DNA from: a virus
DNA length: 64,000 nucleotides
Direction: 5' to 3' (one strand)
IMG/VR virus record: IMGVR_UViG_3300009502_000026
Location: 30,091-94,090 of that record
Part shown: positions 1 to 64,000 of the stretch, piece by piece
Layout: the number at the start of each line of letters is the position of its first letter
Numbering within the stretch: the stretch's first letter is position 1
Made by a program: the position numbers and the translations under genes
Notes under the pieces: model-generated
The model's input: only the letters and a program-made list of their open reading frames with translations
What the model was told of the DNA's origin: nothing
The model's database searches: none

Positions 1-284
<284 letters not shown>

Positions 285-285
285 C

Positions 286-325
286 TACTTACCCCACGGG
301 ACGGAAAACTTAACTCGAAATCGTA
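286..325 (-). promoter_or_regulatory. Putative promoter, class A (TACGATTTyGrGTTAAG-N16-GTAAGTA), 4 nt before the ligA start
   Basis: The same blocks with identical spacing occur at 30407..30446. Both lie 4 nt from a start codon. Confidence 0.6.
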
Positions 326-332
326 CCGGACG

Positions 333-345
333 TTAGGACACCTAT
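333..345 (+). promoter_or_regulatory. Putative late promoter motif, class B (TTAG-GACAC-CTAT)
   Basis: Matches the NTAG-N5-CTAT motif repeated upstream of many structural genes. Confidence 0.5.
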
Positions 346-359
346 AGGCACCGGGGGTT

Positions 360-785
360 TTGACCCTCCGCTCCAAACTGATCCGATTGGCTCACTCTAA
401 CACTGAACTTCGTCCACATCTGCTCCCACTCCTGAAGACAGCCACGGACTTCCCTACACAGGAAGCTCTTGACAAATACCTCAAGGAACACCCGGACGCT
501 GACAAGTCCAAGCACAAAGTTGTATCCAAGTCATCTGTGGATGCTGACAATGCCAGTGCAAAGGCAGACAAAGCATCACAGACTGCAAATACTACTTGGG
601 GCACCTATAAGGAGAAGAACCATTCGGATGCTAGGGACCTCCACTGGGAAGCCAAGAACCAGCACAACAAGGCCAAAGAAGAGGCCAAGAAGAATGGTGA
701 CACTGACAAGGCCAAGTACCATGAGGACAAGGCCAAGTACCATGAGAAAAAGGAACTGGGGCACGATAAGGACGCTTATCGTTGA
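360..785 (+). CDS. Small Lys/His/Asp-rich protein with N-terminal repeated tag (putative internal head protein)
   Basis: Begins MTLRSKLIRLAHSNTELRPHLLPLLKTA. The next segment FPTQEALDKYLKEHP resembles FKTQEAMDEYLKAHP in 25642..27384. Confidence 0.8.
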   Translation: MTLRSKLIRLAHSNTELRPHLLPLLKTATDFPTQEALDKYLKEHPDADKSKHKVVSKSSVDADNASAKADKASQTANTTWGTYKEKNHSDARDLHWEAKNQHNKAKEEAKKNGDTDKAKYHEDKAKYHEKKELGHDKDAYR

Positions 786-831
786 CCCTTTACTTCCCCT
801 CTCAAAGACCACCCTTACCTGGGATAAGACA

Positions 832-1617
832 ATGACCCTGACCTCAAAACTGATCCGTCTCGCCAGTCAGAACCCTGCTCTCAAGCCCCACATCGCAGCC
901 ATCCTGAAGGAAGCCTCAATGTCTGAGCCTGACTTCTGGAAGCTCATCGAACCTTATGGCTGGGGGACCAAGACCACAGATTACAAAGCCATCAAGAAGA
1001 GCCTGATGGGGAAACTGTCTCCTGATGAGGCAGAGGGACTCCAGACTACAATGATGAAGCTGGAAGGCAAGCTTTACAAGGCTCTGAAAAACCTGAACAT
1101 TGTGTCAGGTGACACCATGGGTGACCTCATTGCCCACATCATAGGGATGGGCAAGAAGGAATTCGAAGCGGTAATCAAGGACCCCCAACTAGCCTACCAG
1201 CGTTACCAGAGCGGTCAGTACACGGAGTCCTTCAGCTACGCTCTCCCACACAAGAGTGACTACAAGAATCTCAACGTCACCAAATTCACTGACTGGGCAC
1301 AGGAGGTTATTGGTAACTACACAATGATCCTCAATGCCTCTGAAGATGACATCCCCTGGAAGTCCAAGCTTGCGGCTCCCTTGAAGAAGGTCATCTCAAT
1401 CATGGAGAAGTTCGTTGAGACAAAGGATGTAGCCACCTTCTTGGACAACGAAGCAGAAGCCAAGAAAGAGTCTGAAGAAGTGGGCAAGATTCTCAGTAGG
1501 TTGCAGCTTGGCTGGAGTATACCTAAAGAGGGTTCCCTGGAGAGTGCCGTTCATTTCAGCGGCAATAAGTGGGGTGTCTGGAACCTGTTCACTGATGTGC
1601 GGGACTACCTGAGCTAG
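832..1617 (+). CDS. Tagged protein with DUF4240-like domain
   Basis: Start reassigned to ATG 832 (MTLTSKLIRLASQNPALKPHIAAILKEA). The tag is followed by MSEPDFWKLIE, which resembles the DUF4240 N-terminus. Confidence 0.75.
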   Translation: MTLTSKLIRLASQNPALKPHIAAILKEASMSEPDFWKLIEPYGWGTKTTDYKAIKKSLMGKLSPDEAEGLQTTMMKLEGKLYKALKNLNIVSGDTMGDLIAHIIGMGKKEFEAVIKDPQLAYQRYQSGQYTESFSYALPHKSDYKNLNVTKFTDWAQEVIGNYTMILNASEDDIPWKSKLAAPLKKVISIMEKFVETKDVATFLDNEAEAKKESEEVGKILSRLQLGWSIPKEGSLESAVHFSGNKWGVWNLFTDVRDYLS

Positions 1618-2384
1618 TCCTTCAGCAAGTCCAACACCCCAATGTTCTCAATAGGGACTGGTGTTGCTACATCAATCTTGGACTTGATAATATCACAATA
1701 GGAAGGCTCCTTCTCAATCAGGATGGACTTCCTACCCATCCTCTGAGCTACAATCCCTACAGTCCCACTACCTGCAAAGGGGTCCAATACGGTGTCCCCT
1801 ACGTCTGTGTAGACCTCCAGAACACGCTGAACCAAGCTAGGTGGGAAAGCCGCAGGATGCTCGGACCTGATGGAATCTTCTCCAACGGTACTCCAGATTG
1901 CCCTCTGACTGATCTTGCGTGCTCGTATCTCCTGGGCACCCCCACCGATCTTACGGAAGGTGTACAAGTGCTCAAACTCAGGTACAGCCCTGGGTGCCGA
2001 GATTGCGTGCTTACCCCCGGTCACTTTTGCAAAATCCTTCTGCCAGATACGCTGTGCCTGAAGTACCAATCCATGAGCCATCCCAAATGCCCAGTACACC
2101 CACCCCATAGGCATCTCACAAGGTTCCTCAGTACCTAAGATGTCCCTACTAGGAATGATGTCTCCAAAATTGAATACTGCATACCCCCCTCTTACAAGCA
2201 CTCTCTCTACCTCAGACATACAACGGTTCAAGAGGCCAAACAGGACACCAATACGGATGTCCGGTTCGTAGTCTTTCCCAACCCCGTATGGAGGAGACGT
2301 GAATACCAGATGAACTGATTCTGAAGGGAGGGTAGGCAGGACTTCTTCGAACAACCCACAAAAAACCCGGCATTCAGGTGTCAT
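1614..2384 (-). CDS. Beta-class N4-cytosine/N6-adenine DNA methyltransferase
   Basis: Motif IV FTSPPY precedes HPAAFP and motif I DPFAGSGT. ATG 2384 is preferred over TTG 2405. Confidence 0.9.
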   Translation of the reverse strand: MTPECRVFCGLFEEVLPTLPSESVHLVFTSPPYGVGKDYEPDIRIGVLFGLLNRCMSEVERVLVRGGYAVFNFGDIIPSRDILGTEEPCEMPMGWVYWAFGMAHGLVLQAQRIWQKDFAKVTGGKHAISAPRAVPEFEHLYTFRKIGGGAQEIRARKISQRAIWSTVGEDSIRSEHPAAFPPSLVQRVLEVYTDVGDTVLDPFAGSGTVGIVAQRMGRKSILIEKEPSYCDIIKSKIDVATPVPIENIGVLDLLKD

Positions 2385-2444
2385 GCTGGGATCATACCCC
2401 AACAAAACGTAGGCTGATTATTCGTCTACCTACAAACGGACCAA

Positions 2445-3404
2445 CTAACTGATGAGGGTGGAGGCATGAGCCAGAAGTGTGCAAAGCCCCAAAACTATTG
2501 GGAAAACAACGAAATTACGGGGGGACAAAACGCCCCGGCCGACGCTGGGACCGAAGCTTGATCTAATGCCAACTCCGTACTTAGGCTGAGACACACCACG
2601 GATGAACTTGGTAGTCCTTGCCTTCATCTCCGTGGCCTTATCGAACTGTTGCTCAGCATTCTGCTTCAAGGACTCATACTTGGAGGACTTCTCAATCGAG
2701 AGTGAGATGCCTCCAATGCTGTAGTCAAACTCGTCTGCCGTCCAGTTCATTGCCAGGGAAAAGCAAGCATGGGTGATGGCATTCCACAGGATTGCCGTTC
2801 TCCAAATAGGCTTCTTTGCCACCAAGTCATCAATGGTTCTGAGGTCTTCAGTCTCCGGGGGAAACATGTTCCACCAGTCCATGCTTCTCTCGATGTACTC
2901 AGCAAGTTCGGCATCTTCCCATAGCTGCCCGAAGACCCTGTTGTAAGACCCAATGGTGCCTTCATGCTCTGGGGGACGGAAGCGATAGAACTTGTCAGGA
3001 GAGTTTTTCAATACATTTTGTGTGCTTACACACACGAATCTGTACCAATCCGCAACAGTGAGATCGTACATATACTGTCGCACCGGGAGAGTTTCTACGG
3101 ACTTCACTGGCAGGTAAACGACAGCATCCCCGACAACAGACAACACCATATCACCGGGTTTGAGAGTCTCGGCCGGAACCTTATCCTCCAGGCCCAGCCC
3201 AAGGTAGACCGGGTGGCCTCCGGTCAACACCATGGTTCCTACATCGTTGGTGACAGCAACGATATGCTCCCAAGGAACCTCATTGCGAATGACATTCTCA
3301 ATGCGTTTCCACTCGACGTTGCCATCAGGGGATACCGAACGCACTTTGAGTTTGCCCGTATGGTAAGATGACTTGACCCTCACACGCTGCGCTTCGGTCA
3401 ACAT
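2445..3404 (-). CDS. Split-intein C-fragment (134 aa) fused to the C-terminal part of a putative head-tail adaptor protein
   Basis: Intein block B LTGGHPV, block F YMYDLTV and terminal KN|S. The extein carries WEDAEL and EFDYSIGGISLS, resembling phage adaptor/head-completion proteins. Confidence 0.85.
   Translation of the reverse strand: MLTEAQRVRVKSSYHTGKLKVRSVSPDGNVEWKRIENVIRNEVPWEHIVAVTNDVGTMVLTGGHPVYLGLGLEDKVPAETLKPGDMVLSVVGDAVVYLPVKSVETLPVRQYMYDLTVADWYRFVCVSTQNVLKNSPDKFYRFRPPEHEGTIGSYNRVFGQLWEDAELAEYIERSMDWWNMFPPETEDLRTIDDLVAKKPIWRTAILWNAITHACFSLAMNWTADEFDYSIGGISLSIEKSSKYESLKQNAEQQFDKATEMKARTTKFIRGVSQPKYGVGIRSSFGPSVGRGVLSPRNFVVFPIVLGLCTLLAHASTLIS
3003..3404 (-). mobile_element. IntC fragment of an atypically split intein
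   Basis: Residues 1-134 contain TxxH, LKPGD, YDLTV and a terminal Asn followed by Ser+1, but no block A. Confidence 0.85.
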
Positions 3405-4183
3405 TCAAGTTCCCTCTCAGTCCACACCTTAAACGACCATCCCAGCCTATGGGCTTCTTCTTCAGCTACCCCCAAACGTACCCTGACCTTCTCGTACCCA
3501 CAATAGGCCGGGTCCAAAGCATAAGAAGGCTTAACCTCGATCAGGGTATGTGTCCCATTCTGATGGGTAACAATGAAATCCGGTAGGATATGCCAGCCAT
3601 TGGGCAACGCCAGGCAGTCCTCAAATACGTAGGATATTACATCATTTAGATGGTCTAACAATTCAGATGCCCGTTTTTCGTAAGATGACCTAACCTTAAA
3701 TCGCCCTCCCTTGACAGACTGGACCCATTCTGCCTTCCCATAGGGGTAGTTGAACTCAGGGTGGGATTTGATGAACAACACCCTGTTCCGGGAATACTTT
3801 GCCCTCGTAGATGGCCTGTCAAAGTTCCCGGCAGCCCACTGTGCTTCCAATTGTCCAGGGCGGGATTTCCCCTTCCATGAACGACCAACACGTACACCCA
3901 CATCATGCAGCACCCCCCTAGATGCTGGGTTCCACATAGCCCGGGTGAGCCGCTGGATGCTTCCTTGACCTAGCCCTGTCACGACCATCATGTCTGCCCA
4001 GGAAGTTCCCTGGGAGTGAAGTTCAGTGATGATGTCCCGGCGCACGCCCACAATCTTCTCATTGCCCTTCTTGGGTCGTCCCCTCTTAGCGAACTCTACA
4101 TAGGTCACACCATGCTTCTCCAGCAACGGCACGAGTTTAGGGTGCGGGATGGAAACCTGCATACAAGTCATCGAATATAGCAC
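3398..4183 (-). CDS. Free-standing PD-(D/E)xK (TnsA-N-like) putative homing endonuclease
   Basis: RSSYEKRA...LPDFIV...LIEVKP...WSFKVWTEREL. It lies between the two intein halves and its stop overlaps the IntC start. Start codon uncertain. Confidence 0.8.
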   Translation of the reverse strand: MLYSMTCMQVSIPHPKLVPLLEKHGVTYVEFAKRGRPKKGNEKIVGVRRDIITELHSQGTSWADMMVVTGLGQGSIQRLTRAMWNPASRGVLHDVGVRVGRSWKGKSRPGQLEAQWAAGNFDRPSTRAKYSRNRVLFIKSHPEFNYPYGKAEWVQSVKGGRFKVRSSYEKRASELLDHLNDVISYVFEDCLALPNGWHILPDFIVTHQNGTHTLIEVKPSYALDPAYCGYEKVRVRLGVAEEEAHRLGWSFKVWTERELEC

Positions 4184-4212
4184 AGAAAACGATAGTGTTT
4201 GTCTGGTGGGGA

Positions 4213-4701
4213 TTAGCTCGTCACGATGGTGTAAAGATCTTCCAAACTCACGATGATCTTCTCCCCATCAGCATCCACCTCGATAGTCTCCTCTCCTCCG
4301 AGACATTGATCTCGGAGGAGCAACCGGAGTTTCCCCACCATGTCCAGCATTGCCATGGAGAACGGTGGGACAATCGTGGTGCCTGAGACCACGACTGCCC
4401 ACTCCTGAACAACTTGCTGTGTCTGTGCCCCAGCGAACTCCTGGAAGGTCCACCTGATCCTGTAGTCCCCAGCCGTAGCTGAGACAGGGATCTGGAGGGA
4501 GGCATAGTACTCCCCTACCGTGGGATGGAGGGGTGCCCTGGTTGCACTCCCAATGAGTACCTCCAGGTGGGACACAGGGTCTACATAGTAGATCGCATAC
4601 GTGATGCTGAAGGCATCCGATGGGTTACCCTGTGAGTTGGTAAGGAAGATGTCTAGGTCTCCCCTACCAAGTGTCTGATTTGGTGTGAATACAACACCCA
4701 T
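4213..4701 (-). CDS. N-terminal part of putative head-tail adaptor fused to a 30-aa split-intein N-fragment
   Basis: Ends KLRLLLRDQ|CLGGEETIEVDADGEKIIVSLEDLYTIVTS*. The segment after Q resembles intein block A followed by the I.dL motif. Confidence 0.82.
   Translation of the reverse strand: MGVVFTPNQTLGRGDLDIFLTNSQGNPSDAFSITYAIYYVDPVSHLEVLIGSATRAPLHPTVGEYYASLQIPVSATAGDYRIRWTFQEFAGAQTQQVVQEWAVVVSGTTIVPPFSMAMLDMVGKLRLLLRDQCLGGEETIEVDADGEKIIVSLEDLYTIVTS
4216..4305 (-). mobile_element. IntN fragment (30 aa) of an atypically split intein
   Basis: Cys1 codon at 4305-4303, followed by a stop 30 codons later. Confidence 0.8.
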
Positions 4702-4719
4702 GGCTACACCTTTGAAGGG

Positions 4720-5730
4720 TTACTTACCACCCTTGCCCCCGCCATCCCCACCATCCTTACCGCCACCATCCCCACCACCAGTAGGAGTGGAGGTCGTGGA
4801 GGTATACGGAGACGATGTGAAGCCACCGTCAATGAGGAAGATATCGTTGAGACATGCCTCAAAGGACCCACCAGTAAGGGCTTCACTATTGGAGAGCATG
4901 AACCCAACATGTGTGTATGGGTCCCTACCGTCCCCTGTGAGAGATACATCCAGGGACCTGAAGAGGACCCAATCCTGTGGGAGGCTGTCCGAACTAGATG
5001 TACCGTAGTACCACTCAATGAGGGTGCCTTCCACCCGAAGCTTCAGGTATGTGGACCCTGGCTGTACCACACCCGTGGCACTAAGGCTACCAATGGACCC
5101 AGCCTCCGTAGCAGCTACCAACATACCCCCACCTACCCCTAGCCAAATCACATGCTTGGCTACGAGGTCTTGTGCTCCACGCCAGGCAAGGAACTGGATG
5201 GTAGAGGTAGGATCTCCATTAACGATAGTCATCAGCCGGATAGCCACAGAAAAGTGCCACTTATCCACAGAGTCAAGACTCACGTAGAAACGTGGCCCAT
5301 CGAACGTAGTCCCCAAAGCTACAGCACCTTCAGGAAGGCCCAAATGAAACCCTGTGCCGTCCACACCAACCGTGGCACCGGACACAGTTCCAGGGTCCAC
5401 GAACACTCCCGTAGACTGCCAGAAGTCTGGGGAGGACGCAGGGGGGAACCCCTTCTGAGAACCCTTTGTGAAGATGCTGATGTAGAGTTCCAGCAACCCA
5501 TCATTGTTGAGGGAATACACTAGGTCCCCTGGGGAATAGTCAGTGTTGGTATCCCACTGACCCTTCAGGAAACCAAGCTTGTTGGAAACAAGGGAGCGGT
5601 ACCGTGTACCATCAATGGCATACCTGGCCTTTGTACCCTCAGCCGCTAGAGCCCCACTCAAGGTGCCATCTGGAGTCTCCAGGGACATCCTGACCATCCT
5701 GCTTGTACTACCGGAACCACCGTCACCCAT
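4720..5730 (-). CDS. Putative virion protein with a CBM5/12-like motif, a beta-rich domain and a Gly-rich tail
   Basis: GQWDTNTDYSPGDLVY motif; ends GGGDGGGKDGGDGGGKGGK. Confidence 0.6.
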   Translation of the reverse strand: MGDGGSGSTSRMVRMSLETPDGTLSGALAAEGTKARYAIDGTRYRSLVSNKLGFLKGQWDTNTDYSPGDLVYSLNNDGLLELYISIFTKGSQKGFPPASSPDFWQSTGVFVDPGTVSGATVGVDGTGFHLGLPEGAVALGTTFDGPRFYVSLDSVDKWHFSVAIRLMTIVNGDPTSTIQFLAWRGAQDLVAKHVIWLGVGGGMLVAATEAGSIGSLSATGVVQPGSTYLKLRVEGTLIEWYYGTSSSDSLPQDWVLFRSLDVSLTGDGRDPYTHVGFMLSNSEALTGGSFEACLNDIFLIDGGFTSSPYTSTTSTPTGGGDGGGKDGGDGGGKGGK

Positions 5731-5734
5731 GGTA

Positions 5735-6031
5735 CTACCCTCTTGTCTGGGACTCTATCCACTGTAAGCAAGTATCAACTAGGTAGCAGAACCCGGCTGA
5801 GGCCAATGCGAACACCACAGCATGGAGGGGTACCCTCCAGAGGGGTACCCTTCCCCACTGTCCTAGAAGGTATAACACCATCCAGGTGAACCACCCGCTA
5901 TGGAAGCCAGTGCAGTAGGAGCATTGGAAAAGAGACTTCAGGAACTTCCCACGGTGCAGGAATAGGGTCTTGTTCTGAAGCCCGAAACAGACACCATACG
6001 CTACAAGGAGTGGGAACAGTGACAGTGACAT
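5735..6031 (-). CDS. DUF1360-like small membrane protein
   Basis: LFQCSYCTGFH (CxxC) flanked by hydrophobic helices. Confidence 0.7.
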   Translation of the reverse strand: MSLSLFPLLVAYGVCFGLQNKTLFLHRGKFLKSLFQCSYCTGFHSGWFTWMVLYLLGQWGRVPLWRVPLHAVVFALASAGFCYLVDTCLQWIESQTRG

Positions 6032-6044
6032 CTACCCCTTGCCT

Positions 6045-6281
6045 TCAGGGGGCTCTCCAGAACTGAGTGACTCCCGTTGGGAGTGGTGCCCCTGTGACCG
6101 CATTGGTAGAAGTCCAGGACACCATTCCCTGGGGACCTACACCCTCAAAGGCATAGGTCACAGACGGCGTACCGCCATCAGGTCCCGGGAATAGCCCTGA
6201 ATATCGGTAGGTGCCATGAGCACGGTAGGTGCAATCCGTAGCTGGAAGAACACCTGGAAATTCACCATCGTAGGTGGTCAC
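6045..6281 (-). CDS. Small fibre-cassette protein (family B)
   Basis: GTG 6281 overlaps the upstream TGA. C-terminus WTSTNAVTGAPLPTGVTQFWRAP is paralogous to 16452..16685. Confidence 0.7.
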   Translation of the reverse strand: MTTYDGEFPGVLPATDCTYRAHGTYRYSGLFPGPDGGTPSVTYAFEGVGPQGMVSWTSTNAVTGAPLPTGVTQFWRAP

Positions 6282-7300
6282 TGGAGGTCCGTCCCGTCCC
6301 ATACTAGGGACCAATACCCAAGGTTGATGTAATGGATATCCCCCTGTGACAGGTGTGTTGCGTACCCTGGTGTAGTCGTGGGTGCCCTGAAAAACGTACT
6401 CATCCCCTTATAGGAGTTAGCCCTTTCACTGAATCCCCACCCATCTGCCCTGTAGGCAATCCAAGGAACGGGGATAGCAACATATTTGTTGGGGAAATAC
6501 ATGTGGATAATAGTCAAGTCCCCACCCCAGACACCCCAATCCCCATTCCAGCCATAGGGCCTACCCCTACCAACACACCCATTGGCAGAGTTGAACCAAC
6601 ACTTTCCATTGTGACCCCCGGGATCGGAGTCACCCGCCACCTGACGCCGGAATACATTACCTCCAGTAAGATCACCTGTGTCAGCAAACGACGCTTTCAC
6701 TACATACTTGTCCCCAGTGTCTACTGAGCACGTCTCAGTTACAGGGTCCAAATGGATCAGGGTGTGAGAGTAGTTTGCCACTAGGGAGGCATAGCAGTGA
6801 CAGTAGAATCCCTGTGGGTCTGTATCCTGCCCGACCGCTGCCATGTAAAATGAAGACCCGTCTGCCAGAAACAACTGCCCATCGCACATGAGCAAGTTAG
6901 TGCCGGGTGTGTAGGTAGGTGGAGTTGTTTCCGTTCCAGTATCTAGCACCCCACTCTTGAGGTACTGGATTGTCCACTGACTCCGGTCGGTTGTGCTCTT
7001 CCTGATGAAAAGCAATGTCTGTGTAGGGGACGTTCCAGCATGGCGAATCGCCACATAGGGGAGAGTACCCACAGTCTCCAGGATTGTAGTCAGCGTAGCA
7101 AGGTCTGCGGGTACAACAACCTGACCCCCAGGACCGCCCGTGCTTGCACTGACGAAGACCCAGCCGCAAGCACCAGTGCTTGCTGGTCTTTGAGCCTGGT
7201 CAGACAGAAACCAGCACAAGTTAGCAATGACTTGTGCCCCGTTGGACACAAGAGAGCTACCATGGAGAGTATCAAATGGGTGAAGGAACTTGAAAGCCAT
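6278..7300 (-). CDS. ~340-aa fibre-associated protein (family A paralog)
   Basis: Shares size and the YKGMS...W.G C-terminus with five other paralogs. Confidence 0.75.
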   Translation of the reverse strand: MAFKFLHPFDTLHGSSLVSNGAQVIANLCWFLSDQAQRPASTGACGWVFVSASTGGPGGQVVVPADLATLTTILETVGTLPYVAIRHAGTSPTQTLLFIRKSTTDRSQWTIQYLKSGVLDTGTETTPPTYTPGTNLLMCDGQLFLADGSSFYMAAVGQDTDPQGFYCHCYASLVANYSHTLIHLDPVTETCSVDTGDKYVVKASFADTGDLTGGNVFRRQVAGDSDPGGHNGKCWFNSANGCVGRGRPYGWNGDWGVWGGDLTIIHMYFPNKYVAIPVPWIAYRADGWGFSERANSYKGMSTFFRAPTTTPGYATHLSQGDIHYINLGYWSLVWDGTDLQ

Positions 7301-7308
7301 AGAGACTC

Positions 7309-7845
7309 CTAGGGGGGTGTGGGCATGTGGGCATACGAAACGTTGATGTTCGAAGCACAGTAGAGAGTCCCACCCCCTGTGATGGATTCACAGAACAGGG
7401 CTATCCTCATGGTGGCGGAAGGCTCAACCCATACGCTGTAGGGAGCAAGGGTGTCACTGACCACGGGCCCAGGGATCGCAAGCAAGTCACCCGTGTCCAC
7501 ATTCCGAAAACTCAGGACGGCTCCGTCAACATCAGCAACAGAGATGCGAGCCAGGACTTCCAAGATGTAGTTCGTGGTGAAACCTGTCTTCACGAACTGG
7601 GACGGGTCTAGCAGTATGATGTCTGACACCCGGGTAGGCGTGGCAGGTGCCGAGGACACACCACTACCCAGTAGGAGAACGGATGGACCTGGATCACCCG
7701 CTGGACCTGGATCACCCGCTGGACCTGGATCACCCGCTGGACCTGGATCACCCGCTGGACCTGGATCACCCGCTGGACCTGGATCACCCGCTGGACCTGG
7801 AGGGCCTGGAGGTCCCCCTGCGGTTAGAGGACTGAAGATAGGCAT
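7309..7845 (-). CDS. Short collagen-like fibre protein
   Basis: (GPAGDP)6 followed by the LGSG..S.PA...RVSDI C-terminal domain shared with 11440..12384 and 17714..19351. Confidence 0.85.
   Translation of the reverse strand: MPIFSPLTAGGPPGPPGPAGDPGPAGDPGPAGDPGPAGDPGPAGDPGPAGDPGPSVLLLGSGVSSAPATPTRVSDIILLDPSQFVKTGFTTNYILEVLARISVADVDGAVLSFRNVDTGDLLAIPGPVVSDTLAPYSVWVEPSATMRIALFCESITGGGTLYCASNINVSYAHMPTPP
7684..7801. repeat. Perfect 18-bp tandem repeat (TGGACCTGGATCACCCGC), 6 copies plus a partial copy
   Basis: Directly visible; encodes GPAGDP on the minus strand. Confidence 0.95.
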
Positions 7846-8244
7846 TTAGGTACCCTCGGAAACCTGGGCATCCCCAGAGCCACCCACAACATCCTCCCAA
7901 ACACCATGAACTACACCAACGTAGACAGGTGATGGAAACTCATAGTACATCTGATGCCCCAGGGGCACCTTGAAACTCAGGTTGGTTGCACCCGTGCCGA
8001 ACTTCACATAAAGGATCGAGTTTGTGGACGCATTGTAGATGGAGGCACTCTTACGGTTTGGGTTTGCAGCTAGAAGCTGCACATCCACAGTAGAATGACC
8101 TACAACAGTGAGACCCTCCAAGGTAGGGGCTGCAAGGCACTCTACAGGGAGAGGATTATCCCTGGTAATTGGATTGCCATCAACATCAACCAATACCTCT
8201 GCTTCACCTGGAATGGGCATTGTCGCATCCTCTGCCGTGACCAT
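7846..8244 (-). CDS. Hypothetical virion protein (small beta-rich)
   Basis: LLAANPNRKSASIYN...LYVKFG pattern; operon position. The start may be 8220. Confidence 0.65.
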   Translation of the reverse strand: MVTAEDATMPIPGEAEVLVDVDGNPITRDNPLPVECLAAPTLEGLTVVGHSTVDVQLLAANPNRKSASIYNASTNSILYVKFGTGATNLSFKVPLGHQMYYEFPSPVYVGVVHGVWEDVVGGSGDAQVSEGT

Positions 8245-8256
8245 GGGTGGCTAGAG

Positions 8257-8595
8257 TCACCCTGCCACCTTTTCTACAAGTCGAATGCCTGTGACACCGG
8301 GGGGGCCGTGTGAACCGGACCTATCCGAATCTGTCCAGACAACGGAAGACCCTGACACATAACCTGTCAGAACATACAGATAAGCGACTGACCCACTCTG
8401 AGAGAAGGGAATAGTATAGTGTGTAAAGGGGTCAGTTGGAGCACTGACGTTAAATGTCCCAAAATGAGCTTCGTAGGGGACTTTGTAGGGTGAGAGGGAT
8501 ACGGGAAGCTCCGACACAGAAGTATTCGGAGTCGGGGTCTGGTAATGCAGACTTGACGGAGTGAACGCATCGCTGAGAAGTGTTACATCACCCAT
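8257..8595 (-). CDS. Small fibre-cassette protein (family B)
   Basis: WTDSDRSGSHGPPGVTG resembles the family B C-terminus; follows a family A gene. Confidence 0.65.
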   Translation of the reverse strand: MGDVTLLSDAFTPSSLHYQTPTPNTSVSELPVSLSPYKVPYEAHFGTFNVSAPTDPFTHYTIPFSQSGSVAYLYVLTGYVSGSSVVWTDSDRSGSHGPPGVTGIRLVEKVAG

Positions 8596-9581
8596 CAGTA
8601 GATCGGGTCAATCCCGCCCCATGGAAGCCAGAAGTCACCCATTGCAATCAGGTTCTTGGTCCCACCATTCTCGTCAGCAGTGGCCCCCTGGAAGATCGGG
8701 GTGTTGTACTGCATCCTGAAGAGATGGCTCATTCCCTTGTATGGATACCGGAGCTTGTCAACCATCTTGGGCTGACCATCGGGGGGCATGGGGAAGACAT
8801 ACCAGGACTCACAGCCACCATTGTAGTCCCCATTGGGTACCCACCCCATCCAGAGACCTGGAATCGTGGTAGCTACACCATTGACACTGGTACGACCCCC
8901 AATAGAGCCATACTGTGTGTTGGTACGCCCGATCATGTACTGGTATCTGAGGGTGATGTAAAGCCCGTTATCGTAGGTCTTCCAATAGGCATGGTGAAGA
9001 ATGTAGGGATTGGTGTCCCAATTGAAGATGGGAGTCCCCTTGTCCAGGCCAAAGAAGAAGAGAGGATTACCCCCCAGGTAGAGAGGCCACCCACTCATCC
9101 AGAAACAGTAACCCTCAGCAGCATCACCTACCACTGCATGGAAACGATAGGTCCCATTGTCAGGGATCAACCGCCAATCCCAGTTGGTGGAATCGGACCA
9201 CATATCCCCATCCGTGGCAGTGGGTACCTCAGTGGGAGAACCCCCAGTGACGAACCCAGCGGACAGAGACCAGTAGACCTTGAAGGTGTTGTAATTGTAT
9301 GGGTAGTGGTAGACAAGGAACTCAAACTTGTTCCCATACGAATCTGTAGGCATCCTGAAACGAATCCAGGAATTGTTGTTGTTGAACCCCAAGGCACCAG
9401 GCTTCCAGGTACTTACAGGACCGGGGACAATAGTGCCATCCACTGTATTCCCCCAGCCATTAACACCATCCCCAGATCCAACCTGAGTCCAGCCCGCTGC
9501 AACAAGACGTTCGAATAGCAGCCACCAGGCATGGAAGCAATCCGTAGGGTTCTTGTTGGTGTTTGTTGTATCCCAAGCCAT
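8595..9581 (-). CDS. Family A fibre-associated protein
   Basis: Close paralog of 9597..10613 (EGYCFWMSGW..., PLFFFGLDK, FWLPW.G.DP). Confidence 0.8.
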   Translation of the reverse strand: MAWDTTNTNKNPTDCFHAWWLLFERLVAAGWTQVGSGDGVNGWGNTVDGTIVPGPVSTWKPGALGFNNNNSWIRFRMPTDSYGNKFEFLVYHYPYNYNTFKVYWSLSAGFVTGGSPTEVPTATDGDMWSDSTNWDWRLIPDNGTYRFHAVVGDAAEGYCFWMSGWPLYLGGNPLFFFGLDKGTPIFNWDTNPYILHHAYWKTYDNGLYITLRYQYMIGRTNTQYGSIGGRTSVNGVATTIPGLWMGWVPNGDYNGGCESWYVFPMPPDGQPKMVDKLRYPYKGMSHLFRMQYNTPIFQGATADENGGTKNLIAMGDFWLPWGGIDPIY

Positions 9582-9596
9582 TGTCCTACCTCACCC

Positions 9597-10613
9597 TCAC
9601 ATCACCGGGTCGGAACCGTTCCAAGGAAGCCAGAATTCGTGTAGAAGCATCCAGTTCTTGGTGCCACCATCCATGTTGGCAGTTGCCCCTGTTGGGAGAG
9701 TGCCAGACATGAGAAGTCTGAACATGGTACCGACACCCTTTGTGGTGTAATGACACTCCAAAGCCTGATCAGGTGTTCCCGGAGGGAGTGCTGGGTACGT
9801 GTACCTGGCACCGTACAGGCCGTAGATGTTCCCATCGGCGTAGTACATGGGAACCAGGATAGGCAGGTAGGTCATGGTCCCTGGCAGGGTGCTGGTCCTA
9901 CCCATGAGGGTCTGACCCATCACGTTGCAGTTGTCGTGATGTGCAGCGTTCATGCCTAGGTGCCTGTAGGCAGTCAAAATGCACGGGTTATCCGCCCAGC
10001 CGTTGTGTATTCCCCTCTCGCCCACATGGAAGACGTAGGGGAACGTGTCTCCTGCCAGACGGGTGCTGTCAGCAAGCTTGTCCAGCCCAAAGAAGAACAG
10101 GGGCCGATCACCAACGAACACGTACCAACCACTCATCCAGAAGCAGTAGCCTTCATCAGCCCCACCAGCCACGACATGCTGCCGATAGGTCCCTGGCCCA
10201 GGGAGGAAGGTGTAGTTCGTTGGGTAGAGACGACGGACTTCATCCGTTGCACTGGGTCGAATGGTCACATCAGGAGTACCCGAAACAAAGCGGTCAAAGG
10301 GTGACCAGTACAGGTACCAATTGCAACTATCCCCGCCACGCTGGATGATGATCTCAATCCTGTTGCCGTCAGCATCACCTTCATCAGGGACAGGCATTGC
10401 CAACCGAACCCAACTACCATCCGTATGGTAGTCAGCCGCACTTGCTACAGGGCCGGGTACAACGGTGCCACCATTGGCAGTGTTGGCCCATGTGGCACCG
10501 TTACCAGAACCCTTCTGAATCCAACCAACGTTCTTGAGTGCAGAAACGAGGTTCCACATGGTCTCGTAGCTGTCAGCGGGAAACAGATTGGCGTAATCAA
10601 AGTTCCAGGCCAT
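9597..10613 (-). CDS. Family A fibre-associated protein
   Basis: Paralog of 8595..9581; lies directly downstream of a collagen gene. Confidence 0.8.
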   Translation of the reverse strand: MAWNFDYANLFPADSYETMWNLVSALKNVGWIQKGSGNGATWANTANGGTVVPGPVASAADYHTDGSWVRLAMPVPDEGDADGNRIEIIIQRGGDSCNWYLYWSPFDRFVSGTPDVTIRPSATDEVRRLYPTNYTFLPGPGTYRQHVVAGGADEGYCFWMSGWYVFVGDRPLFFFGLDKLADSTRLAGDTFPYVFHVGERGIHNGWADNPCILTAYRHLGMNAAHHDNCNVMGQTLMGRTSTLPGTMTYLPILVPMYYADGNIYGLYGARYTYPALPPGTPDQALECHYTTKGVGTMFRLLMSGTLPTGATANMDGGTKNWMLLHEFWLPWNGSDPVM

Positions 10614-10621
10614 GACTTCCC

Positions 10622-11359
10622 CTAGGTGTACGCAACACCCACCTGTGCAGTGAGTGTTGTCGTATCTGTTGGGCTGCTTCCGGTAGCCTTAGTTGCCACC
10701 ATTGACAACCAATAGGTTCCAGGAGACAGAGTGATCAGGGGGACCGTGAACACAGCCCCCGTAGTTGAGGAGATTGTGGTTGGGTAGGGTGGGTCAAGAA
10801 CACTCAACCCAGTTGTCCGGTCAATTAGGTCTACCTTCCAACTGCAACCACTTGATACCTGACCAAACCCTTGGAACTCAAGGTACAAGGTCATTCCAAC
10901 AGGAACCGTGTACCAGCCTGTTAGAAGAACTGTAGCCCCAGCCTCAACAGATCCCGGGTCCATGGTTGAGAACAACGAACAGATCGGGAGAGGTCCAACA
11001 CTTCCATCCGGGCCTGAAGGCCCCCTTGGGCCTGAAGGGCCAGATGGACCCTCTGGACCAGATGGGCCCTCTGTGCCCGACGGTCCGGGACTACCTGAAG
11101 GACCCTCCGGTCCTGGTGGTCCTGATGGCCCACCGGGAGATCCCGAAGGACCCTCTGGTCCTGACACTCCACGGGGACCTGAAGGACCAGAGGGACCTGA
11201 TGGTCCCAGTGAACCTGATGGTCCAGGCAATCCTTGAGGCCCTTGACGAGGATAAACAGGTACCCACGAAGTACCATTCCAGACTGGCATCTGACCGGGC
11301 AACGCACTCGGCCAGAGTGTCTCCAGAACTTGGTCTAATCTCCTTCGTAGAACCGACAT
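10622..11359 (-). CDS. Collagen-like fibre protein
   Basis: GPS/GPE triplets. N-terminus [30 protein letters not shown] is shared with 14995..16095. Confidence 0.85.
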
Positions 11360-11439
11360 TTGGAACTCTTACCTCACAAGAGCATCAAAGGAATACCGGA
11401 GACTAAGCAATAAACCTAAACTCCGAAAGACATGAAACT

Positions 11440-12384
11440 CTATGGGGTGGTGTAGGAGACGTTGACGTTTGCAGATGTGTACAGAGTCCCACCCCCAGCA
11501 ATACTCAAACAGAACAGAGCAATACGCCTAGGAGTGATCAACGTGAACGTAGTGATGAATGTAGTAAGAACGTCACTCACTACAGGCCCAGGCACCGCTA
11601 GGATATCTCCTGTATCCACATCCCACAAAGACAAGACGGCCCCCGCAGAATCAGCTACAGTAAGCCTAGCCATGACCTCAATACTGAACTCAGTGGTATA
11701 ACCTACTTTGGTGAACCTAGAGGGGTTCACTAAAGTGATATCAGAGACTCTCTTGATAGTGGCAGGTAGTGAAGAATCACCACTACCCAACTCAACAACA
11801 CTAGGTCCAGGATACCCTACAGCACCTGTTGGACCGGATGGCCCTAATGGACCTGATGGACCTGATGGACCTGACGGACCAGGATCACCTTGGGGACCCG
11901 AGGGACCCGAAGGTCCAGGGTCGCCTTGAGTGCCTGATGGACCTGAAGGCCCAGGGTCACCTTGCAGTCCAGAAGGTCCCGAAGGTCCTGATGGACCCGA
12001 AGGCCCAAGGTCACCCTGCGGGCCTGACGGGCCTGATGGTCCCGATGGACCTGTACTACCCGTTGGACCCGAAGGACCCGAGGGTCCTGTGGGGCCTGTT
12101 AGACCTACGGGGCCTGATGGACCTGATGGCCCGGAGGGCCCCGAAGGGCCTTGAATACCCTGAATACCTTGGATGCCTTGGATACCCTGGGGTCCGGTAG
12201 CTCCCCGCAAGCCTATACCAACTGGACCTGGAGGACCACTCGGCCCACTTGGTCCACTTGGACCTATGGAACCTGGAGGGGGATACCCGGGTACCCATTG
12301 AAAACCATTCCAGACAGGAACCTGCCCTGGTTGTGGGTTCGGCCAAAGTCTCTCAAGGATTTGAGTCAGGCTATCGGAGGGCAT
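11440..12384 (-). CDS. Collagen-like fibre protein
   Basis: Long GPS-rich Gly-X-Y tract, shared N-terminal [11 protein letters not shown] motif and shared C-terminal domain. Confidence 0.88.
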
Positions 12385-12413
12385 TGGTTCCTACATTCCT
12401 CAACCATAAGATG

Positions 12414-12905
12414 CTAAGTGAGTTGCCTCACGTAGACAATGGAACCTGCCCTCAAAGCCCCCCCATGCCATTGTAACCCTGTAGGATCAGGTGCATCATT
12501 GGCACTCCAGTCTACAGGTTTACTGTCACTATCCCGAATTGCCGTCATCAGGAAGGTAGAGACAGTTGGGATAAGACCGTCCTGGGGGAGGGCAATAGGT
12601 TGTGAGGACACCATGAAAAGTGTAGCTTCAACAAAGCTAGTGTCATCCAGAGTAACCGTGTAAGTCCTTACCGGAACGACAAGAACACTAGAGGGTGTAC
12701 GGTCTGGAATTATGACAGGTTTGAGAAGCCCCACATACATCACAGGATCATTAAAACTAGTATCTTCAGGTTCTACAGGATGAGTGACTGTAGGAATCAA
12801 CTGAACAGCCGGGGTCAAATTCGGCAGAACAATGTACTTACTCCTGATAGGGAACAGAGGAGCACACGGATTGGTGTCAGGAAGATTGATCCCGTAGTCA
12901 GTCAT
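12414..12905 (-). CDS. Fibre-cassette protein (longer, family B-like) with an internal duplication
   Basis: Two similar segments (PAVQLIPTVTHPVEPEDTSF / SSVLVVPVRTYTVTLDDTSF); occupies the family B position. Confidence 0.6.
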   Translation of the reverse strand: MTDYGINLPDTNPCAPLFPIRSKYIVLPNLTPAVQLIPTVTHPVEPEDTSFNDPVMYVGLLKPVIIPDRTPSSVLVVPVRTYTVTLDDTSFVEATLFMVSSQPIALPQDGLIPTVSTFLMTAIRDSDSKPVDWSANDAPDPTGLQWHGGALRAGSIVYVRQLT

Positions 12906-12917
12906 CGAACCCTCCCG

Positions 12918-13940
12918 TTACGGGGGTGGGAGACAGATAGGTTGTGTGCTGTTCCCAGACCATGGGAGGATGACCTTATTGAAAACCACCCAGTCCATGA
13001 TTGGTGGGGGAGTCAGGTCTGTGGAAAGAGCCGTTCCAGAAGCGAACAGAGGAGCATTCCACATCACCGATGCAAGCACTCCCTTGGTACAACTGTAGGA
13101 GTAGACAGTAGACCGAAGAAGAGTCACCTTCAAGGGATTGTACATCCCATGAACATCAGGTCCAGTAGCCTGATCACTAGCAGGAACACTGAGACTGTTT
13201 GCATTCCCACTGAAGGGCAACATTCTCCAGTTGCCTCTAGCAGCAATGGTCTTATCAATCCAACCGCTACCTGTCCAAGAGTCTGTACCACAACAAGAGG
13301 CATAACCCCCAGGTCCACCATAAGGAGTATCAGTACCCTGGGATAGAGTGTAGTAGGGGTCAATGTCATCTGCCCTGGAGATGTTCACCTTTGCCAACAT
13401 CAGGAGAACTAGGTTCTCCCAAGCTGTACCCCACAGGAACATGTAGAAGTCCTGGATGTCACTACCTGCCTTGTCAAATGCAATCAGGTTAGCTACATAC
13501 GTCCCGTTGGCAGGGAAGACAACATGGTATTCTGAAACCCAACCGGGAGGGCCAGACTCTCCATTTACATCTCTCACACAGAAGGGCCGAGCATCCTCTG
13601 GTTGGTCCGGGAGAGAACCATCTCCAGCGGTGTAGCCGAGGGACTTCCAACCTTCAGTGGTGTACCAGACTTTCCAGACGTTGCTACCCTGGTTGAAGAA
13701 GCACACCCCACGGGACAATCCATCAGTACCCTGTTGGATCTCCACGTATGCGTATTGGCTCTGGAGGGAATCTGCCATGAAGCCAGCCCCACCTTCAATT
13801 CTTCCTCCAGGAGTCCCAGGAGTCCCATCTGACCAAGCACAGATAGTGTAGCTACAGTTGGCAACTAGATATAGAACTACCTGTTCAAACCAACCATGGT
13901 CGGTGGCAGGGAACTGATTGATTAGACTATGCTGTGCCAT
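12918..13940 (-). CDS. Family A fibre-associated protein
   Basis: Close paralog of 13950..14984 (NQFPAT, GLSRGV, QDFYMFLW, ADD.DPYY, PW....QP.C). Confidence 0.8.
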   Translation of the reverse strand: MAQHSLINQFPATDHGWFEQVVLYLVANCSYTICAWSDGTPGTPGGRIEGGAGFMADSLQSQYAYVEIQQGTDGLSRGVCFFNQGSNVWKVWYTTEGWKSLGYTAGDGSLPDQPEDARPFCVRDVNGESGPPGWVSEYHVVFPANGTYVANLIAFDKAGSDIQDFYMFLWGTAWENLVLLMLAKVNISRADDIDPYYTLSQGTDTPYGGPGGYASCCGTDSWTGSGWIDKTIAARGNWRMLPFSGNANSLSVPASDQATGPDVHGMYNPLKVTLLRSTVYSYSCTKGVLASVMWNAPLFASGTALSTDLTPPPIMDWVVFNKVILPWSGNSTQPICLPPP

Positions 13941-13949
13941 GACAGACTC

Positions 13950-14984
13950 CTAGACCGGGTTCCGGCAGAGAGGTTGAGTTCCATCTTCCCAAGGGAATAC
14001 CAGACGACCCTGGACTACATAGTCCCTGGAAGGAGGGGGTCCGAGGGTTGTAGAGAAAGATGTACCTGTGCCGAAGTTGGTGGCATTCCAGTACATATTC
14101 TTGAGAGACCCCTTGGGGAGGTTAGGGTAGTTACTATCACCGTTACGTCCAATCAAAATTCTTGAAGGGTGATATCTACCATGGGCATCTTGTGTGTAAC
14201 CACATCCAGGATTACCAATAGCCCCATTACTCCATGTTGTATTAGGGGCAAAGTAAGCTGATCGGTATGTACCATTGTTGATAGGATTGTTCCTATTGAA
14301 CCATGCAGACCCAGTATGCCATTCATTCTCACCCGTAAGATTCAACATAGAATCAAGACCGTAAGAAGTATCAACCCCAAGGTGCATGGGATAATACGGA
14401 TCAACGTCGTCAGCTAGAGCAATGTTGATCCTTGCCAACATCAGGAAACCTTGGGAAGACCAATTTATGTTCCACAGGAACATGTAGAAGTCCTGTGTGT
14501 CCCCCCCGGCTGTGTCATAACCAATGATGCTAGCTGTATAGGTGTTGTCCCCAGGCATCGTATAATTTCTCTCATTAGTGTATGCAGGAGGGGGTGCATC
14601 CACATTCCAAGAAGTCATGTTGAAGGGTCGGCAATCATTGGGTGCATCCGGTACGTTGTAGGTACCCAAGCCACCCCCCGTACTGTTCCAACCACTCACT
14701 GTGTATCGAACTACCCAGTAGTGAGAGGCATTACTGATGTTCTGGAAGAGCACCCCACGAGAAAGACCTCCAGGGCTCTGTTGAAGCTCAACGTAAGCAC
14801 CTTCAGTACTGAGGTCTCCTACAACCACCCCTCCCAGGATACGTCCATGGGGAGGTACAGCATCAATCCCATCACTCTGGGCAAAGATGGAGTACCCACA
14901 GTTATCCACGAGGAACTGAGCTACCGTTCTCATCCAACCTACGTTGGTTGCTGGGAACTGATTGACTAGTGTGTGCTTTGCCAT
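13950..14984 (-). CDS. Family A fibre-associated protein
   Basis: Paralog of 12918..13940 and 16694..17680. Confidence 0.8.
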   Translation of the reverse strand: MAKHTLVNQFPATNVGWMRTVAQFLVDNCGYSIFAQSDGIDAVPPHGRILGGVVVGDLSTEGAYVELQQSPGGLSRGVLFQNISNASHYWVVRYTVSGWNSTGGGLGTYNVPDAPNDCRPFNMTSWNVDAPPPAYTNERNYTMPGDNTYTASIIGYDTAGGDTQDFYMFLWNINWSSQGFLMLARINIALADDVDPYYPMHLGVDTSYGLDSMLNLTGENEWHTGSAWFNRNNPINNGTYRSAYFAPNTTWSNGAIGNPGCGYTQDAHGRYHPSRILIGRNGDSNYPNLPKGSLKNMYWNATNFGTGTSFSTTLGPPPSRDYVVQGRLVFPWEDGTQPLCRNPV

Positions 14985-14994
14985 CGAAATCTCC

Positions 14995-16095
14995 CTATGG
15001 GATCAGCCCGAAATCAACATGAACCTCTGCCGAAACAAACACCCTATCCGCCGATGTGCTCCCACCAGACAATGACCTAGAAATAAGCACCATCCTCTTG
15101 GAACTATGAGAAGCTGGGGGGTCAATGAAACTACGGTTGAGGTTTACTATGTACAAAGTGGGTGTGGTAGCCGACGTAGTTATGGGACTAACGGAGAGAA
15201 GAGACGTTGAAGGGTCTTCAGGTCTCACAAGGTCCAGGGTTGCATCAGTCAGAGTGCCTGTGATGTAAGCTATCATCCTAAGAGTCAGTACAATTCGATA
15301 TCCAAAAGGAGGGATATAGTCATCTAGGGTAATCAAAGGAGAATACCCTAGCTGGGTAGTACCATTGAAAGAGGTATCCCCAGAACCCATGGAGATAGAA
15401 GTAGGCCCCTGAAAACCTCTTGGTCCAGAAGGTCCTAATTCACCTTGAGGACCGGATGGCCCTAATGGACCGGATGGACCCGAAGGCCCAAGGTTACCTT
15501 GTGGACCAGATGGACCCAAGGGGCCTGAAGGACCGGATGGACCCGAGGGTCCTATAGTCCCCTGCGGGCCTGATGGTCCTGACGGGCCCAAAGGCCCAGA
15601 TGTACCTTGAGGGCCTGATGGTCCCGAAGGTCCAGTTGGACCTGATGTGCCTGGATTACCTTGTGGACCTGAAACACCTTGGGGACCGGAAGGGCCTGTA
15701 GGCCCCGAGGGACCGGGATAACCTCTTGGACCTGATGGACCTGACGGACCTGACGGACCTAATGGTCCTGACGGGCCAGGATCACCTTGAGGGCCTGATG
15801 GTCCAGAAGATCCTATTCCCCGTGGACCTCTTGGCCCTGTAGGTCCTTCAATTCCTTGGATACCTTGAATACCCTGCGGTCCAGAAGGACCAGAGACACC
15901 TGGGTCACCTTGAATACCCTGTGGACCACTTGGACCCAAAGGCCCACTAGGTCCAATTGGACCTGTCGGTCCCGAGGAACCTCCAGGATATGCCGGAACC
16001 CATGCAGTCCCATCCCATATTGGAATCTGACCGGGTAACGCATTCGGCCAGATTGTTTCCAAAATCTGGTCTAGCTGTCTCCGTAGGACCGACAT
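14995..16095 (-). CDS. Collagen-like fibre protein (longest GPS tract)
   Basis: About 190 aa of Gly-X-Y; N-terminus nearly identical to 10622..11359. Confidence 0.88.
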
Positions 16096-16133
16096 TAGGA
16101 CTCCTACTCCACGAGTTGATCGGGGAACTATCG

Positions 16134-16376
16134 TTACAGGTGAGTGAGTGACTTCATGGATCGAATTTCATCCACGAAACTCAAAGCACTTACCTTAGCT
16201 ACCCGATTGAAGTAGTCCCGTTTCAAGTCCTTGATGGAATCAATCTTCTCGAAACAGAAGTATACCCTATCTCCTTCTCGGACTGTCTCCTTGAATGGAA
16301 CTCCTGCTACCTTGAGGTATGCAGCGTAGTAAAGGTCTGAAGTCTTGTAAAAGGAGTCATCAAAGGGAGAAGCCAT
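16134..16376 (-). CDS. DUF5659-like small protein
   Basis: [12 protein letters not shown]...GDRVYFCF pattern. Confidence 0.7.
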
Positions 16377-16451
16377 GTCTGGACCTATGCTCCTCTGAAT
16401 ACTACCCAGTTTATTACTGAGTAGGGTAGGTTCAGAGAAGACATTAGGATT

Positions 16452-16685
16452 TCAGTTGGCACGCCAGAAGATAGTGATGCCAATAGGTTTTGGGGTGCCC
16501 CCTGTAGGGTCAGTGGATGTCCATGCCTTGAAGCCCACAGTCAGTCCTGAGCCTTCCCAACGATAGGTGACAGTAGGACCACTTGACGGAAAAGCACCCT
16601 GGAATGATGTCAGCATACGGGTGCTTGGCACCATTCCAGGCAGTACTGGAGGGGAGACAATTGGTTCCATGTAAAAATCAGACAT
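16452..16685 (-). CDS. Small fibre-cassette protein (family B)
   Basis: VTYRWEG...WTSTDPTGGTPKPIGITIFWRAN, paralog of 6045..6281. Confidence 0.72.
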   Translation of the reverse strand: MSDFYMEPIVSPPVLPGMVPSTRMLTSFQGAFPSSGPTVTYRWEGSGLTVGFKAWTSTDPTGGTPKPIGITIFWRAN

Positions 16686-16693
16686 ACTATCTC

Positions 16694-17680
16694 CTACGGG
16701 GTTGCCAGGGGAGCCGTGGTGTCACCAGTCCAGGGCATGATGAATTCGCTGAAGCACACCCCGATCTTATTGGCAGTCCCCAAGGCTACTAGAGGCTGCC
16801 CAGTACCAATCACATTTACGTTTGGATTGATACCCACGTTGGGGATATACCCCTTGGTCTCTGTATCATTGATAACACCGGAACCACCATAGTTATAGGG
16901 TCTGGCTAGATGAACCGAAGGGGGATGGTAAGCTCCATTCACGTCCGCTCCGAACCATGTTCCGGCGAACATGTCCTGGTTTTGAGTAATATAGAATTGT
17001 GTCGTGATGGTTCGATAGTTACCTCCAACAACCTTCCTCCCACACCATCCCGTAAAACAGAGGGTAGGAGTGTAGAACATGTCCGATGAACCCGTACTTT
17101 CGGCACGGGCACAATTAGTCCCAGTTGCCATCCGGTACACAAATGGTTCCGAATCATTAGAACGCTCGATCACAACGGCAAACATCCCAAACATGAAATG
17201 GGGGTTCCACGAGGTACCCCAAGCGAAAGACATGAATCTCCCATCAGTGGAATCCACGAAAGCGTGACAGGCACTTGTACCATCTGCCGGGAATGCCATT
17301 GCCACAACAGGAGTGTCAGCATTATAGATATTGAGTGTAAAGGACTTTGCTAAAGTGTCCACACCCATACCCGGTGTGGTAATGGTTTCAGTTATACCAT
17401 CCCATCCCTTAATGGCATTGAGCATCTTCCATGCAGTAGGGGAAACAGCATTGGTACACCAAAATGCAACCCCACGAGAGGACACCGTATGTGTCAATTC
17501 CACCCAGGCATTTGTGTGTGCTAGGGTTCCCGATGGAAGGGGTCCACCAGTATATTTACTAGTACCATCCGAATAATATGATACTTCATACCCCCCAGAC
17601 GTGACTAGGAGACCAACCACAGTCTCCATCCACTCAGGAATCGTTGAGGGAAACTGATTGACTAGGTACACCTGAGACAT
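16694..17680 (-). CDS. Family A fibre-associated protein
   Basis: VNQFPST...SRGVAF...IMPWTG. Confidence 0.78.
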   Translation of the reverse strand: MSQVYLVNQFPSTIPEWMETVVGLLVTSGGYEVSYYSDGTSKYTGGPLPSGTLAHTNAWVELTHTVSSRGVAFWCTNAVSPTAWKMLNAIKGWDGITETITTPGMGVDTLAKSFTLNIYNADTPVVAMAFPADGTSACHAFVDSTDGRFMSFAWGTSWNPHFMFGMFAVVIERSNDSEPFVYRMATGTNCARAESTGSSDMFYTPTLCFTGWCGRKVVGGNYRTITTQFYITQNQDMFAGTWFGADVNGAYHPPSVHLARPYNYGGSGVINDTETKGYIPNVGINPNVNVIGTGQPLVALGTANKIGVCFSEFIMPWTGDTTAPLATP

Positions 17681-17713
17681 GGCTTGACCTACCCCTCACT
17701 ATGGGTGTTACTA

Positions 17714-19351
17714 TTAGGTGTAAGTAACCTTGACGTTGGCTGAAGAGTAGAGAGTACCACCACCAGCAATTGACACACAGAACAGGGCAATACGCCGAAT
17801 GGCAGCAACAGCAAACGTAGCTGTGAAAGTTGTAAGTGCAACTCCCAACACGGGACCCGGAGCAGCAAGAGGGGCCAATGTATCTACATCCATTAGAGAC
17901 AATACTGCCCCAGCCGGGTCCGCTACGTCTAGTTTAGCAAATACCTCCAAAGTAAAGACAGGGGTGAAACCTACCTTAGAGAACTGGGCAGGATCAATCA
18001 AGAGAATGTTAGATACCCTAGTCAAAAGTGCCGGGGCTGCACTATCCCCACTACCTAGATCAAGGACACTAAATCCCGGATCGACAGGAGCACTAGAGGG
18101 GCCAGAAGGACCCAGGAAGAGAATCTTACATAGGGTTCCAACACCCCCCCAAGTTTCAACCGAGTAACCTACAACAACTACAGAGTTAGTAGCACCCGGA
18201 GGGGCCGTAGCTGTAACCGTGCCTGCCGTTGTGGCAGACATATAGAGCTTTGTACCAGGAAGAATTGCTCCATGCCCTGCTTCAATTGCTACAGAGCACA
18301 TAGTCCCTGCCATTGCAACCTTGTCAATGCAAGGAGAAGAAGCTACACACGTTGCTGTGATCAGAATACCCGCACAATTCTGACCAGGGGCTGTTGCATT
18401 AGACAAAGCAATCCTGCCAACACCTACAAGATCAAGGAGACTGACAACACTCCCAACTGCCATTGGAGTATCAGACATAACAGAGAAGTTGGCAGACATG
18501 GTATCACCCTTGAGATGGGTTTTACCACCATTCCCGTCCACCACAACCCCAGTACCCGTCAGAGTGCCTACCCCTGAAGTTCCATCTACGGTGGCTGCTA
18601 CACCAGAGACCGAAGCGAGACCCGCAGTTCCCGTCAACGAGGCTGTGGAAGCTCCGGTTACCGAGACACTGTTTCCGGTGGATGTAACCGAGATGGGCTG
18701 GACAGACTGCATCGTGAGGGATGTACCCCCCGTGTGATTGATCAGTGCAACAGCCGCACTGAGAACCAAAGATCCTGCCCCACTAAGGGTCATGTCACTA
18801 GCAAAGATAGGGACATCTGCCCCTACCGTTATATCATCTGCCCCGGTGTTGTAGGCAAACCTGAACCCAGTTGCTTCCTGCCAGAAACAACCCGCTGTAT
18901 CCCTAGCAACACCAGCAATATCTCCACGATGAATGGAGAAGCCAGTAATCAGAGCCGGAACAGGAGTTCCAGGACCCGCTGCCCAATTGAAGTGGACTAC
19001 TCGATCAGCAATGTCTACAACCGTAGAGTTTACGGTAGTAGTTGTGCCATTGACAGTAAGATCACCTGTAATGGTGACCTTACCAGAACCCAGGAATTCA
19101 TAGGTTGGATTGTCTACACCATTACCGAAGCTGATCTTCTGAGCAGCCGGTGTCAAGTCAATATGAAAATAGGGCTTGACCCCTCCAGAGAAGATGTAGA
19201 AGGAGTTAGCCAGACCAACTCCAGTCATGTTGAAGTAAATCTGGTCAAACGTCATGCCGAACAGAGGACCAGAATCCACCGGAGCAAGAGTCCCAAGAGC
19301 GGAACCACCAGGGAACCTACCAGCGAGGAGTTGTTCTACGGACGTGGACAT
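17714..19351 (-). CDS. Fibre/decoration protein with the shared C-terminal domain
   Basis: ITGDLTVNGTTTTVNST fibre motif, a capsid-cement-like PGTKLYMS..AG segment and a C-terminus homologous to the collagen proteins. Confidence 0.75.
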   Translation of the reverse strand: MSTSVEQLLAGRFPGGSALGTLAPVDSGPLFGMTFDQIYFNMTGVGLANSFYIFSGGVKPYFHIDLTPAAQKISFGNGVDNPTYEFLGSGKVTITGDLTVNGTTTTVNSTVVDIADRVVHFNWAAGPGTPVPALITGFSIHRGDIAGVARDTAGCFWQEATGFRFAYNTGADDITVGADVPIFASDMTLSGAGSLVLSAAVALINHTGGTSLTMQSVQPISVTSTGNSVSVTGASTASLTGTAGLASVSGVAATVDGTSGVGTLTGTGVVVDGNGGKTHLKGDTMSANFSVMSDTPMAVGSVVSLLDLVGVGRIALSNATAPGQNCAGILITATCVASSPCIDKVAMAGTMCSVAIEAGHGAILPGTKLYMSATTAGTVTATAPPGATNSVVVVGYSVETWGGVGTLCKILFLGPSGPSSAPVDPGFSVLDLGSGDSAAPALLTRVSNILLIDPAQFSKVGFTPVFTLEVFAKLDVADPAGAVLSLMDVDTLAPLAAPGPVLGVALTTFTATFAVAAIRRIALFCVSIAGGGTLYSSANVKVTYT

Positions 19352-19424
19352 TGCAGGGACTCCCTTTCAGGATGTTGCTCAGGTGTCAATCTAACTGAGA
19401 GGATCAAATAGCTATTGAACCAAA

Positions 19425-19452
19425 GCACCCCTGTATGAATACAGGAGAGTGC
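19425..19452 (-). terminator. Possible intrinsic terminator
   Basis: Minus-strand hairpin GCACTCTCCTGTA-TTCA-TACAGGGGTGC followed by TTTGGTT; lies just upstream of a class B motif at 19403..19415. Confidence 0.45.
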
Positions 19453-19514
19453 CTTCTTGGGGCAATTTGCCCACGTTTAGGTTAGATTATGAGGGAGAGA
19501 AGAGGAGAAACTAG

Positions 19515-20216
19515 TTACGGAAGGAGAGCGCCCGTGTTGTCATACACGGTGATTGCCGCACCAGCCGTATTCCGGTAGGTGAAAGTAGCCTGGAGAAGTC
19601 CGAAGATGTTGCCCTCTGCATAGCTGATGTAGAACGAGGAGTCAGCCGTGAGGATGTCCTTGAACTTCCGGTAATCGAACCTGGAAGCATTCGTGACAGC
19701 CGGGGTTACCATCGGAATGAATGCAGCAGCAACACGCACCTGATAATTGTTGGGGCAAGTGTAGATCGCCCCAGCACAGATACGGAGAACGTCAATCACC
19801 GTACCGGACGAGTTTCCAGCACCCGTCAGGACCGTTCCACCGTTCACTCCAGGCTGTGCCTGAATGACCGTATTGATGTCACCAACAGCAAGAGACGACC
19901 CTGCACGCATCCGAGCAATGATGCCCAGTGCCGCACCATTCGCCTGTGCAGCCGTCAGAGACGGGGTACCCGCACCCTGGTCTTCTACGTTACTGATGAG
20001 ATACGCTGCGAGTCCACGGGTCACACCCTGGACGTACAGAGTTCCCGCACCACCAACACGGGTAACAACGATGTCCCCAACCGGAGCGTTGACGTACCGA
20101 GGGCCCTGGGGATGGGGCTCATTCGGGACATTGTACTGGGACTTGTTCGGCCAGAGATCCTTGATCTGGAGGATCGAATCAGGGATGTCAGTCCTACGCT
20201 TGCACACGAACGGCAT
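19515..20216 (-). CDS. Hypothetical protein, probably virion-associated
   Basis: Long ORF with a good RBS (GAAGAGAGG); Ala/Gly-rich; operon context. Confidence 0.65.
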   Translation of the reverse strand: MPFVCKRRTDIPDSILQIKDLWPNKSQYNVPNEPHPQGPRYVNAPVGDIVVTRVGGAGTLYVQGVTRGLAAYLISNVEDQGAGTPSLTAAQANGAALGIIARMRAGSSLAVGDINTVIQAQPGVNGGTVLTGAGNSSGTVIDVLRICAGAIYTCPNNYQVRVAAAFIPMVTPAVTNASRFDYRKFKDILTADSSFYISYAEGNIFGLLQATFTYRNTAGAAITVYDNTGALLP

Positions 20217-20305
20217 GGGAAACCTCTCTTCTTAGGGACCTAGGTGATGAAGTAAGTGGGAGTCTACAATCTTATAGAGGATAATAGGAACTCCACCGAA
20301 ACAAA

Positions 20306-21070
20306 TTACGGGGAGTGGTTCACGATTGTAATGAGTGCTGTGAAGGGAGGGTTACCTCCGTCCGCTGCCAGATTGATTTCTGGGGGACATGACCCCGTTA
20401 TCTGGATATTCTCTCCAGGCATAATGATAGTCGGAGGCATACCAAGGTTGAAGCTCATGTAGATAGGTGTTCCACGGGGAGTATCTATGTTGAAGAACTG
20501 AAGGGTACAGGCAAACGCTGGAAGCTGGAGACTCATCACCCCTGTAGTATCCAGCGTATCCGGGTATACACCAGCAGCATATCCCCAAGCTAGGTTAGGA
20601 ACTACTCCAGTAACCGTGAACACAGGGGCCGAAGTCACATAGAAGTCCGGGGGTGCAATCACCGTGATTGGACCTTCGGCTTCATACAGACCCGTAGACT
20701 TGTTGAAGGGTCGGATACGAACGTACTGGACATTCTTGTCCGGTGGAAGAGAGCTTGCCACACCTGGATTACTGGCAGTCGTGAACTCATCCGGGTCATA
20801 GACAAATCGGGTGAGGTTCCGGTCATTTTCTCCCGGAAGCATGTTCCGTTTGGAAATCAGGTTCTTGGAAATCCAAAAGTTATTGACAGTATCTTCGTGG
20901 ATTAGAAGGGTCCCAAACCCAGGCACCCCGAACCCTGCCCCATAGGCATCATTCAGACAAGATGCTCCCCGAAGCTGCAACTGGCTAATGTTTGCACGGG
21001 TGGGAATCGTGAGGTTGATCAGGTTCTCAGACCTGTACTGAACACTGGGAACATCTCTCGGACGTGACAT
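20306..21070 (-). CDS. Hypothetical protein
   Basis: 254-aa ORF tightly packed in the operon. Confidence 0.65.
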   Translation of the reverse strand: MSRPRDVPSVQYRSENLINLTIPTRANISQLQLRGASCLNDAYGAGFGVPGFGTLLIHEDTVNNFWISKNLISKRNMLPGENDRNLTRFVYDPDEFTTASNPGVASSLPPDKNVQYVRIRPFNKSTGLYEAEGPITVIAPPDFYVTSAPVFTVTGVVPNLAWGYAAGVYPDTLDTTGVMSLQLPAFACTLQFFNIDTPRGTPIYMSFNLGMPPTIIMPGENIQITGSCPPEINLAADGGNPPFTALITIVNHSP

Positions 21071-21076
21071 GGGCTT

Positions 21077-21454
21077 CTACCCCTTCTTTTCCTGCGTAAT
21101 CATTGGCTCATAAGTGGAAGTGTCTTTCCCCTTCTCAGCCGCAAGTTTCTTGGCTTCCTGCCAAGTACCTACTTGCTCCCCACCTACATTCGGGACTAGC
21201 TTGGCTACAGGGGCTTCCTTCTTACGTTCGGCTTGCTTGGCATCCAGACGGGCATTCTTCTCCCGCATCTGTCCACCAATTCGATTCACTTTCCCAGGCC
21301 AGTCATCCCCCTTGAGGATAAAACTAGCCACTGAAATCTGTCTATTTGCGGTAGCCCCACACTTCTCACAAGTCTGGGGGGTGTCATCATGGATGGAAAG
21401 TCTCCGTTCGAACTCATCGTGACACTTGGAGCACTTGAAATCATAGGTAGGCAC
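21077..21454 (-). CDS. FmdB-family zinc-ribbon protein
   Basis: MPTYDFKCSKC...CEKCG...ILKGDDW. Confidence 0.85.
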   Translation of the reverse strand: MPTYDFKCSKCHDEFERRLSIHDDTPQTCEKCGATANRQISVASFILKGDDWPGKVNRIGGQMREKNARLDAKQAERKKEAPVAKLVPNVGGEQVGTWQEAKKLAAEKGKDTSTYEPMITQEKKG

Positions 21455-21468
21455 TTGGACTTCTCCTG

Positions 21469-22812
21469 TCAGTCCACATTACCCCCGAAAGCTACCTCTT
21501 TGAGAACTCTTAGGGTTGCCAAAACATGCTTGCAAACCTTGTGATTCCCACCAGGGTCCCGAACAGAGGGGTCTGAAGCAGTCCCCCTGGGCTTCCCATA
21601 CAGGTAGCCACCCACCATTGCCCAATGTTCCGGTCCTTGGAACTGCCAGTAGTCACAGGAACAATCCACCTGTATGTGAAGCTTGCTAAGTGACTTGATG
21701 TTACCTTTTCTCAATGCACGAAGCCGAACTCTGTAGGGTTGACCCTTGCTTCCGGGTACTGCGAAATGCCAGATGCCGTTCTTGGCATCGAACCTCTTGA
21801 GCTTGGGTGTGATCCTTCGGGACTTCTCCACTACTTCTATGGGAAGGTCACTTTCAAGGTCTGCCATCTTAGCTGCAACCCTTGACCCAAACGAAGCCTC
21901 CAGGGCGGATTCCGTCAAGATAGACAACACCACCATAGCCTGATGGTCGGAAGCCTTCTTATTTTCGTAGTCAAAACCTTCCGGGATCACCTTTGCAGAC
22001 CCAGGAGCACCCCTAGTCTCCTCACCCCGATCCAAGGTATGCCCTGGCATCTTGGCATCATCTTCAGGGTAAGTGTAAGGCTCCCCATAGGTAGGGGTGG
22101 GAAGGTCTAGGGTATCCCCTGGACGGTCATCCTGGGGTTTCCTCAGAGGGGGGTCAGTTTCCCGGTAGAAGTCAGCTAGGACCCTGTGGACAGAGGCTTC
22201 ATGGGTCTCTCGCCACTCCTTGGCTCGATCCGCAGGGTTCCTCACACCACCCCCAGGAACCCGTTGGAACTTACCCTCAGTCTTCGGGTTTTTCCGGTCT
22301 TCTTGATCAACTGAATACCATTGTTCCCGGTTGATGAAGTCATACCGGACTTTATTTCGTTCTTTGATTTCAGACTTGTTCTTCTCGTAATAACGATGGG
22401 AGTAGAGCTTGGCTTTGTCTCCCTGTGCCTTCTGCTTGGGTATAGGGAATCGTTGCTGCTCTCCAGCTAAAGCTTCGGCTTCCACTCTCCGTGGAGTGAT
22501 GTTATTCTTGTAGGGGTGACCGTATTCCTCCCCAGGCTTACCTAAAGTCCTGATAGGTACCTTCTCCCCCTCACTGGGGTTGGAAGGTCCAGGACCATTG
22601 TAGTTAGCCTCTGGAAGTACGTTGTCTCTACCCTTACCATGTTCCTTCGGGAGGGGGAGTACATCCCTTTCCGCAGAGCCAGGGGTATAGGAATCGCCTG
22701 GAAGAGTACTCTTACCACCTTCTTCAATGCCTTTGTCACTCCTCTCATCTACATAGGTCTTTGTGGACCACTCATTCACGGGAGGACGGACGGCTGTTCT
22801 AGGTGTAGTCAC
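21469..22812 (-). CDS. Charged protein with C-terminal SWIM-type zinc finger
   Basis: VDCSCDYW...VCKHVLA (CxC...CxH). Confidence 0.75.
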   Translation of the reverse strand: MTTPRTAVRPPVNEWSTKTYVDERSDKGIEEGGKSTLPGDSYTPGSAERDVLPLPKEHGKGRDNVLPEANYNGPGPSNPSEGEKVPIRTLGKPGEEYGHPYKNNITPRRVEAEALAGEQQRFPIPKQKAQGDKAKLYSHRYYEKNKSEIKERNKVRYDFINREQWYSVDQEDRKNPKTEGKFQRVPGGGVRNPADRAKEWRETHEASVHRVLADFYRETDPPLRKPQDDRPGDTLDLPTPTYGEPYTYPEDDAKMPGHTLDRGEETRGAPGSAKVIPEGFDYENKKASDHQAMVVLSILTESALEASFGSRVAAKMADLESDLPIEVVEKSRRITPKLKRFDAKNGIWHFAVPGSKGQPYRVRLRALRKGNIKSLSKLHIQVDCSCDYWQFQGPEHWAMVGGYLYGKPRGTASDPSVRDPGGNHKVCKHVLATLRVLKEVAFGGNVD

Positions 22813-22854
22813 GGTACTACTTCCCGTACCTATTGACTAGGAACCGGGCAACCG

Positions 22855-22867
22855 ATAGAATCACTAT
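22855..22867. promoter_or_regulatory. Palindromic class B motif (ATAG-AATCA-CTAT) between divergent genes
   Basis: Reads ATAG-N5-CTAT on both strands, between starts at 22812 (-) and 22885 (+). Confidence 0.6.
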
Positions 22868-22884
22868 CCCCAACGGGAGTTAGT

Positions 22885-23445
22885 ATGACCAACCTCCTGA
22901 ATGTCCTTGACCGAGATTTGGTGATCCTTCACAAGGGAGACACTATCCCTGTAAAGATCAGTGATGCCTTAGCTGCTTCCGGTTGGGCCGGTGGACAGTT
23001 CTGCCGTTGGATTGATGACGGTTCAGGAGACCTTACTGTAGCACTTGCTGATGGTAGGTACTGCGGATTCATGCCATTTGGTAGCAGCGAATCCGGGGAC
23101 CAGTACACCGCAATGACCAATCAGAACCCAACGTATAAGTACGTTGTGATGTTCTTTGGTGGCAACGTAGTCTACACCAAGACCTATGAGACTTACGGGT
23201 ACTTGGCCCGTCATGGTCTGGGCCCCCTTACACCCATTGTCTACATCCCAAACCAATCTCTCTACATTTCAGAGAATGGTAAAATCACAAATGAGGATGA
23301 GTCAGATTTTGCAATCTTCCCTCCCCACACCTTCCCAGATGGTTCACCAATTCTAGTTAGATTTGTATTCTTCGGTGTATGTGCAGTTCCCCCGCAAACA
23401 TCCACCAAGTTCTATCTGGCTACCCAGACCAACTTCGGGGTCTAG
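22885..23445 (+). CDS. Hypothetical protein, possibly a decoration-like virion protein
   Basis: RBS GGGAG. TYETYGY...YIPNQSLYISENGKITNE resembles LYETQ...YMVGNVLIASCNGYL in 34759..35472. Confidence 0.65.
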   Translation: MTNLLNVLDRDLVILHKGDTIPVKISDALAASGWAGGQFCRWIDDGSGDLTVALADGRYCGFMPFGSSESGDQYTAMTNQNPTYKYVVMFFGGNVVYTKTYETYGYLARHGLGPLTPIVYIPNQSLYISENGKITNEDESDFAIFPPHTFPDGSPILVRFVFFGVCAVPPQTSTKFYLATQTNFGV

Positions 23446-24119
23446 GGGTTCTTCGGAGTCTTAGCTGGGGGTTCAGCAATGAACCTATTGAGAAGCGATA
23501 GCTCCATGGCATGGGGTTGCTTCAGGATATCATCTACATCCGGGGGTGCCTTGCGTGCCTGAGCCCTTGCCTTAGCAACGGACACATCTGCATTGTCCAT
23601 CTCTTTGACAGCCTTCCCAGCTATGTCTGAAGTGTTGGACAAAGCCTTTGTCTTGGCTAATTCCTCGACTTCCCGCTTCTCAGGGTTGTCAAAGAACATA
23701 TTTTCAGCAGAAGGGGCACCGGAATTATCCGAGACCCCATGCTTTGCCATGTACTGACTGACAACTGACGTTGCAGAGGGCATCTTCCTTGAAGACCGGA
23801 AATGAGATCCTTGCACAGCATTATCCACTTTCTCACGGTCTGATATTGTCAAAAGGCCCTTCAAGAAATCCTGCCCCATGACTGCCAGAGCATAAGAAGT
23901 ACGATCCAAAGATCGTTCCAACTCTTCCAACTGCTTTGGAGTAGCCTCAAGGATATCCCCAGCAACCTGATAGAAATGGTCCTTGTGCTCGGACCTATCT
24001 ACCAAAGTCATAGCTCTATTCAGAAGATGACTGAGACGATGGGCTCTTACCCTGGCATCCGTGACACCTTCAGTCAGGATTGCCCAGGCAGCTTGACTAG
24101 ATGCAGTACGTTGGGTCAC
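23442..24119 (-). CDS. Hypothetical putative head-core protein
   Basis: Start reassigned to GTG 24119 after AGGGAG (MTQRTASS...); class B motif at 24146..24158. Confidence 0.65.
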   Translation of the reverse strand: MTQRTASSQAAWAILTEGVTDARVRAHRLSHLLNRAMTLVDRSEHKDHFYQVAGDILEATPKQLEELERSLDRTSYALAVMGQDFLKGLLTISDREKVDNAVQGSHFRSSRKMPSATSVVSQYMAKHGVSDNSGAPSAENMFFDNPEKREVEELAKTKALSNTSDIAGKAVKEMDNADVSVAKARAQARKAPPDVDDILKQPHAMELSLLNRFIAEPPAKTPKNP

Positions 24120-24154
24120 AGGTATCTCCCTAACAGGGAGATAGCATAGCAAGA

Positions 24155-25288
24155 TTACTCACTAGAAATGAGTCTGCCCTGCTTCTTGGCAACACCCATC
24201 TCAATGTTCTTCCAGACCATCAGGGGTTCCACAGCCTTGATCCTTGCCAGGATGCCGGGGTTGTCCGAGTACATGTCAATTGCTTCCTTGACCCGGGTCT
24301 TCCAGTGCCGAACCTTCATCTCCCAGATGAAGTCACTCTCCTCCTGGACCACAGGGGGATTGTCTCCAGAGGAAGCAACAATCACCCTAGTAACCTCCGG
24401 GGGTCGGGCTGCATTGGGGAGAAGCCCTTCCAAGGTATCTGAAGCCCTGGGGGATACTACATCACCAGTAGCAGACTCGTAACTGAGGTCTGCACGGGTA
24501 GTAACCGGGGGCTTCGGTTTGGCTTCCAGCCCAATTGCCTTGGGGGGTGGAGAGTTATCGAGCCTGGAAGTCTCCCTCATAGCAGAAGAGGAATCACTCA
24601 CCACTGTAGCCTGCTTTGCAGGAGTGCGAATCTTCCCTACCGTCCTACCAACGGAATCAGGAAGTTCCACCGGGAGAGGCTCAGACATGGAAACCGTTAC
24701 TGTGGGCTCATGGAACTGAGGGGTTGCAGAAACCTTGACCTCATCAGCCTTGGGAACTGAAGCTACCTTCTCCCTGTATGCCTGTGCCGGGGTTACCGGC
24801 TTGACTGAAACAGGGGGAGGGGTGACATTCACCTGAGCTTGTGCCTCAAACTGTGCTCCCTCTGCCTTTTCCCGTGCAGCCTTGGTAGCAAAACCCACAT
24901 ACCGATCTTCCTCAACGATCACCTTGGAGGGGGAAACCGGGGGTGCCTCCTTCTTGACAGAACCCACCACCCGTTCATCATCCGTCACAGTATCCACCGA
25001 CATGGAATTTGGCTTCTTGGCAGGGTCCTGACCCTGTGCTGGACGGACCTTCACCCCAGCCGCAACGGGGAGAAGCTCTGTCATCTCCTCACCTACTGGA
25101 ATGAACCACCCTGCCTTCAATGCAGCATTGAACTCAGGGTAGGCAATCTCCTGACCCTGAAACTTCAGGGTCACACCATCGAACTGCACAACCTCATTCT
25201 GGTTCAAGTCCTTCTGAACCTTGCCCAGATGAATCTTGGTTCTAGCCTTGTAGGCCACGAAAGTTCCTGTCATGAACTCACTCATCAT
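24155..25288 (-). CDS. Hypothetical Pro/Ala/Val-rich protein
   Basis: 377-aa ORF with a low-complexity centre. Confidence 0.65.
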   Translation of the reverse strand: MMSEFMTGTFVAYKARTKIHLGKVQKDLNQNEVVQFDGVTLKFQGQEIAYPEFNAALKAGWFIPVGEEMTELLPVAAGVKVRPAQGQDPAKKPNSMSVDTVTDDERVVGSVKKEAPPVSPSKVIVEEDRYVGFATKAAREKAEGAQFEAQAQVNVTPPPVSVKPVTPAQAYREKVASVPKADEVKVSATPQFHEPTVTVSMSEPLPVELPDSVGRTVGKIRTPAKQATVVSDSSSAMRETSRLDNSPPPKAIGLEAKPKPPVTTRADLSYESATGDVVSPRASDTLEGLLPNAARPPEVTRVIVASSGDNPPVVQEESDFIWEMKVRHWKTRVKEAIDMYSDNPGILARIKAVEPLMVWKNIEMGVAKKQGRLISSE

Positions 25289-25296
25289 CTCACCTA

Positions 25297-25581
25297 TCAG
25301 TTTTGGGGGAGCTTCCCCTCAGTATGTCTCTTCAACAATACCAAGGGTTGAACTGCTTCAGCTAGTCTTTGTTGTAAGGCTACCAGAAAATTAGCACTTA
25401 CCCTTACCCTAGCTACCACTTCAGCCGATGAGTCTACAGGTGAGTACAATAGAAAGTCAAGAAGTGTTTCTTGATCACTCTCTGTGATGACCCTAATGGC
25501 ATTGGTATACACCCCTCTTGGATTGACTCCAACAGCAAGGGTAATCCTATCCGGGTCAAGTTCTACTTTGGTATCACCCAC
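25297..25581 (-). CDS. DUF3467-like protein
   Basis: GVYTN......ETLLDF......VVARVRVS....AL pattern. Confidence 0.65.
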   Translation of the reverse strand: MGDTKVELDPDRITLAVGVNPRGVYTNAIRVITESDQETLLDFLLYSPVDSSAEVVARVRVSANFLVALQQRLAEAVQPLVLLKRHTEGKLPQN

Positions 25582-25641
25582 AAGGCTCTCCGGTAGCTTT
25601 ACTGTACCGAAGCAATCCTAGTGTTCTCGGCTGGAATGAAA

Positions 25642-27384
25642 CTAGACGTAGATACCAGTCAGATTCTCTGCCATGTTCTTACCCGAAAGGGTGATCTGGA
25701 GTCCTACCCCAGTCAGCTTGACCAGACCCTCACCTAGAAGCTTCACAATGATAGGGTTCTTGGGGTCATACTTCCCAAGCCCCTCACGTCCAAAAGCCTC
25801 TCCTCGGGAACCCGCCTTGTAGGACTTGATGATCTTCAGTGCCTTCTTCTCATCCTCCGAGAGCTCAACCTGTGTCTCAGACGGGAGAAGCTTCTGAAGG
25901 TTGTCAGGATTTACATAAACAGAGGCATAGGGTGTTCCCCCAATGAAACCCTTCACAACAGCACCATTCATCGGAATGGGGTAGTTCTTGTCATCCAAGT
26001 CTACCTGATTCTTGGGGTTGAACATGTTTGCCCCTCCCCAGGAACCCCATTCAAGCTTGTAGCGTCCCGTCCCTAGGTCAACTACAGCCGTGAAACCTCT
26101 ACGGCCCTCACCACCGGGATCTACTGGAGAGTAGGTATTTGAAGGGATCACTCTGATGTCCCTACGCCCGTAATCCACTTCTTTCAGAACATTCCTGATA
26201 CCTTGGGGCAAGTCCTTTGTCAACATGTACTGACCCGAAGCTTCCTTGATAAGAGGAAGAAGGTCCCCACGGAACTCAGGATGGGAGTGGGCGAGCTTGA
26301 TGATCTGGGACCGGAGGCTAGCTCTCTTCTGCCCCTGGAAAGGAACATCCATATCAGACATAGCAGCATTGTAAGCTCTCCATACCTGATACATCTTCCG
26401 CATGGGGAAACGGTACTGATCAGCTTCCTCATCGGTCTTGGCACTCATCTGCTTTTTGACAAGATCACTCTTAATATCATCAACAGCATGGAATTCCTTC
26501 TGAACCTTGTCCTTCTCCCCACTCTTCATCCTCTTCACAAGGTCTTTCTGAAGAGCTTTTACTGCCGGATGGCGATATGCCTTGTCCTTGTCCAAGTCTG
26601 CATCTGGCATCTTTTCCATAGCATCCTGAAGATGCTTGGGCATTGCCTTGACCTCTGGGGGAACCTTCAACCCAGGAGGGGCCTTTTGAGGATAGTAACC
26701 GTTCTTCCTCTCATTCTTGTAAGTATCAGACTTGTGGTGCTCATCGTGATTGAAAGCTACTGAATGATTTTCTGGCTTGGCCTTGGGATGAGCCTTGAGG
26801 TACTCATCCATAGCTTCCTGGGTCTTGAACTCCATAGCTGTCTTCAAGATAGGGAGAAGGTCTCCTCGGAACTCAGGGTGAGCATGGGCGAGCTTGATGA
26901 CCTTAGACCGGAGAGATTGTGTGTTCACGTCTGCATTCCTCTGCTTGAGAAGGTAGATGTTCGTCTCATGTGCATTGGCTAGTGCCATGATGAAGTCATC
27001 CAAACCGAGAGTCATCTCCCCAGAACCCTTGATGGCTTCATAGAGTTCCTTCAGAATCACCTGAAGTTTCTCTTCCAACATCAAGGCCCTGAAAGGGATG
27101 TCACCTGACTTCCCATAGTATTTCCTGAGTGCCCGCATTGTGAGGGCTTCAATCCCAAGGGGCTCCACGGCTCCTGGACCAAAGTATGAGACGATCTTCT
27201 CAGCTAGACCATCAACCTCATCTGACACACTCACATAGAGACGGTTGAAAAGATCATGGTCAGAGTAAGAGATAGCCCCATTGGTCTGCCAATGTGAGGT
27301 CCAGTGGGACCAATGCAAAGCCTTCAGAAAGGCTAGGGCCTGTACCAGGAGACTCTTGGTGCTGTCGGAGGAAGGGGTTCCCAT
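25642..27384 (-). CDS. Multi-domain protein: Dps/ferritin-like domain plus two tag-led domains
   Basis: HWTSHWQTNG....DHDLFNRLY....EVDGLAEK (Dps signature). Internal tags at 26836..26916 and 26239..26319. Confidence 0.82.
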   Translation of the reverse strand: MGTPSSDSTKSLLVQALAFLKALHWSHWTSHWQTNGAISYSDHDLFNRLYVSVSDEVDGLAEKIVSYFGPGAVEPLGIEALTMRALRKYYGKSGDIPFRALMLEEKLQVILKELYEAIKGSGEMTLGLDDFIMALANAHETNIYLLKQRNADVNTQSLRSKVIKLAHAHPEFRGDLLPILKTAMEFKTQEAMDEYLKAHPKAKPENHSVAFNHDEHHKSDTYKNERKNGYYPQKAPPGLKVPPEVKAMPKHLQDAMEKMPDADLDKDKAYRHPAVKALQKDLVKRMKSGEKDKVQKEFHAVDDIKSDLVKKQMSAKTDEEADQYRFPMRKMYQVWRAYNAAMSDMDVPFQGQKRASLRSQIIKLAHSHPEFRGDLLPLIKEASGQYMLTKDLPQGIRNVLKEVDYGRRDIRVIPSNTYSPVDPGGEGRRGFTAVVDLGTGRYKLEWGSWGGANMFNPKNQVDLDDKNYPIPMNGAVVKGFIGGTPYASVYVNPDNLQKLLPSETQVELSEDEKKALKIIKSYKAGSRGEAFGREGLGKYDPKNPIIVKLLGEGLVKLTGVGLQITLSGKNMAENLTGIYV

Positions 27385-27417
27385 ACTGCCACCTATTGAT
27401 AGAGGAATGAGTGAGGT

Positions 27418-29592
27418 CTAACTGTCAGCACTTATGCTTAGAGCCAACCTTCGGAGGAGAGAAGCTAGGATATGCTTCTCATTCAATCTGGCAAAGAGAC
27501 GGTCCATGATCGGCATGATTTTCTCTTCGAAGGTCTTCTCCTCAATGTACATATCATTATCGTAGGTCATCCAGTTCAACCATGGATTGCTGATCCCAGA
27601 CTTGCAGAGGCGATGGTAAACATACTGTTCACAGACCCGTGCCCATACCTCAACGGAAGAAAAGGCATAGCTCAACTTCCGACTATCCCCACCATTCATC
27701 TTGGTGTAGTACTTATCCGCTGCCTCCACTAGCACTGGAGAAAGTTCTGTCTTGTACTTTGCTTCTGTAACAGTTTTGTAGTAGTATGGATGATCTTTGG
27801 GAAGATCATACATGCTCTGTCCTGTAAGTTCCTTGATGGCACCTTCCAGAGAGAAATCGTAAACCCCTGGAACCCTATTCTTCCATCGGGTGTAGTCTGG
27901 GGTAACCAGAATAGTTTCTATCAGTTCAGGTATCTCAGGGAAATTGCCTGCTATACGGCCAAAATAGGCATTGGGGGTTTTGAACCATGTTGCAGCATAG
28001 TCCAGGGTCACTCCAGTCCTACCAAAGATATTCCCGTCTGGGGATCTCCTAGCTTCCTCGGGGTTATCCTGAAGGTTTATCCGGTAGGCTAGAAGCTCAT
28101 CCAAGTAGTGACTGAGTTCATGTGCCAGGACACCCTCATAGTCCTCCCCAAATGTCACCCTTGGTTGCCATACGTTTCGATCCTCCCAAGCAAAGTAGCT
28201 AGCCTTTGCCATGAAACCACTAGATCCCCCGAACCTGAAAGCTAGACCCTTCTTGTGCTTACCGCAGAAACCCTTCCCAAACACCCTCTCCAGGTCTGAG
28301 ATAGCTCTGGACACCCTGCCAAGGGTCTCTCTTTTCGATTCTTCAGTGTAGCTCCCCAGGAACTCCACATCACCTGTGTCATGTGTAGTCTGGAATTCCT
28401 CTACAGACATTGGCTTCCAAGTCAGAGGTTCCAAAGGGATACCATCTCTGATAGCCTTGTTCTTCCCCAACTCATCCATGGACTCCTTGATGTTGTCAAG
28501 GAAATACCCGTTAGGGAGAATCTTCCTGTCTACAGCTTCCTGGATGACCCTCTGGAACGAGGGGAGAGTTTTCACCTGATTGAGAACCGTGAGTACCTTC
28601 CGCTGCTCACGAGGGATGTTCTTCTTGCCCTCACTGACCATCTTGACATAGTACTTCCGTAGATTGCTGAGTACAAAGTCAGTGGGACCGTCAACTTCCA
28701 CCTTGGCTTCTCTCTTCAGGATATCCTCAATAGGTTCCTGTACCTGTCCACCCTTGATGATATTGACATGAACTCCAGCCCTACGTTGGGCCTTCAGGAG
28801 TATAGCTTGTGACTTCAGCCAGTAGTCACGCTTTTGCTCCAAAGGGATTGTATCATCGTTTGCAGCATCCTTCCAAGCCTTGTCACTACGGATAACCTCA
28901 CCACGAATCTCGGTTTTCTCCTCTTCGGGCATATCAAACCATGCCCCAGGATTCTCTTCCTCATGGGGGGTGAGTCCCAGACTCCTACCATCCCCTTTAC
29001 CGAGAAGGATTATCTTGCGGAGAAGTACCTTGACCCCCGTAGGGACTGCCTCCAGCCGAAGAACACTCTTGAAGAAACCAGGGTAGTCAATGTCATACTG
29101 AAGGCTTGGGTCACGCTCCTCATCATTGATGTCCATGCTGATTGCTTGTCGAACCACACGGAGCACCAATGGAGATACTTCTTGCCAATGCAATCCTCGG
29201 AGCCCCCGAAGGATCTTGGTTACATAGACAAGTGCCTGACGGTCCTGAGTAGGTAGGAGCTTGGCTACCCCACGTAGGGGAGTAGCAATGATCTTGACCC
29301 CTGGACCGTACTCCCCAGCTTCACATTCATCTGCGAACTGAAGGCAAGCTACAACGAATTCCTTGTGGAAGAATCTCCGAACGGAAAGAAACTTCCGAAC
29401 TTCACCCTCAGTGTAGAACGGGTTATTCAGGATGGCAGACTGAGCAATCTGGAGTGCAATACCTGCCGTGACTACTTCCAAGGCAGGAGTAGGCTGCTCT
29501 TTCTCAGTAGATGCAAGCACAGGTAGAAGATGCACCCGTAGAGATGGGGTTTGCTGGGCAAGATGGATGAGACTTGACCGGAGGTTCATCAT
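27418..29592 (-). CDS. Tagged large protein with a zincin-like HExxH/LPD1-like domain
   Basis: N-terminal tag variant, LAHELSHYLD and EVWARVCEQYV. Confidence 0.75.
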   Translation of the reverse strand: MMNLRSSLIHLAQQTPSLRVHLLPVLASTEKEQPTPALEVVTAGIALQIAQSAILNNPFYTEGEVRKFLSVRRFFHKEFVVACLQFADECEAGEYGPGVKIIATPLRGVAKLLPTQDRQALVYVTKILRGLRGLHWQEVSPLVLRVVRQAISMDINDEERDPSLQYDIDYPGFFKSVLRLEAVPTGVKVLLRKIILLGKGDGRSLGLTPHEEENPGAWFDMPEEEKTEIRGEVIRSDKAWKDAANDDTIPLEQKRDYWLKSQAILLKAQRRAGVHVNIIKGGQVQEPIEDILKREAKVEVDGPTDFVLSNLRKYYVKMVSEGKKNIPREQRKVLTVLNQVKTLPSFQRVIQEAVDRKILPNGYFLDNIKESMDELGKNKAIRDGIPLEPLTWKPMSVEEFQTTHDTGDVEFLGSYTEESKRETLGRVSRAISDLERVFGKGFCGKHKKGLAFRFGGSSGFMAKASYFAWEDRNVWQPRVTFGEDYEGVLAHELSHYLDELLAYRINLQDNPEEARRSPDGNIFGRTGVTLDYAATWFKTPNAYFGRIAGNFPEIPELIETILVTPDYTRWKNRVPGVYDFSLEGAIKELTGQSMYDLPKDHPYYYKTVTEAKYKTELSPVLVEAADKYYTKMNGGDSRKLSYAFSSVEVWARVCEQYVYHRLCKSGISNPWLNWMTYDNDMYIEEKTFEEKIMPIMDRLFARLNEKHILASLLRRLALSISADS

Positions 29593-29613
29593 CCTCCGGT
29601 GAACATAGGAAAG

Positions 29614-30402
29614 CTACTCAGTGGTCAGAGAAAACCCCACAGGAATATCAGTGATATCAGTGATAGCCCCACCATGCCAAACAAAGTGGAAAGGTCCGGC
29701 TCCATAGGTATCTTCCCCAAGACACTTCTCGGTGATAGCCTTGGCATCACCCAAACCCATCCCAGAGACAGTTCGAACGAATTTGATGTAAGTGATCTTG
29801 TTGTGATGAACACTACCATCAAGGGTCTGTGCAGGATTCAAGTGACACAAGAGTCCAGTATCACCACGCTTCCTCTTGGGAAGCGGTGCTGAAATCACAA
29901 GATCAGGGGCTACAGGTGAGAATGACTGTGCTAGAACAGGGGTGCCCACATTAAGGGTACCCGGTACACCCTCTGGTCCCGTCATTCCTTGAGAACCCTT
30001 GGGCCCTGGAGGTCCCGCCACACCTTGAGGACCCTTGGGTCCAGGAGGTCCAGGGGGTCCCTTGAAGTTCTTGGTATTGATCAGGATAGCCAGATTGTCG
30101 AGCTTGGTTTCCAGTGCCCTCTGTTGGGTCTGGACAGCCTCCACCACCCCAACCATCCGGTCCACGGTACGAAGGATCAGCAAGGTCTCATCATGCCGAG
30201 AACTCAATGCCTCGGTAACCAAAGCCTCCAGAGTCTCCAACTGAGCCTGAAGAGTTACCCAGTGAGGGTCTTCCTTGAGTGTGACATTCGTTTCAGATGT
30301 TACACTAGGATTAGCAGCATTATCCTCAATATCCAGAAGTCTGAGAGCCACATCACCGGGTAGGTTAGAGTGTAGGATGGCAGGGATATCCTTTGGGTCC
30401 AC
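29614..30402 (-). CDS. Coiled-coil + collagen-like + ribosomal L7/L12 C-terminal-like domain protein
   Basis: GPPGPPGPKGPQ tract; NKITYIKFVRTVSGMGLGDAKAITE matches the L7/L12 CTD pattern KIxxIKxVRxxxGxGLxxAK. Confidence 0.7.
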   Translation of the reverse strand: MDPKDIPAILHSNLPGDVALRLLDIEDNAANPSVTSETNVTLKEDPHWVTLQAQLETLEALVTEALSSRHDETLLILRTVDRMVGVVEAVQTQQRALETKLDNLAILINTKNFKGPPGPPGPKGPQGVAGPPGPKGSQGMTGPEGVPGTLNVGTPVLAQSFSPVAPDLVISAPLPKRKRGDTGLLCHLNPAQTLDGSVHHNKITYIKFVRTVSGMGLGDAKAITEKCLGEDTYGAGPFHFVWHGGAITDITDIPVGFSLTTE

Positions 30403-30406
30403 ACCT

Positions 30407-30446
30407 TACTTACGGCATGGACCTGGAATCTTAACCCAAAATCGTA
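30407..30446 (-). promoter_or_regulatory. Putative promoter, class A
   Basis: TACGATTTTGGGTTAAG-N16-GTAAGTA-AGGT-GTG, matching 286..325. Confidence 0.6.
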
Positions 30447-30464
30447 GGGACTACAGGTAGGTGT

Positions 30465-30647
30465 TTAGTCTACACTAGCATCCACCACGTCAATGCTCGG
30501 GAGCACATCCACCGGAACCGGGGGGGCATCCTGGGCATCCGTGGCATCCACCTGGGCATCCGTGGCATCCACGGTAGCATCGGTAGTGTCAGGAGTTTCG
30601 GAACAGCCGAGGGAGAGGACAACTAGGGTGAAGAGAAAGTACTTCAT
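30465..30647 (-). CDS. Small acidic lipoprotein
   Basis: Signal peptide with lipobox LSLG-C, followed by an Asp/Ala-rich tail with a 21-bp duplication (VDATDAQ x2, 30531..30572). Confidence 0.7.
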   Translation of the reverse strand: MKYFLFTLVVLSLGCSETPDTTDATVDATDAQVDATDAQDAPPVPVDVLPSIDVVDASVD

Positions 30648-30760
30648 GCCCCAAGGTGTAGAACAGGCAGACTATTGGTGCAACCCGAATCTGAGAGGGA
30701 GATACCGATTTCTCAGTGACCGTACATAGGATGTCTACTTTTGAAGACTCCACCCCTTCA

Positions 30761-31405
30761 CTAATGTCCCTGACCCCAAGGGGTCACATATAGAGGTTTA
30801 CCATCCCACTTATGGACACTTACAACAGAATTGATCCTAGCACCCCCGGGTCCTGGGGCTTTTCGGATGACAGGTCCAACATACTTCCCCGGAACAGGCA
30901 TCACATGATCATCACTGACAGACTTTTGAGCAATCTCACGAAGTTCTACCATCTTTGGAGAGGGCAAACCTACAACCTCATAAGTATCAGTCTGTGTTTG
31001 ATCATAGCCCCAGGAACCAACCAGGATGTCCCCCACTTGAAGGCCATGCTGGAAGTTCTTTCTGGCATCTACCTGCTCTTGCTTGTAAGCTAGAGTCTTC
31101 TTTCGGTCATCAATCGTATCCTGGATGTACTTGTCTCTGGGTGTCTCACCCATGAAGCTGTTGTACCACAAAGGCTTCTGAGACTTACCCATGAAGGCAA
31201 CCGCACCGGGCTTACCCCTGGGAGTGATATAGGTATAGATTTCCAGATCCGTTCCCTGTGTATCCACAGAGACAGCATCCTTTGGGACATAGATACTATG
31301 GGGCACAGGCACCCTTCGCATAGCCTTCTTCAGGAGAGGAAGAATCCTGTGACGAAGCTCAGGCTTCTCATGGGCTAGCTTGACGAGTCGGGTACAGAGG
31401 GTCAT
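30761..31405 (-). CDS. Tagged hypothetical protein (SWGYDQT domain)
   Basis: N-terminal MTLCTRLVKLAHEKPELRHRILPLLKKA; later VGDILVGSWGYDQT. Confidence 0.75.
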   Translation of the reverse strand: MTLCTRLVKLAHEKPELRHRILPLLKKAMRRVPVPHSIYVPKDAVSVDTQGTDLEIYTYITPRGKPGAVAFMGKSQKPLWYNSFMGETPRDKYIQDTIDDRKKTLAYKQEQVDARKNFQHGLQVGDILVGSWGYDQTQTDTYEVVGLPSPKMVELREIAQKSVSDDHVMPVPGKYVGPVIRKAPGPGGARINSVVSVHKWDGKPLYVTPWGQGH

Positions 31406-31441
31406 TGGAATTCCTTCATGGAATATGAGGCTAGAGACTAT

Positions 31442-31903
31442 CTACCGTGAAAGGGTCTCAACCAGAGCAGTCCACAGTGGATACCTGTGTTTCACATCCC
31501 CATCAGTATGATAACTGGCAAAACTATCGGCAAAAGCTTCTTCCATGTTGTGTTGACCAAATGGAAGTGTGGATGTCTCCCAAGGATTGATACCCAACGC
31601 TTCGGCTGACTCTATCAGATTCGAAAGACCAGCCTCGGATTCTACATGGTGCCCAAACTCATGGGTGAGAACAAAATCCTGGACAACTGAGGGCAACTCC
31701 CAGAACTTTGGGTAAAGCTCGATTCCCTTAGATGTGTACCTAGCTTCGGGATGACTGCCAGCCCCAGGATGGTCAATCTTTGTAATCCTCACCCTTGAAT
31801 ACTTACGAAGGGCAGAATGACGGGTGAAATACTTCTTCAGCCATGTCTCAAGATTGACTTCACGAAGAGCCCACAGAAATCTGGTTGCTACTCTGGTGTG
31901 CAT
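31442..31903 (-). CDS. Zincin-like metallopeptidase
   Basis: LTHEFGHHV plus EEAFADSFA (third ligand). Confidence 0.75.
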   Translation of the reverse strand: MHTRVATRFLWALREVNLETWLKKYFTRHSALRKYSRVRITKIDHPGAGSHPEARYTSKGIELYPKFWELPSVVQDFVLTHEFGHHVESEAGLSNLIESAEALGINPWETSTLPFGQHNMEEAFADSFASYHTDGDVKHRYPLWTALVETLSR

Positions 31904-32284
31904 TTATCTTGCCCTTGTGTAAGAGCCTAACATGATCTTACTGACTTCTTTCAAGTCCAATCCAGGATTCAGACTTCCCAGCCGTACCCAGATTCTCCCA
32001 TAGGCACCCTGAAGCCATCTCTTGAGGTCTTCATCGGAAACACCTAACCGCTTTGCAGTAGCTCCCGCAGATACCGCTAGAATCTCGGCTCTCTCGGCTG
32101 CAATGGCTGTCTTGTCACCACCCTTTGCCCGTGCCATCTCATCAGCTTGACCAAACATCCTAATAACCATGGCATCCAGCTTCTCTACCAAAAGATTACC
32201 TGCCTCTTTCAACATAGGGAGTAGGTGGGGTCGGAGAGAAGGCTCATTGTGGGCAAGTCGAATAATCTTGGAACGGAGAGTCAT
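31904..32284 (-). CDS. Tagged hypothetical protein
   Basis: MTLRSKIIRLAHNEPSLRPHLLPMLKEA; class B motif at 32307..32319. Confidence 0.78.
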   Translation of the reverse strand: MTLRSKIIRLAHNEPSLRPHLLPMLKEAGNLLVEKLDAMVIRMFGQADEMARAKGGDKTAIAAERAEILAVSAGATAKRLGVSDEDLKRWLQGAYGRIWVRLGSLNPGLDLKEVSKIMLGSYTRAR

Positions 32285-32327
32285 AGAACCTCAACGATTG
32301 ACAGAGATAGGGCAACTAGGGTAAGGT

Positions 32328-32888
32328 ATGACTATGAGCATTCTACTCCTCCAGGCAAACCCTGACCACACTTCATCTTTCAGCTATGTGATGTGTGATT
32401 CCATCCACCTACAGGGAATGAATGCCAGAATCTCTGTAAGAGAAGATGACAGTATAGTAGTCTGTTGGAGGTCTGGCACTGAGAAGCTACATCTAGTCCT
32501 GAGAGGGGACAACAATGTAGAGTGCCTGTCTGACAAGAATGTGTCGGAGGTAACAGGTCCCATAGAAGTCCTGGGTGTCCTTACCAGGGTCACCATTGGG
32601 GGAACCTGCATCCTACTCCATGACCACATAGCCCGTAGGACTCACGGGATTCTCGTCTTCAAAGACCCTGATAACTTTGACTCCAAGGGTCTAGTCATCA
32701 GAGCTTTCAGAGATGCTTGCCAAGGGCCCTTCAAGTTCTATGAGAGTGCCCTGTCTCCCCCTCCATACAACAGGCAGGAACTCAATCGGGCTCTGGAGGC
32801 TTGGTTGACCAAGCCTTCCAACCTTGAGGACCAAGCTCCGAAGGTAGTCAGTACCCTGAAGAGTGCATGGGAGACAAGTAGGGCCTGA
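32328..32888 (+). CDS. Hypothetical protein
   Basis: 186-aa ORF filling the gap between minus-strand genes. Confidence 0.6.
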   Translation: MTMSILLLQANPDHTSSFSYVMCDSIHLQGMNARISVREDDSIVVCWRSGTEKLHLVLRGDNNVECLSDKNVSEVTGPIEVLGVLTRVTIGGTCILLHDHIARRTHGILVFKDPDNFDSKGLVIRAFRDACQGPFKFYESALSPPPYNRQELNRALEAWLTKPSNLEDQAPKVVSTLKSAWETSRA

Positions 32889-32894
32889 TGGAGA

Positions 32895-33746
32895 CTAACC
32901 TGTAGGTGTGGATTGCAGCAAATCCAACAGTCCGGTCGATTCTGTAAAAGGTCCGTAGTACCCTACATATTCATATCTAGGTTGGGTACTTCTCCCTTGT
33001 GAGGGAGTATGGTGCATCTCGGATTGCTTCAGCACATAGTCCCACAGTAAGTGCAATGTTCCGGGGTTGCACACCAAGACAGCAACCCCATCGGGTATCG
33101 CTTTATTCTTCACCCAATCATACATCAGCGACCAATCTTCCAAGTCCCACTTTGTTGACCCGTAGCCTGCTGTCTCTGGATAAGGAGAGTCCAGGTACAC
33201 CAAGTCCCCTGGACGGGACCTGCTAACCGTCTCTTTCCAATTACCCCGAACATACTCCTCACAACCCCAGCCGGAACCATAAGACTCCTGCAAGCGTCTT
33301 AGCAAGAAGTAGGGGTCCCCACCATTCCTGGCTGTGTTGATTGGGGTTGCAAAAGAACCGTCATCATTGGTCTGCCATCTATTCCCCCAAGCTGAATAAA
33401 GGCACACCATGAATCGAAGTGCTTTGTCCCTATCGGACAAACCATCAAAGTCTACATCTTTCAAGTCACGGTAGTACTGGATACGTTCAGGGGTGACATC
33501 TTCCAAAGTGGGTGCCTGCACCCTCCCCATAAGCCAATACTCTTGGGCTGACATCAACCAAGGATTCAGGTCACCTACAATCTGTGGGGTACTTGGAAAT
33601 AGACTGCGGACATAACGGGAAACTACCCCTGAACCCACAAAGGGTTCAATCCATCTACCAGACCCTCCCCAACCAAGGATGTAGTGCTCTAAGACAGACA
33701 GCATCCTAGTCTTTGCCCCGTTCCAGGGAAAGGGTGGGGGTTTCAT
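32895..33746 (-). CDS. Dam-like (alpha/D12 class) DNA adenine methyltransferase
   Basis: PFPWNGAK...IEPFVGSG...GDLNP...VYLDSPY. ATG 33746 is preferred as start. Confidence 0.85.
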   Translation of the reverse strand: MKPPPFPWNGAKTRMLSVLEHYILGWGGSGRWIEPFVGSGVVSRYVRSLFPSTPQIVGDLNPWLMSAQEYWLMGRVQAPTLEDVTPERIQYYRDLKDVDFDGLSDRDKALRFMVCLYSAWGNRWQTNDDGSFATPINTARNGGDPYFLLRRLQESYGSGWGCEEYVRGNWKETVSRSRPGDLVYLDSPYPETAGYGSTKWDLEDWSLMYDWVKNKAIPDGVAVLVCNPGTLHLLWDYVLKQSEMHHTPSQGRSTQPRYEYVGYYGPFTESTGLLDLLQSTPTG

Positions 33747-33777
33747 GTTCTGTACAGTACCCTGGAACCCCAAATAG

Positions 33778-33814
33778 CCGGGAGCCCGGCTCCTTTTGAG
33801 AACCGGGCTTCCGG
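33778..33814 (-). terminator. GC-rich hairpin after the major capsid gene
   Basis: Minus strand CCGGAAGCCCGGTTCT-CAAAA-GGAGCCGGGCTCCCGG, followed by a weak T-tract (CTATTT). Confidence 0.6.
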
Positions 33815-33856
33815 GGGGTTCTACTCAGTTAGAGAAACTAGGCAGGTATTCCGCTA

Positions 33857-34735
33857 TCAGCGGGTTACCGTGAGCCTTACGAGGCCCCTGGGGTTGTACG
33901 CCCCAATACCCAAATTCTCAAACACCGAGAAGCCGATGGTGCGTGCCTTGGGGTCGTCTGCGGAGAGGACCGTGAGCTCAGTGCGGACGGGAATCCGGCC
34001 GAACATCTCGGGTTCGCAGCAAACGTAGATCGTTCCAACCGGAACGAGCCTGGAAGTGATGATCTGGGCTCCCCAGAGAGTGGCCTGGAGGCCAGTCTTC
34101 AGGAGAGTTGCCTGACTCTCGATATCCAGGATGTCACGGCCGAACTTCCTCACGTCGGCGTAATCCCTTGCGTTCATGTAAACACGGGCAACCCGGAGGT
34201 CGTGCCGCTCGATGAGTGCAAAGGCATCAGCCAGAACCGCACCATTGACCGGAGCGATGACCGGCACGTCAGGGTTCGTCCCACCGGGGAGGGAATCGAA
34301 GCCGTTGACTGCGATGGCATCGAGAACTGCGAAGACTCTCTCGTCTTCCGCAGCCTGGATCTGGGCACGGGCAAGATCCTGAGCCCGCTCGATCAGGTCA
34401 AAGCGACGTTCTTTGATCTGGGTGAGAGGAATCTCAGGGTTCGAAGCGACTTCGAACAACGGAAAGATCACCCTACGGGGCTTGGTGATTGCGAGGATGT
34501 TCTCCCCTTCTTCACCTACCACGTATGCGGTCACATCCGGGTCCTTGTCGTAGATCGGGAGCGCACCATCAGGAAGCTGCTCAACCAAGAAGGTCTTGCG
34601 GCCGACTGCGGTGTAGTCACGACGAGTACGAAGGGGCTGGGTCATGGAAGCAGCAAGCTTCGCACGGCCAGTTGCCGTCTTCAGGTACTCAGAGATGATC
34701 TGCTGCTTGACAGCGTTGCTTACGGGGGTAGTCAT
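33857..34735 (-). CDS. Major capsid protein (HK97 fold)
   Basis: Follows protease, scaffold and decoration genes; strongly biased codons; motifs LPDGALPIYD, PLFEVASNPEI, IQAAEDERVF and FENLGIGAYNP. Confidence 0.88.
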   Translation of the reverse strand: MTTPVSNAVKQQIISEYLKTATGRAKLAASMTQPLRTRRDYTAVGRKTFLVEQLPDGALPIYDKDPDVTAYVVGEEGENILAITKPRRVIFPLFEVASNPEIPLTQIKERRFDLIERAQDLARAQIQAAEDERVFAVLDAIAVNGFDSLPGGTNPDVPVIAPVNGAVLADAFALIERHDLRVARVYMNARDYADVRKFGRDILDIESQATLLKTGLQATLWGAQIITSRLVPVGTIYVCCEPEMFGRIPVRTELTVLSADDPKARTIGFSVFENLGIGAYNPRGLVRLTVTR

Positions 34736-34758
34736 TGTACTTTCTCCTCTTCCTATTC

Positions 34759-35472
34759 CTAGACCCTCTGGTCGTAGATCATCTCAGGAAGAGCCGTATC
34801 GGCAACGACCTTCAGGATACCCAAGGGGGTAGACATGGGCAAAGTAGCACCATCAACCGGGAGATTCACACCGTTGGTGACTTCCAGGGAGAAGTCTGCA
34901 ATGTCCATCGTGACGAGTGCTGCCGCTGCCGTATTCAGAGTCCTACGGGGCATCAGGTACCCGTTACACGAAGCGATGAGCACGTTGCCCACCATGTACC
35001 GGATGGTGTCGCCCTGAGCACCACCAGCTACCGCTGCGAGAATCTGTGTCTCGTAGAGGGAGTTCCCGTAGCAACCCAGGCTAGACACATAGGGTGCCTT
35101 GCCGGATGCCGCAGCCGGGATATTCTCGTAGGCATTGCCTACTGCTGTGTTGATGAAGACACCAACGGGACGCACCATCTCAGCCTGGAGGGCTGTGATG
35201 CCTGAAACTGCGACGGTGACCGGGCCACCAACGTAGTTGCTACCGACATCGGGGCGCATGAACGCTACCGAGCCAGAGAGAATCCCACGAGTCGTGGGCT
35301 TCATTCCAACTGCAAGGGAGATCGTCCCCGCAGCCGTAACGATGGGTGGATTCGTCTGAGTGAAACCATCGGGGGTCAGGGCACATACGGTGTTACGAAC
35401 ACCAACGTGCAGGAGCCTGAGAGCCGAAGAAGACTCAGTAAACCCACCGCTTGCCTGTCCAATCATCGGCAT
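34759..35472 (-). CDS. Putative capsid decoration/minor capsid protein
   Basis: Immediately upstream of the MCP; RPVGVFIN...AASGKAPYV...YET. Confidence 0.7.
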   Translation of the reverse strand: MPMIGQASGGFTESSSALRLLHVGVRNTVCALTPDGFTQTNPPIVTAAGTISLAVGMKPTTRGILSGSVAFMRPDVGSNYVGGPVTVAVSGITALQAEMVRPVGVFINTAVGNAYENIPAAASGKAPYVSSLGCYGNSLYETQILAAVAGGAQGDTIRYMVGNVLIASCNGYLMPRRTLNTAAAALVTMDIADFSLEVTNGVNLPVDGATLPMSTPLGILKVVADTALPEMIYDQRV

Positions 35473-35490
35473 GACCAGTCTCCTTGCCTT

Positions 35491-35573
35491 TGATCCCTGT
35501 TTCCAGGATCAGCGGTGATTCAGGTTCGTCAATCACCATGATTGCGAACACCTGAAGTGGGAGTACAACTCCC
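35491..35573 (-). other. Structured 5' leader (three hairpins) of the decoration-MCP transcript
   Basis: Stems at 35491..35511, 35519..35556 and 35559..35573, downstream of a class B-like motif at 35593..35605. Confidence 0.45.
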
Positions 35574-35704
35574 GTAGTGACTAGGTGAGGTTATGTAATG
35601 ACTATTGAGAGAAATCGACAACGAGGTCGAAAAAACGATCAGGGATGGTGAGGGGGTTGGAAAGGGAGCGGGAAGGGCTGGGTGTCTATAGAGACACCAA
35701 GAGA

Positions 35705-37024
35705 CTAGCGTCCGAAGACTTCACTCACGTCCGGGGCAGATTCCCAGAGCTTGGAAAGTTCGTCCACTTCGTTCTTGCCAGAAGCCGTCTTGGCAACCGC
35801 ACCCAGGGTCTTGGGACCTGTGGAAGGCTTGCGGGGCTGGGGACGGAGGGCTGCTTCCTTCTTGGAAGCATCCTTGTCCTCTTCGGGCTCGGGCTCGGGC
35901 TCGGTCTTCTCTTCGGGCTCTTCGGCTGCCTTCTTCTCCTCGGGCTCAGGCTCACCCTCGGGCTTCTCTTCACCGGCACACTTGGGGGTACCCATGCCGT
36001 ACAGAGCAAGAAGGTCGTCCTCAGTGGGCTCTACGTCCATGAGGCCCATCGGGTCGGCATCCACACCACAAGCTACAGGAGCCATCGGGGCTTCAATGCT
36101 TGCTACGGGAGCGGGGGGGGGAATAGGAGCCGCTACCGGGACGGGCTTCTCTTCCGTCATCTCGGCAAGCATCTGCTTCTCCTCTACCGTGAGGCCCTCA
36201 TCTTCAGTCTGGGGAGCCTGCTCTTCGGCCAGCATTGCTGCCAGCATCTTCTCTGCCGCTTCGTCCTCATCTACTGCCGCTGCCGCTGCCATTGGAGGAA
36301 CGGCAGGAGCCTCCCCACCACTAGTGGGGCCCATCGGTGCGTTCTGGTCACTCTTCTTGGAGGAGAAGATACCACTGGCAAAGGACTCACCCATGCCCAT
36401 CACTACATCCTGACGGGTAATGAGGCCATCCCCATCCGTGTCAAGAGCGGCGAAGATTTCAGGGGACCCTGCCCACTCATCAATGGAAATGACATCATCG
36501 AGGTTGATGTCATACACGTCGAAAGGGCCGTGTGCTTCCTTTGCTTCGGGCTTCTTCTCTTCGGGCTTGTCTTCGGACTTGTCTTCGGGCTTGTCATCAC
36601 CAGCAAGGAACGAAGTCGAGATCCGGGCCAATGCTGCCTGAATCTGACGCTCCGAGAGGTTCATGAAGTCAAGGGCCTGATCTTCAACCATCGAGGCAGT
36701 TGCCTTGCGGCCGAGCATAGACTGAGCCATCTGGATACACTTGGAAGCCTTGCGTTCCATTGCAGCCCGCATCTCCATGGCCGCACGCTTCGCTGCCGGA
36801 TGAGTCGGAGCTTCCTGGTAGCCGGGCATAGCCGGGGCTTCACTCTGCTTGTACGGTCCCTTGGTAGGGTCCTCTGCCCATGCAGACGTATCACCATTCT
36901 TGTAGTCATCCTTGCCGGGATCAGCAGGAGGAGCCGCTGGGTGAGTGGGCTTCTCCTGGTAACCGGGGATAGCAGGGGGATCAGAAGCGGTGCGGTCGGT
37001 CCAGGTAGTACGCTGACGGGTCAT
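35705..37024 (-). CDS. Putative scaffolding/head-core protein with an EF-hand pair
   Basis: Acidic, Pro/Ala-rich, between protease and MCP; loops DINLDDVISIDE and DTDGDGLITRQD. Confidence 0.75.
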   Translation of the reverse strand: MTRQRTTWTDRTASDPPAIPGYQEKPTHPAAPPADPGKDDYKNGDTSAWAEDPTKGPYKQSEAPAMPGYQEAPTHPAAKRAAMEMRAAMERKASKCIQMAQSMLGRKATASMVEDQALDFMNLSERQIQAALARISTSFLAGDDKPEDKSEDKPEEKKPEAKEAHGPFDVYDINLDDVISIDEWAGSPEIFAALDTDGDGLITRQDVVMGMGESFASGIFSSKKSDQNAPMGPTSGGEAPAVPPMAAAAAVDEDEAAEKMLAAMLAEEQAPQTEDEGLTVEEKQMLAEMTEEKPVPVAAPIPPPAPVASIEAPMAPVACGVDADPMGLMDVEPTEDDLLALYGMGTPKCAGEEKPEGEPEPEEKKAAEEPEEKTEPEPEPEEDKDASKKEAALRPQPRKPSTGPKTLGAVAKTASGKNEVDELSKLWESAPDVSEVFGR

Positions 37025-37108
37025 TGGAAACTCCTTGGGTGAACGAGAGGCAGTTTGACTGCCACAGGGTAGTCATTGGAATAGGGCCGATATTCACATT
37101 CAAGTGAA

Positions 37109-39868
37109 CTAAGATGTCGATTTCTCTCTCAGTGCCAAGAGTTTCGCCATCCTAACCAGAACTGTTGCCTCTTGGGTTGTGGGCTCTCGGCCCATCGTGA
37201 ACTCACAAGCCTGGAGGAAAGTAGTCAGGGACCGGAACCCGGTAGGAGACCCTACCATCCCTGCCACCTTGTACAGGTCACTAGCGATCTTGATACCCTG
37301 CGAATTGTTCAGGGCTTCTAGCTTGAAGATGAAGTCATTGTCAGAGCTTGCAGTTCTAACAAGTTTCTGAACCGTAGCCTTGTATTGGGCTACCTTGGGG
37401 GTACTTCCAGTGATCAGAGTTGCTTGGGGAACCAACTTAGGAGTATGCCCCACTACCTTCACACTAGCCTGACTCACCAAGGTATCGTTGGGGGCATCAG
37501 AAGAAGGAGCCGCAGGGTTAGTATTCCCATAGGGGGCAGACCCCCCATTCATGGCATCCTGGACTCTCTTCTTGACCCTATCCAGCATCTTCCCGTAAAG
37601 CTCATCTTCCATGTCCTTCAGAGGATCAGGCTTGGCTTCAGGGGCAGGTTCCGTAGCAGGAGCATCAACTCCCTCATCCTCAAACTCCTGTGCTACACAG
37701 GAGCTTGCTGCCTTAGCTAGACCCTCTGGGAGATTAGAGAAGTCATTCTTGGGCAAGGTCTTCGGGATACTGAACATTTTCTTCCCACTAGGAGAGAAAG
37801 CTGAATCCCCTACCACCTTGACAGGACCACGAGCTACGGCACCTGTAAAGGCTGGGATCTTCACCCAAGATCCTTCCACAAAGACCACACCCCCTGTTGC
37901 ATCCTCTGTCTCATGTCCACAGAGTTCCGCAATCTGATGCCTCTGCCCCATCTCATCAAAGAATATATTGCCCTTCAGGTGACGGATGCAGTTACAGAAC
38001 TCCGTCTCATCTGAAGCCCAATTCCCACACTTTGTACATGTCGTACTCTGTGTAGTGCAACCCATAGATAGGGAATCAAGAGCACCGGATTCAATGTCCT
38101 GGATGAGTTGAACATGCTTACGGTCATTAGCTACCAGGATGTCCACGTACACAGAGGGGCCAATGTCCCTGGCTACAGCATCAATGATCCGACCCTTGGA
38201 GAGCTCCTCAATCTGAACGTGCTCCACGAAACTGTGAGCACCGATCAAAGTAGGGTAGGACTTCAGGAGTACCGGACGAGACCACGCATCAGAGTTATGA
38301 ACAGCGATCCCCCCTGCGATATAGGAATTGTCCTCTTCTACCTCAAGGTTATGGACCTTGCCCTGGTACTCCACAACCTCTACAGATTCTACGATCTGGA
38401 GGCAGTAGCCATTCAAGAACCGGAGATCAGGTACCTTCTGGACCTCACCATGGGATTCCAGAAATGCAGCATAGGCACCCTCATATTTGGTACCTTCCAG
38501 TAGATCATTCAGATAACCAGCCCCGCAGGATAGAGTCCACCCCTGGGTCTCTTTGGTGGGGTCTGAAACCACAATCGGTTTACCGTCCACTACCAATCGT
38601 TTACGGCCCTCCAGGACAGCAAAGGTCCACTGGGGGGCCACCCCCAACCTATGGAGGATCAAACGTACTTGGTTGATCAGGGATACACTTGCGGAACTAC
38701 CCGTCAAGCGGGCATCCCCAATCTTGGAAGTAAAAAAACTCCCATCCCCCTCAAACCACCCCTTGACTACCTCTTCCTGTACCTGATGTGAGGCACGGAG
38801 GAGATCCTCATGCAAACTCTTGGTCTTTGACCCATCGCCCAACACCCAACGAGAGAAGAACTCCACCAGGGGCCTATTGGTCTTGGTCGTGACCACAATC
38901 CCCTTATCAGTCTGATGATACCTGATAGTGCTGTCTGCCCCAAACTCTGACTTGAGGAGAGAACATACAGTTTTCGCTAATGTATTCTCCTCACTCAGGT
39001 TGAAGGCAAAGCACACCCCTACCCTCTCATTGTCCTTACGGGAGTCCAGTTCATAGTAGCCTTCCGCAAGAAAGAGCCCGAGAAGCCTAGCTTGGCCCGG
39101 TGTCAACCCCACAGAGACATCCCCATCCAGGATGGGTGTGGCTACAAAATCCCAATGATCCCTCACCTGACCAACAGGTACGAATTCTCCCCTCTTCTCA
39201 GTCAGAAGATCACGTTTAGGGATTCGCTTGCTGTAATAGCAAGCCCCACTACAGTAGAATCTGTCCAGAAGGTGGGAAATACACTTGCTGGCATGGTGGA
39301 TATTGGACCCGCACTGAATACAGGCTTCCTGGGGGCGGAACACGAAGAATGGGTGTTCCCGGGTTACATATAGTCTCTCGTTACACCCACGGTACTTCAA
39401 CCCCAGAAGTGCCCCATCAACCTGATGGCTATAGGTCTGGAGAACTTTACGTGCCCTTCCTGTATGAGTCAGAACCTCATCCCCCACCTGTACCTGCTCA
39501 ATGGGCTTAACCGTCCCATCTGACATTGTAATGGATGTGCCAGGAATGAAGCAGTTATTGTTGATCCATTTTTCGCAGTCAGCTTTGACCCGGAAGTCAG
39601 CATACTTCCGGTTGATCTTCTGACCATCAAACTGAATCATGCCCAGCTTGGTACCGGGAGTAGCAACCGTATCTACCGAAGCTACCAGAGTTGCGTGAGT
39701 GAGAAGGTACTTGGAAGGGTCAAATGACTCCCCAAGAATATCAGAAGCTTGCTTCACCAAGTCCCTGTCCAACCGGGTAGACCCGGATGCTACACGGACA
39801 TCATCCCATACTCCATCCCGGAGCTTGGGAACGGTGACCAGAGCTCTTGCAGTTCTTAGGAAGGCCAT
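37109..39868 (-). CDS. Prohead maturation protease containing an intein
   Basis: Spliced NNN|SDAW...SFVEH...KGRIIDA...SLSMGC...EGSWV..PA matches the herpes/HK97-like protease motif order. Confidence 0.82.
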   Translation of the reverse strand: MAFLRTARALVTVPKLRDGVWDDVRVASGSTRLDRDLVKQASDILGESFDPSKYLLTHATLVASVDTVATPGTKLGMIQFDGQKINRKYADFRVKADCEKWINNNCFIPGTSITMSDGTVKPIEQVQVGDEVLTHTGRARKVLQTYSHQVDGALLGLKYRGCNERLYVTREHPFFVFRPQEACIQCGSNIHHASKCISHLLDRFYCSGACYYSKRIPKRDLLTEKRGEFVPVGQVRDHWDFVATPILDGDVSVGLTPGQARLLGLFLAEGYYELDSRKDNERVGVCFAFNLSEENTLAKTVCSLLKSEFGADSTIRYHQTDKGIVVTTKTNRPLVEFFSRWVLGDGSKTKSLHEDLLRASHQVQEEVVKGWFEGDGSFFTSKIGDARLTGSSASVSLINQVRLILHRLGVAPQWTFAVLEGRKRLVVDGKPIVVSDPTKETQGWTLSCGAGYLNDLLEGTKYEGAYAAFLESHGEVQKVPDLRFLNGYCLQIVESVEVVEYQGKVHNLEVEEDNSYIAGGIAVHNSDAWSRPVLLKSYPTLIGAHSFVEHVQIEELSKGRIIDAVARDIGPSVYVDILVANDRKHVQLIQDIESGALDSLSMGCTTQSTTCTKCGNWASDETEFCNCIRHLKGNIFFDEMGQRHQIAELCGHETEDATGGVVFVEGSWVKIPAFTGAVARGPVKVVGDSAFSPSGKKMFSIPKTLPKNDFSNLPEGLAKAASSCVAQEFEDEGVDAPATEPAPEAKPDPLKDMEDELYGKMLDRVKKRVQDAMNGGSAPYGNTNPAAPSSDAPNDTLVSQASVKVVGHTPKLVPQATLITGSTPKVAQYKATVQKLVRTASSDNDFIFKLEALNNSQGIKIASDLYKVAGMVGSPTGFRSLTTFLQACEFTMGREPTTQEATVLVRMAKLLALREKSTS
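38294..39553 (-). mobile_element. Intein (420 aa) with LAGLIDADG endonuclease in the protease
   Basis: CFIPGT...VTREHPF...LLGLFLAEG...KGWFEGDG...VHNLEV...AVHN|S. Confidence 0.92.
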
Positions 39869-39872
39869 GGAC

Positions 39873-40418
39873 TTACCCCAAGATCAGTTCAGACGGACGT
39901 ATAAGGAATAGGCAAGTAGGGCAACACAGGAGCCTCTCACTCTTGCCGTTCTGCCTTGTGTACACCGTCTTCCGAAGGATGGGCTTTTCCTGGCACCGGG
40001 GGCAGAAGAAACCCTCGGCTTCAGATTCGTCTCTAGTAGCCCGGTACCTACGGTCTGGGGCACCCCAGTAGAGTGCTCGGACGTGCCTGGAAGCTACCTT
40101 CTGGACTGACTCCCGGAGAGGAATCGGATACGGACCCCCTGGAACAGACACAGAGGTCCGGTTTCCCGGCACACTGTCCACTAGGCTGTCCACATAGGGG
40201 TCTGTATCGTTGGGGTCTACCTGAAGGTCTTCCACTGGCATTCGAGAGGCCCCGTGGGGGAACTGGACATCCACCATCCCAATGGCAGGGAACACAGCTA
40301 CAACTGTGCCCCCTTGGGCAAAGTTACCACCAATGGTAGGAGCTACACGGTCCCCTACATGGAACCCAGTAGCCCTAGCCTGATAGTCCACATAGGATGT
40401 TGCAGTACGATCTTGCAC
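39873..40418 (-). CDS. Hypothetical protein with an SH3-like N-terminus and a C-terminal zinc ribbon
   Basis: FHVGDRV...GTVVAV; CPRC...CCPTC. Confidence 0.7.
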   Translation of the reverse strand: MQDRTATSYVDYQARATGFHVGDRVAPTIGGNFAQGGTVVAVFPAIGMVDVQFPHGASRMPVEDLQVDPNDTDPYVDSLVDSVPGNRTSVSVPGGPYPIPLRESVQKVASRHVRALYWGAPDRRYRATRDESEAEGFFCPRCQEKPILRKTVYTRQNGKSERLLCCPTCLFLIRPSELILG

Positions 40419-40450
40419 GGGAGCCTCATTCTGACTGAACAGACGGAGAG

Positions 40451-41068
40451 CTACTCGTCTAGGTCGTACTCTGCGTCGTCATCGGTCTCGGACTTCTTGC
40501 TGGCTTCCTTCTTCTCTTCGGGCTCAGGCTTGGGCTCTTCCTTGTCCTCGCCTGCCTTCTTGCCAGCATCCTTCTTGTCCTCGGCCTTGTCTTCCTTCTT
40601 GTTCTCGGCCTTGTCTGCCTTATCATCATCCTTCTTCAGCCAAGGGGGAAGTTCTCCCGCAGACTTGCCGCCCAGGAGAGTTGCAAGCTTGGCCGCAACA
40701 ACAACGAGTTCCTTGGCCGTCTTGGCAACCTGAGTGCCATCTACGGGAGGATCAGCTACACCATCACTGAGCTTGCCTGCTTCCTGCTTGGCAAGAAGCT
40801 GCTCCTTCTCTACCTGGGTGAAGTGACCGTTCATAAACGGCTCATCTGCATCCTTGACCTGGGGGCCCGGAACGACCTTGCCGATAGTGCTGGGATCAAA
40901 CCCTGCAACCTTGGCAATTCTGTCTGCCAGGAGGTCACACCGATAGGAGAAGTCCTTGGCTACCTTCTCAGGGATGCCGAGACGTTCATGGTGCTTTTCC
41001 AGAGTTGTAGCTAGCTTGTCAAGATCGTTCGTGACCCGACGTACTGCGTTTGCTGTAACCTTCTTCAT
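40451..41068 (-). CDS. Putative head-core/scaffold-like protein
   Basis: RBS GGAGAGG before ATG 41068; acidic KPEPEPEEKKEA tail like the scaffold; class B motif at 41131..41143. Confidence 0.7.
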   Translation of the reverse strand: MKKVTANAVRRVTNDLDKLATTLEKHHERLGIPEKVAKDFSYRCDLLADRIAKVAGFDPSTIGKVVPGPQVKDADEPFMNGHFTQVEKEQLLAKQEAGKLSDGVADPPVDGTQVAKTAKELVVVAAKLATLLGGKSAGELPPWLKKDDDKADKAENKKEDKAEDKKDAGKKAGEDKEEPKPEPEEKKEASKKSETDDDAEYDLDE

Positions 41069-41145
41069 GGTTTTCCTCTCCAGGACTTGGAACACCCACA
41101 GGGGTGATATTCGCTACTAGCGTGTAGAATATAGTAAGTCTAACG

Positions 41146-44100
41146 TCACCAATCAGCTAACTCCGGTTCCGTAGAAAGGCTGAAAGCATCCTCATCGTCC
41201 TCATAATCCCCTTCTACTAACCCATGCACAAGGGATCGAGCCATATTAGGTTCTTCATACCCATCCTTCTCTATAGCCCTGTTGATGGCTCTGATCCTCT
41301 CCAACTCAAAAAGGTCATTGTCCTCTTTCGTAGGAACCTCACCCTTCTTGAGCTTTTCAAGACGCTCCTCATACTTCTTCTGGTAATCAGGGTCCTTATT
41401 CAGAATATCACTTTGCTCCGCTGCTACTTCTTCCGGTGTTTTCTTTGCTCTCTCTTTCTTAGGAGTCATGCTCTTCACAGCCGCAGAGAGAACACCTGCA
41501 TCATTCATCCAAGCATTCCAGAACATTGACCGAACACTGAGTTGCTGTTCAGGATTCAGAGTACCAGACCTAAACATCTTCAAAAGCTTATTGTATGGGT
41601 GATTCCCTTTTCCTGAATAAGAACCTTCAATGATAGCAGCTAGAGTGTCATCATCAATACCACCATCCTCACCTAGGTCTCTTAGAAACTCCCTGCTTGG
41701 GCCTACCCCTGCATTGATGATATCAGTGCCGCTATCCAGAATTTCCCTCCCAAACTCACCACCCATACCCTCATTTTTACCATCCCCATGAAGGGTGCGA
41801 ACCAATGCAATTGTATTTTGTGATGGGGCAGGCAGTTCACGGATGTCAGGTTGATTCTCTCCAGCTATGATCGAAGCTAAGTATACATCTCCTAAATGTG
41901 CCTTCAATTTCTGTATCTGTTCTTGTGCCTTGGGGTCATCTTGGTCCAATTTGGAGATGCCACTCCTAATACTTTCAATGGCTTTAGTCCTGATCTTCTT
42001 ACCTTCTTCAGGACTCTTCCCATCCTTACCGTGAATCATGTCACGGAAGTTTCTACTCCTGGGAGTCTTGACCGTCGGGCCCTTCCACTTCTTATCCGCA
42101 CCTTTTGGCTTAGAATCTTCCGGGAAAGCCTGATCGGACTTGGGCTTCTCTCCCTTGGGCTTCTCCCCTTCAGATTTCTCAGGCTCCTTCGGTGCTTCAC
42201 CCTCTGTAGGTGCCTTCGGCTCCTCTCCAGGAGTCCCTGTAGCTGGAGTTTTCCCCTTGGGAGTCCCAGGCTCGGGTTCTGGCTTAGGCTTAGGCTTAGG
42301 TTCTGTCTCTGTCGGAGGAGTCTCAGACTTGGGTTCTGGCTTAGGTTCCGGCTTAGGCTCGGGTTCTGGCTCTGGCTCCTTCTTAGGTGCCTTCCCCTTG
42401 TGAGCCTTCTCTGCCTTCAGTCTAGCCTTCTCAGCATTCTTAAGCTCCTTCTCCATACCTTGGAGGTCATCAGTTGAGTCACTGAGAGTGTAAGCATCCT
42501 CAGTGAATTCCTCCATAGTCACTGGTGGGTCCAAGCTATCAACAAGGACTTTGACTTCAGCTTCTATCTTTGCTCGTTTCTTTGGGTCGGAGGTTTCAAT
42601 AAACCTCTCAGCTACATCAGCAAGATCACTCTTGATGCTCTTGTACTTACTTTCGAGTATGTTTACCTTGTCTTGGAGGGTCTTATGATTGCCCTGGAGT
42701 TCCTCTACTTTCTTGGTAGCCTTTTCCAGAACTGACCCAGTATCTTCATCATCTTCACTAGCATCCCCACTACCCGTGGCGAATGCCTTAGCTTCATCCT
42801 TGGAGTCAAAGGTCTTGGCTGTGCCCTCAGAGTTGATACCCCTCCAGTTCTTCTCCTCAGTCTGCCAATAGTCACCAGACTTATGCTCAGGGGCATCTTT
42901 GATACCCACTACTTTTGGGGGAGGGGATACTTCCCCAAGTTTTACCAAGAACTTATGTGCCACCCTCTTGAAATTCAGAGTCAAGTCTGGGTCGGTCTCA
43001 GCAGACTGCCCCCCAAGGTCACCATCTCGATCAGGGTCTACTCGATGATCCCGTAGGTCTTGCCGAGGGGGCTTCTTCTTAGGATCAGGTTTGATGAGGT
43101 CTTTCGCTGCCTCATCTTCACGTTCCCCATCACTCTTAGTGGCAACTCTAAAGACTGCATCTGCATCTGACAGGTAACCCCCGTCAATGAGGGACCTGTA
43201 CAAGGCTTTCAGCATCAGAGCCTTGTTTCTCTCTGTCAGATAGGGACTAACATCCTTCCAAGTGTCATTAGTGAGAAGAATGTACCTGATGAACTCCTGA
43301 CCCTTGAAGTGATCTGCAAATTTGGGAGCCATCTCCAATGCCTTATCCACAAATTCCTGCATATATGCACGAACTTCATGGGGGTCATTGTAGTATTTCT
43401 CTGGGTCAATGTTCCTGGGAACTTCCCGGGTAGTAGCCCTGTTCTTCTGTTGTATATCCAGAACGTGGGTCATCTCATGTAAGAGCATCTGTCGGAAGTC
43501 CCTAGCCATGAACTCGACCGACTCCCGAAGTGCCTTCGTTGTGTACCTCCCATTCAGGTTCAAGACGATAGCTGGACGGGAACCCATTGACCCCTTGCCC
43601 CCCGATAGAAGGAGTTGTGGACTGTCACTCACAACGCTGGTGACCCTGAGTACTGGAACCAGGATGTTCTTCCCCTCAACCCCTAGGGCATCTGAGAATC
43701 TGTCCAGGTCTTTCTGAAGTACAGCATGATTGGGTGCCAACTGGCCGAGGGGCTCATCCTGGGGATGACGCCTTCCCAATTCTCGCTTCAAGTCCACGAT
43801 CAAATCCTGGACTTCGGCATCAATGAGACTCTTGTCAATCGGGATGGGCCTGGAAGCGATCTTGAACGACTTAGGGACTGCCCCATCCTTCAGATAAGTG
43901 TCTTCCATACCGGGCACTAGATACTGGGACCTGAGCGTAGCAGGCTCATGTCCTACAACCTCTGCCGTCTCTTTTAGTGCCTTCAGGAACTCATCCTTCA
44001 GGAGCTTCTTACGTTCCTTGGGATCAGTGGGTAGAGCCTTACCATTCTTCCGTGCCTCACCAAGCTTCTGACGCATGGTATCATTGGCATGGAACCCACG

Positions 44101-45183
44101 GATGTCCTTGGCAGTAATATCAAATGGCTTCAGGTAGGAGTTGACATGCTCTGCCGTTAGGTCAAAGTCTTCAACCTGAAGAACCTTGTCATTCGGCTTC
44201 TTGCCCTCAGTGTACTCCTTCAGGAGTTTGACAACTGCCCCAGTGTCTACTGTCTTTTCATGCTTGACACCGGATTTCCCCACGTATTTGATAACAGCCT
44301 TTCCCTTGGGGAAAGTGACATGTTTCACTTTCCAGCCTGTGACTCCAAAATGACCCTCACTAGCTGACTCATCATTTCCGATTCTCTCACAAGTTTCATC
44401 CATGAGAGCTACAGCGAGAGCCGTGAGCTTGGTCTCCTCACTACCAGAACTCAGGTCTTTACGCACCTTGGCACGAACTTCGGAGATGCCCTTACGAAGC
44501 TTCTCCACCTGTTCAGCCTTCTCCTTGTTCCTCTTTGCTACCTGCCTAGGGCCGTATTCATAGTGGACGTTCCCCTCGGAGTCCTTCTTCTTGTCTATGT
44601 ACTTGCCCCACTTGTCCAGGAACAGACCCGCAATCTTCACTGGGGACGCTATCCTTGGGGTCCACAACTGGGAGGCTACTCGACCTTCGGGAGTAGTATG
44701 AAGTTTCACTCTTGGGATGATATCCGGGAAACCCCAGATTTCCATCTCATCAAAACTCCAAGAACCACCCGGTACTTCTCCCTTGTATTCCTCAGTCAAC
44801 CCTGTGAGGTACTCCAGAGTGACATGGGGACGGTAGATCAGAGGGAAACTATCAACCACTTCAAAGTTTGCATCAAGGAGTGCCTGACGGAGATTCCACT
44901 TAAGGGCAGAAAGATCCTTGTCCATCTGGACAAGATCAACAGCTACTCTTCTTTCCTTATCAGGATTGACAAAGTACTCCATTCCTATCAGCGTAGCTGT
45001 GACAGGTCCACGGAACTGCGTGAACGTAGCCTGAACGATCTTCAGGAACTCAGTCCTACGTCCGACCGGAATCTCCCCTACATACAGAAAGGTGACATGA
45101 GGGGGAGAATCGTCCTCTTCTCCAAGGGGAGGGAACCTGGAAGCCATCTCATCCGGGAGAGGTATGAATAGTCCAACACCCAT
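41146..45183 (-). CDS. Polyprotein: 2H phosphoesterase (Acb1/LigT-like) + DNA topoisomerase IB + zincin + acidic low-complexity region
   Basis: PHVTF/PHVTL pair; TopIB catalytic set ERIGN, GKSG, KDIR, VGH, SQYL; LLHEMTH...HEVRAY. Confidence 0.85.
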   Translation of the reverse strand: MGVGLFIPLPDEMASRFPPLGEEDDSPPHVTFLYVGEIPVGRRTEFLKIVQATFTQFRGPVTATLIGMEYFVNPDKERRVAVDLVQMDKDLSALKWNLRQALLDANFEVVDSFPLIYRPHVTLEYLTGLTEEYKGEVPGGSWSFDEMEIWGFPDIIPRVKLHTTPEGRVASQLWTPRIASPVKIAGLFLDKWGKYIDKKKDSEGNVHYEYGPRQVAKRNKEKAEQVEKLRKGISEVRAKVRKDLSSGSEETKLTALAVALMDETCERIGNDESASEGHFGVTGWKVKHVTFPKGKAVIKYVGKSGVKHEKTVDTGAVVKLLKEYTEGKKPNDKVLQVEDFDLTAEHVNSYLKPFDITAKDIRGFHANDTMRQKLGEARKNGKALPTDPKERKKLLKDEFLKALKETAEVVGHEPATLRSQYLVPGMEDTYLKDGAVPKSFKIASRPIPIDKSLIDAEVQDLIVDLKRELGRRHPQDEPLGQLAPNHAVLQKDLDRFSDALGVEGKNILVPVLRVTSVVSDSPQLLLSGGKGSMGSRPAIVLNLNGRYTTKALRESVEFMARDFRQMLLHEMTHVLDIQQKNRATTREVPRNIDPEKYYNDPHEVRAYMQEFVDKALEMAPKFADHFKGQEFIRYILLTNDTWKDVSPYLTERNKALMLKALYRSLIDGGYLSDADAVFRVATKSDGEREDEAAKDLIKPDPKKKPPRQDLRDHRVDPDRDGDLGGQSAETDPDLTLNFKRVAHKFLVKLGEVSPPPKVVGIKDAPEHKSGDYWQTEEKNWRGINSEGTAKTFDSKDEAKAFATGSGDASEDDEDTGSVLEKATKKVEELQGNHKTLQDKVNILESKYKSIKSDLADVAERFIETSDPKKRAKIEAEVKVLVDSLDPPVTMEEFTEDAYTLSDSTDDLQGMEKELKNAEKARLKAEKAHKGKAPKKEPEPEPEPKPEPKPEPKSETPPTETEPKPKPKPEPEPGTPKGKTPATGTPGEEPKAPTEGEAPKEPEKSEGEKPKGEKPKSDQAFPEDSKPKGADKKWKGPTVKTPRSRNFRDMIHGKDGKSPEEGKKIRTKAIESIRSGISKLDQDDPKAQEQIQKLKAHLGDVYLASIIAGENQPDIRELPAPSQNTIALVRTLHGDGKNEGMGGEFGREILDSGTDIINAGVGPSREFLRDLGEDGGIDDDTLAAIIEGSYSGKGNHPYNKLLKMFRSGTLNPEQQLSVRSMFWNAWMNDAGVLSAAVKSMTPKKERAKKTPEEVAAEQSDILNKDPDYQKKYEERLEKLKKGEVPTKEDNDLFELERIRAINRAIEKDGYEEPNMARSLVHGLVEGDYEDDEDAFSLSTEPELADW

Positions 45184-45184
45184 T

Positions 45185-46114
45185 TTAACCCCCTACCGGG
45201 TCTGATGGAGATGATAGGCAATACCCATTTTCATCTACATCACAAAGCTCGATACCATCATCTTCAGTGGCATCCACCCAAACCATGTGGACAACATTTT
45301 GAACCACGGCATCCAGGTCAATGAAGTCATGGTCCGGTTCTGGACCAGAGTCATACATAGAGATGAAAGCAAACTGTGTCCGTTGATCTTCCGGGAGTCC
45401 CCGTTCTGCCACAGGAACATTCCAGTCCTCAAACTCAGGGATAGCCTTCAGGCTGGTATCTACCAGGGAGTAAAGTTCCCTTCGGTCGTTGAACCAGAGA
45501 ATCTCCTGCCTACCTATTGTCTCTGCCTTGGGACGGAGAATATCTGAAAGCTTCTGGATTACAACTTCCAGGTTCTCTGGGAAGTCATAGGGAGACTGAC
45601 GAATACCCCACAAAGCTACGGCTCCTGTGATATGATTCAGGAACACCATAACCTTTTCCCGCTCGGCCTTGGCTACCCGTGCCATGTGGGCATCTGCCAC
45701 AAGGCTAGCCAAGGTGAGCTTCATAGATCCGACCTTCAACCCCGCTGCGGGTGATCCCTCCAGGAATACCATTGGGAGCAAGCCCTTCCTGAAGAGTCTC
45801 ACTCGTTGAGCAATGTACCTGGGGGACCTCATCCCCACTTCCCACTTGATCCCTAAGTTCCTGATAGCCTCTGCCAACGGGAAAATGGTCTTCCATTTCC
45901 CTGTCTTGTCCAGGGAATTCCCTTCCTCAATGAAGGCTTCGATAGTGATAAAATGCTTACGAATACAGTCCCTACAGTGCTTTCCAGGGTCATTCAGGTG
46001 GTCCTCCAAGAGAACCATCTGTTTGCAAGCTTCCCTGAAACAGAACTCAGGATTGTGTATCGGCAGAAGAGCCGGTAAGTTGGTTGGGTCGAGGATACAG
46101 GAATGTTTCCGCAT
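45185..46114 (-). CDS. Two-part hypothetical protein with a Cys/His-rich N-terminal domain
   Basis: REACKQMVLLEDHL....CRDCIRKHF; class B motif at 46140..46152. Confidence 0.65.
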   Translation of the reverse strand: MRKHSCILDPTNLPALLPIHNPEFCFREACKQMVLLEDHLNDPGKHCRDCIRKHFITIEAFIEEGNSLDKTGKWKTIFPLAEAIRNLGIKWEVGMRSPRYIAQRVRLFRKGLLPMVFLEGSPAAGLKVGSMKLTLASLVADAHMARVAKAEREKVMVFLNHITGAVALWGIRQSPYDFPENLEVVIQKLSDILRPKAETIGRQEILWFNDRRELYSLVDTSLKAIPEFEDWNVPVAERGLPEDQRTQFAFISMYDSGPEPDHDFIDLDAVVQNVVHMVWVDATEDDGIELCDVDENGYCLSSPSDPVGG

Positions 46115-46155
46115 TTGGAAGTCCTAACGGACTGGTGGGATAGGGAGACTACCTG

Positions 46156-49100
46156 CTACCCGAATCTTCCACCACCCTCATCAGGCTTCTTGTACTTGAG
46201 CTTCAAGTACTCAGCGATCCTCTCCACTACATCAGAATTCTCGGCAAGGTTCCTACCGGCTTCAGTGTAGATACCCCGGAGAACTTCATTGAACGTGGAG
46301 TCATTCAGGGTAAACACATCCCGCATGAGCTTCTCGTTCGTAGCCGTGGGGTCAATGTTCAGGAGTTCCAGGATGATATCAATATCCAGAGAACCCTTCT
46401 GATAGAGGTTGAACAAAGCATCGAAGGTATCAGCATTGTCCCGAAGGGCAAGACGGGTGAAGGTAAGGGTTGGGACAACCACTTCTTCATTCCCATCCTC
46501 ATCGAGCTCAATGAACCCCATGCGCTTACACATGGGAGCCAGCATGTTCTGTTCAACCATCTCCTGGAGGATTTCCCGCAGAAGCATGAACCGGGTGTTG
46601 ATAACCTCCAGATTGATCCTGTCACCGGAGTAGCTGGACTCCCCAGACAAGAGAGATTCAGTGACCCCCAGACCGGCATACAACTGCCTATCTGTCTGGT
46701 CATACTCAGTCGAGAGTTCCAGGAGACGCTGACTAGACCCCATCTCCTCCCAATTGACCTGGAAGTTGGTGATGATGGAGTAGTCCGGGTCCATCAGGGC
46801 CATATCCACCTGATCCCGGAGGTTCTCTACATCTGCCACATCCATATCTTCGGCATAGACCAGCCGAATAGGAGTCATGTGGCGAGAAGCAATCTGTGTC
46901 TGGGACTGACGGAGCTTATCCCGATAGACCAGGGTACGAATGCAGTTATGGACTACGATCCCACCGGCTACTAGAGTCTCATCATCCTCTACATCAAAGG
47001 AATAGACCGGACCCTGATAGTGGAACCGTTCCACTTTATCAAGGGTATGTGTTGTCCAACGGTCATCCTTCTTGAAGTACCCAAGTCTGATCTTCTCTTT
47101 GTAGCCCTGAAGGTAGGGCTTCGTGGCACTTGACCACACAGAGAAACTAGACATCCGGGCCATTGTAATAGGTGAATGAGTACGGAGCACATAAGTAGTG
47201 AAAGCCCCGTAGGAATAGGTCTTGTCCCTAACACGGGATACCCTAGGGTGTGCTTTGGGGAACTTTGCACGCCCCCCTATAGGCTTCCCCCCCACTACCT
47301 TCTTCACCTTACGGGAACTCTTACGGCTCTTCCACCGATCTACCGAAAGGTTCAGTCTCTTACACACCAGATACAACTGCGAAGTCAAAATTGCATCATG
47401 GAGATGAAGCTCCATAAGCTTCTTCCCAATGGTTTCTACCCTACCGCTACTGTCAAGAATACCCCCCAAAAGTGCCAGAAGGTACTTCTCTCGGACCCCA
47501 AACATCCAGTCAGGAAGTATCTTGGACTTACCATACTGGAAGTGTTCGTGAATCCAACGAGCCAGTAGGGCATCCGGCAACTTGAGAGTAGTGTGTGCCC
47601 CAGAGTCTTCAATCTCTATGGACTCTTCCCCAAAGACATTCTGGAGAGCTTCCTTGAGCTTGAGGACACAATGGGAGTGCTTCTTGTCTATCCACCACTC
47701 AGTTACATACTGGGCTGGTGAAGAATAGGTGGGGAGTTTCACCTTCCCCTTAGCTACCCATGCACCCAGGATGTAGCAGAGGTCTTCGGTCATCTTGAAG
47801 GAGACAGTATGAGGGGCAACTGCATGTCCCCAGGCAAAGGCACCAGGAGCCGGTAGGAACTCAGGATAGGCAAGGCCCCCTGGGGAAGCCCTGCACATCG
47901 AGTTCTCCCAATGGTCTGCTAGATCGAACCGGAGGGGCACCTTACGGTCATGTGTACGGATATGACTCTCCCGTACCTTGTCCCCAGCCTTGATGTCCCC
48001 AGCCAGGACTTCTTCTTCCTGACCCTCTGCGTTGATCCTTATGATCTTGTGATCTTTGGTGAAGCAGATAGGGTCACGGAGAGAGATAGAATGGATTGTG
48101 ATACCCACAACCTCTTCATCTACATTCCGAGTGCCCTTAGAAGCTTTACGAAAGCGACCTTTCCCTGTCAGGAGAAGATCAGTGTTCACATCCACTTGCT
48201 CAACCGGGATATTGACAACCAAACCCTGCCGATTGACCGTGATAGGTGTTCCAGGAAGAATACAGCGTTCCAGGACCGAATGGCCCCTGGGCTCATACTG
48301 TGACTTCTTCCTTGCCATGTAAAACACAAAACTCCCGGATTCGGGGTCTGTGTTCAGAGGAATGTTTTCCCCTTTCCGAATGGAATCCACAACCATTGAG
48401 GGCATGGAATCCACGATCCGTTGGGCCTGGGGGTCTCCAGCTTCGGCCTTGTGGATGATGTCTTTGGTCTTGCTATCAGGAACCAGTTCAATGAGTTTCT
48501 GGTCAGTGAAAGGATAGCTCTCCATGTGAATCTGTTCCGGGGGCAACACCCGAATTGCAGACCAACCATGGTAGTTTCTCTTCAACCACTTGACCGCACG
48601 CTCATTGGCATCCTGTCGATCTTGCCACTCTTCCGCAACACTTCCGTCTTCCTGAAGTACCCTGAATATCTCCTGAGTGATATCCTGGGGCATGTCTTCA
48701 GAAGCATCCTCACAGAAGATGAATACCTCACCCAACAGGTTGTAGTCATGGACGATTTCGATGAGACGATGAAGAAGTCCAATCTTCTTCGCCCACTTTG
48801 CACAAAAATTCAAGGATCTTTGTGCAATGTCACGATTCTTAGCCTTGGGCATACCAAGGCGAACCTTAGACAGAGGAAGTTCTGTCTGTAGGTCCAGAGC
48901 TTGGCCTACGAACGGATCAGCCCCGTAGAAGAACCGGAAATAGTTCCTCTTTTCATCGAGGGACTGAGGGAGTTCCAGGAAGTCTGTGGAGAGCTCAGGG
49001 CTGTAGAAATTGCCCCCAGAACCCTGGACAGAACCACTCACTGAAGGATAAGCCACCTTGGATCGAAGAAACCCTGTGGCAATCTTCGGGGGCTTCCCTA

Positions 49101-49176
49101 CCTTCACACCCTTCCGGGGAGGTACTTTCCCAACAGTTACCGCTTCAGTCTTATCAGTCTTATCAGCCATAGTCAC
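46156..49176 (-). CDS. Portal protein containing an intein
   Basis: Located after the terminase. About 566 aa after splicing, with RFFY..DPFVGQALDL and PRGHSVLER|CIRTLVYRDKLRQ. Confidence 0.85.
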   Translation of the reverse strand: MTMADKTDKTEAVTVGKVPPRKGVKVGKPPKIATGFLRSKVAYPSVSGSVQGSGGNFYSPELSTDFLELPQSLDEKRNYFRFFYGADPFVGQALDLQTELPLSKVRLGMPKAKNRDIAQRSLNFCAKWAKKIGLLHRLIEIVHDYNLLGEVFIFCEDASEDMPQDITQEIFRVLQEDGSVAEEWQDRQDANERAVKWLKRNYHGWSAIRVLPPEQIHMESYPFTDQKLIELVPDSKTKDIIHKAEAGDPQAQRIVDSMPSMVVDSIRKGENIPLNTDPESGSFVFYMARKKSQYEPRGHSVLERCILPGTPITVNRQGLVVNIPVEQVDVNTDLLLTGKGRFRKASKGTRNVDEEVVGITIHSISLRDPICFTKDHKIIRINAEGQEEEVLAGDIKAGDKVRESHIRTHDRKVPLRFDLADHWENSMCRASPGGLAYPEFLPAPGAFAWGHAVAPHTVSFKMTEDLCYILGAWVAKGKVKLPTYSSPAQYVTEWWIDKKHSHCVLKLKEALQNVFGEESIEIEDSGAHTTLKLPDALLARWIHEHFQYGKSKILPDWMFGVREKYLLALLGGILDSSGRVETIGKKLMELHLHDAILTSQLYLVCKRLNLSVDRWKSRKSSRKVKKVVGGKPIGGRAKFPKAHPRVSRVRDKTYSYGAFTTYVLRTHSPITMARMSSFSVWSSATKPYLQGYKEKIRLGYFKKDDRWTTHTLDKVERFHYQGPVYSFDVEDDETLVAGGIVVHNCIRTLVYRDKLRQSQTQIASRHMTPIRLVYAEDMDVADVENLRDQVDMALMDPDYSIITNFQVNWEEMGSSQRLLELSTEYDQTDRQLYAGLGVTESLLSGESSYSGDRINLEVINTRFMLLREILQEMVEQNMLAPMCKRMGFIELDEDGNEEVVVPTLTFTRLALRDNADTFDALFNLYQKGSLDIDIILELLNIDPTATNEKLMRDVFTLNDSTFNEVLRGIYTEAGRNLAENSDVVERIAEYLKLKYKKPDEGGGRFG
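46945..48264 (-). mobile_element. Intein (440 aa) in the portal, with degenerate LAGLIDADG motifs
   Basis: CILPGT...FTKDHKI...VYSFDV...VVHN|C. Confidence 0.92.
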
Positions 49177-49197
49177 CTAGTCATTCTTAGCAATCAG

Positions 49198-49518
49198 TTA
49201 TTCATCTTCGGACTCAGTGACTACGGGAGGGGCTTTAGGCTTTGGCTCCCTTCTAACAGGTGGGGGTGCGTTTGGGTTGAGGTCCGGGTCTTCAGTATCA
49301 TAAGGTGCCGCAACCCTACCCACACCTTGCAGACTACCCAGGGTCCGTTCAAGAGACCTCCTGACCATCAGAGCCCTACGCCCAGAAGGATCTCCAGGGG
49401 TAGGTCCGGGAGGCACTATCCGAATAGCTTGTCGGAGAGCTTGCTCGGCTTTGGACATACAGACAGAAATTTCTCTATCTGCATCTGACCGGGCAAGGGT
49501 AGCCCTTAACCTAGACAT
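49198..49518 (-). CDS. Hypothetical protein
   Basis: Packed between terminase and portal genes. Confidence 0.55.
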   Translation of the reverse strand: MSRLRATLARSDADREISVCMSKAEQALRQAIRIVPPGPTPGDPSGRRALMVRRSLERTLGSLQGVGRVAAPYDTEDPDLNPNAPPPVRREPKPKAPPVVTESEDE

Positions 49519-49527
49519 AACTTCACC

Positions 49528-49788
49528 TTACCACCGTAGAGATGGGGTCAGATGTCCATATTTGATGGCAATAGTAATGATCTTCTTGAGAAGAAGGATG
49601 TCCTCAATAGAACCTTCAAAGACCCCTTCCCACGATCCCCCAGCCTTGACAAAGACCCGTGATACCTTGTCATACTCAGTAGGAATATGAACCACCTTGT
49701 TTGGATGGACAGATTCAAGGATCTTACGGATGATCCTATGATCAGACCTGACAGGACTGGTGGGAGTGAGGCTTGCTGTGCGATTCAT
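49528..49788 (-). CDS. Hypothetical protein
   Basis: ATGA overlap with the terL stop; begins MNRTAS. Confidence 0.6.
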   Translation of the reverse strand: MNRTASLTPTSPVRSDHRIIRKILESVHPNKVVHIPTEYDKVSRVFVKAGGSWEGVFEGSIEDILLLKKIITIAIKYGHLTPSLRW

Positions 49789-52700
49789 CTTCCACGCTTC
49801 CTACCTGCCAAGCCACCCGTACCCCCCATTCCAGACCAGCCACTCCTACCACTAGGGACACCCATTGCAGGAAGTCCACGGGGAGCCATTCGAGACTCAT
49901 GGCTCCCACTAGCAAGAATTCGTTTCCGAGCCTTCATTGCACCAGAGGGGGTACGGGGCACCTGACCATTGTCCATGAACCGAGAGGTTCCTCCTGCATG
50001 TGTGATATAGGATGGTTTTCCAAGTACGTTGGATGCAGCCCACACCATTCTAATCAGAGCATCAGAACGGTCATCATGCTTCCCCTCCATATTGGGGGCT
50101 TCCACCGTAACTACATACTTACTATGATACTCTGCCTGAAGCTCCATGAGTTCCACAATGTAATCACAATGGTTGGCACCATCAGGAATCGGAAAATCAT
50201 ACATGACCAGCTTATGGTCATACATCATGTCCTTGAAGTTCTGGAACATCTGGGACGTGAGTATCTTTGTCATCTGTGTAGCCTTCATCTGCCGAAGGCC
50301 ACGCTTGGCAAGTGCCTGTTCCAGGGGGATACCTGCCCACTGGTCAAAGATACCTTCATGGATCAGGAACTTCTTGGACAGTTCTGCAATCCAGTCAGCT
50401 ACAGCATCGAAGTCCAGCCGCTCGACGTTGATGTACTTACCTTCTCCAGCCTTGATCTGGTCTACAAGATCGACTATGATCTTTCTCTCAGCGAGGTCAA
50501 TGTGTCCAAGTGCAATTGCCGTCGCATCACCCGACAGACCCAAGTCCAATCCAAGGAAGTAGGATTGCCTGGGAACCCCGTAATACTTCGGGCGAGCCCC
50601 AGGGTCCACGCAATCCATCAGGTCCTTGTCACGCTCAATCCAACCACGGGTCCTGTCAGTGAACTCCCCCCCGTACTCAGTGAAGAACACTGAAGGGTCT
50701 TTCAGGTAGTGCTTTTCAAACTCCTCGGCAGGAATCGTAGGATTGACTTCCCAAGTTGGTGCCTGGATGCACACCATGTTCTTGGAAGCCTTGCCACCCT
50801 TCATCCCAATCTGAAATAGCTTGTAGAAAAGACCTTGCTTTCCTAGGGGAGATGAAATCGAGATGATCCGGCCCTCTACTGGACCAATAGGAACTCTCTT
50901 GTCACTAGCCTTCTTGGGAGAGAAAGCTGAAGTAGACGGGGTAACCGCATTGTAAACGGACTCTGCGGAAGACTGCCCTTTGTCTGTGAAGTGGGCAATC
51001 TCGTCCAGAATCACGACTAGGTTACCGGCACCACGAAGACCCTTGGCTACACAGGATCGGAAGGTGACCTTAACCGAGGCCCTTGCATTAGGATTCTCAA
51101 TATACCTACCGTACTTTTCAATGTCCTTGGGTGTCTGGAAACGAGCATAGGACATGGTATTGTTGGCTGTATAAGGTACGAAGAACTCACACCCCCTGAA
51201 ATGCCCTGAAGTTTCCTGATAGAGAAGTCCTGCCTGATCCTTGTCCGTAGCAACCGAGATGATCTGGATAGGGTTGCTGGAAGGTAGCCCGTAGTATTGA
51301 TGTGGGTCACTCTTCAGGATCAACTTGTAAGTCTCATAAGCTGCGATAATGGCACCTATGGCCGTATTGTGGTTGGTCATCCCCCCAGCTACAAAACTCT
51401 CCCCTTCTGGGACGGTCAGATCATATACCCTAGCCTCACCTGAATTTACGGTTTCTACGGGATCGTAGAAATAGTTGGCCGTCTGAAGTACCTCAAAATG
51501 ACGTATCACATCTGGGTCTGCCCCTAAACTCTGAGCCATTGCCAGTGTGGGGCCAAGCCTGGGGTATGTCATGGACTCCTTGGAACTCGGTTTGATGGTG
51601 TTCCCCAAAGCCGTCCGCAACAAACTACGATGCCAACCTGGACGTTTCCCATGCCCCCCACGGTTACAGGTCACAGATTGAAGTAGGGCATCACACCAGG
51701 ATCGTTGATGGGGAATGTTTTCAGCATCCGATCCTTCTTTGGAAGTCCTAGCCAAAGATGCCAACACTGGGTCATTTTTCTTGGACGACCTAAATCCAAT
51801 CTCGTCCATGAACTTCTGACGGGAGGCCGTACCTCTCACGTACACGTTGTAGTAGAATCGCTTGTACTTCTTATTCCACTTTGCCCGTCGAGTACTCACA
51901 ACCCCGAAGTTCAGGAGAAGTATTTGAACTTCCCGTGCAAGTTGCTCCGATGCCGAAGAGAACGATACAGCCAACCCCCCCTTCTCTGAGCAACCATCAG
52001 TCTCAAACAATCCCTGTAGGAACCTCTGCACAACAATCTTAGGGGACCTCATGATGGTCCACGGGACGTGCTTGGTATTCCTTGTAATATCCCATGCGAA
52101 CCCCAGCTTGTGTAGAAACTTCCTCACATGAGTGCTGAAGAAGTCAATGGAGCCAGTGTTGTTGGTCCGCTTGTCCATACGGACGTTGAAAGATCCGAAT
52201 AGACTGGTGTACAGCGCCTTCAGTTCCTCCCAGGTCTCTGGATGCTCTACAGTCACAGACACCGCATTGTGCTTCGTCCATGAACCACCCCCGACCAAGT
52301 ACCCCAGGAAAAGTCCCCATTCTTCAGTAAGCTCAGTTGGGAGAGTCACCCTGGGGTCTTCACATCCAGTATGGAGGGACTCCAACGGTACCCTCTGAAC
52401 AGGCCAAAGGTCAGATGTGCGATGAATAGCGATCTGGTCACCAAGATGGATATGGTCCAGGTATCTCCATTGGATGGTGCCACCTTCGGACATCACCCTA
52501 ACTCGGTGACCAGCGGTACCCTCAAGTTCATACCCACTACGGGTCACAAACTTGATTGTAGGTTTCACCCCTCCATTGTAGAAGAATGCAGAATCAGACC
52601 TGACACCATTCTCCTGGACCACACCAATTTCCAAAGGCTGGTACTCAGGACCCTTGGAATCTCCGAGGTCCTGAATGGGGATTATGCCCTGGTTGGTAAG

Positions 52701-53078
52701 AACCAGGGTATCCCCAACCACACATTTCCCAGAACGTCTCCCGATGGACAGGACGATCTCCCTACGTTCTACTCCAGGGATGACCTCCCGGATATTGCTC
52801 CTACCCTCCCGGTAGAGCATCTCCAGGTATTCAACCTCAGTATACTCAGTGAACTTTTCCCATCTCCAATCGTGGACAGTGAACCGATTGGCTGGGTCAT
52901 TATCAAGCTCAATCCCATAATGGGCTTTGAGGATGATCTTCTGTACTGGAAACAGCTTTAGGTTCAGCCCCCAGTCAGACTCAGTGAACTCAATGATGTT
53001 TGCTACTTGAGAAGTACTTTTCGTAATGTTTGCTGCGGCCCTAGCAGAGCCCAATGCAATCTCACCTAGATTACCCAT
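49785..53078 (-). CDS. terL: Terminase large subunit containing an intein
   Basis: Walker A GRRSGK|T split by the intein; Walker B VVILDE; ISSP; nuclease LGLDLG...DAT and HDDRSDA. Confidence 0.93.
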   Translation of the reverse strand: MGNLGEIALGSARAAANITKSTSQVANIIEFTESDWGLNLKLFPVQKIILKAHYGIELDNDPANRFTVHDWRWEKFTEYTEVEYLEMLYREGRSNIREVIPGVERREIVLSIGRRSGKCVVGDTLVLTNQGIIPIQDLGDSKGPEYQPLEIGVVQENGVRSDSAFFYNGGVKPTIKFVTRSGYELEGTAGHRVRVMSEGGTIQWRYLDHIHLGDQIAIHRTSDLWPVQRVPLESLHTGCEDPRVTLPTELTEEWGLFLGYLVGGGSWTKHNAVSVTVEHPETWEELKALYTSLFGSFNVRMDKRTNNTGSIDFFSTHVRKFLHKLGFAWDITRNTKHVPWTIMRSPKIVVQRFLQGLFETDGCSEKGGLAVSFSSASEQLAREVQILLLNFGVVSTRRAKWNKKYKRFYYNVYVRGTASRQKFMDEIGFRSSKKNDPVLASLARTSKEGSDAENIPHQRSWCDALLQSVTCNRGGHGKRPGWHRSLLRTALGNTIKPSSKESMTYPRLGPTLAMAQSLGADPDVIRHFEVLQTANYFYDPVETVNSGEARVYDLTVPEGESFVAGGMTNHNTAIGAIIAAYETYKLILKSDPHQYYGLPSSNPIQIISVATDKDQAGLLYQETSGHFRGCEFFVPYTANNTMSYARFQTPKDIEKYGRYIENPNARASVKVTFRSCVAKGLRGAGNLVVILDEIAHFTDKGQSSAESVYNAVTPSTSAFSPKKASDKRVPIGPVEGRIISISSPLGKQGLFYKLFQIGMKGGKASKNMVCIQAPTWEVNPTIPAEEFEKHYLKDPSVFFTEYGGEFTDRTRGWIERDKDLMDCVDPGARPKYYGVPRQSYFLGLDLGLSGDATAIALGHIDLAERKIIVDLVDQIKAGEGKYINVERLDFDAVADWIAELSKKFLIHEGIFDQWAGIPLEQALAKRGLRQMKATQMTKILTSQMFQNFKDMMYDHKLVMYDFPIPDGANHCDYIVELMELQAEYHSKYVVTVEAPNMEGKHDDRSDALIRMVWAASNVLGKPSYITHAGGTSRFMDNGQVPRTPSGAMKARKRILASGSHESRMAPRGLPAMGVPSGRSGWSGMGGTGGLAGRKRGR
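51366..52724 (-). mobile_element. Intein (453 aa) with LAGLIDADG domain in the TerL P-loop
   Basis: CVVGDT...GTAGHRV...FLQGLFETDG...VYDLTV...TNHN|T. Confidence 0.93.
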
Positions 53079-53080
53079 AA

Positions 53081-53848
53081 CTAGCTACTCTTGACTTTCC
53101 CCCTGGCTTCATTTTTCCAGTCATCAGTCAGGAGTTTACTGAAATTAGAGAAGATGACTTCGATTACCTCTGGCCTGACATTAGAATTGATCAATGCCTG
53201 AGCAAACGTATCCGAAATGAACTTGAAAAGTGCCTGGAAACTAGGACTGTCAATGTTCAACTCATTGGCAGCAAGTTGTTCTCGACGCCTGAGCCAAGTT
53301 TCCCCAAGAGTTCTGAGGGCTTGGACCCTCTTCACCGAGACTTGGCTGACATCATCCTTGTTCTGTTTCTCAGACTGGATTCTCTCAAACTTCAGAGCAG
53401 CAACTTCTTCTGCAAGCTCTTGTATCACGTATGAGAGAATGGAAGCAGACCCAGCATCTTTATTAACACTCCTGACCAGACGGTCCTTCTTAATAGCTCT
53501 ACGCTTCTCACGAAGGATATCCACCTTTGGGTTAGGGGGTGCTGGTGGGGAGAAAACAGGAAGTGCCACCACTTGTGCAGGTGTACCCTGCACTTTCTTC
53601 GGGCGACCCTTCTTAGGAGGGGCGGTAGGGGATGCTTTACTTGTCTTTCGATACCCTACTTTTCGACCCACCTGGGTCAACATACGAAAAGCCATCCCTG
53701 TAGCAGGGTTGATGACTAACGTGTCAGTAGGGAGAATGTCCGGGATTTCTCGCCAATGGAGCTTACCCTTGGCATCAGTAACTTTGACTCTAATGGCCCC
53801 ATCAGGGATTAGAGCAAGTACCTTGGCATCTAGGGGTTGAGCACTCAT
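53081..53848 (-). CDS. Possible terminase small subunit
   Basis: Directly upstream of terL; basic linker and helical C-terminal half. Assignment is by position only. Confidence 0.45.
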   Translation of the reverse strand: MSAQPLDAKVLALIPDGAIRVKVTDAKGKLHWREIPDILPTDTLVINPATGMAFRMLTQVGRKVGYRKTSKASPTAPPKKGRPKKVQGTPAQVVALPVFSPPAPPNPKVDILREKRRAIKKDRLVRSVNKDAGSASILSYVIQELAEEVAALKFERIQSEKQNKDDVSQVSVKRVQALRTLGETWLRRREQLAANELNIDSPSFQALFKFISDTFAQALINSNVRPEVIEVIFSNFSKLLTDDWKNEARGKVKSS

Positions 53849-53869
53849 ACCCTAGATAGTACCACAGTT

Positions 53870-56251
53870 TCAAGGGAGTACAAGACCATCGAAGAGAATA
53901 TCTCCGATATCCTCTGTACATGGAGTGCTATCATAAGTGATTCCTTCCAAGGAACCATTCTGAAGATCATATTCCCGTGCATCATATCCAGGCTGGAACA
54001 ATGATGCTGTTGCCTCTGCATCCCCGGAATCTGTCAATCGAATGACTTCTTGCTGATACCCACCATGGATATCTTTCAGGTCTTCCTTGTCCATCAGTAC
54101 CTTACCATACTTTTGACAAGTACCCTGTGAATTATTCACACAAGAGGCACACCTGGACATTGCCAGTACCATCTTGATACTGTTAGCCCTGTGCTTCAAG
54201 GCACCCCTATCACAACCTTCTATCCCAACTTCAGAGGCATAGGCAGAGGCATCCACATAGAGATGTCCAGCAAGACCCTCATGTTCCTTACGGAGAGTCT
54301 CCAATGGACCTGAAGCATTCTTCAAGAGAACAGGTGAGAACCGTGCCCTCAAAAGATCATCGAAATCTCTTCCCGCAGACCCTTCCGAGAGCTTTTGACC
54401 AGCCCAACGAAGTAGCTTGCGTGCCTCAATGAGATTCTCCCCAGAGGCTTCCTTGCGAGCCTGAACCGGAACTCCAGGATCAGCCATGTGAGCATCCATC
54501 GTGGAGGAGTCACTCAACGATTGGAGGAACTCAGTCTTGATAACCGCTGCCTGTTTCCCGGTCCCATGCAAGACTTCCGTCGCCTGGACCAGCATGTTCT
54601 CGGCAGATGCCCCTGACTTGAGAATACCCTCTGCTACTTCAGGTGTCAGCAAGCCCTCATGTGCCAGCTTGGAAATCCGATCCCGAACCTGTTGGTTATT
54701 CCGGGCCTTGACCTGTTCCAGAGCCTTCATGTCCCTGGAGGTATCCCTACTACCGTGGAATGCGAAGTGAGTCCCTACACCGGGGCCCTCATAAGTACCA
54801 ATCTGTGCCTCTGGGATGAGATTCTGTGTCTCACTGGCTACCATGGTTACCGCAGAGTCAAGAATCTCCTTGGGAGAAGCAGTAGAAGACATGAACTTCT
54901 GCCCTACCTCCTTGGTGAGCAAACCTGCCTGAACCCACCGAGAAATCTTATCCCGAACCCGAAGGTTAGCACGCACCTGAAGCTCATCCTGTTGGAGCTT
55001 GGTCCAGGATGCGTCCCGACCTTCCTTCACGATCAACTTGGCTTCAACACCAATCCCACTGTAAACCGGAGCCCTACCCGAAGCCACGATCAGGGATGCT
55101 GCCGTGTCTAAGATATCCTGGGGGAATGCCTGAGAGGATGCCAGCTTCTTCCCATCCTCAGTGGACAGAAGCTTCCCTACCACCCACCGAGCTACTTGCC
55201 GCATGACCCTAGCACGGTCACGGACTTGTGCTTCACGGACAGGATTAGGGATGTCTGTGAAAACAGGGGTGTAGGCTGCTAGCTTGGCCTCTGCCGAAAC
55301 AAGAGTCTCCTTATCCATAGGATGTGTAGACTTCGGGAACGAAGCCTCACGACCCTTGAAACCTGTCTTGGACTGTGTAGTGAAAGCCCTCTTGAGAACC
55401 TCACGGGGATCACCGGAAGCTACCTTCCGTCCCGTGGCATTCAAGTAAGGAGTGTAGTGTTCGATGGCTTCTTTCCAAGGAATCTCTGTCACTACCTGCT
55501 TCCCCATGAGACGGTCTACAGAAGCTTCCTTAGAGCCCTTGGCAACTAGGATGTACTGGGCGGAAGCACACTTCTTCTTGAGGATTTCTGCCCAGCGTCC
55601 GTTCAGGAGTCCAGGGAACACCGAAGCACGGATGTAGACGTTACCTACCAAACCGTGCTCATCCCTTGTGGCTTCCAAAGCCCTTTCAATCTTGGAGAAG
55701 GCTTCCCCTGCACGGTCTCTAGCTTCCTGAACGACTTCAGCAATAGGTTCCCCACAGGCAGACCTACGCATGGCATGGGCAACCACTTCTTTCAGTTGGT
55801 CCCCAGGAAGATTCTTCATGTTAGTGACGACTTTCGGGTAGTCCACATTGGGGATTATCTGAATGCCGTCCGTCCTACGATTCACTCCCCAAGCCTCTTC
55901 AAGCTCAGGAATCACGGTATCTACAGTCTGTTCTGGAAGACGCTTGAAATCCTGAACGGCTGATTCCAACCAGTTCAAGTCCACAAGTCTAGCACCTTCC
56001 TTGAACATCCCAGAGATGCTTCCCGTCACGTCCCCTTGGTCTTCGGCTTCCACACCATCAGGAAGATCAGAACTGGTAGGGTTGCCATCCGGTAGGAACC
56101 CCTCTGGAAGTCCTGCCATACCATGTGTAGAAGGGAGCCTTGCAGACTCAAGCACCCCACCGTTCGGCTCCTCATCGAAGTCAAAGCCATCCAACAGGTA
56201 CGTGGACCCTTTGGTCAAGATGTACCCACCATTCGGAAGATCAGAAGACAT
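53870..56251 (-). CDS. Large putative head protein with internal repeats
   Basis: Three ~50-aa helical repeats and two EH(E)GL.G..Y..AS domains; many KxA sites. Confidence 0.7.
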   Translation of the reverse strand: MSSDLPNGGYILTKGSTYLLDGFDFDEEPNGGVLESARLPSTHGMAGLPEGFLPDGNPTSSDLPDGVEAEDQGDVTGSISGMFKEGARLVDLNWLESAVQDFKRLPEQTVDTVIPELEEAWGVNRRTDGIQIIPNVDYPKVVTNMKNLPGDQLKEVVAHAMRRSACGEPIAEVVQEARDRAGEAFSKIERALEATRDEHGLVGNVYIRASVFPGLLNGRWAEILKKKCASAQYILVAKGSKEASVDRLMGKQVVTEIPWKEAIEHYTPYLNATGRKVASGDPREVLKRAFTTQSKTGFKGREASFPKSTHPMDKETLVSAEAKLAAYTPVFTDIPNPVREAQVRDRARVMRQVARWVVGKLLSTEDGKKLASSQAFPQDILDTAASLIVASGRAPVYSGIGVEAKLIVKEGRDASWTKLQQDELQVRANLRVRDKISRWVQAGLLTKEVGQKFMSSTASPKEILDSAVTMVASETQNLIPEAQIGTYEGPGVGTHFAFHGSRDTSRDMKALEQVKARNNQQVRDRISKLAHEGLLTPEVAEGILKSGASAENMLVQATEVLHGTGKQAAVIKTEFLQSLSDSSTMDAHMADPGVPVQARKEASGENLIEARKLLRWAGQKLSEGSAGRDFDDLLRARFSPVLLKNASGPLETLRKEHEGLAGHLYVDASAYASEVGIEGCDRGALKHRANSIKMVLAMSRCASCVNNSQGTCQKYGKVLMDKEDLKDIHGGYQQEVIRLTDSGDAEATASLFQPGYDAREYDLQNGSLEGITYDSTPCTEDIGDILFDGLVLP

Positions 56252-56260
56252 CAGCGGCTC

Positions 56261-57193
56261 CTAGCGGCTCTGACGGTTCACGTCTTTGCTCAAGTAAGAC
56301 ATTGCCATAGTCAGGTTACTACGAATCACTCCCCAACCCTCAGAGTTATCCGTATCCTTGTCATCATGTTCCAGATAGGTGAGGATCATAGTAGCCCCCA
56401 ACGCAAGCCGTTGAAGAGCTTCCTTCTTATCCCTAGGAGTAGGCTCTGGCTTCCTTAGAAGACCAAGTGCCAGTGTGATATACTTGATGACACCATTCTG
56501 AGTGAATACCTCATGCCCTTGCTTCCTATCAATGGCTATCTGCTCATGGGCACTATCCAGAGACTCCTTCAGGATCTTGGCAAAGAAGTCTGAACCTGCC
56601 TTCTTCCCACGGGCAGGCTTATCCTCTTCATCCAGGTCATATTCATCTTCAGAGTGTTCCTGGTCAAATTCATCCTCTTCATCCTCTGCCCAAGCTTCGG
56701 GATCATCTTTGATATCATCCACTTCCTGAAGGACTTGTTCCACTTCCTTACGATCCTCTGGGTCTTCTTGACGAGAAACTGCGGCCCAATGAGGGGCATG
56801 AAGTTCATCGTAGAAGGTATCGGCATTAGCCGATAGTGCCTCAACGATGTTCATGTAGGACCGTCTCAAGTCCTTGATGTTCTGAATGTACCCCTTGCCT
56901 CCGAGAGAACCATCTGGGGAGATGTCCGCTGACTTCAGCTTGGCAAACAAGGTGTAACCAGACATCGTATGGCCCAAAGCCATCATTGTAGACCGGAGTA
57001 CCCGTGCTAGAATCTTGGTCTTCTTGGGGTCGAATGGGAAATCAGGAGCGATCTTCCGTTCGGCAGGGGGAGCATCATTCCAGGCCCACCCGGATTGATC
57101 GTTCCCACGATCCTTGATGAAACGAACCTCTCCAGCCGTCCGACTCATGTAATGAGCCGCAACTCTGGTAGAGCTAGGTATAGAACGAGTCAT
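56261..57193 (-). CDS. Hypothetical two-part protein
   Basis: STRVAAHYMSRTA|GEVRFIKD; acidic linker ending GKKA|GS. Confidence 0.7.
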   Translation of the reverse strand: MTRSIPSSTRVAAHYMSRTAGEVRFIKDRGNDQSGWAWNDAPPAERKIAPDFPFDPKKTKILARVLRSTMMALGHTMSGYTLFAKLKSADISPDGSLGGKGYIQNIKDLRRSYMNIVEALSANADTFYDELHAPHWAAVSRQEDPEDRKEVEQVLQEVDDIKDDPEAWAEDEEDEFDQEHSEDEYDLDEEDKPARGKKAGSDFFAKILKESLDSAHEQIAIDRKQGHEVFTQNGVIKYITLALGLLRKPEPTPRDKKEALQRLALGATMILTYLEHDDKDTDNSEGWGVIRSNLTMAMSYLSKDVNRQSR

Positions 57194-57230
57194 ATCTCCC
57201 CCCCTTCAATGGGAGAGTATTGAAGAAGGA

Positions 57231-57647
57231 TCAAACCAGAGCCATCTTGAGACGCAGCTTGGCAAGGTCATAGAACTTCTTGAGGAACTCCTGAACTTCC
57301 TTGTCGGAAGACATCTTGGCAGACTTACGGAAGGTGTCTGCCAAAGTCTGGAGAGTGCCCCGCACTACTTCGGCAAACTGGGCATCCTGGGCTGCCTTAG
57401 CATCCACAAATGCCTTCTCATCCTTCTCAGAATCCCCAGTACCTTCGGGAGTGAAACCCATGTCATCCACACCGGCAGGCTTCTGGTTAGCCATATTGAC
57501 AAGTTCAGTCAAAGCCGCAATCAGAAGCTTTGCCTGTGTCACACCAACACCAGCCGTCTTCTCAGACGAAGCCAGGATAGGGAGAAGGTCCCCCCGGAAC
57601 TCCGGGTGTTCGTGAGCCAGCTTGATAACTTTACCTTTGAGAGACAT
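57231..57647 (-). CDS. Tagged hypothetical protein
   Basis: MSLKGKVIKLAHEHPEFRGDLLPILASSEKTA. Confidence 0.78.
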   Translation of the reverse strand: MSLKGKVIKLAHEHPEFRGDLLPILASSEKTAGVGVTQAKLLIAALTELVNMANQKPAGVDDMGFTPEGTGDSEKDEKAFVDAKAAQDAQFAEVVRGTLQTLADTFRKSAKMSSDKEVQEFLKKFYDLAKLRLKMALV

Positions 57648-57663
57648 CGGGGAACTCCTTCAC

Positions 57664-58206
57664 TCAAATCTTGATGGGGTTTCCATCCTCGTTGAACAGA
57701 CGTTCGATCACGTAGGCTTCTCCATCCTTACGGACTGCCCACAGGTCTTTCGTTGCCTTGTGTACTAGATCAGTTCCAGAATTCACAGCCATGAAGTCAG
57801 AGATATCCCCCAAAGAGGACACTCGCATAGAGACTCCAGAGGCTTGCTTGACCCCAGAAGCCACCTTGAGATGTTCCGGGTCTGTCTGGAAGAAATCTCC
57901 AGTATCCCACTTCACGAACACCATACCGTTATGAGAAGTGATGTCCCCCATAGCAGAACGGACCATCACTACAGTTCCCTGAGCCCCATCCTCTGGAGGA
58001 TTTACATAGGCCACTACGGAACCAAGGTTGGACTTGAAAGCCACTCTGGTCCCTGCCATGACAGGCAGGGGTAGGGCTTCTACTGCCCTAATAGCATCTG
58101 TCAAGGTTCGAACAGAGCTATTCCCTACCTTACCTAGATGCCGGTCCAGGGAAGAGTTCTCCGCTCCGAACTCACCAGAAGTAATAGCATCCCAAAAGGT
58201 ACTCAT
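57664..58206 (-). CDS. Hypothetical protein
   Basis: SH3-like segment, then KVASGVKQAS, then LVHKATKDLW. Confidence 0.65.
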   Translation of the reverse strand: MSTFWDAITSGEFGAENSSLDRHLGKVGNSSVRTLTDAIRAVEALPLPVMAGTRVAFKSNLGSVVAYVNPPEDGAQGTVVMVRSAMGDITSHNGMVFVKWDTGDFFQTDPEHLKVASGVKQASGVSMRVSSLGDISDFMAVNSGTDLVHKATKDLWAVRKDGEAYVIERLFNEDGNPIKI

Positions 58207-59387
58207 GCTGGAACCTCTTCCACTACTGTCCAGTACACCGCTGTACTTTGTGGAGCCGAGAACTCAATCCTGAACCCTGTTGTGGTCTTGTTGACCACCC
58301 GAATTCCAACTGAGGAGAATATGTCACAGTCCAAGGAAACTTGATAGTTGGTGCTGGTCTTAGGGACTGCAAAAGTAACATCTCTATGGTCTACGGCTGC
58401 GAAAGTCACATTACCTGTCAGTAGAGGAGTAGTTAGTGTGCCACTACCAGCTACGGAACCAAAGGAACTTCCCCGTGCTGTCACGGACGTAGTGCCATTA
58501 ATGTTCAAAGCACCGGAGACAACGGAACTGTCAACCTTGGCAGAACAGTTACCATACAAAGCCAGGGAAACCACCGAAGGGCATCCATTGACCGTGAGGC
58601 TTCCCACGTTTGCAAGCGTGGACTGTAGTGCCCCCGTCACCGGGCAGTTGGTGACTACATAGGATGAAGTGACATCTGAAGGTACTACCCCAGTGTTGTC
58701 ATAGTCCATCTGTGTCGGAGGAAGCCGACAACCATCCAGGACAATACGAGCACACTGGGATGCCAAGATTGTTGCAGAAACATGACCTTGGGACAAGTCA
58801 CAATTTCGCATCGTGAGGTAGTTGATTGCTACCCCTCGAAGGGCATAACCTCCCGCAGCCGCTACCAATGAGCAATTCTCAAAGAGAATCCCATCCAGAC
58901 CCATCTGGGAACTAGCACTTCCAATGAAGTCAACACAAGGTCTGTTACCAAACGCATTTTCGACCCTGACACCTGACATCTGGAAGAACCTGGGTGTAGT
59001 CAGCACCCCTGCCTGGATTACCACAGTAGGCCCATCAGCCGGGGCTGAAAGGGTAGGCATCCCCAAACCAAGAATGGTAATACCATCCTTGTTGATAGTC
59101 AGAGTCTCACTATATGTACCAGGGAACACCAAAACTACTGAGTAGCCAGAGGCAGCATTGATAGCAGCCTGAATGGTGTGGTACTTAGCACCTGTCCCGG
59201 TCTTCCCCACAACCAAGACACCTGAAACAGTGGACAGGTTAGCAAGGTCTGAAAGAAGGAGTCCAGAAGGATTGGGTACGTCCATGAACTTCAGACCCCC
59301 AGTAGTAGGGTCACGGGTCACCAAGAGGGTCTGACCCGAACCCGGTTCTATCTGGAGAGCATCTACTTTGAAGGGTGCCTGAGTCAC
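58203..59387 (-). CDS. Pectin-lyase-fold (beta-helix) virion protein
   Basis: YHTIQAAINAA...VFPGTYSE.LTI; C-terminal VTFAVPKTSTNYQV...KTTTGFRI. Confidence 0.75.
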   Translation of the reverse strand: MTQAPFKVDALQIEPGSGQTLLVTRDPTTGGLKFMDVPNPSGLLLSDLANLSTVSGVLVVGKTGTGAKYHTIQAAINAASGYSVVLVFPGTYSETLTINKDGITILGLGMPTLSAPADGPTVVIQAGVLTTPRFFQMSGVRVENAFGNRPCVDFIGSASSQMGLDGILFENCSLVAAAGGYALRGVAINYLTMRNCDLSQGHVSATILASQCARIVLDGCRLPPTQMDYDNTGVVPSDVTSSYVVTNCPVTGALQSTLANVGSLTVNGCPSVVSLALYGNCSAKVDSSVVSGALNINGTTSVTARGSSFGSVAGSGTLTTPLLTGNVTFAAVDHRDVTFAVPKTSTNYQVSLDCDIFSSVGIRVVNKTTTGFRIEFSAPQSTAVYWTVVEEVPA

Positions 59388-59396
59388 TGAAGTCTC

Positions 59397-60563
59397 CTAG
59401 TCCATCGCACAGTACTGATGGAACTTGATACCCAGAGCCATCATATCTCGAACAATCTGGCTGAAAGTCATCTTCTCAATAGCCTGAATGTTATCTCTTA
59501 CCCAACGGTAGAATACAGGAATATCCCTCTTCCCACCTTTTGCAGCAGGAATACAGGTTGGGAGGTTGTTCTGGTCATACTTATCCCGAATCACAAAGTC
59601 ATTGAGGTCTACTTCCAGGTGGAACTCCCAGGTATCCACCACGATAGCTTTGAAACCCATCGGGAGGACATCAACCCCACGAAGTAGAGAGACTTCCAGC
59701 TTGGGGCCTCTATCCTGATCAGCCAGATCCTTGGCTTGCTTCAAAGCAGCATCAAAGTAGAGACTCTCTCCCAGGATGTCAGACACAAACTTCAAGAAAC
59801 CCGGGTGCTGGTCTGCCCCGGTCCTGTCCAGGTCATACAGGGAGAACTGCCGTACCTTCTTCCCCCGCTTCCCAGCATCCGTCATGTCCGTGACCCGAAT
59901 CGTAGGTCGGAAGCGTTGAACCTGAAGCATGGTCTTGTCCAGGTTCACAGTATCTCCAACAGACAGGGTCTTGGAGATAGTCATACCCCGAACATCTTCA
60001 TCACTCGGCCATGCAGAGGACTCTCCTGGAGTCTCCTTCCCATGCCATTTGCCGGGAAAAGGTATAAGGTCTCCAGCTTCCTTCAAGATTGGGAGAAGAT
60101 GTGGCCGAAGGGAGGGTTCAGCATGAGCTAGCCGAATCAACTTAGATCGGAGTTTAGACTCACTAGCGTAGACAGAGAATTCAAACCCTGGGTGCTTATC
60201 TAAGGCCGCTGCCACATATCGCATCTCAGCTAGTGTCCAGGGCTTACCTACAGGGGAGACTGAACCCTTATCAAAATACACCAGAACTTCTGCCCCATCA
60301 ACCATCCATTCAGAGTCATTGGCAGAAATAACATCCCATTTTGCCTGTGCATTAGACCAATGGAAACTGAAACCTCGGTTGGACCCTTGAGGACGCCTAA
60401 CGGTCATACCCCCAAGAGAAAGGATTCTCCCCATTGCTTTGTTGACCAATCGAGTCAGCAATTTGATACCCCCACCGGATTTGACAAGGATGTATCCTTT
60501 TCCGGGAGGTACCTCGAAATTGAGATCAACGTGTTCTATTGTGTTATCCATAGTTGACCTCAA
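59397..60563 (-). CDS. Two-domain protein with an internal tag
   Basis: KLRSKLIRLAHAEPSLRPHLLPILKEA at 60075..60155. Confidence 0.75.
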   Translation of the reverse strand: MRSTMDNTIEHVDLNFEVPPGKGYILVKSGGGIKLLTRLVNKAMGRILSLGGMTVRRPQGSNRGFSFHWSNAQAKWDVISANDSEWMVDGAEVLVYFDKGSVSPVGKPWTLAEMRYVAAALDKHPGFEFSVYASESKLRSKLIRLAHAEPSLRPHLLPILKEAGDLIPFPGKWHGKETPGESSAWPSDEDVRGMTISKTLSVGDTVNLDKTMLQVQRFRPTIRVTDMTDAGKRGKKVRQFSLYDLDRTGADQHPGFLKFVSDILGESLYFDAALKQAKDLADQDRGPKLEVSLLRGVDVLPMGFKAIVVDTWEFHLEVDLNDFVIRDKYDQNNLPTCIPAAKGGKRDIPVFYRWVRDNIQAIEKMTFSQIVRDMMALGIKFHQYCAMD

Positions 60564-60985
60564 ACAAGAACATCGTAACCAATTGTGCCCGTAAAGGTGA
60601 CACCAGTCTCAACCGTGAAACCACCCACTGTTTTACTGGTCACCCGAACTGGAATGAAGTCAGGAACCGAGAATACCACCCTATAAGTAGTCCCAGCCAT
60701 AGGAGTAGAGAAGGTCACTGACTTACTGGTTTCGGCTACAAATGAGAGGTTTCCATTGACAACACTGGACCCCATGAGATTCCTCACCTGGATAATTGCC
60801 GCAGCAATATCATCCGTAACAGATTGTGGGATCGAAGTGTTGGAGTCTACCAACTTCCCCGCAGGGCTCTGGATGTCCCGTACTGAGACTTGCCCAGCCT
60901 GATCCATCCCGACAATGAAGTAGTAGGACAAACCGCCACTACTGGACTGATAGGTAAACTCGGACTTGAGCCGAATGAGAGCCAT
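60560..60985 (-). CDS. Small virion protein sharing a C-terminal domain with 58203..59387
   Basis: VTFSTPMAGTTYRV...VTSKTVGGFTV. Confidence 0.7.
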   Translation of the reverse strand: MALIRLKSEFTYQSSSGGLSYYFIVGMDQAGQVSVRDIQSPAGKLVDSNTSIPQSVTDDIAAAIIQVRNLMGSSVVNGNLSFVAETSKSVTFSTPMAGTTYRVVFSVPDFIPVRVTSKTVGGFTVETGVTFTGTIGYDVLV

Positions 60986-60986
60986 A

Positions 60987-61382
60987 TTACCAGACTCCTC
61001 CAGTCGTCTCGTATCCTCTGTCTTCCAGCCACTTAGTCAAAGACCGGATACCATCAGCATCCGAAGACCAGTACTCCAGGAACCCTGACTCGCACCCCTC
61101 CTTGAGTCCTAAGTCTGGGATTACCGTCAGACTAGCTATTCGAACCTTGCCATCTCTCCAGGAACGGAGAAGAGAGGGTAAGTTACGAATTTCTCCTCTG
61201 GGTCCAGGGAATGCAGTCACCCTGTACTCAACTCGGGAGTGCTCCTTCAACCATGACTCGGCAATTTTCCGAGCCATTGCTACTTTCTTGTGTGAATGCA
61301 AGATGAGATTCCTCGACTTCCCTATTGGATAAGGAATCCATCGTATCGGAACTTTTGAGAGGTTCAGTCCAGGACGCAGCAT
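60987..61382 (-). CDS. Hypothetical protein
   Basis: ORF fills the gap between neighbours; start uncertain. Confidence 0.55.
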   Translation of the reverse strand: MLRPGLNLSKVPIRWIPYPIGKSRNLILHSHKKVAMARKIAESWLKEHSRVEYRVTAFPGPRGEIRNLPSLLRSWRDGKVRIASLTVIPDLGLKEGCESGFLEYWSSDADGIRSLTKWLEDRGYETTGGVW

Positions 61383-61957
61383 ACCCGGGTAGGCTTACGG
61401 ACCTCCCGGAGTACATTCAGGTTTTCAGCAATCAAAGAGAACAGGACAGCGTAGTTTGCCATCGGAGGGCACAACTCCATCCTATTGATGGACCGAACGA
61501 AACGATGCCGAACAAACCCCTGGGTCACACCCAGACGTTTGGCTACCTCACTCTGACAGGTAGTGTCAAACATCAGCATGAGGATCTCAACATCAATAGG
61601 ATCGGATAGAAACCCAGCAATGTCTTTCCTCATTGCCACAATATCAACGAAAGGCATATCCAGGAGAAACTTGATTCGGGTTGCTGCACGTTGCAGCCGA
61701 TAGCATACGGTAGGTTGTGATACCCCGAAGATAGTGGCTATATCTATCTGTTTCAACTGCCTGAAGAAGTAGAGATCAATGAAGTCTGCCTCTACCGGAG
61801 GTAAGGCATCCATGATTTCTCTGATCTTGTCAATGATCTTCAGGCTGTCTTCATCAGGGTCAGTGAAAATCGAACCCAAGAAGGCTAGACCATCTTCCTC
61901 AGAAAACTTGGTAGCAATATCACCGGGGTCCATACTCTGTTGCCCTACCCACGTCAT
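61364..61957 (-). CDS. Sigma-70 region-4-like protein with two HTH motifs
   Basis: LKQIDIATIFGVSQPTVCYRLQRA and CQSEVAKRLGVTQGFVRHR. Confidence 0.75.
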   Translation of the reverse strand: MTWVGQQSMDPGDIATKFSEEDGLAFLGSIFTDPDEDSLKIIDKIREIMDALPPVEADFIDLYFFRQLKQIDIATIFGVSQPTVCYRLQRAATRIKFLLDMPFVDIVAMRKDIAGFLSDPIDVEILMLMFDTTCQSEVAKRLGVTQGFVRHRFVRSINRMELCPPMANYAVLFSLIAENLNVLREVRKPTRVCCVLD

Positions 61958-62532
61958 AGTTCCTCCACGTCAGGTGAGGACGGAGGCCCTTCAGGTTCAC
62001 CGGGTACCCCTAGCATACTACGGGCAACCAGAGTAACGATATCTATGGACCTCAACTTGATCCTAACAGCTATCTGACCATCGTTCAAGAGTTCTACGAT
62101 CTCCCCTTCCATTTTTGAGTACTTCCCACTGACGATTTTGACAGTTTCCCCTGTAGTTACGTCAGAGTACACCATGTCCCGAAACTTTCGAATCATGGAC
62201 TTGATCCGAGAGTCCGGGATGACGGACAGCACTCGCATCCCTTTGGGTCCTGTCATGGACAAGACCCTCTTGATGTGATGCTTTCCTTCGGCTGCGAAGT
62301 ACTGGGCATCGGGGAGACCCGACGCTACGAAGGCGTACCCCTCGATCAATTGAATGACCGCTGGATGCCTTTCATTCTTACTTTGGGTGATGGAAGGGAC
62401 GAAGATGAGATGACCACGGGGTAACCGAAGTTCCCGAGATAGAGCTTCTGCTAAATTACCCTCTATAGCTTTTTGCTCCCCAGCATGAGTGAGTTCAAGT
62501 ACCACCCACGTTATCTCGTCCCGACTGTCCAT
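61954..62532 (-). CDS. NusG-family (NGN + KOW) transcription elongation/antitermination factor
   Basis: WVVL...IFVPS...LIEGYAFV...GETVKIVSGKYSKMEGEI. Confidence 0.85.
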   Translation of the reverse strand: MDSRDEITWVVLELTHAGEQKAIEGNLAEALSRELRLPRGHLIFVPSITQSKNERHPAVIQLIEGYAFVASGLPDAQYFAAEGKHHIKRVLSMTGPKGMRVLSVIPDSRIKSMIRKFRDMVYSDVTTGETVKIVSGKYSKMEGEIVELLNDGQIAVRIKLRSIDIVTLVARSMLGVPGEPEGPPSSPDVEEL

Positions 62533-63853
62533 CAGACCCGCTTGCCCCCTTCAGTTCCCCAACTCGTTCCCGTACAAGCCTGAAGAATGCCATGGAGTCA
62601 AGAAGCTTAACAGGCTTGGGGGCTGTTGAAGCCTCCCGTTGAGTCTTATTGACTGCATTAGGGTTGATGAAAACTCCATCCTCTACCCTCGGCTTGGCAT
62701 CCTCGGAAACACTACCCGTTGAAGAGGGCTCTGAATCTGAATCTTGTGTTATTGTACCCGCAACCTGAACAACCTGGACCGTCTTGGGGGTCGTCATGTC
62801 TACATGCAACTGAGCGAAATCGCAAAGGAGCATGGAAGAGGTAGGGCGTGTAGGTCTATTGGAAAACTTTTCCACAAAAGTCAAGAGCCAATCGCCCTTT
62901 TCTTCTGCAAGTGTCTTGAGTTCCCCAGCATCCACGAAAACTGGAGGCTTCCCGACCCCCAGACTCAACCTGTAAGACAACATACAAAGGCCAATTGCCC
63001 TCTCATACAAGGTAGCTGGAGACATCCGGTTCAAGAGCTCTGTGATTTTCGTGAGGAAAACGGACTTATCCTTACCGATTGCCCTCAAACAAGCGAGGAT
63101 ATCCTTACCTGCATCCAGGTTCAGGTAAGAGACCATGGTATCCCTGTTCACAGGGCCTAGCAGGGAAATGCCCTCAATAGCCTTCAAACAATCCCGAACG
63201 TGGCACTCCAGGACTTCAGCGATGAGGGGGAGTACCTCTTTCTCATAAGGTATCCCTTCCTTGTCACACACTCTGGAAAGCAACCCACCTATCTGATCCG
63301 GTGTTGCAGGTTGGACCACAAAACCTGGGGCACACCTGGAGAGGACCGTTGCCCTCATCTTCCCAGGTTCAGTTGTACAGAAGATACATACCAGTATTTT
63401 GTCTTCAGAACCCGGAGCACAATCCTCCATAGGCTTCAGGATTGAGTCCAGGGCATCCTTGGAAAGCTGATGACTCTCGTCAAAGATGTAAATCCTACGC
63501 TTACCTGAGAAAGTTGAGTATTGAAGTTCCTCAACAATCTTCCTCATCGAATCTTTTCCAGAATTGGTAGCAGCATCTACCTCTGTGAGATTCTCCGAAG
63601 AACCTTCCTCCAAGATGGACTTACAGGACTGGCACTTGTCACAGGGGTTCCCATCTACTGGGCTTTCACACAGGAGGGCCCTGGCTAGGATACGTCCAAG
63701 GGTGGTCTTACCGGACCCGTAGGGCCCTGCGAACAAGTAGGATTGATGTGCCCCCTTGCCCGTATGCACGAACTGACGGAGCACCCTGATCGTGCCCTCT
63801 TGTCCGAGCACGTCATCGTAGATTCTAGGACGGTAGGTTGTGTCTAGGGACAT
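62495..63853 (-). CDS. dnaX: DNA polymerase III gamma/tau-like clamp loader subunit
   Basis: YRP..YDDVLGQ, GPYGSGKTT, Zn module C...PCDKCQSC, EVDAA, DESH, CTTE, SRC. Confidence 0.92.
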   Translation of the reverse strand: MSLDTTYRPRIYDDVLGQEGTIRVLRQFVHTGKGAHQSYLFAGPYGSGKTTLGRILARALLCESPVDGNPCDKCQSCKSILEEGSSENLTEVDAATNSGKDSMRKIVEELQYSTFSGKRRIYIFDESHQLSKDALDSILKPMEDCAPGSEDKILVCIFCTTEPGKMRATVLSRCAPGFVVQPATPDQIGGLLSRVCDKEGIPYEKEVLPLIAEVLECHVRDCLKAIEGISLLGPVNRDTMVSYLNLDAGKDILACLRAIGKDKSVFLTKITELLNRMSPATLYERAIGLCMLSYRLSLGVGKPPVFVDAGELKTLAEEKGDWLLTFVEKFSNRPTRPTSSMLLCDFAQLHVDMTTPKTVQVVQVAGTITQDSDSEPSSTGSVSEDAKPRVEDGVFINPNAVNKTQREASTAPKPVKLLDSMAFFRLVRERVGELKGASGSDGQSGRDNVGGT

Positions 63854-63877
63854 GAGGTACTTACCCCATGCTACCGT

Positions 63878-64000
63878 TCAACGGGGTAAACGCCGACGGA
63901 TGACTTCTTCTAGTTCAGTGGCAGGCCCAGGCATGGATGGAGAAAGCAACTCAAACCTGGGGACTTCAGTGCCATCAGGAAGAGACACTCTCTCAATGAA
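63878..64000 (-). CDS. C-terminal end of an upstream gene (partial)
   Basis: Open frame FIERVSLPDGTEVPRFELL...RRLPR* running from the window edge. Confidence 0.4.
   Translation of the reverse strand, partial: FIERVSLPDGTEVPRFELLSPSMPGPATELEEVIRRRLPR

What the first reader, a model, noticed from the sequence alone, without database searches (positions are those of the whole stretch)
41146..45183. 2H phosphoesterase-topoisomerase IB-zincin polyprotein in the head operon with cleavage-like linkers
Seen: two HxT motifs (aa 1-165), a TopIB core with the full R-K-R-H-Y set, a HEMTH zincin, and a PEPK-repeat acidic tail. Boundaries carry GRVA|S..PRIA|S.VKIA|G, FKIA|S and FRVA|T. Established: Acb1 is a 2H enzyme that degrades CBASS cyclic nucleotides; poxviruses package TopIB for early transcription. 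Inference: a packaged, protease-released first-strike kit (anti-CBASS nuclease, DNA relaxase, peptidase) delivered with the genome. It is encoded between portal and protease, where minor head proteins usually sit.
Basis: partly seen in the sequence, partly recalled or inferred. Interest (0 to 1): 0.8.

Follow-up and report, generated by a model that had tools for sequence, protein, structure and literature searches.

The report
Megaphage head polyprotein carrying topoisomerase IB
A 1345-residue gene between the portal and head-protease genes of a very large phage strings together an RNA-end/cyclic-nucleotide phosphodiesterase, a poxvirus-type DNA topoisomerase and a metalloprotease-like domain, separated by short flexible linkers that look like head-protease cutting sites, so it is probably enzyme cargo loaded into the capsid.

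Summary
The ORF is on the minus strand (41146-45183, 1345 aa). It encodes four parts:
- a 2H phosphoesterase (aa 1-165; two invariant HxT motifs);
- a TopIB (Pfam E 3.5e-28; R267/K303/R362/H412/Y421 invariant);
- an HExxH...E domain (aa 445-674);
- a conserved, unannotated module (aa 682-812).

All five [RK][IV]A|[STG] sites lie at domain boundaries, four of them in low-pLDDT stretches. Shuffles of the protein give 0.27.

More than 400 relatives, and 153 viral-contig matches on contigs up to 618 kb, carry TopIB in the same head module. Their partner domains differ and are shuffled in order. This is a TopIB-centred variant of the polyvalent proteins of Iyer et al. 2017.

K/R-x-A|S/T sites are also conserved at scaffold and protease termini and at module starts. 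That favours cutting by the prohead protease. The zincin-like domain is absent from 4 of 5 complete related genomes, so it is more likely cargo.

Packaging, cleavage and all activities remain untested. First-stage notes of this scan on the same genome had already proposed the K-x-A code and a cargo tag.

The parts
41146..45183 (-). Whole ORF, 1345 aa (P0001): the polyvalent head-module protein
   Evidence: A full-length homologue, P0002, is 84% identical.
44689..45183 (-). 2H phosphoesterase domain, aa 1-165 (H29-V-T31, H120-V-T122)
44614..44688 (-). Flexible linker, aa 166-190, with GRVA|S, PRIA|S and VKIA|G
   Evidence: pLDDT is below 50 for aa 167-195. Motifs. The third site belongs to the conserved N-terminal [RK]VAxRY element of the TopIB module.
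43864..44613 (-). Type IB topoisomerase, aa ~191-440 (R267, K303, R362, H412, Y421)
   Evidence: Pfam PF01028, E 3.5e-28. Variola TopIB 2h7f, E 5e-13. The pentad is invariant.
43852..43863 (-). Junction K441-I-A|S444 between TopIB and the HExxH domain
   Evidence: Low pLDDT. The equivalent junction in relatives reads ..DGTVxKSLK[VT][AG]|TKT. In the stand-alone HExxH family the residues before the domain are [RK][VIT]A[AST]|RPIxxDK.
43162..43851 (-). HExxH...E zincin-like domain, aa 445-674 (H569, E570, H573, E603)
   Evidence: 347 representative clusters, many of them stand-alone proteins of ~240 aa. HExxH and the downstream E are invariant in 57 sequences. AF2 mean pLDDT 85.6, with element order helix, beta-sheet, HExxH helix, Glu helix. 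No significant PDB fold match. No Pfam family.
43141..43161 (-). Junction aa 675-681 ending F-R-V-A|T682
   Evidence: Low pLDDT. The A|TK[ST] junction is conserved in 76 relatives.
42748..43140 (-). Conserved post-portal module, aa 682-812 (TKSxxEREDE..PKKKPPRxDLR..DLxLNFKRVAxxFL..GDYWQT)
   Evidence: Present in 115 of 121 TopIB relatives and 67 locus ORFs. It forms the N-terminus of a separate post-portal ORF in a sister clade. No Pfam or PHROG family.
42154..42747 (-). Charged region (aa 813-904) and P/E/K low-complexity linker (aa ~905-1010)
   Evidence: Composition. Not analysed further.
41146..42153 (-). C-terminal region, aa ~1011-1345, with an acidic end
   Evidence: The only clear homologue is P0002, at 56% identity against 99-100% upstream. 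Three other relatives give marginal hits (22-30% identity, E about 1e-3 to 1e-4). Its own HMM finds only P0001 and P0002. No family and no Atlas lead.
45185..46114 (-). Upstream, translationally coupled 309-aa ORF with a Tad5 (Thoeris-inhibitor) domain
   Evidence: Pfam PF25190, E 1.2e-31. Its stop TAA lies one base before the ATG of P0001. The domain is syntenic in about 15 related loci and fused into the polyprotein in L006, L016 and L030.
46156..49176 (-). Portal protein (contains an intein)
   Evidence: phrog_16240, E 1.9e-29; Intein_splicing.
37109..39868 (-). Head maturation protease (contains a LAGLIDADG intein); candidate processing enzyme
   Evidence: phrog_18299, E 1.2e-7. Conserved VR[TV]A|SSD about 80 aa from the C-terminus and WDNVRVA|S near the N-terminus of orthologues.
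35705..37024 (-). Scaffold-like acidic protein (P0122) with conserved K/R-x-A|S sites near both ends

Best explanation
P0001 is the variable 'post-portal' head protein of a clade of very large phages related to phage G. It is a polyvalent protein.

Its conserved core is the TKS..KKKPPR module, followed by a charged tail. I infer that this core places the protein in the prohead. Three enzyme cassettes sit N-terminal to the core:
- a LigT/ThpR-like 2H phosphoesterase;
- a catalytically complete poxvirus-type TopIB;
- an HExxH...E metallopeptidase-like domain.

The cassettes are separated by flexible linkers carrying K/R-[VIT]-A|S/T/G sites. I infer that the phage's prohead protease cuts these sites during head maturation. 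The separated enzymes would then lie inside the capsid and leave it with the DNA at infection.

Likely roles, all inferred:
- TopIB relaxes or otherwise handles the roughly half-megabase genome at ejection or early transcription, or at packaging.
- The 2H domain heals 2',3'-cyclic-phosphate RNA ends made by host defence RNases. Degrading cyclic-oligonucleotide signals is less likely.
- The HExxH domain is cargo that acts on a host protein, not the enzyme that processes the polyprotein.

Shown here: the domain identities, the catalytic residues, the conserved gene position, the domain shuffling, and the motif's enrichment and conservation. Not shown: presence in virions, cleavage, ejection and all activities.
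For: Domains:
- TopIB: Pfam E 3.5e-28; match to PDB variola TopIB with the pentad aligned; pentad invariant in relatives.
- HExxH domain: invariant HExxH plus a Glu 30 residues downstream; confident model with zincin-like element order.

Head-module membership:
- Gene order here is TerL, portal, Tad5-like, P0001, 214 aa, 181 aa, protease, scaffold, 237 aa, MCP.
- The same order recurs in most of 80 related viral contigs, with MCP 80-94% identical. The polyprotein there varies from 280 to 2834 aa.

Polyvalent character:
- The order of 2H, Zn, TopIB and the conserved module differs among relatives.
- Partner domains include PolyA_pol, PAP2, HAD_SAK_1, cREC, RNA ligase, NUDIX, SOD and GNAT.

Core module:
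- It is present in 115 of 121 relatives.
- In a sister clade it is the N-terminus (M-x3-[GAS]|TK[STD]) of a separate ORF directly after portal, while TopIB stands alone between TerL and portal.

Cleavage code:
- Five sites in P0001 against 0.27 expected. Four of the five lie in stretches of low pLDDT.
- The relaxed motif occurs at 36-68% of domain boundaries against 5.7% of random windows in 208 proteins.
- The junction [KR]x[AG]|TK[ST] is found in 76 of 76 cases.
- [RK][VIT]A[AST]|RPI precedes the HExxH domain in both stand-alone and fused forms.
- Conserved sites lie at the scaffold N-terminus and 25-30 aa from its C-terminus, just before a conserved LSKLWESAPDVS peptide.
- Conserved sites also lie at the protease termini.
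- The genome as a whole holds 51 matches against 26.9 +/- 5.0 in shuffles.

Protease rather than zincin as the processing enzyme: only 1 of 5 complete related genomes encodes the HExxH domain, yet the junctions are conserved throughout.

Against: - No experimental datum bears on virion presence or cleavage. The cultured relatives found through the MCP (Tunturiibacter phage Tunturi_5 at 47% identity, phage G at 38%) lack TopIB and the conserved module in the 40-kb head regions I searched by HMM, and in the whole records by tblastn.
- The [RK]VAxRY element before TopIB is part of every TopIB module, stand-alone forms included. It could be structural rather than a cutting site.
- The K-T-A|T match near the MCP N-terminus is not conserved; many orthologues read KTPQ. 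The motif alone therefore does not predict cleavage.
- The identity of the 'protease' rests on one PHROG hit (E 1.2e-7) and on synteny. It has no Pfam or PDB sequence match.
- The zincin fold is not confirmed by any significant structural match.
- P0001 itself carries none of the RNA-repair partner domains.
Confidence: 0.55

Rival explanations
1. The 2H domain is an Acb1-type anti-CBASS enzyme that destroys cyclic-oligonucleotide immune signals, delivered pre-made with the genome.
Confidence: 0.22
2. The protein is packaged or used as one uncut giant chain, as with the phage N4 virion RNA polymerase. The K/R-V-A elements are conserved N-terminal structural pieces of each module, not cutting sites.
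For: Stand-alone TopIB, HExxH and core-module proteins keep the element a few residues from their own start codon. That is also what a structural N-terminal element would look like. The MCP match is not conserved. Iyer et al. note that N4 vRNAP and some plasmid polyvalent proteins travel uncut.
Against: Four of the five elements lie in stretches of low pLDDT outside the folded domains. The same short code sits at scaffold and protease termini, where maturation cleavage is the rule in tailed phages. Sequence similarity between modules ends at the Ala.
Confidence: 0.2
3. The HExxH domain, not the prohead protease, cuts the polyprotein at the K-x-A|S/T sites. This is the autoprocessing proposed for the metallopeptidase domains of polyvalent proteins.
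For: The site [RK][VIT]A[AST] directly precedes this domain in nearly all of about 100 family members. Iyer et al. 2017 predict this role.
Against: Four of 5 complete related genomes that have TopIB polyproteins lack the domain altogether. Only about 20 of about 200 local relatives carry it. The junctions are conserved regardless. A|S-type sites at scaffold ends fit an assemblin-like serine protease; that comparison with herpesvirus assemblin rests on my own knowledge.
Confidence: 0.12
4. The protein is not capsid cargo. It is a late cytoplasmic factor whose TopIB assists terminase and portal by relieving torsional stress while a ~0.5 Mb genome is packaged. The other domains work in the cell.
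For: In a sister clade a stand-alone ~350-aa TopIB gene lies directly between TerL and portal.
Against: In this clade TopIB is fused to the post-portal module and sits among the small head proteins, protease and scaffold. Boundary motifs are shared with the scaffold and protease. The neighbouring and fused domains are of the anti-defence or repair kind, which are useful at entry.
Confidence: 0.12

Closest known systems
Polyvalent proteins of phages and conjugative elements (Iyer, Burroughs, Anand, de Souza, Aravind 2017, PMC5512222)
   Same: Several unrelated enzymatic domains share one polypeptide. The gene lies with the portal/terminase head genes. Domain order is shuffled among relatives. 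2H phosphoesterase and HExxH metallopeptidase domains are present. Delivery with the DNA is predicted.
   Different: TopIB is not discussed in that paper; its only mention of 'topoisomerase' is a reference title. Here TopIB is the constant domain in more than 400 relatives. The anchoring module is a new TKS..KKKPPR element, not MuF. Boundaries carry a defined K/R-x-A|S/T code shared with scaffold and protease. The HExxH domain matches no Pfam metallopeptidase family.
Poxvirus type IB topoisomerase (variola/vaccinia; PDB 2h7f, 1a41)
   Same: The closest solved sequence match (E 5e-13), with all five catalytic residues. The poxvirus enzyme is packaged in the virion; that rests on established knowledge and was not tested here.
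   Different: Here it is one domain of a 1345-aa phage head protein. Packaging is only inferred. DNA sequence specificity is unknown.
LigT/ThpR RNA 2',3'-cyclic phosphodiesterases (5h7e, 4qak/5ldm, 1vdx, 1iuh)
   Same: The best fold and profile matches, with the two HxT motifs.
   Different: Only 17-20% identity. It is fused into a phage structural-module protein.
Phage Acb1 anti-CBASS nuclease (7t26/7t27)
   Same: The same 2H superfamily, and a phage protein.
T4 and phiKZ/SPN3US internal head proteins cut by the prohead protease (T4 gp21 at L/I-x-E; phiKZ-like at S/A/G-x-E)
   Same: A short cleavage code recurs on scaffold, protease and packaged enzymes. The cargo is ejected with the DNA. Both points are established knowledge; SPN3US in PMC10052503 was seen only as an abstract.
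   Different: The proposed code ends in Ala (K/R-x-A|S/T), which is closer to the A|S sites of herpesvirus assemblin (my own knowledge). The cargo is concatenated in one polyprotein.
MuF / SPP1 gp7 minor head proteins with fused effector domains
   Same: The gene directly follows portal, and variable enzymatic domains are fused to a conserved head-incorporation part.
   Different: No MuF domain was detected. The conserved part is a different, unannotated module.

Membership tests
2H phosphoesterase superfamily | Two H-x-T/S motifs on a duplicated alpha/beta lobe | tested here: met
2H phosphoesterase superfamily | Pfam family score above the gathering cut-off | tested here: inconclusive
   P0001 scores 15.8 bits against 27 for PF13563. 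Homologues P0003, P0057 and P0047, whose 2H domains are 38-52% identical to this one, score 42.5, 40.7 and 50.8 bits.
Acb1 anti-CBASS nucleases | Closer to Acb1 than to other 2H families | tested here: not met
Acb1 anti-CBASS nucleases | Hydrolysis of cyclic di- or trinucleotide signals | not testable with these tools
   Needs an enzyme assay.
Type IB topoisomerase | Catalytic-core homology | tested here: met
   PF01028, 99 bits against a cut-off of 23.7. PDB 2h7f at E 5e-13.
Type IB topoisomerase | Arg-Lys-Arg-His plus nucleophilic Tyr | tested here: met
   R267, K303, R362, H412 and Y421 align to the variola residues and are invariant in 20 relatives.
Zincin-like metallopeptidases (gluzincin type) | HExxH in a helix, with a third ligand Glu in the next helix | tested here: met
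   H569, E570, H573 and E603 are invariant in 57 sequences. In the model they lie in helices 125-151 and 177-198.
Zincin-like metallopeptidases (gluzincin type) | Zincin fold recognisable against solved structures | tested here: inconclusive
Polyvalent proteins (Iyer et al. 2017) | Two or more unrelated effector domains in one chain, with combinatorial shuffling among relatives | tested here: met
Polyvalent proteins (Iyer et al. 2017) | Encoded with portal/terminase virion genes | tested here: met
Polyvalent proteins (Iyer et al. 2017) | Packaged and delivered with the DNA | not testable with these tools
   Needs virion proteomics.
MuF / SPP1 gp7 minor head protein | MuF domain | tested here: not met
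   No such Pfam or PHROG hit on P0001 or on stand-alone core-module proteins. Only the position after portal is shared.

The most novel reading that the evidence does not exclude
Phage-G-like megaphages use a cassette system. Variable enzymes are joined to a conserved post-portal module as one polyprotein. The constant one is a poxvirus-type TopIB; the others are RNA-repair and anti-defence domains. The polyprotein is loaded into the prohead and cut apart by the prohead protease at an Ala-specific K/R-x-A|S/T code. That code would also process the scaffold and the protease itself. This would be the first packaged type IB topoisomerase in a bacterial virus, and a readable code for predicting the injected proteome of uncultured megaphages.
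Probability: 0.4. Interest if true: 0.75.

Novelty: new variant of a known kind. Interest (0 to 1): 0.6.

Why it matters
If the reading is right, three things follow.
- Very large phages pre-load a DNA topoisomerase together with RNA-repair or anti-defence enzymes for the first seconds of infection. This would parallel the poxvirus virion TopIB.
- The K/R-x-A|S/T code would allow the packaged and injected proteins of uncultured megaphages to be predicted from sequence alone.
- Three abundant, unannotated protein families would gain a testable context: the HExxH...E domain (347 representative clusters), the post-portal TKS..KKKPPR module, and the head protease.

The general idea of polyvalent injected proteins is already published. 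The gain is a new, large, TopIB-centred branch with a defined boundary code, not a new principle.

Tried and rejected
- Translating the plus strand gave only stops. The gene is on the minus strand.
- Word-based searches with the HExxH region and the conserved module returned only 3 and 4 proteins. The full HMMER scan was needed for the HExxH domain.
- The ESM Atlas gave nothing for aa 1030-1345.
- Pfam and PHROGs gave nothing for aa 682-1345 or for stand-alone core-module proteins.
- An intein-free protease orthologue has no Pfam or PDB sequence match.
- HMMs for TopIB, the core module and the HExxH domain found nothing in the head regions of Tunturi_5 or phage G. The 2H HMM gave only a weak hit (E 0.002) in Tunturi_5 gp321. 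No cultured stand-in with proteomics is therefore available.
- I considered the MCP N-terminal K-T-A|T a cleavage site and dropped it, because orthologues read KTPQ.
- I considered the portal aa-31 site and did not use it, because it is not seen in orthologues and the start codon is uncertain.
- Literature searches for a packaged phage TopIB found no such paper in the library. One further search failed on a term that was too short.
- Complex prediction was not used. No pair had a specific enough binding claim.


Full report
**What is there**

The coordinates 41146-45183 hold one uninterrupted ORF of 1345 codons on the minus strand; the plus strand is closed. A full-length copy, P0002, 84% identical, exists in an independent assembly. 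The long frame is therefore not an assembly accident.

The window is the 3' two thirds of a 94-kb IMG/VR virus record that CheckV rates 22% complete. This is a fragment of a very large phage.

All genes around the ORF lie on the same strand. In order they are:
- large terminase with an intein (49785-53078);
- a 106-aa ORF;
- portal with an intein (46156-49176);
- a 309-aa ORF with a Pfam Tad5 domain (45185-46114; E 1.2e-31);
- P0001;
- ORFs of 214 and 181 aa;
- head maturation protease with a LAGLIDADG intein (37109-39868; phrog_18299, E 1.2e-7);
- an acidic scaffold-like protein (35705-37024);
- a 237-aa ORF;
- the major head protein (33857-34735; phrog_2522, E 1.7e-48).

The stop codon of the Tad5-like ORF lies one base before the ATG of P0001.

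**The three enzymatic domains**

(i) 2H phosphoesterase, aa 1-165.
- HVT motifs sit at aa 29-31 and 120-122. They are invariant or nearly so in relatives.
- P0001 itself scores below the Pfam cut-off (15.8 bits against 27). Three relatives pass it: P0003, P0057 and P0047. Their 2H domains are 38-52% identical to this one.
- An AlphaFold model from 21 sequences has pLDDT above 90 over aa 1-160.
- Foldseek ranks the Deinococcus CPDase 5h7e, E. coli LigT/ThpR and the archaeal/Thermus '2'-5' RNA ligase' proteins first, at E 2e-7 to 4e-6.
- A sequence profile gives the same order. It does not reach Acb1 at E up to 10.

(ii) Type IB topoisomerase, aa ~191-440.
- Pfam Topoisom_I scores E 3.5e-28.
- The best solved relative is variola TopIB (E 5e-13). 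R267, K303, R362, H412 and Y421 align to its catalytic Arg-Lys-Arg-His-Tyr.
- All five are invariant in 20 relatives.

(iii) HExxH domain, aa 445-674.
- HEMTH is at aa 569-573.
- A full HMMER scan found 347 representative clusters. Many are stand-alone proteins of about 240 aa that cover the whole domain.
- In 57 of them HExxH and a Glu 30 residues downstream (E603) are the only invariant polar residues.
- The model is confident (mean pLDDT 85.6, pTM 0.80). Its element order is that of zincin-like peptidases: N-terminal helix, beta-sheet, HExxH helix, Glu helix.
- No solved structure matches significantly, and no Pfam family matches.
- The nearest predicted viral structures are uncharacterised phage proteins, followed by weak IrrE, M48, SprT and polyvalent-protein rows.
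- I therefore call it zincin-like on motif and topology. Family membership is open.

**The rest of the protein**

Residues 682-812 form a strongly conserved, unannotated module: TKSxxEREDE..PKKKPPRxDLR..D-L-x-L-N-[FY]-K-R-V-A-x-x-[FW]-L..GD-[YV]-WQT. It occurs in 115 of 121 TopIB relatives.

A charged region follows. After it comes a P/E/K-rich low-complexity stretch (aa ~905-1010) and then a ~335-aa C-terminal region with an acidic end.

The C-terminal region has one clear homologue, P0002, at only 56% identity; the first 900 residues are 99-100% identical. Three other relatives give marginal hits. This points to recombination at the low-complexity linker.

**Relatives and context**

The first search returned more than 400 proteins in which TopIB is the constant element. 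Among the best 120 the partners vary: 2H, PolyA_pol-type nucleotidyltransferase, PAP2, HAD_SAK_1 ('Swiss Army Knife RNA repair'), DUF5661, cREC cyclic-phosphate-processing domain, RNA ligase, NUDIX, superoxide dismutase and GNAT. The order of 2H, HExxH, TopIB and the conserved module differs from protein to protein.

A scan of IMG/VR found 153 confirmed loci, and 80 were fetched, on contigs up to 618 kb. In most of them the gene order from terminase to major head protein is the same as here. The MCP is 80-94% identical, while the TopIB protein ranges from 280 to 2834 aa.

In a sister clade a ~350-aa TopIB stands alone between terminase and portal. There the conserved module is the very N-terminus (M-x-x-x-[GAS]-TK[STD]...) of a separate ORF directly after portal. 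The module is therefore the ancestral post-portal protein, and in this clade the enzymes are added in front of it.

The Tad5-like domain is syntenic in about 15 loci and is fused into the polyprotein in three. Tad5 is described as a phage protein that binds and blocks the Thoeris TIR protein ThsB (PMC13728456, PMC13402655).

By MCP similarity the cultured relatives are Tunturiibacter phage Tunturi_5 (47%) and Bacillus phage G (38%). Neither has a detectable TopIB or conserved module. No proteomic evidence can be borrowed.

**The linkers**

The five [RK][IV]A[STG] matches are the only ones in P0001, against 0.27 expected; 0 of 20,000 shuffles reach five.
- Three lie in aa 168-186, which the model leaves unstructured (pLDDT 29-36).
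- The other two lie in the low-confidence flanks of the HExxH domain.

Across 208 distinct family proteins a relaxed form, [KR][VIT][AG][STAG], occurs within a 28-residue window at 36-68% of internal domain boundaries. In random windows it occurs at 5.7%.
- The conserved module is always preceded by [KR]-x-[AG] (76 of 76).
- The HExxH domain is almost always preceded by [RK][VIT]A[AST], in stand-alone proteins only 4-30 residues from the start codon.

The same code is conserved in the scaffold orthologues. It sits 11-16 residues from the N-terminus (..[RK]xA|SAPPAxPGY). It also sits 25-30 residues from the C-terminus, just before a nearly invariant LSKLWESAPDVS peptide. It is conserved about 80 residues from the C-terminus and about 25 from the N-terminus of the protease orthologues.

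Genome-wide the relaxed motif is about twice as frequent as in shuffles (51 against 26.9 +/- 5.0). A longer form, [RK][IV][AS]xx[FWY][LIVM], is 14 against 1.0 +/- 1.0.

This is the pattern expected of a prohead-protease code, as with L/I-x-E in T4 and S/A/G-x-E in phiKZ-like phages (established knowledge). The A|S preference recalls herpesvirus assemblin (my own knowledge).

There are counter-examples. The MCP match is not conserved. The [RK]VAxRY element belongs to every TopIB module.

Only one of five complete related genomes encodes the HExxH domain. The universal head protease is therefore the more economical candidate for processing, and the HExxH domain is more likely cargo.

**Earlier notes of this scan**

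First-stage notes on the same genome had already proposed the K-x-A code (e1-6075723) and a ~27-aa cargo tag, LRSKxIRLAH..LLPxLKxA (e1-6075714, e1-6075699). They are AI notes, not evidence.
- I tested the code independently.
- I saw the tag sequences in the window and on two stand-alone HExxH proteins from elsewhere.
- P0001 itself does not carry the long tag.
- The promoter-like words noted in e1-6075713 are present before the Tad5-like ORF and right after P0001. This fits a two-gene unit.

**Verdict**

This is a multi-enzyme head-module protein with cleavage-like linkers, plausibly delivered with the DNA. That outline matches the published concept of polyvalent proteins (PMC5512222), of which this is a large TopIB-centred branch. 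I did not find such a branch described in the paper library. Iyer et al. 2021 mention a phage TopIB only as a replication or topology gene of some jumbo phages.

The specific 'Acb1 anti-CBASS' label is not supported. RNA 2',3'-cyclic-phosphate end healing is the better-supported guess for the 2H domain.

Presence in virions, cleavage, ejection and every activity remain to be shown.

Noticed in passing
window 49785-53078, 46156-49176, 37109-39868 (all minus strand): Large terminase, portal and head protease each carry an intein. Terminase and protease show Intein_splicing or Hint plus LAGLIDADG hits. Orthologues in related contigs are about 440 aa shorter.
   Followed up: partly
window 45185-46114 (-): A 309-aa ORF with a Pfam Tad5 (type I Thoeris inhibitor) domain, E 1.2e-31, is translationally coupled to P0001. 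The domain is syntenic in about 15 related loci and fused into the polyprotein in L006, L016 and L030.
   Followed up: partly
window 35705-37024 (-): The scaffold-like acidic protein holds an EF-hand-like DTDGDGLITRQD loop. It also has a nearly invariant C-terminal LSKLWESAPDVSxxFG peptide behind a K-[TV]-A|S site, laid out like the herpesvirus scaffold M-site.
   Followed up: partly
window 26239-26319, 26836-26916, 29509-29592, 31322-31405, 32201-32284, 57552-57647, 60075-60155 (-); 360-443, 832-915 (+): A ~27-aa leader, (M)xLRSKxIRLAHxxPxLRxxLLPxLKxA, occurs on several unrelated ORFs and inside one of them. The same leader heads two stand-alone HExxH-domain proteins from other samples (P0231, P0255).
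   Followed up: partly
P0002 compared with P0001, aa 1-900 and 1020-1345: The closest homologue is 99-100% identical over the first 900 residues but only 56% over the C-terminal ~320. This suggests a recent exchange at the P/E/K low-complexity linker.
   Followed up: no
L018, L037, L040, L053, L055, L059, L060, L062, L071-L073, L081: A sister clade has a stand-alone ~350-aa TopIB between terminase and portal. The TKS..KKKPPR module there starts a separate ORF directly after portal.
   Followed up: partly
window 40451-41095 (-) and loci L002, L006, L007, L030, L036, L039, L048, L076, L078: The 214-aa ORF downstream of P0001 is, in these loci, the C-terminal part of the polyprotein itself.
   Followed up: no
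L083 (phage G) gp19; L082 (Tunturi_5) gp321: The phage G head maturation protease gp19 carries K[VI]A|S matches at aa 9, 248 and 274 of 301. Tunturi_5 gp321, annotated 'NUDIX hydrolase' (1362 aa) and lying in the virion module, has a weak 2H match (E 0.002).
   Followed up: no
window 32895-33773 (-): A DNA methyltransferase gene (phrog_56, E 2e-24) sits directly after the major head protein gene.
   Followed up: no
window 39873-40418 (-) and orthologues: The 181-aa head-module ORF family conserves an RVAxAFVKKA element at about aa 100-165. The window copy reads KVASRHV.
   Followed up: no
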